A DNA stretch of 64,000 bases from Setoptus koraiensis (taxonomy: Eukaryota > Animalia > Arthropoda). How positions within the stretch are numbered: the first letter of the stretch is position 1; each line of letters starts with the position of its first letter. Positions 1 through 64,000 of the stretch are shown piece by piece. The stretch covers positions 21,638,001-21,702,000 of the forward strand of contig CM106585.1 of assembly GCA_048013815.1 (NCBI GenBank), written 5' to 3'. The translations under genes and the position numbers were made by a program. The notes below the pieces were generated by a model. It did no database searches and was not told where the DNA came from. It saw only the letters and a program-made list of their open reading frames with translations.

Positions 1-1
1 A

Positions 2-1204
2 CTTTTTAATGGTGAAAACGATTTCTGTGCTTGTCTCAGGGAAACTTTTCCGCAACTAAAAGCGAGAAAATTAACGAGGATAGAATGGTGTAAAGTTCGT
101 CGATTAATGGGAAAACCAAGAAGATGTTCCCCAGCATTCTTCGCAGAAGAAAGGACTGCTCTAAATAACAAGAGACAGAAGGTCAGGCAGCTTCAACAAC
201 AGAAAGTCGTCGATATAAGCCATTACAGAGATCTACCGGATGAAATTCCTCTGAGTTTGGTCATAGGAACGAGAGTTACAGCACTTTTACACAAACCACA
301 CGATGGGCTATTTTCGGGTACTATAGATGCAGTCGACACAGCTAATCATGGATACAGAATTACATTTGATCGGCCAGGTATCGGAACACATACTGTTCCT
401 GATTACGAGGTCCTCAGTAATGATCCTCCGGAGTTCTTACCATTGACATCATTCCAGACACGAGTGAGGCCGAGATTTTTGCCTATGCTCAAGTCACCAA
501 AATTTCTTGAATTGCTTAGTGATCAGGTCTCACAAGCACTCGGTGGAAAGCATGCAAAATTGAATCAACAATTACAACAATCCGGAGATCACGAAGAAGG
601 CTTACTCGGTCAATATCCTATTAGACTTCTTGCTCTAATGGTAAGAGTGTCAAAAATTTTATCTGTCAAAAAGAGGAGAATATTTGAAATTCGTTCGATG
701 AATACAGAAGTTGAAAGACTCAGGAGTGTTGGTGAACCCGTGACACCTGAGCTGCAGAGAACCTATGCTGGCACTATATTGGATTTGGGTAAACTCAATA
801 CTGATCTCGACGATCATTTGAGGGCAGTGCAAATTTACTCTTCCGAACTAGCGATTGATGGAAACAGTGTGCTACAACCAGATGTAATTAAGCAACGATG
901 TAATATTGAAGCTAAGGAGTTGGTCGAGCGTAATCTCACAGATTACAATGTAAGCGATAAAAAGAGTATAGATTTTATCTCTCACCTGACGTCCTTGATG
1001 CTCCATCTGAAAACTTTATCTGAGAATGAAGTGAATTCAATACAGCTTAAGGCCTTAACAGAATCTTTAGACGAGTTCAGATTGGGTATCACACCCACGA
1101 ATATACCAGCCTATGAGGATAATGTAGAAATTCATATCAACCATATAAAGAGCTCGGCCAGCCATTTAGGAAATTTGGGAGCTTTTGTGAATAGCGTGCG
1201 CTGA
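2..1204 (+). CDS. lin-9: LIN-9 (mip130) DREAM/MuvB complex subunit; 5'-truncated by window edge, no intron in the visible part
   Basis: Frame is open from base 2 (LFNGENDFCACLRETFPQLKARKLTRIEWCKVRRLMGKPRRCSPAFFAEER = DIRP domain). It is followed by the Tudor-like segment (LPDEIPLSLVIGTRVTA...GTHTVPDYEVLS), the coiled coil (MNTEVERL...ELA) and the conserved C-terminus (NVEIHINHIKSSASHLGNLGAF), all closely matching animal LIN9. Stop TGA ends at 1204. Confidence 0.96.
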   Translation, partial: LFNGENDFCACLRETFPQLKARKLTRIEWCKVRRLMGKPRRCSPAFFAEERTALNNKRQKVRQLQQQKVVDISHYRDLPDEIPLSLVIGTRVTALLHKPHDGLFSGTIDAVDTANHGYRITFDRPGIGTHTVPDYEVLSNDPPEFLPLTSFQTRVRPRFLPMLKSPKFLELLSDQVSQALGGKHAKLNQQLQQSGDHEEGLLGQYPIRLLALMVRVSKILSVKKRRIFEIRSMNTEVERLRSVGEPVTPELQRTYAGTILDLGKLNTDLDDHLRAVQIYSSELAIDGNSVLQPDVIKQRCNIEAKELVERNLTDYNVSDKKSIDFISHLTSLMLHLKTLSENEVNSIQLKALTESLDEFRLGITPTNIPAYEDNVEIHINHIKSSASHLGNLGAFVNSVR

Positions 1205-1319
1205 ATTAAGTTTAATATACAATGTATTTAGCCTATTAAATTAATAATTCAAGCCGATGTATAATAATGGTCGTTTATGTCAATATGTATTTTTAATGTA
1301 GTAAGAATGAGAGGTTTAA

Positions 1320-4300
1320 CTAAAACAATAGATACTTTGTAGTTATAATGGGTACCATACAGGTGATCATTGTATTCCAAATAACATATATAATATCTGA
1401 TATGTTTGTTGTTGTTGTTGTTGTTGTGAATTTCCTAATACCTTGAATGGACCATGCAGAATTGCAGGCATCTTCGGGACAAGCCAAAACGCAACCTCTG
1501 AGATAGTCGCCCTCAAATTGAAATCTTCCGCAGTGGGACATACGAGCTGCAAACGTTTGATAGCCGAAATTAGTATTGGAGCATTACTAATATGGTTATT
1601 AACTTTATACAATACAGTTGTCTTTCGATAATATTGTTTAGAGAATAACGGGCTCATATGGACTCACCCAGTTCTGTATCCGGTGTAAGTGTTCCTGAAT
1701 CTAGTGCGCAATGTCGGACCACCATTGTCTCTCCGGTATTGTCTGGCACAACGCGATTCATTACATAAGAAGATTAATCATTATTATATGTATTAGAGAG
1801 TATCTATTAAATTACTAGCACTGGTTAGCCGCTGAAACAATCTGATTCATTTCAAGCCTTTGATGATAGTGCGGAAAGTTATTATCAAAAATAATACTAG
1901 ACCAACGGGGCGACGCAAGTGACCCATGCTTTGTACAATTTATTGAAGCTACAAATATAACGTGCATGAATAGAAGAAAAAAAAAAGAGAGACAGACACA
2001 GGCCTACAACGAAGGATATCCGGATAAACAAGATAGATGACAGGAACTAACTATGATATGAGAAAATGGTTTCCTGAAACACATAACCTTTATGTTTGAT
2101 GATATTGGTACCGTGCCTATAAGTGACTTGTTTGCTAATTGCCTTGAATAGCAATAAAAAGAGTATAGATAGCCACAATAGATAATATTTACTAGTAGGC
2201 AGCAGTCTATAGATATCGGAATAGACTTCCCGCTTGGCTTAACCCAGCTAAAATCCAATTTAATTAACATGTCTTGCTGAAAGCAACCATGCAGCACATT
2301 AAAATTACAATGGGTTACGTTGCGTCACTTCACAAGCCATGATGTCGCGTTATATTTCATCGTGTAAAACAGTTGAGGACTACATTTGCAAAACTCCGCT
2401 AGATTGATTGATACTTGTGATTCTTCTCTTATCTGTCTGTTCTCCTCTCCAGTGATATATCTATCTAATCAATCTCTGATGATATGAGTTATACCGGTAA
2501 TTGTTCTGATTCAATTGAACAATTACATTGAGAGCGTGATGATAGATTCCTATCTTACTCGAACCAGTCCCCCAGTAGAGGACGAAAAAATAGATTTTCT
2601 AATGATATTATCATCCTGCCTTTCTTTTCGTGCATAATCTCATGGATCAAGATCATTAGGATTTACTTTACCCAGGTGCGATGTATGATCAAAAATCAAC
2701 TTAATGTTTGAGATGATATTGTCAATATGTTACTTCTTGGTAATACTTGTCTAAGTCATCTACTTTGATAAACGGTGTCAAGCAATGTTATCAATCTTAT
2801 ACCACTCAAATCTGGCAAGGATCTGATCTTGTCAAGAGGCTGCTCAAAGAAATACCAATTTAATGTCGACATCAAAGAAAGATCAGCTTAATATGGATGA
2901 GGGAGGCATTCATTCAGGCGTATAGTCAAAGTACAAATAAATAAAACTGTGCATGAACTATGTGAATGAGGCATTGATCATCAATGTGTAACGACGAAGT
3001 GAGATAGACCGGAAAATACCGGTATGTTGACTTCGCGATCCTCATATGTTTAGCTTCCACGAATGATTGGGACCTCGGCGGGACATTTTTAATTTGAACT
3101 CTTTGCTGAGTCTTCAAATTAATTTGTATCATTTAAGTCTAGTATTGATTATAGTAAGACATGCGAGCCGTCTGAGGAGACTTATTTTGGAAGCAGATGG
3201 AGACCCGAGCGTACCGATTCCTGATGGAAATTGAATTGAGAAAGAACACTCAGAGTATAACGTGAGTACTATCTCTCTTGTGATTTGCAACGTATCCAGA
3301 TGAAACATTCATTCTGATTTGAGTTTTTAGGCTAATACATTGTAATTTTTCATCGCAAACTAAAAGCTGTTACATCATTCTATGAGAGGACTAATTTATG
3401 GAAACTGTTCATCATAAGAACCATCTTTACTATAGCTATTCTGAGGATCTAGACACTTTGTCCTGGCGCATCTCGATGCATATTTAATCTTAGAATTCCA
3501 ATGAGGCAACTCTAATACTCTATCCAAATCTGCATGATGATGGACGGACTATCATCATTAGCTACCTCACCAGATCATTATTTATGGATGAGATAAAATG
3601 AAATGCAATGTGGACAATTTCTTGGCCACCTAACTTGGTATTGAGCTAGTCAGCCAGAAGGGGCAACATAAGATCGATCGGTCATTCACTACTGACTCAT
3701 CATTATTGGTGGAAACTTAATTTTTCTCGAATCTTTTCTCCTCTTTTCTTCGACGACAAAAAAGCAGGTATAATTAATTCTCTGTAAGCCTCATTATAAT
3801 GATGATGCTGGATAGTGAAAGAAACTGAACGGGGGTGCTCCAATCACTGTGCACTAATGATGGAGAAAAATTGAAGCAGCCTAATGTGGCTTGAAGTTGA
3901 TATACTAATGATATAATGAGCGCCCATTAAATGAAGAGAATCCGTTAAAATTGGTAGTGTGTGTTCAGTAAACAATTCTACTTGATATCTGCAACGATAA
4001 CTTCTGCAACGACTGGCAATAATTATTACCAACTACAGATTAGTGCACTGTATGTACTTGAGTAAAAACTCCAGTGATTATGTTTACTACTTACCAAATG
4101 TTCCGGTTAGTTTAATACAAGCTGATGCCGGAAATAGGCCTTCTCGGTTCTTTTTGCCAGCATAACAAGGCGTATGATATGCGACATTTGGAGCTGGATT
4201 AGGTAGCTGGTTGGTAATAACTCTAGTAGAGTTTGTATTGTGGAAGGGATCCTCGCAGGCTGGATTGCTCCCGTTACGGGATGAACATCTGAAGCAATCA

Positions 4301-7081
4301 ATAGCATCAACAGTGCCTGTTAGTAGTTGAATAGCATTAGAGAGAGGATATATTGAAAGAAAAGATTTCAATTAATCGTCGTAATAACTGCAAGTAGTTT
4401 TTGTAAATGCGAGTAATGTGAAGCAACTAGGCGAAAGAAAGGAGATCTATACTGCACTCATGTACAGTGTAGATATAAAGAAAAATATGATTGAATCGTC
4501 TTTTGAACACGCGTGATTAGATACAGGTGTCAGGGAGTTGTTTACTCTGAGAAATGTTTCATAATCTCAAATGTCACATGCAAGTGCAAACTGACAGCTG
4601 TCGAGTTGAAGCCAGAAGGAAAGAAAAGTGAAAAATCGTCAAAGAGAATTAATTAAATTAGATAAATATTAATCTTTGCATCGATCATTGGCATGTCCAT
4701 CGCTTATAAGACCTGTGTCACCTACATATACACAGTGTCATTAATTGAATGAAAACTTAACAAGATTATATCGGATTTCAATGGTATAGAGCAAAGTGCA
4801 CAAATATATAACGGATTATATGGGAATGAAGCGAGTCTGATCGCTCTGGTGCGACTGTGGAATCATTAGTTCTATTACTACAACCATTATTACTTTATTT
4901 CTACTCAGACTAGGTACTAATTGAAAGCAACATCATCATCAATATATCATATAGTATTCATTGGTATAGGAGCATTATGGCCGAACCACTAGCGGACGAA
5001 CACTCATATAAGTATCGATTGTGACTAACCTAAACTTCCGGCGGGCTTTGTTAGTGAATCGTTAATGATCATAGCTAATGATGCTCACCTATTTTGGTGA
5101 CAAATACTAGCTCAATCTAACCATTACTATATATAGAATCCATATGTAATGGTGCAGTAGTCGACTAATGAACAATTTGGCCGACCGTATCTTTGCATGG
5201 GTGCAATTTTTCTCTTTATACACTCACTCAATCTGTTTATTGCATTCCGTATTGCGCAGTGGGCAAGAAATATGGTTCGACACAGCTATATTTCTTGTAT
5301 TGAGGCCGTATTGGATCGGACTATGTCCTCTAATCGCCTGATGCCTCTTTTTGAGATACTCTTTTTTGTTTGTGTAATCTCATCTGCAGATACGCGCGGA
5401 TCTTCGTTGAAGTAATTCAGCGCGCGGCTTTCTCTTTTCAAAAAAGTTTATCAATTGCAAGCACTCTCTTTCTGGATCATACATCTGTCATCATGTGTCC
5501 AGCTAACGAGGCCAGTTCACGCTTATACGGTTGCTGGTCAATCTCACAAAGCCCAGATGGAGATCTAGGCTGAAACGTACCAAACAAAAGAGTTGTCAAC
5601 GTCGAGTTTGATAACTCAACGTTGGCTCAGCGACTGTTTCTTATCTTGCTCTTCATCATGTTCAGCTTCAAAAGAAGACCCTCAATATCAGGATAAAGAG
5701 GTAGAGAAAAGAGGTACATTCAGTGAGTATAACGGAGTAACGATGGTTTGCTCGTGGCGATTGGGCACAGAACAACTTTCCTGTTAGTTTGTTTGTGGAA
5801 TGACCAGGAAAAAGAAAAGAATTGCACGACAGAACTCGGTTGGACCTCTCAACTCTCTTATGACATGGTGCTAATGCTAGTTATCAACCTCGTTATGATG
5901 GATATGCCCCTTAGCGATTCGCATAAAGTTTACTTTGACACTTACAACTTTGACGATCTTTCTTTCGACCAATAATGATGAAAGAGAAGGCGGCCAAAGA
6001 GAGTTTGGTCCTAGTATTTGTCACAAACTGCCAGTATGTTTTTTGTGGCTTTTCAATTTTTATCGCAAACAAACAAAACTGGAGCCCAAGAAAAGGCATT
6101 CTGATGATCGTTCGACTTTTTTCTTCCGCAAAACTGAACAACTATAATCTGAAAGAATTCACACGCACGAGGGAGACAAACAAATAGTTTTATGGTCAAT
6201 AATATTGACTCAATATTGCCCCATAACAACTTTTAAGATGTTGGCAATTTACGCAGCCGCCCGTCACATATCGGCGATAACTGCAAACTTATATTATGTA
6301 AGCTCTGGCATAGCCATTTGGAGAGCTGAGAAATTGCTCCGAGCTTCAAATTGTGTGTCAGGCGGCAAGATCAGCTGTAAGTGCAATGTCAGATCGAATG
6401 GGCTTCATCGTCCCAACGCTTCGTGAAACGAGTGAACGTGCCAGATAGATTTGGTATGTGCGACCATCATCGACGTAGTCTCATAACCATTCTATACAAT
6501 TTTTCTCAGCCCAGTCTCTGTGTATTGTTAGCAATTCAACAACTTTTATAGGGCGATAATACTTTGCTGAGAATCAAATCTTTCGAATTTATCGGGCTAC
6601 AAAAAAGAAACTTCTCTTTCAACGTTTAGCCTCTTATATATACATAGATGTTTTCTTACTTTTGTTGTCGAGATCAAAAAAGAGGAACAACGAAATCAAC
6701 CATGTTTGTAGATCAAGCATGGAAACTTTCAGAGATGATACATTTACAAAAGTTAGTAAAAGTGTGTATTTGTGCGCGCGTGCGATCCTATAAACAAGAT
6801 TTGACTGCAGATATCTCACTAACAATGTTGTAAGAGAGATAAAGATAAAGAATTGGCCCTACAGTAGTAATTCGGTAATTCAAGTGCCAACAAACAAGAC
6901 AATTGCATAAAAAAAGACGAGAACATCACTTACCTGGTGTTAATATTAGCATAAGACATGCCGAAACGATAGTAATTGACAGCAAAAGGCTTAGCTTGTT
7001 CTTGTTATTGGTTGTCGGTGATGTCGGTGTTATTGTTGATCTCATGGAAGAGGAAAAAGTCGAATCAATTATTGTCACCAT
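1320..7081 (-). CDS. Ly6/uPAR (quiver/sleepless-family, Drosophila CG6329-like) GPI-anchored three-finger protein; exons ~7081(or 7045)-6934, 4316-4095, 1742-1668, 1546-1320
   Basis: GT-AG splicing with matching phase-1 junctions gives a signal peptide KLSLLLSITIVSACLMLILTPG|TVDA, then IDCFRCSSRNGSNPACEDPFHN...PCYAGKKNREGLFPASACIKLTGTF|DNTGETMVVRHCALDSGTLTPDTEL|ARMSHCGRFQFEGDYLRGCVLACPEDACNSA and a hydrophobic GPI-type tail. Cys pattern and motifs match CG6329-type Ly6 proteins as recalled. Start Met uncertain. Confidence 0.88.
5700..6150 (+). mobile_element. Highly decayed piggyBac-like transposase remnant inside Ly6 intron 1
   Basis: Broken frames give ELG...VLMLV...SHKVYFD(T)YNF and KLEPKKRHSDDRST, resembling piggyBac/PGBD core motifs (HxVYFDNYFTS; KKxRGxxD). 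Stops and frameshifts present; no TTAA-bounded ends identified. Confidence 0.3.
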
Positions 7082-7367
7082 GCTTGGCTTGTTTGTTGTA
7101 TTTGTGGATCTTTTGATCCCATTTGGTTGAATGCTTAGATTGCATTTTTTTAAGCTTCTGCGATAGACATTGTAGCAATTTTGTTGTTGGAGCAATTCTG
7201 CAACATGTCTAGTCGAATGATGATCATTTATTACACGATCACTATTAGACACTGCACATACAGTTGAACTATTGTTCTCGTTCTCAATGGCTGCTATGTT
7301 GTGGAGGCCCTCGGTTGCTTGGCTATTATTGCATTTTCTTTTACTGTTATTGATGTTGGTGCAACCA

Positions 7368-7867
7368 NNNNNNNNNNNNNNNNNNNNNNNNNNNNNNNNN
7401 NNNNNNNNNNNNNNNNNNNNNNNNNNNNNNNNNNNNNNNNNNNNNNNNNNNNNNNNNNNNNNNNNNNNNNNNNNNNNNNNNNNNNNNNNNNNNNNNNNNN
7501 NNNNNNNNNNNNNNNNNNNNNNNNNNNNNNNNNNNNNNNNNNNNNNNNNNNNNNNNNNNNNNNNNNNNNNNNNNNNNNNNNNNNNNNNNNNNNNNNNNNN
7601 NNNNNNNNNNNNNNNNNNNNNNNNNNNNNNNNNNNNNNNNNNNNNNNNNNNNNNNNNNNNNNNNNNNNNNNNNNNNNNNNNNNNNNNNNNNNNNNNNNNN
7701 NNNNNNNNNNNNNNNNNNNNNNNNNNNNNNNNNNNNNNNNNNNNNNNNNNNNNNNNNNNNNNNNNNNNNNNNNNNNNNNNNNNNNNNNNNNNNNNNNNNN
7801 NNNNNNNNNNNNNNNNNNNNNNNNNNNNNNNNNNNNNNNNNNNNNNNNNNNNNNNNNNNNNNNNNNN
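7368..7867. other. Assembly gap (exactly 500 N)
   Basis: Run of N; the round length indicates a fixed-size scaffolding gap. Confidence 0.99.
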
Positions 7868-10175
7868 AAACCATTTTGGTTCACCATCACCACTACTATT
7901 GATGAGACGGCGACTGCTTCTTTTAGTCATTCTATTGTAATTTAATTGATTGAATTTGTTTTTGTTTCTATTATTGTAATAGCTGTGATAAGCTCTTACG
8001 TAAGCGAGCTAAAAATTTGCTCTTGTTTCAGTGTGGCGGCTCTCGTGGCAATAGTTTAAACTTGAGATTTTGTGTGTGTGCAAGCATCAATGCAACAACT
8101 AAACATATCGTTGCATCTGTTGTTTTTGTTCAATATGCCTGCCAGTTTCTGTCTCATTTGAATTCATTTGAAATTGATTGTCTCCGTTGAGCTCTTTGTT
8201 TGCTCGATCATTTGTTTGCTTGTTACTGCTGTCGATCTTGACTTATTTTTTTGGTTTTGGGACTGTGTGTAGGCTTTTTCTGTTACTTACAATTGTTAGA
8301 TTATTTGTCTGTTGTGTGTGGCTTTGTTTGTCTGTGCGTCCTATCTAGTAGGCTGTCCGTTAGTTATTCCTTAGTTCCTCTCGCAAGCTAGTGTGTGTGT
8401 GTGATAGTAGCTAACTGAAAACATTTGTAAGTGGCCCGCGCGTCAAGTCTTGCCGCTGATGAGGACGATGCTGAACATTCGGCCAATGCCTTGATTAATT
8501 GCAGCGTGAAATGTGCAACATGGGGAGACAGTGGCAAGAAAAGGAGGAACACGGTTGAGTTAGAAAGTAAGATGTTAGAGGGTGTGTGTTAACAGAAACT
8601 TGTCGACTTGGGCACGATGGGCCCGGCGATAGAGAGAGAGAGAGAGAGCGAGAGGCAAGCCAATTAATGATATGTCTGCAGGCTCCTTTTGGGCGTCTTG
8701 CTAGTGTTGGCGTTGGTTGACGGGACAAATACCCAGCTAGCTGAGTGTGCTATGTGAGAGTGTCTTTTGCTGTTGCTTCGAATGTGCACTAGAATGAAAG
8801 TGGCTATTATGTTTTGTGTCTACGTTGACTACAAACTAAAACTAATAGTGTGTCTGTTTGTTTTAGTAATCAGGCACGCTAACTACTTAGCACTACCAGC
8901 TAGTTTGTGCGTCGTTCGAAAGTCAGCGTTCGCTAGATAGTAGTAATTTTATTTTGTCTTGACTCACCTTGCTGTGTGTTATTGTATGTGTGTGTGTGTC
9001 GCTGTCTGTGTTGATTCCCTGGGATTCACTAGCTGCAACTTGGCCTCATCCTTTGCCCATTGGCTGTTTGTTATTACGGTTTGTTGTACAGTTGCTTGCG
9101 CCCAGCTGAACTAGATGCCGAGTGAGATAATTTAATATAAAGCGTGAGCTATGTCGTGAGCAGACAATTGTGTCTGATTGGCTGGTTGTGTGTGTCGTTA
9201 ATGTTTTGGTCGTTCGTTAATGTTGTATCGGTGATGTTGGATGCGGTGCAGTGGAGGTTGTTGCGACCTTAAGCTAGTTTACATACTTAAATAGTGTGTT
9301 GCTGTTGCTGTTACTGCAATAGACAATGCAATTAATCAATTAAATTGTGCTCGTGCAATCTAATTACAGTGTGGTTAGTGTCTCATCACTAACTGCTTGC
9401 GTAACAACTGCAACAGATCCAATTGAACTCATTACCGGATTGTGGGCTGCTTGACTGGGCCGTTGAAAGGGGTCGCTTGAATCGGTTGAAATTATTCTAT
9501 TGTTGGTAATTGGGTGTCGTCGCTAATCTCGTTATATTGTCGTTATGTCGTTCTCTGCTTAACGTTGCGCTGTTATGCGTATTGTTGCCTAGATGCGTAA
9601 TAGTTTTATTTCAATTATATTGCCACTTGCCACTCACTTGTTCTTGATCTTGATGTATAATGCCACCAATGTGTGTAATACTGTCAATGTGCAATTCTAT
9701 AAATGTGAGAGCCTCACCTCGGCGGGCCGGCCTATTGTTGTCGGGAGGCTATTGACTGGCGCGCGTGTTATTGTGTTAGAAGGGTTAATTATTTTAGCGG
9801 CGCGATTCCGGCCGACAAATAGTAAATATGGAAGGTGATTATCACACTAAATGATCAATATCTGTCCTCTGGTTGCTTTATCAGCTTTATCGGTCTGTCT
9901 GCTACTTACACACTATTATGTTATACGTTGGTATACAATTGTGGGGCGCTGCTCGTTTAGTTCGATTTGTGTCGCGTTGCGTCGTGTCGTTCATGCAGAT
10001 TGTTCTGTCGCCTATATTCACATTATTCGATTCTCAGATTGCCTCGAGTGGCTCGGTCTAGTTGGTCACTCGCACGTTCGCTCACATGCTGCCGAACAAC
10101 AACAACAACAATGGCTCAGTTTCACCGCAAATAGTTCGATTCTTTCTCTCACACAATTCCACTAACAACTGCTGA

Positions 10176-10332
10176 TTGGGTCGATCTACTATTGTTGCGT
10201 TGCAATGCTGTTATGCGTGCTGCAGTCTGCACACATGCCACCACTACTGCAACTGCTGCCACTGCTACTGCTACTGCTGCTGCTCCGTTCTCAATTCAAA
10301 ATGGCGCAAGCACGATGAACGGCGTGCCTTTG

Positions 10333-10364
<32 letters not shown>

Positions 10365-10580
10365 CGCACGCACACACACATGACAAACACATGACACACG
10401 CACACGCACACGCACACAAGCCCGAGGCCTCAGATGACGAGCAGCGAGAGGCGAGCAGTTTTCTAATCGCGCCCGATACCCGTAGCACACACACACACAC
10501 CATAATCACATGTGACTTGCGTTTATCTGTGTGGCGCCCCTTCCCCCCCCCAGTCCGATTTCCATGCGAGCATTGTGTTT

Positions 10581-10615
<35 letters not shown>

Positions 10616-10620
10616 CCCAT
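10176..10620. repeat. Microsatellite cluster: (CTG/CTA)n, (CA)n, (TG)n
   Basis: Direct reading of simple repeats, e.g. (CA)n at ~10334-10417 and (TG)n at ~10583-10611. Confidence 0.9.
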
Positions 10621-13600
10621 GCCCGACCGATTGCCCATGCCACCAAATCTAGACCGCCCTCTAGCTCACGAGCAGCAAACTAGGTGTTGTGCTCACGTGT
10701 GCACCCTCGGTGCGCGTGAATATCACTGCGGTTATAAGCTCTCATTTGTCTTGCCTGACGCCTAGTGTGCCTGCCTTGCTGAAGTCAAGCCGCGCGCTTG
10801 CGCTTGCGCAACAAGCCAGCTGGGGCCAGCTCTTGCGGCCCGTATAGCGGCCCGTGTCGCGGCCCCACGACTAAATGGGCCCCAAATACTGACACTCTAG
10901 ATGTTATGACAACCATAACATTTGGCAAGCAGTTATTTAGCGTATGCCAGCTCCGTTTGACACAGTTTGTCTGACAGAGTCTGTTGGGCACAGTTCGCCG
11001 TCCGGCGGACTGTGTCGGCCTGGCAAGTCGCGCGCGCCAAGTTGCCCGTGATGCGCTGCCAACTTGATAAATGTGTGCTCGTGTGCAGCTCGAGTGTTTG
11101 TAGGCGCGCTCACAATTGTTGAGCAACAACGCATCGCAAGTTTGGGGCCATGTTGTTGCCATAGTTGCTATCTCTCCCGGTCACCTCGTGCCCTTTTAAT
11201 GGGCCCAAAAGTTGTTGATGTTTGAATATCCGAGCATCTCGCCGCGTGCGCGTCTTATTGCTTGAATCGAGCCATTGAGCGCTCGCAATCACTGACCATT
11301 TGGAATTATATTTAAGCAGCTTTTGGCTCGGATTTCATCCATCAATGGGCACCAATAGAGGAAATGGGTGAGACCAGAGCAGGGCATTGTTTTGCATCTC
11401 TGTCCCTCGCTCGTGTTGCAACGGTGTGCTCGCATGATTTATTTGTCCTTTCGCTAACTATCCCAATGACTAGCCGCGAGATCGCCAACTCGCCAGCTAG
11501 CTAATAGTATTAATAGCGATGTCCTGTCCCCAGAGTGGCGATATCGCTGATATCGAATCGGTTTGCTGTTCGCCTGTTTTAATAATCCAGTGACGCTCGC
11601 GAGCACTAAGCGCATATCTACGCGCGGATTATTTACGCTAGCCGATGATATGTTTACAATCGGCGACAACATTGGCAAGCGACCAATCGCCAGCCAGTCT
11701 GTTCAACGGCAGCCAATGTAGTTGCGCTGGCTAATAAAATTGCTAGCAGATAAGATCAATCATAACTGTTTAGCTAGTCATTGAATCAATTAACTCATCA
11801 ATGGCCCAATGGTAATCAATTCAAACCGACCGCCCTTCCTCCGGCCGATCACAGACAATCGACCGGACCACCGTCTATTTATAACTTGCATCTACAGTCC
11901 GCTGGGTCCAATCACACACACACATACACACTACTGGCACATATTGTGACGCACACGGCGAAATTGGCGCCCATTTGAGGCCAATATGACGACTATATCA
12001 ATGGGTCTCGCTCACGCATAATCGACATTTACATGAATGGACTGGCTCTAATCTCCTTACGTAATGTCTGTGTGAGTGTGTGTGTGTTCAGGCATGTCGA
12101 ACGAATATAATCTTTAGCGGCGGCGCCATCGCGTATAGCGCATATAGAGTATATCCACGTGCACAGTGTAATCCACATGCACCGAGATGGCGACAGTGCC
12201 ATCTGCCACTGTTGCTGCGTGCACATACATATGTAACGAAAATTATAACAGTGTGTCCGCGGTGAATAGGTGAGCCAGCCAGCAAGCAGTGATTTATATT
12301 TCGTCTGATTCGACTGCCAGAGATGCCGCCAGAGATTCTTAATGCGCATACATAAGCATATTGCAACCGGCGCTGCGGCCAATATGCGATGCGACGCTGA
12401 CCAGGCGTCTCACAAATTGTGAGTCACAATGCAGAGATGGCCAGTTGTTTCACCTGCTGGTTGGTTGGTTGGCTGGCTGGCTGCAAATCGGTCAGGCCAA
12501 TTTGGCGCTGGCATTGCCGCGGCAGCAGCGGCTAGCGACAATCATGAAATGACGCAATCACTGCCGTTGCTGATGGCGATGGCGACGGCTATTGTAACCG
12601 GAGCGACCAACAAATGACATGAATCACAATGGCAGAAAGATTTGGAATCATTTGAAATCATTTGAAATGCTTATGACGGCAGCATCAGCGCTGCTGTTTG
12701 AATGCTGTCGCTGTCGTTTGAATACTTTCGATTTGATTCCGGTGATGTCCGTCAATTGCCGATGCTGCAACCCAATCTCCATCTATACCTGTACCTGTGT
12801 GCGTTCGAATGTGGCTTCCAGGTTGGCCGCTGGCCGTAACGCCATCATTGCGAGTCGGAAAGTTATGTGTTGAGCTATAATCTCGAATGCGCATAACAAA
12901 AGATTGTTTGTTTCAAGAATAAATCGCAGATTTGCCAATGACCCACTGGCGCACCCAGTAACAGCGCCAGGCTAGTTCTGGTAAGCCGATGATAGCCTGC
13001 TGCTGTCACTTGTCGTGCCAGTGGGGCCCGGTAGTGAAGTTGTGGTGGTTGCCGGATAGACTGGAAAGCGGCCGGCTTAGCTGTTGCTCACGGTCAACAG
13101 TGCACCGCTGCATTGTCATTAAATTGAGCACATCAACATCAACGACAACGACAGGCTCTCAGTTCGTGTTCGCTTACACGTGCACCAGAGAGAAGCCCGC
13201 CAACTTTCGTGGCTGCGAGCATGCACCTCGGAGTAGAGTTACACAAAATATTGATGGCTCAACGACGAGAGTCAGCCATTATTTGTCCTTATTGTTGTCT
13301 GGCTGTCGCCCTGCGCTCGCAAAAAAAATAAATAAATAAATAAATTGTTAAATTCTATTGAAAACCTGAGCACCTAGGCCGGCTAATCGAGCGGCTAGGC
13401 ACGTAGTGAATAGGCAAAAATTGTTTTAAGCACGTAGTGGCGGCGCGCTATTAGGCGCACTTGTTATTGATGTGATAATAAGAGACGCTTGCCATACTCC
13501 TGCGTGATTTTTATAAGTGCAAACACACGCTAAACAGACACAAAAATCAGACAGGAATATGGCACGAGGAAGAGGAAAGAGAAAGCCTACACAAGTTTGT

Positions 13601-16600
13601 TTGTGGCATATTGAGCAGCTCTGCACTAAATGAACTTTGTAGTTGTCATGTGGGCGACGGATGAAAAATATTTTCGTTGCAGAATGCACCCGATGTTGTC
13701 ATGTTGCGAGTGCAAAGTGCGAGTCCATTTGTCGTTATTATGTTGTTGTCGTTGGTGTTGTTGTTGTTGTTGTTGTTGTTGCTGTCATCCTCTACAGCTT
13801 CCTCTACCTTGTTTGTGTTGATAATGTTGTCAACTACGACGCTGCCGCATGCAACGTACAAACTAATGATCGCTCAACACTAATAAACACTGTAAGACTA
13901 ACATTACACACACTGTCGCTGTAGCTGTGCACAATTTCACTCGCCAGCCATCTTGGCCCGCTGATCTTGCTGATATTTGAATAATGAACTATTTCAATGT
14001 ATTCACTTACTTGCCGCCAGTTGTTAGGCTGGCTCAATGGTGTATGAGCTTGCTCAATTTATATTGAATCATTCATCACGTCGAGTTGTCACGGCACCAA
14101 TTTTGCGCGGCCCCAACGTGTGCCCAACGTTGCTTGTGCTATATCCCCTATTCAGATGGGCGCCCAAATAAACAACGGATAGACAATAATGACCAGGCCA
14201 ACACTTATTCACACTACACTGTACAGTATAAGGGAACAGTGCAGAGTGCCCTGGAGTATAGGCACGAACGAAATAATGGCAGTCTGGCCTTTGTACGTAA
14301 GCGTAAGTGTGCGTATTATTATTCTCGGGCACTCAGCCAGCCAGACGAAAGCGCTGCATAATCGCGTAACATGTTGGCATTATCCAATTGTTAACGGCGC
14401 CACTAGATACTCTTGCTCATTTGGCTGGCGGCGAGGGCGCCCCAAAAGAGGAAGCGCAATGAAGACAACACGCCAGCATTGTCGATGCTCGTGCGACGTC
14501 TAAATGGGCCAGTTGGGGCCACACATACAACTTTGTTCTTGCGAGACACTCACCTATCGAGAAATTTGTGCAGCCCGACTCTCGTTGGCGCTGTGTTTAC
14601 ACTGGCCGCATCGCGCCAGCGGTAGCAGCATTTTATTCTTCATAATCAACAAGGCAATAAAAGTCCCCTGCGTAAATAAAATATGTTGCCGCTGCTATAT
14701 CAGATGTGGGTCAGCCCCCGAAGAACACAATCAAACTTTTCAGCTCACTCTCTCCCCGGCAGAGATTGCTAATTGCGCGCGCATTCATGATGAGATGGCG
14801 CAGTATGGATTGCGCGCAGATTTAGCTAGTCATCTTTATCACATTTATCAAAATACAGACCTCCCCCGCCTCGCTATCTATCATAATAATCGCAAACAAC
14901 CAGACATGCTGCCCTCTCGCTCTCCTTCTTTGGCCATAAGCTGATTAATAGATTCGTCCTATCGACGTATCTCAATTGATTGATGCGCTCAACAAAAATG
15001 CCTCTCCTCTCTCTCTCTCCCTCGTGCATTTGATCCAGTCGCGACTAGCGAGCCTTCACCGTCGAGCTGTCATTTAGATGGACGCTGCTGTTCGCCCGGC
15101 CGCTCGCCAAATCATAACTCAGTTACGCCGGCCCGAGCGGACCGGGCCGGGCCAGCATATAGTTCAAATATTCAGCACACGTAGTCAGCCAATATTTGTT
15201 GTTTCCTGCTTTACAAAGTTAGTCAAGTGAATTCAACTCGCTGCTTATGTGTACCGTACACACTATAAAGTTGGCTCGCTTGTTATATTAATAAATTGCC
15301 GGTGTGTGTGTGTGTGTGTATTGGTGCCACCGAGAATCCTTACTTATGCTAGAGGAAATTTTAGGCCGTCTCTTTCACGCTCTCCGGCACGACAAGCGTC
15401 GATAAGCGTCCACGCGATCCGATGGAATTCGATCATTTTGACTTGTTTTTCAATAGCCATCCAATACCAGCCTCTATCTGTCCGCCTGCCTGCCTGCCTG
15501 TCTGTCTATGTTCACCTGTCATAGAAAGATGGTGCATTAGCATTGAGGAATGGCGTTACATTTTCACGGCCTTACTTATTCATTGCTCAGGATTCGCCTA
15601 GCATAGTTATTGTTACTGTATATTGAATCAGATGTTACCGGAAACACAGGGGATAATGTTTAGTATATCACTACGCGAATTTGTCACTACAATATATTTG
15701 TATATATAGGCTTCATTCATGTATCCTCACAAGAGCAACATTGCTCATTCATTGGGAATTTGTTTCCATGGAATTCTATTAGATGATCATTTCAGCATTG
15801 GTCAACGCTGAATTATCGATGCCCACTCACGCAACTATTCAACAGTGACAATGTGCGAGTCTCGGGTATTTTTTTTCCCTCCTTGTCACCCTATATGACG
15901 TTTATCGTTTCTAGCGTCTACACGTTGAAACACATTTGTACAATAGAAATGTCGCGTCTCGCCATACAATGCCGGTCGAACTAAAAATGGACATTGGAAT
16001 CAAAGGTTACTTCGAAACAATGCTGATAAACAGATATCTCAGCAGGCTGAGATGCCTGCAAATGATGCTTCCATGGCTCTCCTTTCCGATGCGCCATATC
16101 TGTCTTCGAATCTGACTACTATCCTAAATTTGGCTAAGTAATCTACCTATAACTGACCTACTGTAATTTATTTTATTGCCTCGGGTCGCTCTCTCATAAG
16201 TATGTGGAAAAGAAGGAGCGAAGATGAGGAGAGCAAAGGGGGCAGATTTGGCGTGAGTCGAAATAAGTGTCTAGTGATGCCAGAATTAGCAGTATACCGC
16301 ACTGATACTGATTGATAAATCAATTGATCGACACTTCTCCCTGTGTCCGATTGAAGCCCAGTAATGGAAGCGAACAGAAAATCATCATCAATCTTGGCGT
16401 ACATAAACCTTTAATCACAGGCACGATCTGTAGCTTTGATCTATTTCATTCTTGATGATGGAATTAAATTACTACTATCAATTTGTTTATTAAATTTTGT
16501 GTTTGTGAAATCGTTTAGACAATATCTAGAACTATTGCCACGCTAGCCGTAACACAATTATGATCGGAAAGCAAGCATGCCACGAATAGATCAGATGATG

Positions 16601-18319
16601 AGATATTATTAGCTTGCATGATGCAGACATGCGATCAGTTAGATTGGTTCGGACAAACAATAGCGTCTTATCAGACATCATCATTATTTCTATAAAGCGA
16701 ATACCACAAGCAATGTGCAGAATAGTGTCTGGTTGAATAACCGGGTAGATATTTCTTGCTTGCATAACACGTGTTATGTCATCTATAACTCTTGCTCTTT
16801 TTATCAGAGTGAATAAATTATAATTTATTACAATGGAAGAGAGTCTTGATCGCGAGTAGACAATTGAGCGCTTTTCAAAACGTAGAGTTCGCATAGTGAC
16901 TATAGGAGGGGCGACTGAACATGTACATTTGCTGACCAGAAAAGGAGTTTAATCTCTTAACGTCTTGCATTTGCAATTCAATGAGCTCGTCATTATCAGA
17001 TGCCAATGATCACGATTTGCGCTTTTATTTGCCTCACAAGCGTCATCATTCAAGACAAACAAAAAGTTTTCGAGAGATCCTTCGCCATTCTTTTGGACGT
17101 TGCCTATATTGTGCTTCTATCGCTTATAATTTATCACACTCAAATGTGAGAAGATCGTGCTGTAGAGGAAGACGATTATGCTAAATATTCCCATCGATTG
17201 TTCGGTATCTCTCTATCTAGATTTATAGCATCCGCGGATTCGATCCAAATAGCATGCAATAAAATGATGCATAACTGTTCTTGGAAAGCATTCGTCACGT
17301 ATCGGTTGTTTTTCTGCTAACTTTCATCAAATAGATCTCTATGAATAACCCACTGTCGCTTTTTTCACCGACGAATGCTTCAGCAGCATAGTAAATTTAT
17401 AGAAAATATTGATTTGTAAGAGAAGCAGAACCTTCTTTAGATAGTTTTAATTATTTATTTTGTATATCGTATGTTTATTATCGTATAACAGAAGTAAAAC
17501 AAAACAGAATCAATATGCTTAGATTTACATTTTCCCTTTTCATTCTCCCATTAAATTTTTGTGTGACAAGTGGCATGATTTTTATGCAACTAATTATATG
17601 ATTGATGTGTTTGCGCTCTCATAAAAAATAATCTCCTAGAGAATCGTAAAAGTGAATGGTTCATCTTGATACAATATGATATTGGACAATATGAACAGAT
17701 TTATGATGAAGGCTATATCTCATAGCAGATTCATCTAGGTTCCTCTGGTCGATTGGGATAGTCAAGCTGTGGAGATTCCAGAGAGAATAATAGACCAGCC
17801 AGTTAGCCATCAATCTTGTTATTTTAACTGGCTTGCAACATTATAGTAAACAATCTACCATTTCATAATATTAACCCGGCGAGAATCTATTCATGTATTT
17901 GCTATCTTATCGGATGGATTTGGTCGTCTTAAATGCAGTTTCATTGTCGATCGCTACATAATATATTGGACACAAAAAAGAGATGATCATTCATCGGTAA
18001 TAATTATCATCTGCATGCTTGTAACATTTATGACATAGTAGCAATTTACACCTCATACTGTAAGTTTGATTAACAAGAGTAGATGTCTAAGTTGGTAACT
18101 ATGCTCAAGTAGTTTAATACATCTTATGACCAAAATTAGATTCAACCTTGTAAATATTCTATACTGGTTGTAAAATAGCACTCAGAAGATCATATCTATG
18201 TTTCTATTTCGGTTTTTATCCTTTTAAAGTTGCGTATAAGATTGCGCATGATGTTCAACATTGACTTTAGTGTCAAATGTGGTTCCAATTTTATTCACTA
18301 TTCGGGCTTGAGTATTGTA

Positions 18320-20740
18320 TTATATCTCCCACAGACTAGCATCTTTAGCATCACATTTCGCTAGACCAATGGTACCATTGCTACCAAGTTGGACATAGGC
18401 ATGAGTATCATTTGTTCTGATCGCAATCGCACTATGTGTTCGTAATTCAATAATCCATTGTTGAGCACAAGCTCTAGATGTTGAGTCACACATTATAGAT
18501 GAGCCATTGTCACCAACAGTCCAATAACGATCTTTGGATATCATTTTCAAGTAGCAACAATCATATTGTGCTATTCCGGAACCAAGTGGAGATGATGATG
18601 AAAGAACACTTGCTGTATCAGACATACCGTCACTTAGGTTGATAGATGGGGCTATTTTGTGAATCGATGTGATATTGTTCATGTTATTTCTTCCGTAATT
18701 ATTGTTATTGTTATTGAGATGAGCGTTAGACAATGAATTTATTATAGCAGCAACGCTAGGTGTGGCAGTCTCTATTGTTTGTTCATTTTCCTCCTCTTTT
18801 TGGTTCTCAAATGATGCAGTAGTATTGTTATTTGAGTCCAGATTGCCATCACTCAAGTCGGTAATCATGGTTATACCCTTAACGTGAGGCTCAGATATAG
18901 ATGTTAGATTATTAGTTGGTAATAACGATTGCTGAACGTTGTAATCGGAACTTATGTATTCCACCAAAATAGAGTCTGGTGCAGTCTTGTTGGCCTCTAG
19001 GACACCGCCTGAGTTGGTTTTAAGTCCCACAAATCCACTACCATTTACAGGTCGCAAGTTCAGAGATCGGCGATTTTGGAATCTCATGATAAATCTGACT
19101 GGCTCTTGGTTTACAGTTCCTGTTCCCAAATACAATTGGCCACTTTTACGTGCGCATATCCACCGGTCTCCCTCTAATTGTTTATTCCTACTTGTGCTTA
19201 ATTTCAACGAGCAAGTAGCATCGTTTTCACTCCAAACTAAATCAAAGTAATCTTTTGAGGACTGATTATCTGTTTGCTTACTGACATGAACTGTGGATGA
19301 GGCTGATCCGTTGGCAACGGACCAGAAACTACAATCATAGGTCATAATAGTCCAATCTTTTGTTTTTTCGTGATATTCAAATTGAAATGTCTCGTGTTGC
19401 GTTGTGGGTTCATTCTGATTGGCTGAAAGATCGACGCCTTGTTTAATGCTGACCCATTTATTGTTAAATGTAGCCTTCAGCGATAATTGAATGGGAGCTG
19501 CCTCAAATATGAAAAGCTCATCGCGTGATACTCCGGCAGATCTGGATTTCAGAACTGATGATCGACCGGTGGCCGCCAGGTATAGACCGTAATAGTCACG
19601 AAATGCGAGATATCCACTATGATACCTGTATTTTAAGGAAACCATGATTCGAGATGATAAGCGGTTAGAATATTGTTTTCAAGTATGTCTAAATTAGGCA
19701 ATGATGCGAGAAGACGTGCGAGGAGATACTCACTCTAAAGTAAAGAGACAATTTTGTGGCGGCAAGAAATTTTCACCTAGCTTGAGGTCTGCGTTGTTCT
19801 GAATGTTACTAGATAGCTTGCCAACCGTAGATCCTTTGTTTCGAGATTGTGGTACCTGAGGCGTTGAAGAAGAATCCGGCAATTTGATGCAACGACCTTC
19901 GTTGGTGAGATAATAGCAGTCGCTAGTCAGCACTGCAAAGCGCCCGCCATCAAAATATTTGAACTGGAATAAGGTTTCGGGCCCCCAGCTGAATGAGGCA
20001 TCGATTTGTGCTTGCTTGTTCTCTGGACAGCTCGCAAGTTGCATTGCTGCTTGGCTAAGAAAGTCTTTTTCTGTGGTCACCCTGGCGTAACGTTTTCTGC
20101 CCAAGGATTTAAGAGCAAAAAACGACGCACCTCTAGCCGGTGTCAAGTTTAAGTGCCACAATTCTGCTCTAGATCTGGGTACTTTGGCGTTGCATGAAAG
20201 CATTCCATCCTCTGTGGTGCCTAAAAAGTAACCTCGCTTAACATTTCTAAACGCCCAGAAAATTTGCTCCTCTTTGTTTTGTCCTTGTGACATCGAGCAT
20301 ATAGTAATTGTGAATCTGGCATTTTCGGTTCTTTCGTCTGAGTCGCATGTTACATTACCGAATGAGTCTACTGCCAAGTATTTATTTAGATGAGATTTAA
20401 TTGCCACATTTTCGTGCTCATCAGTATCTTGATCCGAAACAGACCCATTCGAGCCATTCGAGCTTTTGACGGATGTTAAACTTAAACAATTACTGGAATG
20501 CAAAGTTATGTTCGGTTCGCCAGCCTCAAAACCTGGACCACACAGAGCTTGTGGAGCGGCCGTTGTTGAATTCGGTATTATTGGGAATCCGTCTGGGCCT
20601 AGTTCTTCAGGGAATGGTTCAATGGTCCATTGTTGTTTCTTTTTAAGCGTCTGGCCATTGGCGTTGATTTTATAGCCGAACGTCTCGGCTGTCAAATAGC
20701 GATGTTTCCCATTGATGAGACCAACTGTAGAGTTCCACAT
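18320..20740 (-). CDS. sn: Fascin (singed) actin-bundling protein, 2 exons: 20740-19734 and 19625-18320 (770 aa)
   Basis: Beta-trefoil motifs: VGLINGKHRYLTAETFGYKINANGQTLKKKQQWTIE, AIKSHLNKYLAVDSFGNVTCDSDE, DELFIFE..PIQLSLKATFNNKWVSIKQGVDLSANQ, ETFQFEY, C-terminal ASLWEI. A 108-nt GT-AG intron (19733-19626) joins FTLE|YHSGYLAFRDYYGLYLA in frame. Confidence 0.93.
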
Positions 20741-23700
20741 TCTTTCTTTTTTTATGGCTTTTTTGAAATATCAATGAAAAATAATAATAAAAAACTCTCG
20801 TTGTTATAGATTGGTGCACTAAAATATAGTTAGTATATATTTATATATATATCTATATATTTGTTGAAATAGTTTGGCTTCTTATAATATATTGTTACTG
20901 GCAAATTGTTGGGCGTTCTTGGTGGATGGTAATGTTGATGGTGAGTAGCCACTACAGCTTGTTAGTAGGAAGGATAACAGAGAAGACGGATATCCTTCTT
21001 GGGTATGGATTCGGAAAGTTTTAACATTGGATAAGAGTTGCTAGTTTCAATAATACATTGTTTGTTGCCCTTCCTGGACTGATTATTATCAATGGTGATT
21101 GGTTGACATAAATGGTGATCGCATGTAGTTGTTTTTGAAGTAGTCCACATATTGTGTAACAGTAGCAGTCAAGATAAAGACAACATTATTAGCATATTAT
21201 TAGACAATGTACTGGATAGGTGAGCTTGTCTAATCATTGGTTAGATAGAATGCAGTTAGTTATTGCATCCAGGTAGTGGAGGGATCAAGCTGTTGCACAC
21301 AATCTACATATCACTGTCGTCGAATATTGGTTAATAGTTGATGATAGTGACTAACTAGTAATTTGTTAAATTTATCTTGTCTTGTGTGACGACTACCAGG
21401 AAGATTTGACCACTCTACGCTGTTATCTCCTGGTGTCTATTGGTCGAGTTTTCATACAGGGATTGGTTACTCAGATTGTCATACATGTATATGCATCTGA
21501 GGTATGTAGGTGTGCGTCTGTTTGCAACGTACTCTCCAGCTTCTTATCAAGAATACTAATAAGAGTAGATACTACAAGCAAAGTATATACTAGTGAGACA
21601 GCTCTATAGAAGTGATATACTGTAAAGAGGCAGTGGCCATAATAGTATGGGTTGTGGAAAACTACAGTTGAAACATTACAGAGGGTAAAACTAGTAATAT
21701 GATACACATTGGTCAATGGTGTCTATGCGCTAACTCACTTGTATCCATAATGTATCAGAAAGCGAGAAAGACAACGATACGAACAATTGATAAATTGATC
21801 GGCTTTCGTTGCTCTGGACGCTTGCCGTTGTCATTCGTTCAGAGTTCTTTTGTTTTTGTTCTCTTTCTCTTTTTAGTTCGTTTCTTTTCTCTTTTTTACC
21901 ACTTCTTCTTTTTCGACTCGTTGTGATGCAAGAACTAAAAGTAACTAACTGATTTCAGTTTGGTACATTCATTTCGAGGATGGTTGAGTGAGTGTGTGTG
22001 TGTGTGTTTGTGCAGAAAGTGCAAAAGTTGCTGCTGCTTGCAGCTATGCCCAACAATGGTTGCTAACAGTTTGGTCAGCTTGCCACACATTGGCCACAGC
22101 TACCGTTGCTGGAGATTACAACATCACAAGTAGTTTTGTTTTAGCTTTAGTCTTAGCTTTAGCCTGTGCTTCAGTTCAAGATTTAGTTTTAGTGAGTCTG
22201 TCGAGCATCCACCACTTTATGAACAGCACTAACTAATGTTATTACACAAATGGCCGGCATTCAGTCATCGCTAGTAGAGTACACTAGTTACTGGCGCAAC
22301 TAGCTGGACTAAGCAGATGAAGAAAGAAAGAGAGATTCTGATTACGATTGTTACGCTCGAGTTTGTCGCAGCAGCAATAATAACAACAGCATGCACCATA
22401 AATACATATCATGGACACTGCTCGCCAACAAGAGAGAGAGAGATGTCCCCACTGTAGGATGTATGTGTAAATGCTCGAATGTTTGTGTGTGTCCATCGGC
22501 TGAAATGAGTTTCAGTTGGTGGCTCTAGTTTCACGACTCTCTCTCCCTCTTTCTGTGGAGTCCTCATATTACTCATGTCGCTCGTTTTGCTCATGTTGCT
22601 CTCGTTGGTCATGTTGACGGCAAAGTTGTGTGTGCCAGGTTTTCATTTGTGTCGCCTGGCTGTCATTTTACATGTGGAATAAATTTTCTTTTATATGGAA
22701 CACACACACACACAAATATAATATTATCGGATGTCTACTATTGCTGTATAGCGGCGCCTGCGCATGGGCCAAGCCGACATGTGCGCCAGTGATATTAATA
22801 TTATCTTGTGTGTCTATCAACGCAAGTTGTGTTTGCGTTGGCCATTGGGCATGGGTAGCGAAGCCAAGATTTATTGTCTCTCGTTAATTGTATGCACACG
22901 ATGACAGGGTCCGATCAATTGTGCACACTGCATCAACATACAATGCATCATAAATCATTGTCGTTGGCTGTCATCGCTGTGTCCAGTCACGATACCATTT
23001 GGCTGGATTGTATTTTAAAATAACTCTCTCAAACGGTCTCGAGTGACACAATTGCATATCTCCCCTGTACGTTGAGGCTGCTTTATGTTGAAGTGTGTGA
23101 TAGCCGATAGCTATTAGCTAATGTTTGTGTCTGCATAACTCTCTATAAATAGCCAGCGATAATTCGGGGATTGCACTTACCTATTGTTGTGATTGGTCGA
23201 GTTGTGCCGGTCTAGGCGGTGCCGCTTCGATTGTAACTTGGCTTCGACGATATATTGCTTGCCGCTGTCTTGCCGTGTGTCTAATATCTCTCTTTTTGGC
23301 CGATTTCTGTCATGTCGTGGCATCCATGCACAATGATAATAATAATAATAATTGTAGCAAGTAATAAATATTCGTCATATAATTGGTTATAGTTTGATTT
23401 TTTGATGATTGTCGACGATTGTTGATGATCGTTGAGTTGACGACGTTGAGTTGAGACGATGCAAGACGATGCAATATGATGCAATGATACCAATGATACA
23501 CAGCGAATAAATACAAGTTAATAAATAGATAGATATAATTATAATAAAAGCAATATTTATGATGATATCAATGTAATTCGACAATATGCAATGTGGGCCT
23601 AGGTTCGATCAGTTCGGTCTGTCGAACGTTTTGTTCTCGTTGTCGATACTTGCATACGCGAGGCATGTGAGCCATAAACGAGACTCTGGTTAGTGAAAAC

Positions 23701-26399
23701 GCTCTGCGCATACGCGACCATGTTCGTTTTATGCCACCGGATCGAATAATGTGCATACTGTACATAATGTGTGTGTGTGTGTGTGTGTGCGCGTTAGCAA
23801 CAACCAACTACAGCGTGTGTGCTTTCCACCGCCATGGCGCACTGTTCGCTGACCATTGTGCATACGCCAGAATCGAATGGCATGCAATCGAACTAAAGCA
23901 ACGCTCAAGTTCGATCCGAGTCCCCCACCCCTCCCCCCGTCTCGTAAACCATAACAACAACAACGAATTTTATTTCAACTCAATTTGCGCTTTTTGTTAT
24001 ATGAGCATCTCCACTTGCGGGTTGCGTGCACTGTGAGCGCCTCTACACTGTACGCAATTGGTTAGTTTGTTGCATCCTCGCACTCACACACGCTCACCGA
24101 ATTGGGCTCAAGCGAACACACTAGCGAACCACACTAGTGAACTGATGGCCGCCCAAACTTAACTTTATACCGTATACAAACTACACAATATTGCATATAC
24201 ATTGTAGCATGGTGCTCATTACCCTCGGGCATCACACACGCACTCTATCAGGCACTCGGTGAAACATTATTAGTGCCATTCGCCGATCTTATGCTATTCT
24301 CATGTAATAATATTATTATTATATTACATAACAATCAACACATACACTCATCAGATCGATGAATTGAATCTCGCCACTCTCAAATGATATAATGATGTAT
24401 TAGACAAAAGTTGAAATCAACTTTTGTTGTAATAACTGTTGGCACTAATCGCAATGACGGTTATGCTGTTGATTATCGAGTCTATCAACTTTTGGCGCCT
24501 TGCCAACAGTGCCCACTGTTTGCGGCAAGGCCAATTGACCAGTCAACAGTGATGCCAATTGTAACACAATAATTGAGACACTAATTGATTAGTGCACATA
24601 CGCCGATTTGATCCGATCCAAGACGGCACACAAAACAATCAACACAGCTGATGAATTAAGCTCTAAATCAGCTCTACAAAGCCAGACACCACTCTCACTG
24701 GTCAAATTGACACACACACACACCGTCCGACGCAAACAATCAGCTGCACCAAGAGTGACCAGGAGTGGAACCGTCGAAATCGTTGAGTGGTATTGTAGGT
24801 GACCGTTACAATGTTGCAATTGACCGTAACAATCAGCTGTCAGCTATCAGATATCATAATATTGACCACACATGACCGGATACGACCGGTGCGAGATAGT
24901 CTCACAATTTGACTATTGTAACGTTGGTCAAAGCGCAATTCAAAGGCAAATTCAATTTGCCAGATTGTGTCCGATTGAGCGCGGACAGAAAGCATCATTG
25001 CTAGCAACACTAAAGCTAAAACACTAATCATGTCGTGATATAACGTTACGCTGCCACTTGGCATTTGCATTAACGTGCCAACATCAACTTGTGGCGAGAC
25101 CATGGTTTGCGGGCCTTATTTGGCGTTGACTATTTGGTGATATAAGCGTAAGCCACCCAAGTTGCCGAGGAACGGCCATCAAGAGAGAACGTTCCATTGG
25201 TTCATTGGAGGACAAACTGGCTGGCCGAGAGAAGCCACAACTAACAGGCTAGTGGCCACTCAAGCAATTTATTTGTGTCAAGGGACGTCTGTGTCTGATT
25301 AACAACTTGTCAGCTTAAGAGAATCATCTAGATGAATGGCAATCGCCCACATTGCCTGTTGTTTTAAACTTGTGAGCCAATGAGCATTGCGTCACGGTGG
25401 TCCACGGCGCTGCTCAGGTGTGTGTGTGTGTGGTGGGCATATAAACTCTTAAGTAGGCACAATAAGACTCATTAAGGAGAATGTTTGTTGTGTTTATGAG
25501 TGGCGAGCTAGCTCGATGTTGGCGCTGATGCGGCGCTTGGCTGAAATTCAAATAAATTATGCGCAAGCATCAGGCAAACTATCCAGAGCATGACAATGGA
25601 AATAGTTGGCATTTAAATATTGTGCGCACATAGGAAGAATTGTTGCCTAGCAGCTCTAAAAGAATTATCATTATCATTAACAAGGTTCAGCCAAGTACAA
25701 GCAGCCAGGTAATGGGCCCAACAGTTGATGGCGCATGTTTCATTTGATTCACTATCAACCTGTCTTGTCGGCTGTGTCCGACCTGTGTGAACAACACACA
25801 GGCCCAGCTCGACCAAGCACCATGGGTCAAAACACCATACGCCACCAACATATTGCAACAGCAACGTATTGCAAGTGGACATAACTCTATCGAAGTCCAT
25901 TAGTTTAGTTAGTGTAATGTTTAAAGGGCACGCAACATTTACTATAGTTGCCGCCAATACCATCTGGCTATTGCTTGTTGTCTGTCATGACGGCGCCAAT
26001 TAACAGGCTCTTTTTTAACTCTCCGTGAGTGAGCCTGCTTGTGGTGCCCATCTAGTCGATGTTGCTCACAACAGAATTACTGTCAGTAAGTCTGATCAGA
26101 TTGATGATAGTAAGATTGTATGCTCGGTATTACAAGTATTACATGTGTTATTATTAGTATTGTTCTACTGGCAGTAACGACTGTCCACAAATCACGACTT
26201 GCGCTTGTAGTTTGCTAAGCTCGCAAGAGCGATCATCGCCATGCAGCCGGACACGAGTAACGCTGACTTGATGACGGCGCCAACGGAAACACGGAACAGC
26301 ATCGCTTATGCTGAATGCATGTGGGCCACTTGTGCCAACTGCATCGCCATGAAACTATTTCAACAAGCAACGTCTCGACAACACTCGTTGGCTGTACCG

Positions 26400-26442
26400 C
26401 TCTCTCAACTCGACCGAGCTTGGCCAGGTCGAGTTGAGAGAG
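26400..26442. repeat. Perfect 16-bp inverted repeat (hairpin, 11-nt loop)
   Basis: CTCTCTCAACTCGACC (26400-26415) and GGTCGAGTTGAGAGAG (26427-26442) are exact reverse complements. Confidence 0.9.
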
Positions 26443-26589
26443 TCGCACCAGAGAATAACAATCCAAACAATAATCCTCTCAAACACAGACACTCAACGAG
26501 AGGAATGGCGCAAACAGAATGATTATGTAATGTAGCGCAGTAATGAACTCACCTGTTTGCTTGCTGCTTTCTAATCAACCCTAACACTG

Positions 26590-26730
26590 GCCGCTTGCTG
26601 CTGCTGCTGCTGATGGATAGCACCTGTTGTTGGCCGATGAACGTTCTGCTTTGTCGTTGTTGTTGTTGCTGTTGTTGTTGCTGTTGTTGCTGTGCTTGCT
26701 GCTGTTGTTGTTGGCGTGTCGGCGTTGTTG
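26590..26730. repeat. (TTG/CTG)n trinucleotide microsatellite
   Basis: Direct reading. Confidence 0.9.
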
Positions 26731-29700
26731 TTGGCGTGTTGCTGGCGCTGAGCTGGATGCGATTGAGGATTGTGATTGTTTTCGGCCGGATGATATTTTA
26801 TCCGATCATATATGCACTCACTATTTTATACGCAACTATGTGTAATCTCTCTCTCTCTCTCTAAAGAGGTAAGCTCGCTCTCCGTGGAATGAGTGCGCTG
26901 GCAGCAAGCAAAAATTCAATCACTACTATTGATGACTGCGCACTGCTTGCCAGATTGCGGATGATGGATGGTGGTTGTGTGATGCTGCGATGATCGCGCT
27001 CCGACGATGTTGTGATTTGCACTGCTACACTTGGCCGCCTAGATATATAAATATATATATACCGGCTGTGCCAAATAAATGATGAATAATAACGAAAATG
27101 AATAAAATCGATGCGGCCGGGCCAATCGCTTGCGCACTGTGTATCGGTGTGCCCAATGTTGTTGGCGTAATAATTAACAATTGCCAGCCTCTCGGATGCC
27201 AGCCTCTGGTTTGCAGTGCGCACCCCGAACACACACACTCACTGTCGCTGTCGCTGATGATGAAAATTTTCAGGTGAATCGCTGTGTCTCTCACCTGTGT
27301 CTCGTCTGTCTCACTGTCGCACTGTGTGTATCGTCTATCTCATCGCGTTGTATCTCGGACTGTCGCAATACTGACTGCATAGGTGCCTATTGTTGACTGG
27401 CCACTGTAGCTGCAGAAGAAAAAAACTCGCTTGCCAGCCACTTTGTGCAGTTCGGGCATGTGAGCTGCTTTGTGCCTGCGTGAAGAGCCCGCTCTGAGTC
27501 GGCCAGGCAGAGTTGCGCACAAAGTCAATCCTGACAGTCGCTTCTTCTTCTTCGTCTTCTTCTTGTTCCACTGGCGCCGGCTTGCCCATTCACCTGTTCA
27601 TGGACAAGTTTCCACGCACACTCTTATCATAGAACTACACACGCCGACACTCTCAACGGAGACGACAGAGCCTTGCACCGTCTCGGCTGCACCGTCTTGC
27701 CCGCACCGTGCAGTGGTGCCAGCGCAGCCGGCGCATCTAGCGAGCAGCAGCAGTGTCCTGTTGCAGTGTGCGGTGGTCGTCCGCCCCCAACTTGCAGCGA
27801 GTGCCATTGTTGTCGCTTCCATAATACTGTGCAGTGGCCAACAGTTGACTGGTGTGTTGCTGTTGTTGTTGTTGGTGCGGCAGCGTCGTCGGTAGAGCCA
27901 AACGCTGACCCCAAATGATTGGCAGTCGCACAACAAATGGCCTATGCGCCAGCTCGACGACAGCACTGCCACAGGGACCGTTCCAGTGAGCCGGCCAGCA
28001 ACGACAACGGCGGCAACGACAACAGCAGCAGTCGCTGTTGTTGTTGTGTGAGCTCGCTGAATGCATGTGAGATAATTGTCACTGGCTGCTACATTTGTTG
28101 CCTTGCGCGCTCCTGCCTCGACTATTTCGAGCCAGCCACCGAGCCTGGCACCGGCAACGACAACAGCGCCGCCGACGACAACAACAGCACTGCCGACGAC
28201 AACAGCGGCGGCACCGGCAGCAACAGCAGCCAACAACGACAGCCAACGACATCAGGCAACAACGACAACAGGCAACAGCAGCAGCCAACAACGACAAGCG
28301 CGCACAGCTCGCTAGCCAATATGGCTCGCTATGTGTGTACAAGTGGCGCCACTCAACTGGTTGTTCGCAGGCCGCCACTGACTGCCACTGGCGCCGTCAC
28401 ACACACAAAGTCGGACGATGCATCAACAACAACAACACCGGCCACAGTAATTATATCTGGCCTGAGCCAATGTGTGTGTGTCACTGTCCGTTCCCGCGAC
28501 ACGGCCAGCCTAAGCCAAGTGATAATGGCCCGGCGAGCCACACAACAAGCTCACCTGGTCGTCATAATGGCTGTCGCTGGCTGGCATTGGTTAGACTTAT
28601 CGGATTGGCTAATATTGGCTAATATCGTGGCTAATGCGCCTAATTCTCTATTCGCGACCACTCACAACTGTTGGCCTGTGTTAGCTGGTGCCACTGACGT
28701 AACTGCATGCATGACGATGTTTGTGTGCGATGTTCGCGTACGATGCGTTTGCGTATAATGTCGGCCACCCAGCCGCCCACAGAGTGGCCATTGTGCGCCC
28801 GTTGTGAGTGGGTGCCGCACCAACAATAGCAACAACGCAACAACAACAACAACGACAACGACGACAACAGCAGCACCGGTCAACTGCTGGTGAGTGGCGG
28901 CATTATGTACTGGCGACATGGCGGCGCCAACAACAACAATTGGCAATTGTTGTTGCTCATTTGCGCGCACTGTGCCCATCGCTGCACGCCGATCAAAGCC
29001 AATCTAGCCAATCAAAGCTCGCAGGCTGGCAAGCGATGATATGATATAACAACATGACAAACTCACCGTCATGTTGTGCGCCCTCTTTTCCTGATCGCAC
29101 ACACTGATCGCACACACTGGCCGCACACAGACGAATCGCTGATGAGTCCGGCATTCGGATAATCGAATGAACGCCATTGATAAACTTGATACCATCAATC
29201 GGATAGCTAGCGGCAGCGCGACAAACTGCTGGTATCGGCTGATACCAACAGCGGCAGCAAGTGACAGTCATCGGAGTGGTCATCGCAACGCATCTACCTG
29301 TTACATATCACTGGCGCTGTCACTGCTGCCAAGTCCTGTCAGGTGTTGCTGTTGCAGTGTGGCCGCTCGGGCCGCTCGCATTCATCAGGTAGCTTACAAC
29401 TTGTTAGTGGATTGGTCGGCTGGCTGGTGTTTAGTTTTAGGGCTGACCGATTGACTCGCTCGGGCTATTCGTTTGGTTATGGGGCATACAAGTTGCATAA
29501 GCCAGCTGACACATTGTGAGTTACAAGGGCACAGACGGACAGTCGCATTTGCATCGATGCGATATCGACCTGAACACACCTGTAACTTACAGGCCGTAAG
29601 AGGCGCCTAATGACAAGTGCTGCGAGTGAGCTGTCAGTTGCAGCGACTTAAGTCTGACTGACAGTCACTGATCAGCTGTTAGCTGTTACTGTCAGCTCAA

Positions 29701-30338
29701 CACAGTGATGGGACGGCACGGCAATGCACGCTAATGCAACGTGAGCCAATGCAAAGTGAGCCAATGTTAAGCAAGCTAATGGGATGGCGGAAAGAGGATG
29801 CCCGATTGTTTGACAGACACACAAGAGTGTTACATCATGCAAGTTACGTGTGTGTGCGATAAGAGGAGCGTTGTGTTGCGTTGTTCACTTCATTAGTCAG
29901 TGTCCACTTGAGAAGCATACAAACACACACACTTGTTACACATGATGCGGCCCAATCACCATTCATCATCATGACAATCATGACGATCATCAGACAAGGA
30001 CAGTTTGTTATTAGTTGCATAACAAATAGTTACCATCTGTTATTATATAATTATTTGTTATATAACAAATAGTTACATAACAGATAGTTACATAACAGTG
30101 TTTGGTGTGAGCGAAGACACTTGTTCCCAATTGCAATTGGGTTGTGATATTTGGCGAGACACAAAATTGATTGCCATTGCCATCATACATGCATTGAGTG
30201 TGTTATCCATTAGTGAGCCAATTGCTGATAGAATAGTTAGTGCATGCAACTACCATTAACAATGCACATGATGGCTGCAAGCTGCATTGCTGGTCAGCGC
30301 AACAGCGTCAAACAGCTCAGGCCGACACATTTACATCT

Positions 30339-30413
30339 AGATGAAGCCAGATGAAGCCAGATGAAGCCAGATGAAGCCAGATAGTGGCAGATAGTGCCAG
30401 ATAGGGCGAGATA
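30339..30413. repeat. 10-bp tandem repeat (AGATGAAGCC x4 plus degenerate units)
   Basis: Direct reading. Confidence 0.9.
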
Positions 30414-31269
30414 AAAAATGACGCCAGCACCACCAAACGCTTGTTAAGCAAATCAACCACTTAGCTGGACAACACTTGGCCACTTCCGCCGGCAACAGTT
30501 GTGCACAGGTCGCAACAGTCGGCCTGACAGGCCTGACTGTTCAACAGTCACTGTTGAGAACTGTGCGATGCAGCAGCAACAACAACAATTGCTGGCCAGC
30601 TCACTCACTTCCTGCTCGCAAGTGGCCAGTTCTTTTGGCCAGCGTTGTTGTTGTTTACACTTAACCTAATATTTGTACTGCTGGCGCTGCTCTGTCAGTT
30701 GTGTCATTTGTATCAGCTGTTGTGTCATTTATATCAGCTGTTGTGTCGGCCGTATCAGCTGTTATAACGGCTGTTGTAACGGATGTTGTGTCGGCTGTAT
30801 GACTCATACAGTATGAGTGAGCTGTTAGAAAGAGTTTGCATGAGCTTGCGAGAACTTGTATCGGCTGTTCACTTTCTCCTCACACAAGCCGTTGTTTGTT
30901 GTTGCAAGTGACTCGATACGGTCGCCGAGGACGCGTCGCTAGCGCCGTCCAATTATTACATAATAGTTGCTGTTGTATTAATAATAACAATATTAAGATA
31001 TTATCTTGGCGCGCTGTGAAGAGCACACTCGATTGAGCACATCGATTCGACAGCAAGTCGATGGCGGCTATTGGACTCGCATCTACAATGTGAGATGCCT
31101 TATTGAGATTGAGCTAACAAACACAAACAAGCTGATACAAACGAGCTAATAAAGCTGCTGTCAGTTACACGCTTACCGTTATTTGGTTAGCTGTTAGTGT
31201 TGCTGTCAGCAGCTGACTAACTAACATTGGCCAATAATAGCTGTTAAGTGTGTAGGCCCGTTGGAAAAC

Positions 31270-31325
31270 TTTCTCATTGCTCATCATTGGCTGTCACTGC
31301 TCATCATTGGCTGTCGTTGCTCATC
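31270..31325. repeat. 20-bp tandem repeat (GCTCATCATTGGCTGTCRYT x~3)
   Basis: Direct reading. Confidence 0.85.
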
Positions 31326-32839
31326 ATTGGCTGTCGTTGCTGTCATCACAGAGCTGCTGTTACCTGTGGTGTCAGCGATGACATCGCATGCAGTGTGTTC
31401 ACATGGCTGACAGCTGGCTCGTCGGTGTGTGTATTTACTAAATACTATTTAGGTATTTACGAATGTTGGCCCACGGTGAGCCCGCTTGTTGGCTGCCTAC
31501 TCACAACTGCACTTTTGATCGGCAATTGCGATATGTAGTTTCGATTGGAATGGCCAGTCATTCGCCCATTTATTGGCGCTCTCGGTCGCTTACTGGCCGC
31601 TTGCCGGTCGCCGGCATCGCTCAGCATCTTGATGCATCGTGAAGCCAGAGAAGCCAAAGAAGCCAGCGAAGCCGGCCAACTGGCCAGTGAAAGCGACTGC
31701 CCAACTCGGTGCAGCCAACTACTCACAACTCCTAGCGGCGTCTTAATGAGACATAACCGATTGGTTGCCTTCGGTGATCTATGATCGCGGATGACAGATC
31801 ATTGAGCTGTGTATGAGCCGCGCAAGACAATGCACCCACTTTGTTTGTCTCCATTACACGCTTGCTGTCGGCCAGTGTTGTCAGTGTTGCCTGTGTCGTC
31901 GCTGTTGCAGCAAGCGGCTCCCGAGCGGCCACAACAACTGCGACTCATGGGTGAGTGACCTGCGCTGCATCTGTCATCTATCTCACAATCTCACTATCTC
32001 AGATCTCAGTATCTGGCTGGCGCTGCATCTCACTGGCGCCCTATCTGGCTGCCAATGCGCTCGCCAGTGTTTGCGCAAAGTGCTGTCGTCATCACTTGTC
32101 AGCGAGTCGCCCTTGTGAGACTAGTAGCCAGCAACAACAACAAGCTACCTGTCGTATGTCAACTGGCCAACGTCAACTGAAAACGCTGAATAAACGTCTG
32201 GATCAATAAATCACTTTTGGGCACAATTACTGTACCGGCGCAATTTTGCTCTGTATGCACTGCATTACAGTGCCGGTACAGTATTGAGTCAATACTATTG
32301 AGTGCTCACAATTATCAGTCAATATGCTCACCTGAGCAGCTCATGTAATATCATGTAATAATGCAGTCGCAATTGTGATGCCATGCATGCCAATAGTTTG
32401 CCAGCAAGTGCAATTACTGTACAATTTTTGCATTGTTGCAGCATTATCCAGCCAGCGAATGTATATTAGCTATAGTCACTATAGTTCGCTGGCCAATAGT
32501 CGCCAGTTGGGCACAACTAGCGACTATCATCAGCTTGCGTATAACACACATACACTGCTCACACTTATGTAACATCATGATTAATATGATGCAGTTGCGC
32601 ATAATGCCATGTCTGACAGTCTACTATTTCACGGTGTACATTTCTTTGTAACGGTATCAGCAGACGTAACAATCAGCATATGCAACATTGTTATTGTTGT
32701 TGCAGTTGTTGTTGTTGTTGTTGTTGTCGTTGTTGTTGTTGTTTTGTTTGACACTCTCTAATTCACTCACGAGTGCCGCTGACAAGTGAGCGAATTACTC
32801 GCATCGCTTGTTGTGTTTGTGTGTGTGCCTGTGCAATAC

Positions 32840-32914
32840 CGGTACAATAACGGTACAATAACGGTACAATAACGGTGCAATAACGGTACAATAACGGTAC
32901 AATAGCGGCAATAA
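32840..32914. repeat. 11-bp tandem repeat (CGGTACAATAA x~6)
   Basis: Direct reading. Confidence 0.9.
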
Positions 32915-34948
32915 TTACAAATAATGATAGTACCGGTAATAAAAATCAGATGCAGAGATGAAGAAAACAATTGGTAATTCACAATTGTCCGTTAGTCACA
33001 ACAACAACAACAACAACAACAATTAATTATGCAGCAGTAAATCTCACACAAGCACAGTGGCAGGCGCACAATGTTGTGACTGGCGCTTGTGATTAACGGT
33101 TGTGTCACTGGCGCTTGTGACAACTCAATTAGGTCGCTCCGATGCAAATTAGCTTGTCGCATCACTCACCTGTTGCCCATGCGCTGCTTTAATGACACCT
33201 TTACACTTGCCAGACTCTACACTGCAGAGTCCATTCTATGCACTCTACAGCATGCACTCTACGGCACTCCCTATAGAGTATAGAGTTTGGCAAGCTCATG
33301 CTGCTTGTGCTCACATGATGATATCATAATGACAGTGGCATGATCATACTATGTCATACTATAGCGATATATTGATATATTATACTGCTCAATTTAGATT
33401 GGCGCTATTTCAACTATGCTGTCATGACCCAGGAGACAGTCACCTCAACGGTCGCTGCATTGTGGCCCATTGACAATGGTCACTCAGTCACTCTTATTAT
33501 GCTCGCTCACTGCATGCTCGCCAGCAACGGTAAAATGGTTACGTAAACACAGCGTCGTCGGCGTCGTCGTATTTTACGGCAACGTCAACTAACAGCTCGC
33601 CGCTGTCGTGTGATGCTGCTTGTGAGCTGCTGTCATGTCGATGCAGTGTTGCATGCCATTGCAACAAAACCATTTATCTATTCTCGGTGCACATCAATTG
33701 ACAACAATTACTCTCTATATAAATACTCTCCGCTGCATTATACATATGCTAGTGATACCAGTGATACTATGATATTATGATTGTATGACAATGCTCAATC
33801 AATAGCGACTTCAATCAATGGTAACAGTGACGCAACAGCAAAGCTGTCAACAGCGGCACCTGAGAAACAAGGTGACTGTTGTTTGTGGTTTAATTCAATT
33901 GATAATTTATAACAGCAGTCAATTGCATGCTGCAGACCCAGTGCAAACAATGACGCAACCCATGATGCAACAAACAGCTCGACTCATCACTGCACAATCG
34001 CTGGCCACTCACTGGCTGAACAAGTGTACTGTGCAACTGTCTGCAGTAGTCGACTCACGGTGAGTCGATGAATGACACTTGTTGCAGCGTTGCAGTGTTG
34101 CATTGGTGCATTGTTGTGCGCCGGCGCTGTTGCCGTTATGCGAGCCGCTGCTCGATGAAGTTGCTCAGGTGATTCTGTGCCTCTGTTTGCGACATATGCG
34201 AATGTCCACTGGCTGACTTAGTCAGTGACTGACCGACTGACTGACTGACTGACTCACACTGATCAACTCGATCATCACACAAACACACGAACAAACAAAG
34301 GCTTGTCGCACCACCGCTACCTGGCACCACCAAACAGCAACCAACAAACACCAAACTGTTGCATAACTATTGCATAAACTCTCGCACAGACTCTCGCACA
34401 GACCCTCGCACAAACTATCGAGTAGCGAGTTTGGTGTCGACTGGTCGACAGGTACTGCACAGGCTGCTGCAACCAAATATACATAGGTTATGACGGCTAC
34501 GGCGATGTGCATGCAACCCAAACAATCTGCGCATCTCATTCAGTGGGCCACAGTGAGACAATGGCCACTGGTGGGCAACAATTGGCAATTGTCTCGCTTC
34601 ACCGGGTGCTCAACACGCCGCAATTTAAATCCCTTCACTTACTAAATCTTTGAATCTCCGCTCACCGAATCGCCGCTCACTAGAGCTTGCTCGCTCTGCC
34701 TAGACAATATACCCGAGATGATATATCGCGGATAATGTATCTCTGATAATGGATACAGATGCGAGAGGCCTCCAGAATGCAGTCGCGAATGCAGAGTGCG
34801 CTGTAAGATGTGCCAGAGTACAACGTTTTTGTGGATCTCACAGACTACTCTGCCGCATTTTTCAATGCGGCAGTCTTATTTATTGATAACATATCGCGGG
34901 TGTTCCATCGAACAGTGACCCACTCCGATTTTCTTCAAACTCAACACA

Positions 34949-35365
34949 GGGGCCCCGAAGGGGCCCCAAAAAACAAATAAAGTGGTCCGGAGGTGCGGAA
35001 ATTCTTACTTCCGGAGATATGGAAAAATGCATTTTTTGGGCCTCAGAGGGGCCCCAGACCAAAAATTTTCGCATGATTGTATAGATCTCAACGATGTCTC
35101 CGTAGTTCAGTTGAATTTAGTCTCATAGAGCATCCAAACCCCCAGATAATAAACTTCAATTCTATGAACCACTTCCGGTCTACGTGATTGTAGACTTATC
35201 GAACATCGTACGACTCTCCGTGTGTCGGGCACGCATTTGCATCATTTCTGGTGTTCGGGTGTGTGACAATTACTCGGCCGAAGGCCGGGGTTGTCGGTTC
35301 GAGCGAGGGTTGAGGGCGAAGCCCTCAACCCGAAGCGAGGCAAGCTTGCGAGGCCGAAGGCCGAG
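34949..35365 (+). repeat. Cluster of GC-rich hairpins with GAA triloops
   Basis: GGGGCCCC-GAA-GGGGCCCC (34949-34967), CGGCC-GAA-GGCCG (~35275-35287), GGGTTGAGGGC-GAA-GCCCTCAACCC (35307-35331), GGCC-GAA-GGCC (~35352-35362). Confidence 0.85.
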
Positions 35366-35709
35366 TCGGTAAAGATCGAAAGAGGGCCAGTATAGATGGA
35401 AGGTTGAGTAGCGAAGTAAATTAGTAATAACAAGTTATACTGATTATACCAGTATAAGAGCGCTTAATTTTTCCAGTGAACAATCTTAGAGGTTTGGACA
35501 GTTTATTAAGAAGTGATAAGTGCTAGCTGTCTCTAGAAAGTTTCAAGAATTTATCCTGGTGAGAACAGTTTCGAAAATCGCACATAATGTATGGGCACAT
35601 GTGATCAGAAATCACATGTATTGAATGAGCTAACATGATCCAGAATTGCCTATAGCGCCAATACTAGAAACAGAAAATTGATAAGACTTGCACAGATCGT
35701 GTATAGCAT

Positions 35710-36070
35710 CGATCCACCTCCTCACAATACATTAACCTCTGCATGAGCCCGAGACTTAAAATTCAATCCACCTCCCTGAAATGTGTGTTTGGGAGGTGGA
35801 CGAACCTTCGAGTCTCAAACTTGTATGTAGGTTGTTGCATGCTCAGGAGGTGAACTTATTGTTTAAGCTCAAGCTAGTCCACCTCCCAAGCATGAGTCGC
35901 CCCACGCTATTTCGAGTAGCTAAACCTATCTCGTTATAGCTTCGGTCCACCTCCTGACTAGACATGAGCCCGAGACTCAAAATTCAATCCACCTCCCTAG
36001 TAAATGTGTAATTGGGAGGTGGACGAACTTTCGAATCTCAAGCTTGAGTGTACCTCCCACCTCCCAAGCA
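35710..36070. repeat. Array of CACCTCC/GGAGGTG motifs with a ~90-bp direct repeat (offset ~231 bp) containing internal palindromes
   Basis: Forward motif at 35713, 35767, 35878, 35946, 35988, 36057; reverse at 35791, 35846, 36014. Segment 35732-35823 is repeated at ~35963-36046. Confidence 0.85.
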
Positions 36071-36122
36071 CATTTCAGCCTACACACTCACTAAGCACTG
36101 ATTATGCTAGTGCTAATGTATG

Positions 36123-36330
36123 CAAGCACACAGCACGTGACTCTATAGATCGAAAACTGTGAATATCCCCAATAAATCGGTACGTGGATATTCACTGGCA
36201 TACAAAGTCGGAGTATTCACAAGCACACAGCGCGTGAATCACCATAGCACAATTGGTGAATATCCTATGAAATGCACGAATTAAGTATCCACCATCATAC
36301 CGTGCGTGGATATTCATGCGTGATCTTCAG
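36123..36330. repeat. Two ~97-bp units with inverted GTGAATATCC/GGATATTCAC motifs
   Basis: AAGCACACAGCNCGTGA at ~36124 and ~36221; GTGAATATCC at 36159 and 36256; GGATATTCA at 36186 and 36308. Confidence 0.8.
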
Positions 36331-36789
36331 GATCCCACAGCACTACATCATAAGCCCTTAATTAAAATTAAGCGCTAAAAAGTGGGTATGAATCCCTCCA
36401 TTCTTTTTTCAACGATAGTGCACGCGCTAGGACTCGGTGGGTGGTCTGAATAACTGCGGGCGCAGATTCGATCCGCGCCGCGCTCATTGGTCACGCCTCT
36501 TTAGTTTTACCGCTTTTATTCTATTCCTGTGGCCTCTAAGTATGATCTGCCTTCGGTATGGAGGAGCGAATACACTACCGGATGTTCGTGCGTGTAGGTA
36601 TGGCCGATAATTCCCTTCACTTAACCCTCAAATACCTTGAAATACCCACAATGCGGAACCTCGGCTATCTCGGGAACGAAGAATTTCCTCACTTCCGGAA
36701 TACCCGTTCGGGTATCAGGGTACAATACGCTACCCAAAAATACCCAAAATACCCAAATCGGGGTGGGTCATTGTTCGATGGAACAACCG

Positions 36790-36983
36790 ATGACTTTTAT
36801 TACAAAGTGCAGTGGGGCGGTAAATAGGTGTCGTGGGAGCCTCTCGAAAATCTCTTGCCAGATTGTGCTCAGTTGGTGCACAATTATCACCTACAGAAGA
36901 CAAAAAATCGCGAAAGCCCAATAACGGCCGAGCAACCTAAGGTCGGCCAAACTATACGAGCCTCCCGAGCCTCAGCGCGATGA
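36790..36983 (+). pseudogene. Chromodomain pseudogene (C-terminal half, internal TAG)
   Basis: Translates DDFYYKVQWGGK*VSWEPLENLLPDCAQLVHNYHLQK (YxVxW, SWEPxENL). The N-terminal half is replaced by repeat-derived sequence. Confidence 0.6.
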
Positions 36984-37290
36984 TTGCGCATCCATTGGAG
37001 ATGTCGTCGCGCCGTATATTCTTGGAGCATCGGTGGACGCTCTTCGGGATGTTCCGGATCCCGCGCAAAGTTGTTATTATGAACCCAAGTTGGTTCCTCG
37101 TATCCCTCCCAACGGACGAGATATTCAATATTTTCGGCTGCTCCGACTCGGCGGTGGTCAAGTATCTCCGCGACCACATATTCTTCTTCTTCCTCGAATA
37201 TGAATTCGGGAGTGGCTGGCCGAGTGGGTGAGGGTCTACCTAACCAGACAATGGCCCATGTATATATGTCACGGCGGCATACACCCGTGT
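36887..37290 (-). pseudogene. Truncated RING-chromodomain paralogue (end of RING, linker, chromodomain)
   Basis: VCRRDIYTWAIVWLGRPSPTRPATPEFIFEEEEEYVVAEILDHRRVGAAENIEYLVRWEGYEEPTWVHNNNFAR...WMRNHRAEAREAR aligns collinearly with ORF 40243-40989. The 5' end is cut by the foldback at 37291. Confidence 0.75.
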
Positions 37291-37409
37291 CAGTAAATAT
37301 TTGGACGGTGGGAAAAAATTAATACCTCTCCCCTGAGCGCAGAACATCGAAAGACCAGAACTGCGCGCGGGGTAGGCATTATTTTTTTCCACCGTCCAAA
37401 TACTTACTG
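37291..37409. mobile_element. 119-bp foldback/MITE-like element
   Basis: ~36-bp terminal inverted repeats CAGTAA(A/G)TATTTGGACGGTGG(G/A)AAAAAA..., reminiscent of Tc1-type TIR sequence. No TA TSD seen. Confidence 0.7.
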
Positions 37410-37544
37410 ACGCGAGCGTGTTATGCGACGGCGTAGCACCTCCCTCCAACAGACTCCACCTCCCATTTATCTCACTCCTTTGTACTGCATAATAAATAAA
37501 TAAAGGCCAGTATTGTATTGGCATTAAAGGTAAAAGCATGTCTC

Positions 37545-37716
37545 GCTATACTTTCTGACCTAACAAGAGTATGTGGCAGAGCGGGACATGGGCATTGCTG
37601 TGCAGTGTCAAGTGGGAGATCATGCAAGGCTGACACGCCTCATGTAGACATGGCGTGGTAACCTTGATGTCATCTAGACATTGGTCATCCAAGCAAATTG
37701 GGCGATAAAAAACCAT
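37545..37716 (-). pseudogene. Degenerate RING-finger fragment paralogous to the N-terminus of ORF 40243-40989
   Basis: MVFY(R)PICLDDQCLDDIKVTTPCLHEACQPCM...(V)PLCH versus MCFDDLMVTTPCGHIACQPCM. First and seventh ligand codons are mutated. Confidence 0.6.
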
Positions 37717-37810
37717 TGTGTTGGCAGTGTCGGAATTAATAATAATAGATGTTTATTTAACTTTAAAAATAGCAAGAATGAACAAAAAGAGTGAAAGTAG
37801 CGAACAAAGT

Positions 37811-38744
37811 GGGGCTGTTGTAGCGAACTGGGCGTAGTTCCGATCAGGGTATTTTGGGTATTTTTGGGTAGGGTCTAGTGCCCTGATACCCGAATGGGTA
37901 TTTATAAGATGTAGAAATTTACGGTTGTCGAGTTACCCGAGGTACCGCTCAGTGGGCGTTTTGAGGTACCCGACGACCGCTAGCGGTTCCCACTGCTTTT
38001 TTTTGAAGGTATTTTAGTACAGCCAGGTACAGACAAGTATAATAATCTCAGAAATTGTATACCGGAAGTGTGAAAATGAACCCGATGTGCGATACTGCGA
38101 TTTACCCGGGTATTTCGGGTATCCGAGTATGCAATAGGCTACGCGAGGGTAATAATCACAACCGCTTGAATGCGGCATGACCGTTGCGGGTAGCACGAGG
38201 TACGCGGGGTACCCATGCTCACTTGTGTATAATAGACAATAGCCCTTCCGTCTGCCATGCAGCTTGGGCGCGGGCCGGAGGAGGGGTTCGGCCTCCAGTC
38301 GTCCACGCCTTCGGCCTGCGGCCTCCGGCGGGACGACTGACGGCCACCTAACTAAAAAAGATTCTTCCCGAGGACTGGGGGTCGAGTGGGCGGGGCCCGT
38401 GATCGGGCCGGGTTTCGACCAATTATGTGCTCAATTAACCTTGCTCTAGCCAGCTAGGCTTAGGGTTCGCGCAAGCACCGTCTGAATACGTTAATCTGCA
38501 TGAAATTCCTAAATATCTCTGCAACCGGAAGTTATAGAAATTCGAAATCTATCTCATTGGACTAGGTGTGGTCGAATATACCGACATACTAAGTTTCAAG
38601 TTTCTAGCTTGAAGCCGAGGCCTAAACCGAAAGCAATGGTTTCTACACTTCCGGTCCAAAAAATTTTTCATCAGGGACCTCCAAGGTACTCACACTGTGA
38701 GTTTCGTCGCGATCTGAACTACGCCCAGTTCGCTACAACACCCC
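37811..38744. mobile_element. ~934-bp non-autonomous TIR element with 5-bp TSD (AAAGT)
   Basis: TIRs GGGG(C)TGTTGTAGCGAACTGGGCGTAGTTC(C/A)GATC at 37811-37845 and 38711-38744 (25-bp perfect core). AAAGT flanks both ends (37806-37810, 38745-38749). Confidence 0.8.
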
Positions 38745-38749
38745 AAAGT

Positions 38750-39430
38750 GGACGATCGATCGATCAACAATGGGGAAAAGAGTGCGTAATTGCTGTGGTC
38801 AATCAACACGTATTAATCAAGCACAAGCTATTGTCACGCATCCAACATGTGGTCAAATGAAATGTCTATTGGTGGACAACCCGACACAGTTGAGGCCGTG
38901 CAATTCAGATTCGGTTCTGACAAAGCGACAACATGTGAGGTTCCAGGGTGTGGAAATCACAGATTCATTTTATGCTCTCACTGTGGCAAAGTTCTTTGCC
39001 TCCATCATTTTTTGGAAAGGGTGTGTTTCCATGAAATACAGCATGATTTCATCATGCATGTGGAACATCCTACACCGCTTCACATTCAAGTTAACTCAAA
39101 TTGTGCCTCTAGCAGCCGTTGCGATGGAGAGATACGAGCATAGGCATAAGTTTGTATCAGTCACGCGTGACAAATTGTAGCAACAAATAAAACTCTGAAC
39201 TTTGAAAACTTTGATTCAAAACTCCTCTAAAATTGCCTTTCTGACGCTCTCTGGAGCATCTCTAGTCATATCAAATAGGGTATAGAACTTTGAAATTTTT
39301 ATCGGAAAATTGCAAAAAGTCGGGAAAAAACGGGGCTAGGTATAGACCCATTCTGCTCAGCTCCTCGAGCTGAGTCGATCTAGGCTAACCAGGACTCAAT
39401 CTGAGTCTATCAGCTGGATAGGTTTCCTTG
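38750..39430 (+). mobile_element. 3' remnant of a pogo/Tc4-Tc5-like DNA transposon (C-terminal Cys/His zinc-finger tail and right end)
   Basis: ORF 38847-39143 carries CEVPGCGNHRFILCSHCGKVLCLHHFLERVCFH, like the C-terminal CxxC-FIxCxxC-LCxxHF tail of Tc4/Tc5-type transposases (from memory). The end reads CAAGGAAACC on - at 39430, flanked by TAA (TNA-type target). No DDD core or left end found. Confidence 0.5.
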
Positions 39431-39898
39431 TAAGCACACAAACCCAAAATAGCACTACTAAAGACACCAAGCACAGAACCAAAGAGGATGGAAGTGCGTA
39501 GAACAATGGTCAATTAGTAAAATTAATTGGAGCATGTCATCGCCGCGCTTACAAATATGTGCTCTGATTGAGTAGCACAAATTTCTCCCTGTTTCGAAAA
39601 CGACCTATTGATGGTTGATCATACTTGCACAGATTGTTGCGAGCAACATGCACAACACACACACGCAGTATCATCAAAACGGATAGGTGGGAACATGTAC
39701 AGAAATCAATGACTATACACGACATAATTCATCTGAAATTTCTCTCTGCCGCTATAGATAGCTCATTAACACATAGAAATAGATCTAGATGATTATCTCC
39801 GACATGTTATCACATATTCGCTTCTATATTCTAATCATACTTGTCCATCCAAAAAATTAAGCGCTCGAAATACTGATTTGATCAGTATTACTTGTATA

Positions 39899-40159
39899 TT
39901 ATGGCCAGTTGTTTAATTCCTCGTTCTCGAAAGCCCGGACCTCCCAGTAGATAACTACCGCGCTTTCGGCCTGTAAACAATTAATTGCTGGTTCCCAGCT
40001 GTCTGGATACGAACCAGCTGGGGCCCAGCGAATTTTATAATATAATTGTTTCTGACCTTCGACGTCTTCTATCTTATGGTCGACGATGGCGTCTACTGTC
40101 CAGACGTCCGTCGGTGCATTTCTTGGCCGAGTCATCTTAATGGCTATATTGGCGTTCAT
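39899..40159 (-). CDS. Stand-alone chromodomain protein B (86 aa; alternative upstream ATG at 40228)
   Basis: MNANIAIKMTRPRNAPTDVWTVDAIVDHKIEDVEGQKQLYYKIRWAPAGSYPDSWEPAINCL...YWE: chromodomain consensus (aromatic-xVxxIVDH, YxIxW, SWEP). Same length as its paralogue at 41212-41472. Confidence 0.8.
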   Translation of the reverse strand: MNANIAIKMTRPRNAPTDVWTVDAIVDHKIEDVEGQKQLYYKIRWAPAGSYPDSWEPAINCLQAESAVVIYWEVRAFENEELNNWP

Positions 40160-40242
40160 AGAAATAATATAAGATAAGGCTGGGGAATTATTATAATCGT
40201 AATATATATATAACAATATATTTTGCATAACATGCGTGTGTT

Positions 40243-40989
40243 TTAAGTAAAAATGTCTAACATCTTCTCATTTTCGATGCCAGTCCTAGACTGACCTTTA
40301 TTTTGGCTGAGGGAGGTGGGGAACATAGAGTAGGGAGTAAAGAGGTGGAGTCTGTTGGAGGGAGGTGCTACTCCGGCGCGTAACATCTCCCTCCTTCGAA
40401 TGAGATGACATATCTCCTGATATGGTAGAAAGAAGTCGCGATAATCTACTTGGTTTCTACGGGATCGGAGTCGACCAACGGCTCCCACCCGCTCCTGCTC
40501 ACGCTCCAGGGCTCGAGCTTCACGCTCTAAGTTTCGAGCTTCACGCTCTCTAGCCCTTTCTGCGCGACGGCGAGCCTCTCGCTTCCTTTCGCGAGAATTT
40601 CGCATCCAGTCACGGTGGCAGCGCGTAGTATAGCGGCGCAATAGACGAGGTCGACGGCGACGACTTATCCTCGCGAAGTCCTCATTGTGGATCCATGAGG
40701 TCTCCTCATACCCGTACCAACGGACATGGTATAACATGGATCCCGCGATACCAATCCGGCGATGGCCAATCACTTCCTCGATTTCGTAATGGTCATCATA
40801 AATGGGTCCGGGGCTATTGGGCCGTGCTGGTGGCATACCGACTAACCATACTTCGGCCCAGTAAGTAATGTCCCGACGGCATATGTGGCAAGTGTTGGGG
40901 CCTCGCTGGCGACGTAGCGTTTCAGCCATACATGGCTGGCACGCTATATGACCACATGGCGTGGTAACCATGAGGTCGTCGAAACACAT
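40243..40989 (-). CDS. RING-like finger + chromodomain + R/E-rich coiled-coil protein (248 aa)
   Basis: PCGHIACQPC...CHICRR (RING ligands 3-8), then YEIEEVIGHRR...YHVRWYGYEETSWIHNEDF (chromodomain), then REARRRAERAREREARNLEREARALEREQE. The first CxxC is not inside the ORF; an in-frame Cys lies at ~41001 just after an AG. Confidence 0.8.
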   Translation of the reverse strand: MCFDDLMVTTPCGHIACQPCMAETLRRQRGPNTCHICRRDITYWAEVWLVGMPPARPNSPGPIYDDHYEIEEVIGHRRIGIAGSMLYHVRWYGYEETSWIHNEDFARISRRRRPRLLRRYTTRCHRDWMRNSRERKREARRRAERAREREARNLEREARALEREQERVGAVGRLRSRRNQVDYRDFFLPYQEICHLIRRREMLRAGVAPPSNRLHLFTPYSMFPTSLSQNKGQSRTGIENEKMLDIFT

Positions 40990-41211
40990 ATTGTCCAGGC
41001 AACCTGATTTGATATTGTTAAGGTTTTTGTGTGTTAATATTGTACTGTTGAATGATATTTATTATGTGATTCCTGCTTAATGATTATTATCGTTTTTCCT
41101 GTATTGATTTGTTTATTACGGATTAATTTATTGGTATTATTGTGTCGGCTCCAGCATTATTATTTATTGTAGATGGTTAGTATTATTAGATCGATTGTAT
41201 GATGAGTGATG

Positions 41212-41472
41212 TTACATCCAGGTATTTTGTTCGTGTAACATGAATGCCTTCATTTCCCAATAGATGACCACGGCGCTTTCACAATTAAGACAGTTGCTGG
41301 AGGGTTCCCAACTTGCTGGGTAAGCATCTATTGGAGACCATTCGATCTTATAATATAATGTTGTGTCTCCATCTACGGTCTCAATGCGGTGGTCGACGAT
41401 GGCATTCACTACCCATAATGTTGGTTGTGTCTCGCGTGGACGGGTCATCTTGATAATATTATTTTCCGTCAT
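41212..41472 (-). CDS. Stand-alone chromodomain protein A (86 aa)
   Basis: MTENNIIKMTRPRETQPTLWVVNAIVDHRIETVDGDTTLYYKIEWSPIDAYPASWEPSSNCL...YWE; gapless alignment with protein B (50/86 identical by hand count). Confidence 0.8.
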   Translation of the reverse strand: MTENNIIKMTRPRETQPTLWVVNAIVDHRIETVDGDTTLYYKIEWSPIDAYPASWEPSSNCLNCESAVVIYWEMKAFMLHEQNTWM

Positions 41473-41808
41473 AAAATCTTCATACTTTTCTGTTATTATA
41501 TTGGCGGATAATCGAGGAATAAGGTAGAATATGATTTTATTTAATGTGGCAAGAAAATTGTCACCGATTATGTTTAAGTCGTCGATGAAATTTCCAAATG
41601 ATCGTGTATAGTTCGATCAGACGGTCGAATCTTCCTTGTGGTCGCATTTTATGTTTAGTGTGAGAATTGGTGAAATGATAGTACCGCATTCCTTCAGAGG
41701 GTCGGTGCAACACGTGTTGTGTGAGTTCGTTAGCTTGTTGGTTAACATGCTAATATAAATATGTCCTGTTATAGCTCTATCTTGTAATATGTTGCGGCGT
41801 TTTGTGGT

Positions 41809-42378
41809 GTGTTGATACCAGGAACAAAGAACCCACTTCAAGATGGCGGATGTGGTGGGTGTTGTGGGTATCGCGACTATAGCGTCTCTGGTGGTGGTGC
41901 TAGAAAGTTATTGATCTTGAAATCCCATTCATACCTTTGTTGCCTTCTCAAAAACTATCGGGGTATCAGTGGAATTTTACTAAAAGAGGCTTGGGTCATA
42001 AAGCAGTCAATTCAGACGCGAAATGACACATGCGGCTACGCAAATTTGTGCGCCTTTGATGAGTTTATTAAATTGTTAGAAAATCATGGGCAAGTACCCC
42101 GAAGCCTGATGTATCCCGCACGAAAGGTAGCAGAGAAAATGGACATTTTCGGGAGGGTAGCTGAAGACTCTGCTTCAAGGGGTAAGGGAGAGGGGTCGTG
42201 GAATTTTTCAAGAGGCGATAAGTCGTTTATGGGAACCTGCCCCTTTTGCGACGACTTCAAACTAAAACAAACAGCGAAAAACCCCTATCAGTGTCGGGCT
42301 GCTCACTTAAAGGGGCACCTCAAAAATAAGAATTATTCAAAGAAATTTATAGACATTAAACATTATTCTATGTACTAG
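41809..42378 (+). CDS. Hypothetical protein with a weak clan-CE protease-like QxxxxxCG motif and a C-terminal C2H2-like zinc finger
   Basis: IQTRNDTCGY and CPFCDDF...AAHLKGH. True start unclear; the 5' part may be non-coding. Confidence 0.4.
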   Translation: MLIPGTKNPLQDGGCGGCCGYRDYSVSGGGARKLLILKSHSYLCCLLKNYRGISGILLKEAWVIKQSIQTRNDTCGYANLCAFDEFIKLLENHGQVPRSLMYPARKVAEKMDIFGRVAEDSASRGKGEGSWNFSRGDKSFMGTCPFCDDFKLKQTAKNPYQCRAAHLKGHLKNKNYSKKFIDIKHYSMY

Positions 42379-44015
42379 CCTACTTATGTTCCTATACAAT
42401 TGATTTATTTCCAATTTATTTATGTCCAACCCATAAAAATATGTAACCATCATTATCATACCCTTGTATTGCCAGCAAAAATGAATTAAAAAAAAACAAT
42501 TATTATGATGTCCGTCCATTCCGAGTCAAATTAGTGTCCAAACGTGGACGTTTGGAAATTAAGGTGGGGGGGATGTTAAGACCCTACCCTGCCGACCATG
42601 CTACCCAAGGTACCTAATGTAAGATACATGCGATGTCTATCGTTCATTAGTCTATGTGAGGTAGACTCAGACCAATGTAATGAATGCATGAATTCTGCTG
42701 TTACCTTTCTCAATATACATTGAAGCGATTGTATGTCGCCGCTCGCATTACACCTGTATACCAGCTACATAACAGTTATATCTGTATACACAGACTGCTT
42801 GTATGGAGATGGACACAACTGCACACAACTGGTAGCAACAAGCGACAAGCTTGCCGAGAAGATGCAATTAACTGTTCGCTAATTGCGCTGCGCAACTAAT
42901 TAGATTGTTTGTTTTAGTCTGCTATCCAGCTTACATTATATAACTGACACTGTCAGGCGCTGTCAGGTTTACATATGCACACTGGACCTTGTTTATTGGC
43001 CAAGTGGCTTCGAGTGGCTGGCTCGACAATTAGTTGCAAAGTTTCTTTCTGTCTACAAGTTCACACACAAGCGACGAGAAAAAGACGAATTGTTGATTAT
43101 TTTGGAGGCTTTAATGATTTAACTTTTAAACGATGCCATTGTAAATCGCACACACATCTACATCATAAAACATGATCTAAATCACATTATCTGCATCATA
43201 ACATGATCTGCATCATATTATCTGCATCACAATGTGATATAGATCACATTATATGATGCGCATGATGAGCCGAAAAACAAGTGTTGACTTATATACATAA
43301 AACATCTCACACACTTACTTGCATGTGTATTAATTTATATAATTATATTGGTAAGTATATTTATAGTGTGTTGTGAATTGCGGATAAAGTATTGATAATA
43401 CAAAAACAAGTGCAAACAGATAAAGTGTCCGCTCTCGCTACAACTAATTGTATTGTATGACTGATTGTTAAAAGGACCGTTTGTTTGTGATGTGAGCCAA
43501 CACTCAAATAACCTATAGGCCTAAAATAAAATATATATATCATAAGCTTCATATTCTGTTTATATACAAGCTGTGTATATATAAGTTATATGTTGTATGA
43601 TATAACCAATGTATATATATATACGACCAATTCTTCTTGTTGGCTTGTCCGCTTGCCTGTTGCGTAACAACATCCATTCACACACACACAACATGATGTA
43701 ATCACTTATAACTGTTACTGTAGTAATGACAGTTATTAGCCGTTTATATCCATTGCAACAACAGCAACCGGTTTCGTTCGCTGGGCATGCCACACGAATG
43801 ATGTGCTGTGATGATGCGGCTAAACAATTACAAAATTACTGTCGTCGTTAGTGCCCACTTAGAGATGACTCCTCCGTTTGTTAATGAGACTAATAACTCA
43901 TTTCATGTCTTGTTGTTGCTGTTGTTGTTTCATTCATCTCGCCACATTCCTTTGCCACTGGTACAGGTACAGCTGCTCAGATAATTGTCCATTTACTATC
44001 ATACTGACAGGTAAT

Positions 44016-44048
<33 letters not shown>

Positions 44049-44083
44049 CGTCGGATAGATTGTGTAATTGTTGTGCGCTGAGG

Positions 44084-47000
44084 TCAGAGGCATGGCGGCG
44101 GATTGACATGGCCAAACATGTTGAACTCGAGCATACAGGTGAGCACCAGAAACAAACAGTAGGTCATTAGTAGGGCCAGGCCTAAAATGGACAATTGTCG
44201 TATTATTATGATTGCATAGATACGTTAATTAATTATCATCAGTATTATTAACATAAAGGAGAGGAAACAATTATTGCGTAATTAGTAATTGTGAGTCATT
44301 ATGTCATCATCATCATTGTTATTGTCCGTGCTCGATGAACAGGTGAGTGATTATCTCGTCTTGCGATCGTTGTTGGTCGCAACACACGATCATTGCATGA
44401 CATGTGATACACGATCGAATTGCAAGTTGACCATTGTTATCGCTGACATGATCGCCGGCAACAGCCGCCAATTAAAACTTACCGAGGCGAGGCTGCAGTG
44501 TCCAGTTGTAACGATTGAATAGATATATGGTGGCCACTAGCGACATAAACAACAGTATAACGGAATATATAACGCCGCGACTATTGATGGTGGCCGTAAC
44601 TCCTGCAAGCGCAACATTGGCGAGCGAATTAAAATGAAAGCAAAAAGTTAAAGTTAAAACCAGTTAAGAAAACAGCTGATTGTCAGTTTCACTGGCCAGT
44701 TGTGTCAGAGTATCTTGAGTCAGCTGTTGCTGACAGTTGCACTCACCTGGATAGATGGCGGTCTGAATGAACCAGGGCAGTGACAGGCCAATGAGAATGT
44801 CAAATATGTTACTTCCTATGGAGTTGCTCACCGCCATGTCGGCCATTCCCTAAGCACGCACAATGTACAACACATGATAATAATTAGTTAATGATACGAT
44901 AATGATAGAATAATTAATTAGCGGTTACCAGTATCAACACAACTGTCAACTTGGCAACTTGTGCATTGATACAATCGGATTGTAGCAATCGGATTGTAGC
45001 AATCGGACAATTGTTATGACACTCACCATGCGCGCCACGTGAATTGATGAATAGGCGTCCGGCACGGAGGTGCCCGCCGCCAAGAAGGTAATGCCCATGA
45101 TGGAGTCGGGTATGCCCAAAGTGAAACCGACCAGTGTCACCATCCACACCATCACATAGGAGAACAGTGCTGTCCACGTTATAGATATGATAAATGTCAA
45201 CCAGTATTTGTCTGGATACAATGTGCAATCGGGTATTGTGTGATAAAGTACAAAATTGCAGGGTATTTTTGCCAGCCACACATAATAATCTAAGCGGCCA
45301 CGCTCTGGCCCGGGCGGATTGTGCCACATCTCAAGATCCTCTTCGGCCACCAATGAAAATTTACTTTTAGACACCGTTGATTGAGTGGCATACCGGGCAA
45401 TTCGCTGCTGCTGTCCACTACTGATCGATTGATGATTTTGGTTTTGTCCCGCTGCACTTCCGGTGCTGCCGCCAACCATTGAAGTGCCATAGTTGTTGTA
45501 AACTGTTGTTCCACTGCCAATGCTGGCCTGTTTGCCCAGTTGTTGTTGTTGCTGTTGTTGTTGCGCTAATTGTTGTGCTGTCTTATGTAATTGCTTTAAA
45601 CCGTAACTATTTGAGCCGCCTCTCGTTACTCGTTCTCTGTCGTCATCCTCGCCCTCGGGCCCAATATAACTTGCCTCAATTGATTGTTGCTGCTGCAGGT
45701 GGCGCTGGTGGCGCTTCCTTTTCACCTCTTTGTATTGTATTTGCCAAACGACAAATTGAATGGCCGATCTAAATCTCAATCTACACGAAAATAGTCGCTT
45801 GTGTTTTAGTATCACCAACAATGCAGCCCGAAACATATGATCGTCCATCATTATGGGATCCATTGTTTGTTGTTGCATGTTGTTGTTGTTGCAATTAGTT
45901 GCACTGTTTGCCGTCTTGCCACCCATGAGAGACACGTTAAAACTGAATACGTCGTCGGCGCCATCTATCGAGCCGGCACTTATTAATTTGCTTGTCAATG
46001 GTGTAGTGAGCAGGAATTTGGTGACATATTCTTTTATTTGATCATTATGTATCATTATTGTTATGTAAACACCGTATAAGGCTAGCATGGCCAACGATTC
46101 GTAGGCGCTCACCCGTTCGTCATAGATGAACTTTATCCATGTGAGCACGAGGCGATTTATTGGGCCGAAACGGTGGGCCGAAACGGTGGGCCGAAAGAAT
46201 GAGGCGAAATGGTGGGCCGAAAAAGAGGGGCACAGTGTGGAAAGACGAGAGAGTTGATGATTAAAAATCAGGCCTACTAACTCGTGATTAATTGTAATCA
46301 ATTAATCATATAATTGTAGTTAATTAATCATATGATTGTAATTGATCAAAGCCTTATTCAACCTACCAGAATGAGCACCAATACGGTAAATGTGTAAAAT
46401 ACTGAGTCGCGTAACACTGGCCACCAATTCAAGTGGCTCACGGTGGTTGTCACAAATGAACAAATGCCAATAACGAACAATATGTTGAACACCGCAGAGC
46501 CCTGATTTGACCATTAGACAATTGGATAGTCGGGTAATTTGTTAATTGATTTGCATGAAAGAAACAGAGACAACAGGCATACAGTTACAAAAATGAAATA
46601 GTTGAGCCGGTGAGAATCGATGGCCGATTAGCTAATTAAATTGATTAGCCCAGTGTTTAAAAACAACAAACACCGGCTTAAATCACTCACCACAATGGCG
46701 CCTGTGCCCACGTCGCCCTTGGCTATAAAAACTCCCAATATTGCCGTGAAGAGTTCCGGTGCGGAACTTCCGGCACTCATGAGGGTGGCGCCAGCGACGT
46801 CGTCGCTCAAATTGAGTCTCTGGCATGGTGGTGGTGGTAGTGGTCGTCGTTGTTGTCGTTGTTGTCGTTGTTGTTGGCATTGGTGGGTCAATTTATTTAT
46901 TGGGGTCAACAAGGCAGCCGGCAGAAGAGACAAAATGCAAGCAAAGAAAGGAGCAATAAAGCGACATTAGTTTATATGAGGCTTAAGAGGCATGTCGTGC

Positions 47001-48138
47001 GAGTAGCCCGTACGGATATTGTTCAAGTGCTGGCTGCATTGGAAAAAGCAGATTAATTTAACCTGTATTATCACTGATCAGTGATCACCGTTAGCTAATA
47101 ATGCGTAATAACGTAACGGCACACACACGCAATGTTGTTGTAGTTGTTGTTGTTAGTTGGTCTGTGCCCGTTGCAAGTTGTTTGGGGCCCCTCCGTTTGG
47201 GGCCGGGGAAAGGGGGAGCTTGCTGGGGGGGGGGGATCAACTTACCTGGGAGAACTCCTCCAACGAAGGCATAAAATAGCGCTCGCTATGTTTGTTGATC
47301 ACGTTGTTTATGTTTGATTAGATGGCGATGGCGATAGACAGACATACACGGTGAGTTGCATACGGTGGGTTGGCACAGTGAGGTCCGAGGGCAGTTAATT
47401 ATCGTTAGTATCGTGTAGTTATTGCCAGCGAGAGATAGAGAGATAGGCGAGAAAAGAAAGTTAGTAAGTACGTATGTGTATATATATATATGTATAAATT
47501 GATTATCTCTCTGTGCAAACTGTTTTTGTGTTTTGTCTCGTCTGGAGAAACACATCTAGATTTAGGTTGGCAAGCTGAGTGACAGTGGCAGATATTAGCA
47601 GTTACATAACAGTTACATGCTACATACAGACAGAATGACAACAAGCCGGTTGCAACTTGCAAGAATAACTCACCAAACAAGCGCCAGGGCATAGAACATG
47701 TAAACAACTACGGCCATGTGAATTACTATAAGTCCACGAGAGCGCCATTTATCACCAATAATATCATTTGGAAATTCTAGATACGCGGGCGCAATACAAA
47801 TCGATTCGTTTTTTGCTCTAATAAATGGCAACTGTACCAGTCTGGCCTTTTTCTTCTTTTTGACGACAGTCGTCTCTAGCGCATAATTACTGTCGTTTGT
47901 TGCCTGTTCTGTATCGTTGGGGCCCGATTTGGATTCGTGGCCGGCCGGCTGCTGCTGCTGCTGTTGCTGTTGTTGGGTGTCCTTGGATACGCTCAGTCTG
48001 CTGCCAGTGCAGTGGTTGAAATCATTAGTAAAATAGTTAATAGTGGCAAAATAAAAATAAAAAGATAATTAGAAAGAGAAGCAACTTCTGGTGAGAATCT
48101 GGCCGACACTGTCGCGCGTGAGCCAAGGATTGTGCCAT
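44084..48138 (-). CDS. K+-dependent Na+/Ca2+ exchanger (NCKX, SLC24 family); exons 48138(?)-47674, 47285-47246, 46819-46691, 46501-46367, 46130-45027, 44849-44747, 44602-44483, 44181-44084
   Basis: Phase-consistent GT-AG splicing yields [12 protein letters not shown]...[10 protein letters not shown]|[13 protein letters not shown]|[24 protein letters not shown] (alpha-1 repeat)|[12 protein letters not shown]...|...[23 protein letters not shown]|[26 protein letters not shown] (alpha-2)|...[14 protein letters not shown]. The 5' end needs either a 1-nt correction near 48050 or an acceptor near 47998. Confidence 0.93.
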
Positions 48139-49906
48139 TTAATGTGCAGTCGCTATACAACTACAATTGCACAATTGCTATATTTTTGTTTGTCATGCCG
48201 GAAGTGGCATACATCTCAATTGTCATTTGGCAGGCGGCTTTTTCGCCTCTTTTCTTTTTTCCATTGCAAGATTAGATTAGAGCCAGGCCAGTTCAAGTTA
48301 GAGCCAGCAGCTGACAGTAAGTCACTGTGGCAACAACTAGGCCGAAACTTATTTCTTTGGGTTCTGCCAGACAACAAAATGTAATCGTTTCCCTGTGTTT
48401 ACCAATTCAATCCAGTCCGATATCGCTCGAATAAAAGCCAATATAAGTATGGCCAGCGAGCAACGGAGCTCAATGTCTCTCTATTTTGCGTCGATTCCAT
48501 TTTTGCTAAAATAAAATCGACAACGCAAAACACAAATCAATGAGCAATATCAATTGAATAATTGAATTATTCATTTCAATTAAATATCACCGATTCCAGA
48601 GATCTCTCCAATTGATTATTCTATAGCCTGTGATAGCGCAATTTCGGTTAGCGAGCCGGCTTTTAGTATTCGATTCGAAGCTCATTTTGGGTTTAAATCC
48701 GATCGGTTTGCACCCAAGACCCGATTTTATGGCTTTTGGCCTTGTCCTGCTATTGGCCTTAATCGGCCCAAACTATTAAATGTAATAAAAGCCAATAGTG
48801 GCCATTTTATCAACAATTTATGTCAATTGAAGCCAATAAGGGTCCAATCGGGCTTCTATAAAAAAGGTCGGGCAAGAAGCCATTAAAGCCCCATTTCGCC
48901 TTTATTACGGCCTTCATTGAATGAAATTCATTCTATAATGAAGGTCAGTTATAATAATTAGTTATTATAATTTAGGCCAGCACACTGATTGACAATCAGT
49001 GATTGTGGCCTGAATCAACTGGCGACTCAATCGGCAACAGATAAATCAAGTGTGAGTAAGTGCGTGAATTAGCAAATTGACGAAGTGAGTCGAATTGAGT
49101 TGCGTCTCACAATATAAAATAATACGAAATAAGATCACTAATGAATCATTAGTAATGATCTTAACTCGCTAACAAATTGTTAGTAACAATGCTGGCGTTG
49201 CAAGCGCAACGAGGCCGAACATTGGTTGCAGTGGTCATCCACTGACTCCACTTAGATGTGTTGAGTGTATCTTGTCAGTTACACAGGCGACAAGACCGAC
49301 TTGCAATATGATATTCATATGATATGTTGCGTAAATATCTTATGTAACGTTGCATCGCACACTCTTGATGCATGACATAACGGCACGAACGAGGGGCAAA
49401 CGAGAATAAATATAAGAATAGATATAAACAAATAATAATAATAATATAATGTCAATTGTGTTCAGGTAAATATAGGTGCTGTATGAAAATAAAACAATTC
49501 AATTGGTATATTTACGGTGACTCATTGTGATTCACTTGGCCGGGCGTTACAGTTGGCACAGTTAGTTTGACAGTTACTGTTGTTGTCTAGGCAGTGGACA
49601 GACTCAAGCCACGAAGTGGCACATGGACACACAAACAAGCAGAGCATTGCAACGAGTGGTCATTGTTTGTGTCTGTCAATTGTTTTAGCGCCCCCTTCTA
49701 CTTTGTGCGCTCCGTGTGTGTATGTGTCACCTGAGCTACAGATATATAATAATCTATTGTTGTAGCAGAGAAGAAAAATTGCAATTGCGCAATTGCACGT
49801 GCCGAGTCGTGCGAGCAAGGGGGCGCACAGTTCAAGTCGGTTATGCGTGAACTGGCCTCCCACGCACAAGCGAACAACAAAAGAGAGACACTTTCTCGGG
49901 TGCTAC

Positions 49907-49990
49907 ATGGTGCTTTATGGTGCTCTATGGTGCTCTATGGTGCCTCGTGGTGCTTCATAGGGCCTCGTGGTGGTGCATGGTGCGTGGTGG
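49907..49990. repeat. Degenerate 10-bp tandem repeat (ATGGTGCTCT-like)
   Basis: Direct reading. Confidence 0.75.
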
Positions 49991-50470
49991 TGCGCAACTG
50001 TGGTATATGGTTGGTGCAGTGTGCAAGTAGCAAGCGTTTCCATTAACTAGTTAGTAGCAAACTAGGTCACACTGTTTGTCATCGATTATCTCTCTGCTAG
50101 CCAGAGTTGGTTAGCCAGAGTTAGTTAGCTTGTACAGTAGTGTTATTCTCACTGTTGGCACTCACCTCCATACAGCACAAGCCATGCAACCAAGCAACTG
50201 AATACGTTATTACGTAATGCAAGCGCCAGCTATTTCGCGCTATCTCACCTCACGCGCTATTGGCGGCCGATTTAACTATTTAGTTTGCTGTTGGTGTCTT
50301 GGCGTTGCCGATGCAATCTATTCCGTCTAATCTAATCCAATGCTCGACTGCTATGAATACTCGCGTTATTTGTGTGTATAGGTGTTAATCATGTGTGAAT
50401 CATTTATAACCATACTGTGATCTGGATTTTGGATGGAAGCGCGATTACCCTGATGGCATGACAAACAGCT

Positions 50471-50543
50471 CACTCACCGACTGTGACTCTCGACGACTGT
50501 GACTCACCGACTGTGACTCTCACCGACTGTGAGTCTCGCAGTT
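50471..50543. repeat. Short tandem repeat (CACCGACTGTGACT(CT) x~4)
   Basis: Direct reading. Confidence 0.75.
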
Positions 50544-53500
50544 GACTCACGGTGATGTCGCCAGGCTGCCCTGACCGGGATAATTCACAACGTGAGGTGA
50601 TACGCCAAAAATAATGACACATTTCTCTTCTGGCCGTTAGGCGGCCCAATATCCGCTCAGGCCGCTATTGCATCATATCTTGCATCATATGCGGTCAAAG
50701 TGGAACATATGGCTATATAAACATAAGGTGGACAAGAGGCCAGAGCGACGTTGATGCCAATTCGATTCAATTTGCGGGGCTCTGAAAACAGCGGCAACAT
50801 TATGCAAATTATGCGGCTAAATTATGGTGTTACCACGACAGCTCGCTCATTCGTATTGTGACCGCAGTGATTTTCAGATGGGTCGACTCTTGATTTGTCT
50901 CATCACAAATTCATGCCAACTGATTCTATTTGATTGTATCCAGAGGAAATGGCCGGAAATTTCCATTTACGCGCCACCAACTTGAGGACAATTGGAGGTG
51001 AAAAAATTATGATAAAACTACCAGTGGCGGCCTCTGCCAGCGAAAAGCAGTGAGCTGAACAAGAGCACTTATTTATATTTGACTGCGACTCACGAAAGCC
51101 AAAATAAATAAAATATGAATAAGCGGACCTTCGTAGGCGGCCAAATATTCGAGTCACCATGCTCGCAAGTTACTTACAACAGATAGAGCAAGATAGACAG
51201 ACAGCAAATTACGTCATGTATTGTCAGATGATGCAATGTCTATTTGCAATGTCTATGCGCGCAATTTAATCATTTGGCGCATCATCTTTTTGGCCGGTGG
51301 GGGCCCCACGAAATTGTCCAAACAAAAAGCGTGTCCGCACGGTGTTATTATTGTTGGTCTGGTGTGTGTAACGGTGCATATTGTTGTGTGCCCATTCATG
51401 TATATATTCGTATATATTCATGTGTTTACCTTTCGGGGCAGCAAGCCGCTCGAATTAGTATGAAAATCTCTCTCTCTGCACTGGCGACAATCTCTCAATA
51501 GTTGAGCCTGCAGACTGCGATAAAAGCGAATTTGAAGCGAATTATAGCCAACAATGGCTAAACTCTAATACTATAATCTAAAACTAATAATGGCCACTAT
51601 TATTAGTTTTAGATAACTCACCGTTACTCGCCATTCTATCACTATCAGCTGCTTGCCACACTGTTGTCGCGCTAGCTCGTTGCGTCACACTGCCGGTATC
51701 AAAACAAGATAACGGTAAGCTCGCTAACAAGCTCAAGCTAAAATTAGTCGCTATTATATAACACGAGCTACATATAACATAAGCTATACGCTATAAGCAG
51801 AGGGCGCAATCGAGACCATAATGGAGAGCAAGTTGCGTAACAGCGCGACCTGTCCACCATTACTGACAGCTTATTATTATTATTGTTATTATTATTTTGG
51901 CTGGCCAGCGCAAACTCACCCACAGCCGCCACAAATCCATCCAAATATCCAAATATAAATAGACATTATAAATAGGCATACCTGCGCGCAGCGCCATATC
52001 TGGCACAGTTGTCTGTCATTTGCATATATTTAAATCGGCTTGCGACTCGAATTCGAATCGGCCAGTCGTAAGCCGAAATTGACTCGCTTACTGTAACCGC
52101 ATTTTGCTGTAATTGCATCGTATGGCGTATTTGTTGGGCCACGCGACTTGTTTGTGGGGCGACCAACAAACGGCAGCAAGATTCCTCATTTAAGTTAAGT
52201 CTTGTAACTTTAATGATAATATTGCACAACTGACCTGGTTGTGCGATATTGTTGTGCGATATTGTGCTCAATCGTGCTCAATTGAGCTCAATTGTGCGGC
52301 CTGTGCGCACCTGGCATGAGTGACCAACAGCCATGTATTTATATTTGGACATATGTCCATGTCCAGTGACTGTCTCTATGTAGCGATTGTCTGGCTCAGC
52401 TTGCAAGCAAGCCGCCCAATAAAGTCACTGGGGCACCAACAAGCGACAGCGACATTGACAGCTCGTCAGCCCGATGAAAGGCCCCCAATCGAAGGGCATC
52501 CTTGGCTCGATAATGTCCAACACTGTCAGTGGTCAGCACTGTCAGCGGTCAACACTGAAACATGTCGCTGTCTGGCACCAATTTCCGGCCATACAAACAC
52601 TTCCGCTTGGTTGTTGTTTATTGGACTGTCATTTGTGCTACCAATGACAATAAATATTTAACGGCAAATCCTTCGAATCGTCCTCTGGCTCACTTGTTAT
52701 GCCTCACGAGCGCGTCATCGTTATCGTTACGTTACTGGCTTTGTCGTGATATCGCTTCGTCGTTATATCACTTGGTCGTTGTGTCGCTTTGTCGTCATGT
52801 CGCTTGCTCGCGTATCGCCAGCCATCTCTGGTGGTCAGTGCAAATAAAGGGCTCCACTGTGCCGATCTCGCAGCCAACAATTGCCACAATTGTCCGGAGT
52901 GCGCACTACACTACAGACGTCGTGCCATCAGATATCAATATACACGTATATCTGGCGTGGGCACCTCTGATTGATTGATTGCTTGCTGAATATTGGCCAG
53001 ACTGGCCGCACAATGGCAACGACACTTGCTATTGGCCAACTGACAGCTGAGTTGCACTCTAACTGAACACTTAATATGGGTGTTGCTGTCTTATGGAAGT
53101 GGACTGAATTTGATTACTATTGTGCCGGCTGACCTCTGTGTGTGTATTGATTTGCTTGCAACGGTGTCCATTGGACCGCTGACTCGATCGGGCCAAACGA
53201 TAGCGACAGAGCGCCCTCTAATAGAGCTTGCAATTATCGCCTTCACGCCCGTGCTTGCACTAACTTGTAGCCACACAACAAAATACTGACAATGCGCTCA
53301 CAGTGATTGCGACAAGAGAAATTAGTTTACAATAATTAGGTTACTGACCAGTGCAATTCTCGTCAAGTTGAGCTGGCTCGTTCTCGATTTGGCTCATTGA
53401 CTGCACTTGTTAACTGACAACAAGCCACTTGTTATGTCCAGTGTTTCGTGTAGTGGCCGCTATCGCTCGCAATGTCGCTAGGCGCACTCACCTGAGTCAG

Positions 53501-54989
53501 GTGACCTGACACATGTGACCGACCCGAGCATAACTGGTTGGTTGTGAGTGGCCACCTAGTGGCGCACACCCACAGATACACCTAGCGAGTCTCTACTAGA
53601 GACACACCAAATCTCCGGGCTGGCGATACACAAACAAACAAACAAAACAAGCAACCGACCAACCAACCAACAAACCAATAACAAACATGGCTGCAAATCG
53701 TAATTGCGCAATGCGCGCCACACATTCCAACTTGCCTAGACACTTGTCTGCCAGCTTGCCAAGGGGCTTGCCAGAGAGAAAGGGGAGAGAGAGGGAGAGG
53801 GAGATAGAGAGAGAGAGAGGGAGAGACCCCCGAGGCACGACAAACAGAGTGTCTCATTAGTGGCTCATGTGCGACCAGTTAATTGAGTTTCGCACACAAT
53901 GGGCATCGGGCAAAGGGGATAATGGGAAAAATAAGGCTAAAAAAGGGGGCGCCAACAGTTTGTTGGTTGCATTTGCGTAAATAGCAGCAATCTATAATTC
54001 AATTTAGTCGCTAACTCGTTACAATCTAACTCCTACGCTTTTGCTGGCCCGCTCGTGGCGCCACGTGCAACGTGACCAGAAACAGTCACAGATTGGAGGG
54101 GAACGTGACGATGACCAGCAATCGTGTCACCGTACTGGACAGCGCAGTGGCATGATAACACGGCGTTATTATGATTGCGTTGGTTTGTTGCCAATTGCAA
54201 CAACTAATCGACATGGCCGAGATTGACGTTTGTGGCGCACTCTCTCAACATGACCTGTGGGCCTGTCACTGTTTGTGTGGCCCAAAATGAGCTTGCCAAC
54301 GCTTCTTTTTGCAGGGAAATTTCGCAGAACAGCCCCCAAACCTTTTAATGGCTAAAAGCGCGCCGTGTTGAGACCATACCCTTCACAGCGGCCACGAAAA
54401 TGCCCATTTTGCTGCGGCGGCGGCAGCGGCAGCGGAGCAAACTGCAAAAAGTTTAATTAGAATGTATCGTGTCCAGAGCGATTTGGCAATTGTGATGAGG
54501 CGCTCGTGTTGAGGGCGCCACTAATTAGTTTCCGCGTGTGTGTGTGCGTCGGACGTGACTAATGAACTCTCGGCCGCACATTTCACGACGAGCACTTCGG
54601 CCGCGGCCCCCATCGCTCACAGACTGTGAGTCACAGTGAGTTTGCGAGGGCCCCCAGCGAGGCCCGGCCGGCCAGCTCGACTCGACAAGATAAATGGTAA
54701 TAGGCACGGCTAATTGGAGATACAATCGCAACTAACTGGAAGCTGTGACAAATTGCGCCAAAGTGCGGCCGGCAAACTTTGGGGCCCGACACGCACACAC
54801 ACACACACACGGATTGCATGTATATGTATAATAAGCCCATTATATTTCGGTGGCAATTGCATGTATATCCATACATAAAAAAACTTATTCGGGTTACGCA
54901 ACCATTACGATATTGCGCCGCTCTGAATCATTCAGCCAGAGTCCAGAGATGACGCGACCAGAATACGATGACAAAATGACAAAACTCAC

Positions 54990-55141
54990 CTTTTATCACT
55001 GGCAAACTTTTGTTTCCACAATTTGGATCGATTGTTGCTGTTGCTATTGGCCGGTGGGACACTATTGCTATTATCATTATTATTGATATTATTATCTTGC
55101 TTGTTTGCCTGCTTGCCGGCCGAATTAAATTGAGTTGCCAA

Positions 55142-55172
<31 letters not shown>

Positions 55173-56046
55173 TTGCTGTTGTTACTGCTGTTGTTGTTGG
55201 AGCCCTTGGGTGCTGCCTTGGTGTCCTTTGTGGCCGCTGTTGGCGCTGCGGGCAACGGCTGCGCGGCCCCAACGGCCGGGCCCTGATCCCCTGGCGAGCT
55301 GGCGGTGTCATTAGTGTTATTGGTGTCTTCGTATTCTTCATATTCGTACTCTTGCGAATTGTTACCTAACAACTGCGCCGTGCTGCTTGGCACGGGGGTT
55401 GTTGATGTTGTTGTGCTGGTTGTTGTTGTTGTTGTGACCTTGTTAGATTTATTGCGATTGTTGGACATCTTTCTGATGTTCGGATATTGTCTTAATTGCT
55501 GCTGTATCAAATATCTCGCTTGCTTATCTCTGATTGTGTGCTTCTCATCGTCTGCCCACTCTATTAGTGGTGACGCTTTATCTCTCGCAGCGTGGACAGA
55601 ATTTCTCTTGTTCCTTGTGTTTGATAATTGTTGTTGTCGGTGCAGCTTGTTTTTATGATCGTCGGGCATGTTAGCCGGTCCAGCAGTAGTAAATAATGTT
55701 GTTGTTGTTGTTGCTGTTGTTGTGCCGATTTCTGGTGCACTACCATTGTTGTTGGCCGGCATATCGCCGACAGACTGCGCTGTTGTTTGTCGGCTGTTTG
55801 GCCCCAATTGCACGCTCACTGATTTAGTAATGTTGCCGCTGTCGTTCTTATCCGTTCTCACCATGGCATATCCAACATTTGAGCCAGCACTGCTGTTAAT
55901 GCTATTTCTACTACTGGACTGTTGCTCGGTCTCATATCTGGCCTCACTGGTGACAGTGCCAAGAAGCAGCGAGTCGCTGTTGTTGTTGGTGTGGGACCCG
56001 CCGACAATTGTTGTTGTAGCTTCTTTTTGTATGTCGTGTGTGTTGC
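54990..56046 (-). CDS. Large low-complexity (T/N/S/Q-rich) internal exon of an unidentified, probably secreted protein
   Basis: 1057-nt open exon bounded by an acceptor CACACAG|GC (phase 1) and a donor AAAG|GTGAGT (phase 2). Contains a dibasic RNKR site and QEYEYEEYED. Phase matches the upstream signal-peptide exon. Confidence 0.65.
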
Positions 56047-59000
56047 CTGTGTGAGACAGTCGGATAATTTGGGCCAGTTTGTTACATGAAAATGAATTTG
56101 TAGTTGCGTTTGTGTTGTGTTTGTGTTTGTATATAACAAGCATAGAGCGGGAGAGACAGTTTTATATTATCAGATCAATTTTGTGCTTGCGCTGCTGCAT
56201 TTTATTATGTAATGTTTATTGGTTGCATTGGTTGCAGTGTTGTTGCGATCCGTCGTTTGAGTGCATTTTACCAACAATACCCGATACGCGAACACACAAA
56301 CAAACCCACTAGTCGGGCTTAAAAGATCTATTCTGGCTGCTGATTTATTTCTATGTTAATGACAACTGAAACTTGAAAACACCGCAAACTAATGGACAAG
56401 TGGGGCTGCATTTTTCACTTGTGATGAAACCATAATCATAATAGCACCCACAGATCATATAACAGCAACGGCAACTCGACGAAGCCATCGCCAGCCACGG
56501 GATAGCGGCCTCGTTCGATTCATCCGGATCGATCGATCCCATTCGTCCGATCGATCCCATTCTTGCCATCGATCCGGTGGCAAAAAACGTGGCAGCTCCG
56601 CATTGTGGCTGCCGATGATCGGTGTCGAGAGAACACCGAAAATAAGTCGCTGCTTTGTATTGGTGCCTGCTCAGTGCGGATAGTGCCAAATTACAGCCAG
56701 ATAAGATTGATACGAATCGCCAGCCAGAAAGTCGTTAGAGTTTGCGCAAACCCACAATTGTGAGTCGCACTATCGATCAGCAGGGATAACACAATCGGTT
56801 ATTAGCAGAAATTTTTCTACGGATGGCAAAAGCCTGAAACTTGGCGAAATCTGTCACAGATCTTGAAAGCCCCAATTGTGTCGACCGAAAGCACTCAATT
56901 TGGGCAATTTCTGTCATGAGAACAGAAAAATTCATAGCAGCCTACCTCTGCCACGAATTGTGGGCCATGATCAATAATTTTGAAAGTGAAAAAAGGGAAA
57001 AATCGGATGCTGATAGCGTGAAAAGCAATTTCGAACAGTATTTTCGGGTTTTGCCGAATCTGCCCATTCTGTGGTGCCCGCATATCAGCTCAATATCAGC
57101 TTAAAATCAGCCACTTGGAGAGCTTGACAGCATCTGAGCGGCGAAGCCAACATGGTCATTATCGCGACGGTATATTTTTCATTTTGATGACTGCAACATC
57201 GCATTTCGGAAGGGGCCTCGATGAGGGGCCGAGAAGAATGCGACGTTCGATTGTGCGATACGAATCGCAGGTTTGAGATGGCAAACGACAAATCGGCAAT
57301 GCGAAATCAAATCGGATTGGATCGATTGCGAGCTTGATCTCCGACAGTCTCGACGAGCACGAGAGCTAATCCAATATTCATGTTAGACACTTTTTGTCCG
57401 TTTTGTCGTCCATTACATAAGTGCTTTGGGCCGGCAAAGAGGCTGATGTGTTCTCGCACGCTTGCACGATTCGCCAGCGCTCAGTTCAACAAGCCGACGA
57501 GCCGACTAGCCGACTAACTTAGCAAAATTACCTGCAACATGGCTGCAAGCGAGCCTGTTTTATGTTTTTTGGGGCGCAATTGCAGCGCATAAACATAGAA
57601 AAATAGACATAGAAAGTGAGTGGAAATCTGAGCGAGTCGGTGGTTCCGATTGGACAAGTGCGCACCAACTTTTATATATCTATATATATATATATTTATA
57701 TATATATAAACTAATGCGTTTTATCGTCACCATATTGGTCACGGTCGTCGCCGTCATCGTGGCCTCCTCGAGGGGAACCATGCAAAGAACCAATGAAAAC
57801 CAATGAACGAATGTTTGTCGGCGCGGCTGCAAATGCGACGGGCGAGTTTTTCATTAAAAATAGAAATATCTCCGTGCCGACATTTACATTATTCACTTGA
57901 CATCGAGTGGGGCGCACTCTTTTCGATTCTTTCCGATCCGATCCAGACCGAGCCGTTGCGCTAACTCCGCTTCTTCCTCTCTGCTGGGATTCTTGTCCGC
58001 TTGCGTGGGTGGACGTGATGCATCTTAATCTTGTCGTATAGGCTCTTTACTACTATTACTTCACTATTAGTTGTAGTCGGCTTGTTTGGGCCCCTGTCTG
58101 GCGGAGTTTAGCAAGTTTACTTTGTGCTTTAGAGCGGGCCCAAGTCGCTCTCCTAATCCCATCCAGCGAGCCACTGTTAGGGTTGGTGGCAGAGTTCGGG
58201 GCCAGAGACGGGCAACGAGACTTGGATGTGCCCCCCATTCGGTTGCACATTTGTTGTAAGTGGCTTTCATTCTCTCATGATGCCATTGACTCTTTCACCG
58301 AGCGCCGCCAACAGCCCCAAGACCCCATCGAGGCACGGGGCCCAGCGAGCGCGCCCCGCAAAAGCCCAGCAAAATGCAGTAAAACGCGGATATTTTGTGG
58401 ACAAAGCTGGCGGCCGGCGGAAAGCCAGCGTCGAGCGCGTATTACGTAACAATGACCTAATTCTCTCTCTCTCTCTCTTTCTCGCTGTTGCGGCCATTTG
58501 TTGTCGGTTTGGGGGCAGCAGAAGCAGCGCCAGTTCATTGCAATTCAGATGACGCCCAGCTACCTACTATTTACTATCGGCCGTCGAGCCGTCTACACGA
58601 CCGCTAGATGGCTCGACTGGCACACTGGCGATAGATCGCCTGGCGTCGGATAATAATTGTGGCCAAGGATAGAAATAGGCGAGGCGAGATATTAAATTCG
58701 TCTGGTCAATTTGTCTGAATTGATGCACGTCACGCCGCTGGTTTTAGGCTGGCCGGCACACAACAACACGCCGTCTGGCAAACAATTGATGATCTGTTCG
58801 ACCTTACTCAATCTATCTAGTCGCCCCGTAATCTAGTTAATTTACCACGTGCTGACGTCATTTGCGCTTTGCCCAACGGCTACAGCTCGTGCGGCCAGCC
58901 AAAAATAACTCTACCTTTACAGTTATATCAGTTGGCTATTGCAACTGCCGGTTATTTCCGTCCACTGGTGCCCGTTTGCGACACATTATAGGCACACACT

Positions 59001-60614
59001 CATCATTGTTTAATATACAATCGTCTGTACAAAATTGTGCTAATAATTATTATTATTATTATCACTACTATTGTGTTTATAATTAAGACATGTAACCGTT
59101 GCAAACAAATCGATTATAACGGTATCCCAACAAATCATTGCAATTCAATTGCATTTGTAATTGATTTGACGACAATTTCGAAATTGATTCACGCAACAAC
59201 CGCTCGCATCGCATAATCGCTTAGAATATGCCGTTACGCAATTCTACAATCGACACAATGTCCGTAGTGTGCATCTGACACAATTGGCTCACAGTGGGCA
59301 GTTCAAACGATGAATTGATAGCACATATTAATGAGTTATCGAAAACATACCGACAAGATGGCTGATTGGGCTTCGAAGTGGCGCCTCGATGATTGTCAGT
59401 AAACACCAACCGCCGAGACAGAATCTTCACTGCGATTCCGGTGAAAATCGCTGCCAGGGATTTTTTTCTTGGAGACTATTTTGGATTTTTTGAAAATAAC
59501 AGATATTCCCTCGACAATGGCGCCACCAGAAAATTGATTTGAGCCCCGCTGGGACCAGATTCATTCAATTTGCCATTTTTTCATCACCTAATTCGCAAGT
59601 CTATGTTTTTCGATTGTTGGTTTGATTGAAAAATATTACGAAAATCATATTGCCGAAATTCATTCTGTCATTTTGCAGTGTTTAGTGGTTGCCCACTAAA
59701 AACTGAATTTGCTGAAAATGCTGAAGTTGGATGCCGCTTCAGCGTAACTGCATCCCAGCTGAACTAGCTTTGTCTCTCAAGCATGATCGACATGTCTCAA
59801 CAAACGCTTGCTCCTCTGATTTGAGCCATTTGAATCGCTCAAATCGCAATGATTGCGGCGAAGCGACTGCACTGAGTCGCTCGTCAACTGCACGCGAAAC
59901 TACCGGTCATTCTGTGCAAACTTGCCACTCGTCAGAGATCTGGGCTTCTGACTTCAATTGCGTTTGGTGGGGCCGAATGCGAAATACTTGTATTGCTCGC
60001 ACTGTCGGTGCGCTTGTTAGTCAAATATGTGGCACGGTCACGATTGTTGGAGTGGTTGCAGCAGTAATGCAAACACCGGTTGGAGCGACAGCACGAATGG
60101 GGCCAGTTCGGCGGGGGCCCAGAGAACAGGTCAAACAGTATAGAGATCTACGCATTAGACTGTCTACGGTCTAGTGCGGCCCTACGGTCTAATGCGGCCG
60201 GCAGCACCGGCAACCGACAAATAGTTTGAATAAGTTATCCAAAACAAACAATGCCTTCAGCGCGACCAGCCAGGTATTGCGACTGACTGTGTGTCGAATA
60301 AATTTGTTGTCAGCTGGGGTGAATCGTTGTGTAACGTTGTCGAATTGTCGGGTAAGACGGGTGCCAGTGTGGTCAGATCGGTGGCGATGCCTGGCGATGT
60401 CTCAAACAAGTCAAAGAATTGCCAACGGAATGCGATTATCTGGTCGCATCGGTAATTTCATCAAATCGAATTGCTCGCGGTGTTACTTTTGCTTAAAATG
60501 GTGCCACACAATTTGCAACAATGCACAATGACGCACAATAAATTAACGCACACAGAACAACAACAACAACAACAGCAACGAGAAATTTAATTTTATTTTA
60601 TTTACCTGTCTTAC

Positions 60615-60693
60615 CTGGCGATGGCGGCGACGACAATTGTGCATTGTATATTGATTGTCTTGGGATTGTTGTTGTGTGGCTGTTGTTGATGTC

Positions 60694-60725
<32 letters not shown>

Positions 60726-60864
60726 CGGAGCTAGTTGCATCACAGTAGACATAATGGTTGTCGTAATGGGGGCACGATAGCGCTATCAGAAGCAGCGTTA
60801 ATAACACAAAATTCAGTGGTTTGTTGTGTTTTGTTGTCGAGTGCCTGTGACTCACTGAGGCCAT
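60615..60864 (-). CDS. Probable first coding exon (signal peptide) of the same secreted protein
   Basis: MASVSHRHSTTKHNKPLNFVLLTLLLIALSCPHYDNHYVYC-DATSS...SPPSPG ending CCAG|GTAAGA (phase 1). Upstream in-frame start candidates at 60879 (ATG) and 60918. Confidence 0.55.
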
Positions 60865-61087
60865 CTCAATCTTACTCATGTGGCTGCTGATTGTGTGACG
60901 CAATTCTGCGACTATCATGGTGATGCTGCTGCAGTTGATTTCAGTCGTGTAATTTGTTGCCTAATTTCTGTGCGATTTGTCGTGTGATTTGTCGTGTGAT
61001 TTGTGTGATTGTCGATCGCCAAGACGCTGGCACCGTCGCGGAGAGTGAGTGCAATTTTGCGCGTTTCTCGTCTCGTCGAAACTATAC

Positions 61088-61140
61088 TTTTTGTGTCGAA
61101 ATTACACTTTTTGTGTCGAAATTACACTTTTTGTGCCGAA
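61088..61140. repeat. 20-bp tandem repeat (TTTTTGTGTCGAAATTACAC x~2.6)
   Basis: Direct reading. Confidence 0.85.
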
Positions 61141-61774
61141 AGTGTCACTATGTGCCGGTATAATACAATGTAATAATACTTGTTGTTGTATCTAATGTCT
61201 ACGGTGATGCTATTGCAATCAATGGTCGGCTTATCATTTGCGTGTGACCTGAAAATGCTGTTGCTGCTGCTGTTGCCATTTGCTTGAGCTGATGTGATAT
61301 TTACACAATATTTACAGTGGCGGGCAAGTGGCACAAAATCGGCAAATTCGAGCGGCCCCAAGTCGCTCTGCAATGGATAATTTATAATGAAACGCAATGC
61401 GAGCGAGCAATATAAACATAACGTCGTTGTTGTTATTACTGTTGTTGTTGTTGTTGTCGGTGTTGTTGCTGTGACAATGGTCGCGCAGAAAATAAACAGC
61501 AAAACGACAAATGAACGACAAGTCGCCAGAGTGCGTGTCGGGCATATAGCGACAATCGCGCGCAGCGCCAATGTGTCGCTATATGCCCATCGCACACACA
61601 TTGTGAGTCATTGGCTTAATGGGGGCCAGCGCGTGCGTGCTGCACATCAACCACTGAGCACACCACATAGCACCCGCGTCAGCGACCATATAGTCGGGGC
61701 CCCAGTTGCAGCGGCACAGCAACTTTGTAGGAATTGTGCGATCTAAATTTATAAAGCTGCGCACTGTGCACGTC

Positions 61775-61871
61775 TCACCATTGCACCATTGCACCATTGC
61801 ACCATTTCACTATTTCACTATGTCACTATTTCACTATTTCACCATTTCACTATTTCACTATTTCACTATTT
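61775..61871. repeat. 8-bp tandem repeats (CACCATTG, CACTATTT)
   Basis: Direct reading. Confidence 0.85.
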
Positions 61872-62765
61872 GGAGCGGTGCACTATTCAGAGCGGTGCAC
61901 CATTTATACCGCTGCACTATTTAGAGCGCTGGCCGGCTTTGCAAAGTGCATCGCAAACTGGTTACATAATACTCAAACTGTCCGCCACCGTACACTGTGG
62001 TGCAGTCATGATTTATGAGCACTTGAGCGCGTGAGCACAAGCGCTCGCTGGCAAGCTCGTGCGGGCGAGCTCGTGCCGGCGCATTGGCACAGTTAACAGA
62101 CTTGTTAGGCGTCTGCTAGGTGCTAATACAAATCGCGTTATAAGCGCCCAGACACACGCTGCAGCCAATTGAAAGCTGGCTCCCGCTTGCCAGTTGTCGG
62201 CACGCCGCGCCGGGCCGCTTGTCGCCCCGGAGTGGGGCCCCATTCTTTAATGCTTTATGCTAATCAAATTGATAATAACAGCGCCCCCTTGCTCAATATC
62301 AATCTAAACATATCACTGGCGCCAGCATCGCCAAACAATCGATAAGTGCGTGAACGCAATTCGCAACGACAGCTCGTTAGACATTTTAGTTGGCGCAGTT
62401 TACATTATACAGACTGTAATGATTAGAGAATATCAATCATGGAAGAGGCCACTCCACTGAGAGACAAAGGTCCAAACATTAAGTAAGCGTCGCCTTGGTC
62501 GCTGCAGAAATACTTAATTAACGACGGGCATTCGCCACCAACGCTTTGCGCCGCTCACCCAAACTTGTAGGGCCGGCAATTCTTAATTATCAGTTGTACA
62601 AGCTGTAAAATTAGTTGTGCACCCACTCCCATCTCCCCTGAGCTCACTTGAACCGCACCTTGTCTCCCACGAAACTCAGCCCTGAAAGCGAAACCACTTC
62701 CGCGTAACACCGCGAAAACCTTTCGACGAAATTCCACTTTCGGAGTATCTTTTTTTCCGGGTGCC

Positions 62766-62813
62766 AACTCTCAGCCAAAACTCTCAGCCAAAACTCTCAG
62801 CCAAAACTCTCAG
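62766..62813. repeat. 13-bp tandem repeat (AACTCTCAGCCAA x3+)
   Basis: Direct reading. Confidence 0.85.
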
Positions 62814-64000
62814 AGGCCAACGATTCTGCACGTGAAAGGGCTCTCCCTCCACATCCGTATGTAAATAAATATAAATCGTGTCCGCACAAGTGGATGTGCC
62901 CGCATATACGGATAGGTGGATACGTCCGTAATACAGACTCCGTATGCGGATTTGTGGATATGTCCGTGTGCCTATTTGTGGAGAAAAAGCGCATAGAGGA
63001 AGAGGCCAAAAGCGAATGAGATTTTAGCACGCGCAAAGGAGAGACACGCGCTGTCACTTCATCGCCAGGAAACACGTGCCAAGTTCCGTCCCGACAACCT
63101 CTGGCGGTGATGTCAGCAAGCTAGATCGCGAAGCCTTTTATTAACCATAAACCGTTTGCGCTCAATACTCGATCGAGCGCGCATACTTTGCATTGTGACA
63201 GCCAATCCAAAATGCAATTAAGTTTTTGTTTACTCACAAAACCGGCAGCTGACCGGTGTTGTGTTTTTGCAACGCCAGAAATATCCTTGTTAAATAGCCT
63301 TGTGATCACAATGGCCAGCAGATGACCACTGTCCACTGTCACCAAGCCAATTGTTGTCCGCCAATAATTGGTACCAACACTGGCCACTAGTCTTAGTCGT
63401 AGGAGTCGTTTTGTTGAGTTGTCCAGCCAGTGCTAATCTTAATCTTAATGTTACTGTTAATGTCAGCCTATTATACTGCATATGCATGTGACGTAACAGT
63501 GGCCCTTTATTATTATGTATGTATATACGACGCATTATAAGACGGATCATTAGCGCCGGCGAATCGGGGGCCCCCAAGCAGCGCATTGATTTCAATCGGT
63601 GCCCGTTCAATTTAAGCCAGCAAGTATCTAGAAGAGAGAGGGCGCTCATTGAGGCCAACATTTTGTTGCCATGAAATGAATGTGATTTAGCGGGCTCGCC
63701 GATTGCGCCAACGTTTTGTCAGCAGTGGCTCTGGAGAGAAACACAGCCCGATTTGTAAGCAGCGAGCCAACAGTGTCAAATCAAACTGTCTGTCCATGTT
63801 TATGCCGGCCATAACAGGCATCCGTGTTATGTTATGACGATGCGACTTTATGAAAGGCACTATTCACTCGGCTCGGGCCCCACGGAATTGTCGGGCGGGC
63901 GGGCGGGCAGACACTATTTCAGGCGAGCAAACAAACAAACGGACAGTGCGCGGATTTTGCTGTTTTATGTCCATCATGAGTCAGTGATCGATGATGAACA

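Follow-up and report, generated by a model that had tools for sequence, protein, structure and literature searches.

Canonical PRC1, in which a CBX chromodomain subunit is combined with RING1/PCGF, and UHRF1 pair a reader of histone methylation with a RING ligase, and both do so with many subunits or domains. In Drosophila, the HP1 paralogues (Rhino, Oxpecker) are fast-evolving, small, intronless, and lineage-restricted and arise by duplication and decay. Chromodomains are also carried by the integrases of Maverick/Polinton and adintovirus-like elements (PMC8502044).

Here, we describe an island within a 64-kb window (the whole stretch of DNA that was analyzed) in which chromodomains and RING fingers are encoded side by side. 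We see about an even chance that it is a resident, lineage-restricted gene cluster, lying between genes of a mite-like arthropod genome and encoding a putative methyl-lysine-directed ubiquitin ligase. This reading is based on the domains, the paralogy of two gene units, nonsynonymous divergence far below synonymous divergence, the local nature of the repeats, the absence of hallmark domains, and the presence of host genes on both sides. The likeliest working analogy would be with PRC1 and UHRF1, with which the locus shares the reader-plus-RING logic; in contrast to these, it places both modules in a single polypeptide of ∼250 aa that has none of the other PRC1 or UHRF1 domains, and homology extends only to the generic domains. 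At ∼250 residues, such a reader-RING fusion would be the simplest one known in nature, and very large databases contain essentially no relatives of it. The Drosophila paralogues resemble the cluster genes in size, intronlessness, and lineage restriction, and Rhino and Oxpecker are both weak Protein Data Bank (PDB) matches, but they come from another host lineage with no demonstrable orthology and have no RING partner. As a host invention, the cluster would illustrate that chromatin-reader genes can be gained and lost rapidly in lineages other than insects; were the family tied to virus-like transposons, it would be a candidate countermeasure, encoded by the element, to silencing by heterochromatin.

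Chromodomains and RING Fingers in the Island

We screened 117 stop-to-stop frames, and the main domain matches are significant despite this multiple testing. Using the Pfam Chromo model (PF00385; gathering score 25.1 bits) as the criterion for a chromodomain, two frames score above threshold: 41212–41472(−), here chrA1 (31.2 bits, E = 2e-7), and 39899–40228(−), here chrA2 (26.1 bits). The 36887–37177(−) piece of a third gene, RING-chrB2, reaches 22–24 bits, just under the gathering score, and matches the Swi6 and HP1 chromodomains in the PDB (E = 6e-7 to 5e-5). In the RING-chrB1 frame (40243–40989, −), Chromo alone gives 13.5 bits, under the cutoff; the chromodomains of RING-chrB1 and RING-chrB2 are clear paralogues (tblastn E = 1e-21). 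Four chromodomains and two RING fingers are statistically supported. The initial annotation had counted at least five chromodomains, and it is the fifth, at ∼36790(+), that is marginal. This degenerate copy, chrC (36755–36924, +), is convergent with RING-chrB2 and has one in-frame stop; its C-terminal half alone scores with Chromo (E = 0.24), and it matches the A-type genes chrA1 and chrA2 at tblastn E ≈ 0.05.

RING motifs had been placed at two positions, and a RING finger has statistical support at each. The 37546–37716(−) piece of RING-chrB2 matches zf-C3HC4 with 22.1 bits (cutoff 21), and the N terminus of RING-chrB1 (40243–40989, −) matches several RING models just below their cutoffs (E = 2e-5 to 7e-4) and, in the PDB, RNF4 (E = 1.4e-8) and BRCA1 (E = 7e-6). 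Each RING has eight zinc-ligand positions, and the two copies have in common an unusual first pair, C-x4-C. RNF4-type (STUbL) and BRCA1/RMA-type RING E3s are the best sequence matches, with C3HC4 spacing from the third ligand on, but their first pair is C-x2-C rather than C-x4-C, and the RING of the cluster is fused to a chromodomain. With RNF4, the similarity seen is that of the RING; on its N-terminal side, where RNF4-type ligases carry SUMO-interacting motifs, the cluster protein has hardly any sequence.

The AlphaFold (AF2) model of chrA1 (86 aa; pLDDT 81) has the three-stranded sheet and C-terminal helix of the chromodomain fold, and the top Foldseek matches in the PDB are chromodomains only (CDY1, Chp1, MPP8, CBX1, HP1, and Rhino; probability 1.00, target TM ∼0.7–0.8). 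For RING-chrB1, the model is of low confidence (pLDDT 56), with the secondary-structure elements in the expected order. As read from alignments, the aromatic cage of the B type is complete in both copies (Y, W, Y), whereas the A type has W, W, and then I or A, so that the third aromatic is absent. The suggestion that the island encodes chromodomains of the methyl-lysine-reader type together with fingers of the RING E3 type is supported by the Pfam, PDB, and Foldseek matches.

The chromodomains share fold and sequence family with the HP1/Swi6/CBX and CDY/MPP8 readers. The B type resembles HP1/Swi6 in its three-aromatic cage and in an acidic run ahead of the domain; the A type, for which chrA1 has CDY1 and Clr4 among its PDB matches, is nearest to CDY1, Clr4, and Chp1 and differs from them by the missing third aromatic. 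Unlike HP1, CBX, and CDY, the cluster genes are tiny, lack chromoshadow, hinge, or other such modules, and have no orthologues that we could find. Chromo_shadow matches no frame of the 34–43 kb region, which places the genes outside the HP1 family as defined by chromodomain, hinge, and chromoshadow.

On these features, the three-aromatic B-type chromodomain would dock on methylated lysine, most likely on H3K9me2/3-type marks, and the RING would recruit an E2 and lead to the ubiquitination of nearby chromatin proteins, making the type-B protein a putative reader-writer in a single polypeptide. The A-type protein, with two of the three cage aromatics, would probably be a partner or a competitor on chromatin. 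We infer that the cluster genes are expressed and have a present-day function.

Unit Structure, Age, and Selection

The genes are arranged as a two-gene unit of ∼1.3 kb on the minus strand, in which a small type-A chromodomain gene precedes a type-B RING-chromodomain gene. Both genes are open in unit 1 (41472–40243, −); in unit 2 (40228–36887, −) the A gene is open and the B gene broken. The units abut head to tail, the B gene of unit 1 ending with its stop at 40243 and the A frame of unit 2 starting at 40228. In unit 1, chrA1 (41212–41472, −) is an intact, chromodomain-only gene of 86 codons. An AATAAA lies ∼45 nt past its stop. RING-chrB1 (40243–41001, −) is an open frame of 248 codons, with conserved coding from 41001, and encodes in order an RNF4-like RING (∼40870–41001), a linker, an HP1-like chromodomain (∼40651–40797), a basic coiled-coil stretch, and a repeat-derived tail. 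The tail (the last ∼50 codons) belongs to the local repeat W (40261–40407) and has a copy within unit 2 to which it is complementary at 93% of 44 nt. The type-A gene of unit 2, chrA2 (39899–40228, −), is conserved over 39902–40159, and RING-chrB2 (36887–37716, −) has its RING and chromodomain on separate pieces, with one insertion of local repeat DNA and a 3′ tail that is missing at the junction of an inverted duplication. Further vestiges sit in inverted local duplications, amid small repeats and a Tc5/pogo-type zinc tail.

Proteins of the two units are 50%–58% identical while synonymous sites are saturated. chrA1 and chrA2 are 58%–59% identical over 85–86 aa, RING-chrB2 is 47%–54% identical to its unit 1 counterpart, and in all three pieces compared, pS is 0.73–0.81 (saturated) and pN 0.29–0.34. 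Because saturated synonymous sites go together with conserved proteins, the duplication is old and was under purifying selection, which points to long residence of the cluster under selection rather than to a recent insertion. On the resident-cluster reading, an ancient tandem duplication of the unit was followed by the recopying of some of its parts in inverted orientation, and small local repeats and the pogo/Tc5-type transposase tail accumulated among the vestigial copies.

The locus may nevertheless be decaying, partly or wholly. In RING-chrB1 the ATG falls after the first conserved Cys, with none upstream in frame, and since its last ∼50 codons are moreover repeat-derived, this gene too is possibly decaying. 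Taken to the extreme, all copies, including the open ones, would be pseudogenes whose short frames are open by chance, for example the remains of an extinct lineage-specific family or of domains taken over from the integrases of retroelements. We judge this unlikely. Although most copies are visibly broken, the region has been invaded by small repeats, RING-chrB1 has no ATG upstream and a repeat-derived end, and the gene calls of a close relative contain no homologue, pN lies far under the saturated pS in three of three pieces, and the cage and zinc-ligand residues are retained in both B copies. In addition, the 248-codon frame and two frames of 86–109 codons are still open, and a confident chromodomain fold is predicted for chrA1.

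A variant of the resident-cluster reading, which we consider a long shot, is that each unit is a single gene (chromodomain A, RING, and chromodomain B) whose parts are connected through a short, AT-rich intron. Although synonymous sites are saturated, both units have retained the A-then-B order; in unit 1, the first Cys of the B frame is preceded by no ATG, and a GT…AG pair of compatible phase can be spotted by eye in the 220-bp spacer; however, the candidate donor is absent from unit 2, where a stop comes earlier and where the B frame (RING-chrB2) has its own ATG, AATAAA is found downstream of chrA1, and the intron is predicted by no tool. The relative P0033, described below, likewise has no N-terminal chromodomain.

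Relatives in Protein Databases

Word searches returned no orthologue of the cluster genes, and a scan of 1.84e9 representative proteins gave no close relative, the best match being 32% identical and involving mainly chromodomain repeats. Within the databases searched, the gene calls of a relative with 94% identity in fascin contain no homologue of the cluster genes either. The lack of an orthologue, even in a close relative, would be unusual for an old resident gene.

Among the 1.84 billion representatives, a RING-chromodomain layout was found in one small cluster only (P0033 and P0035), in the order RING, linker, chromodomain, and coiled coil. The similarity is weak at the database level (E = 8e-4; BLASTP pairwise E = 3e-11). 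One member of this cluster adjoins a 1295-aa protein-primed polymerase (PF03175), on a contig that also has faint Peptidase_C5 and AAA_14 matches and looks Maverick/Polinton-like. A RING-chromodomain relative encoded beside a protein-primed polymerase would be a chromatin reader in a mobile context, and the sequence link hints at a connection to mobile elements or viruses. In addition, the B-type chromodomain has 44% identity with the terminal chromodomain of P0027, an integrase-like fragment of the Ty3/gypsy type.

These observations bear on the possibility that the island is what remains of a mobile element or an integrated virus, or the cargo region of one, for instance of a Maverick/Polinton-like element, with its mobilizing genes outside the window or lost, and that host methyl-lysine silencing is read or opposed by the products of the RING and chromodomain genes. 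We regard this joint reading as a minority alternative, improbable as matters stand. It draws on the polymerase beside the only cluster of like layout, on the 44% identity to the integrase-end chromodomain, on the lack of cellular orthologues in very large databases, and, within the island, on atypical composition over 36–42 kb, a transposase fragment, and foldback repeats. On the other hand, the similarity to P0033 is weak, and saturated synonymous sites with conserved proteins in head-to-tail units fit long residence. A related and more speculative reading, which we hold to be quite unlikely, is that RING-chromodomain proteins are heterochromatin-directed ubiquitin ligases of Maverick/Polinton-like elements that counter methyl-lysine silencing, and that the cluster seen here, with its chromodomain-only partner gene, was captured or left behind and has been selected long after the element was lost.

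Hallmark Genes, Flanking DNA, and Repeats

A Pfam screen covered frames of at least 40 aa in the 34–43 kb region and at least 85 aa in the rest of the window. Across the 64 kb, it found no domain of a polymerase, integrase, capsid, ATPase, protease, RT, or DDE transposase. The gene set of Maverick/Polinton or adintovirus-like elements (protein-primed PolB, retroviral-type integrase, capsids, packaging ATPase, and maturation protease) is accordingly absent from the window, as are long terminal inverted repeats of the Maverick/Polinton type around the island; chromoviruses (Ty3/gypsy) are, in the same way, not represented in the window by RT, RNase H, integrase core, or LTRs. No terminal repeats bound the island, long inverted pairs being either internal (129 nt, 36633/37840) or microsatellites.

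Host genes flank the island on both sides (fascin, LIN9, and a Na/Ca exchanger, all closest to counterparts from acariform mites). The exchanger gene, Na/Ca(K) (44475–46966, −; at least four exons, with Na_Ca_ex matches and exon frames read), ends before the island, and since its 3′ end faces the island, the latter is intergenic. The description of the island as unlike the surrounding DNA holds: no other part of the window has so atypical a tetranucleotide profile as 36–42 kb (r = 0.30–0.57, compared with 0.58–0.86 elsewhere). Nothing in the window, however, supports the further claim that the island is the cargo of an undescribed transposon or virus. There are no bounding repeats and, apart from the truncated Tc5-type tail described below, no hallmark genes, and the head-to-tail units are old and have been under selection; a mobile origin is possible but improbable.

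The island's repeats comprise inverted repeats, a foldback, a 222-bp tandem pair, and a motif array; all are confined to 34.9–41.4 kb, and none recurs elsewhere in the 64-kb window, which again speaks against a mobile origin. Inverted repeats, hairpins, and motif arrays had been reported as embedding the genes, and they are present, but the supposed TIR elements were rejected as such, since they duplicate sequence of the cluster itself, locally and in inverted orientation. Copy b of repeat X (36633–36789, +) includes a ACTTCCGG motif as well as a TACCCAAAA mini-array and continues into chrC; copy a (34897–35019, −) is inverted and 85%–91% identical to copy b, copy c (37812–37968, −), directly upstream of RING-chrB2, is 76% identical to copy b, a weaker copy lies at ∼38062–38124(−), and an end fragment d (38711–38744, +) matches the end of copy c at 94% identity. 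Repeat Y (35425–35472, +) has an inverted partner directly 3′ of chrA2 (39852–39901; 84% over 50 nt), and the tandem pair (35697–36052), two copies of a ∼222-bp unit, is rich in short self-complementary motifs.

Two further open reading frames lie in or beside the island. One, of 189 codons (41809–42378, +), is divergent from chrA1 and has a C-x2-C…H-x3-H motif, with neither a Pfam nor a PDB match. The other (38847–39143, +) encodes a C-terminal zinc domain of the Tc5/pogo transposase type (PF04236, 32.5 bits, cutoff 27.4), so that a piece of a mobilizing gene can be seen after all, and the earlier statement that no autonomous mobilizing gene is visible has to be amended for this tail. No HTH or DDE part was found beside it in any frame screened; compared with a full pogo/Tc5 transposon (HTH, DDE_1 transposase, and TIRs), the Tc5_C tail alone is present in the island. 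The same reading frame shows a weak HIT-finger likeness to INO80B.

Results

Tandem units of chromodomain and RING-chromodomain genes

When all 117 stop-to-stop frames of at least 40 aa between 34 and 43 kb were screened for domains, only Chromo, RING families, and the C-terminal zinc domain of a Tc5 transposase came up. The chromodomains and RING fingers of the initial annotation are indeed present, as judged from Pfam and PDB matches, paralogy, and the structural model of one of the genes. On the minus strand, the Chromo model matches the chromodomain-only (type A) genes chrA1 (41212-41472, 31.2 bits) and chrA2 (39899-40228, 26.1 bits), as well as the RING-plus-chromodomain (type B) gene RING-chrB2 (36887-37177, 22-24 bits), whose chromodomain piece also matches those of Swi6 and HP1 (E 6e-7 to 5e-5). 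The fourth chromodomain, in RING-chrB1 (within 40243-40989, minus strand), gives a weak Pfam match and is a paralogue of the one at 36887-37177. Of the five or more chromodomains originally counted, these four hold up, whereas the fifth, the plus-strand copy near 36790 (chrC), is marginal, with one half only matching at E 0.24 and one in-frame stop. RING models match at 37546-37716 and at the N terminus of the 40243-40989 frame, both on the minus strand, and the best solved relatives of the latter RING are RNF4 (E 1.4e-8) and BRCA1. The 86-aa chrA1 protein was modeled with a pLDDT of 81, and only chromodomain structures appear at the top of its PDB fold search; the AlphaFold model of RING-chrB1 is of low confidence (mean pLDDT 56), with the secondary-structure elements in the expected order.

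The four minus-strand copies are arranged as a unit of ∼1.3 kb, in which a type A gene is followed after ∼220 bp by a type B gene, and this unit is present twice, head to tail (unit 1, 41472-40243; unit 2, from 40228). Protein identity between the units is 58%-59% for the A genes, ∼55% for the RINGs, and 47%-50% for the B chromodomains. Unit 1 is open over its whole length; the RING-chrB1 frame has no ATG before the first conserved cysteine, and its last ∼50 codons come from the short repeat W (40261-40407), an inverted copy of which lies inside unit 2. Unit 2 has an open A gene and a B gene that is broken twice, by a local-repeat insertion that brings a premature stop and by the loss of its 3′ tail at the junction of an inverted segment. 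The two genes of this unit are separated by ∼2.2 kb, including the Tc5-type zinc domain (38847-39143, plus strand; Pfam), the rest of the transposase being gone. A splice model drawn by eye, joining chrA1 to RING-chrB1 as a single gene, was set aside, since none of the tools predicts such an intron and it is not shared by unit 2. Divergent from chrA1 is an open frame of 189 codons (41809-42378, plus strand), toward the end of which lies a C-x2-C...H-x3-H motif; it has no Pfam or PDB match.

When the units were compared codon-wise, piece by piece and with no piece spanning a break, synonymous differences were 0.73-0.81, that is, saturated, and non-synonymous differences 0.29-0.34. The duplication is therefore old, and on these codon differences both units have been mostly under purifying selection since. 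The copies of W (93% identical) and of a second local repeat, X (76%-94%), are younger than the unit duplication.

Predicted function of the A and B proteins

All three cage aromatics (Y, W, Y) of the B chromodomain are kept in both copies, and an acidic run lies ahead of the chromodomain, likewise in HP1/Swi6. The cage positions of the A chromodomain are occupied by W, W, and, at the third, an aliphatic residue. Both RINGs have the eight ligand positions and share an unusual C-x4-C first pair; no chromoshadow or further domain was found in the A or B genes among frames of at least 40 aa in the 34-43 kb region. From its domains, the B protein is likely a methyl-lysine-directed ubiquitin ligase, for which the A protein would serve as partner or competitor. 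The B protein would then combine in one chain the pairing of reader and RING on which PRC1 or UHRF1 rely. The chromatin-reader and ligase interpretation advanced earlier is reasonable; the mobile cargo read into the same genes is unproven.

Local repeats of the cluster

Segment X, ∼130-160 bp long, is present in four to five copies in both orientations (34897-35019, 36633-36789, 37812-37968, 38711-38744, and a weak copy at ∼38062-38124, by repeat comparison). It holds the motif ACTTCCGG and a short TACCCAAAA array, and it stands before chrC and before the broken RING-chrB2. Across the window there are 10 copies of ACTTCCGG, an ETS-like octamer, where 0.76 would be expected; six fall at 35.0-38.7 kb (35007-38654), mostly within X, and the others at 5034, 45456, 46766, and 48198. 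It may be a promoter element common to the cluster genes.

The initial annotation had taken the inverted repeats of this region for transposons with terminal inverted repeats. Their arms, however, are copied from upstream and coding parts of the cluster and overlap each other, and the repeats are confined to 34.9-41.4 kb, with no recurrence elsewhere in the window. What the repeats represent is therefore the cluster, duplicated locally in inverted orientation, and the transposon reading was rejected.

Relatives of the cluster and the question of mobility

The window has a fascin gene (two exons, 18320-20770, minus strand). Among named proteins, its frame is nearest to fascin/singed of acariform mites (Dinothrombium, Tetranychus, Brevipalpus, Leptotrombidium, and Dermatophagoides), at ∼50% identity, and a Logan protein (contig L003, run SRR33593474) is 94% identical to it. 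Because this best match is 94% rather than 100%, the protein collection searched does not contain the source genome's own proteins. At the DNA level, L003 is 82% identical to window positions 16756-20793, and the intergenic alignment of the whole contig with 13931-20793 is patchy. The organism behind L003 is near enough for comparing presence and absence of the cluster; no cluster orthologue appeared among its gene calls, a tentative sign that this relative has not conserved the cluster.

Queried by word search, the 248-aa and 86-aa proteins gave no homologue, and exact-sequence look-ups gave no record. When 1.84 billion representatives were scanned in full, using the RING and the B chromodomain as query, only 34 matches reached E ≤ 1e-3, nearly all of them multi-chromodomain repeat proteins, RNF4/RMA RINGs, or isolated chromodomains; one of these, P0027, forms the end of an integrase fragment of the Ty3/gypsy type. 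The best match, P0001 (JGI metagenome, 544 aa), has six tandem chromodomains and no RING, and its N-terminal region resembles, by eye, an ADP-ribosyltransferase-type domain. A RING-linker-chromodomain-coiled-coil layout was found in a single cluster of the representatives scanned (P0033 and P0035, 173 aa), which matches the window protein at a database E of 8e-4 and a pairwise E of 3e-11, with 25% identity. Searching the literature on RING-chromodomain proteins and on Maverick cargo in mites yielded nothing usable; the fusion is rare and, within the literature searched, undescribed.

Looking up P0035 led to a 17-kb Logan contig (L001, SRR14578332) that encodes a 1295-aa protein-primed polymerase (PF03175) and, among its other called genes, shows faint Peptidase_C5 and AAA_14 matches. 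The RING-chromodomain gene lies at the contig end; the polymerase gene is on the opposite strand, ∼1.4 kb upstream of it. The gene set of L001 resembles that of a Maverick/Polinton-like or adintovirus-like element. Two small genes (137 and 95 aa) precede the RING-chromodomain gene, and their order is shared with L002, a second contig from this look-up.

This link of one relative to a protein-primed polymerase, together with the lack of close relatives of the family and an atypical tetranucleotide profile at 36-42 kb (due in part to its lack of microsatellites, which prevail in the flanks), speaks for the genes being a mobile element or its cargo, as first proposed. Within the window, however, no hallmark domain of a mobile element or virus was found in frames of at least 40 aa at 34-43 kb or of at least 85 aa in the remaining sequence, no terminal repeats bound the cluster, its repeats are strictly local, and its duplicates are tandem, ancient, and constrained. 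On this in-window evidence, mobile cargo is the less likely reading, and a resident gene cluster evolving by birth and death, possibly of mobile origin, the more likely one.

Setting of the cluster in the window

Host genes were searched one exon at a time. Besides fascin, a LIN9/DIRP exon (2-1201, plus strand) is recognizable, as is a Na/Ca(K) exchanger gene of at least four exons running from 46966 down to ∼44475 on the minus strand; a poly-Q stretch lies in the cytoplasmic loop encoded by its long exon (44949-46301). Judged with the fascin matches above, the host is a poorly sampled, mite-like arthropod whose genome is intron-poor. A location of the cluster within an exchanger intron was ruled out by the remaining exons at 44.5-44.85 kb: the gene ends before the cluster, which is therefore intergenic.

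tRNA and Rfam scans of the whole window gave no matches. The window is part of a scaffolded assembly, and a gap of 500 Ns (7368-7867) accounts for an 18% GC bin and for spurious long open frames at 6926-7945. Outside 34-43 kb, one frame of at least 85 aa has a weak BIRC6 Pfam match (E 5e-4). The interval 26600-29000 is GC rich (50%-56%), with dense CAA/CAG/GTT-type triplet repeats; both strands have long open frames that overlap and give no Pfam match. Possibly some host gene has a low-complexity (poly-Q/T/A) coding exon here. At 61759-61877 lies a tandem array of ∼14 copies of an 8-bp unit, the unit variant drifting along the array.
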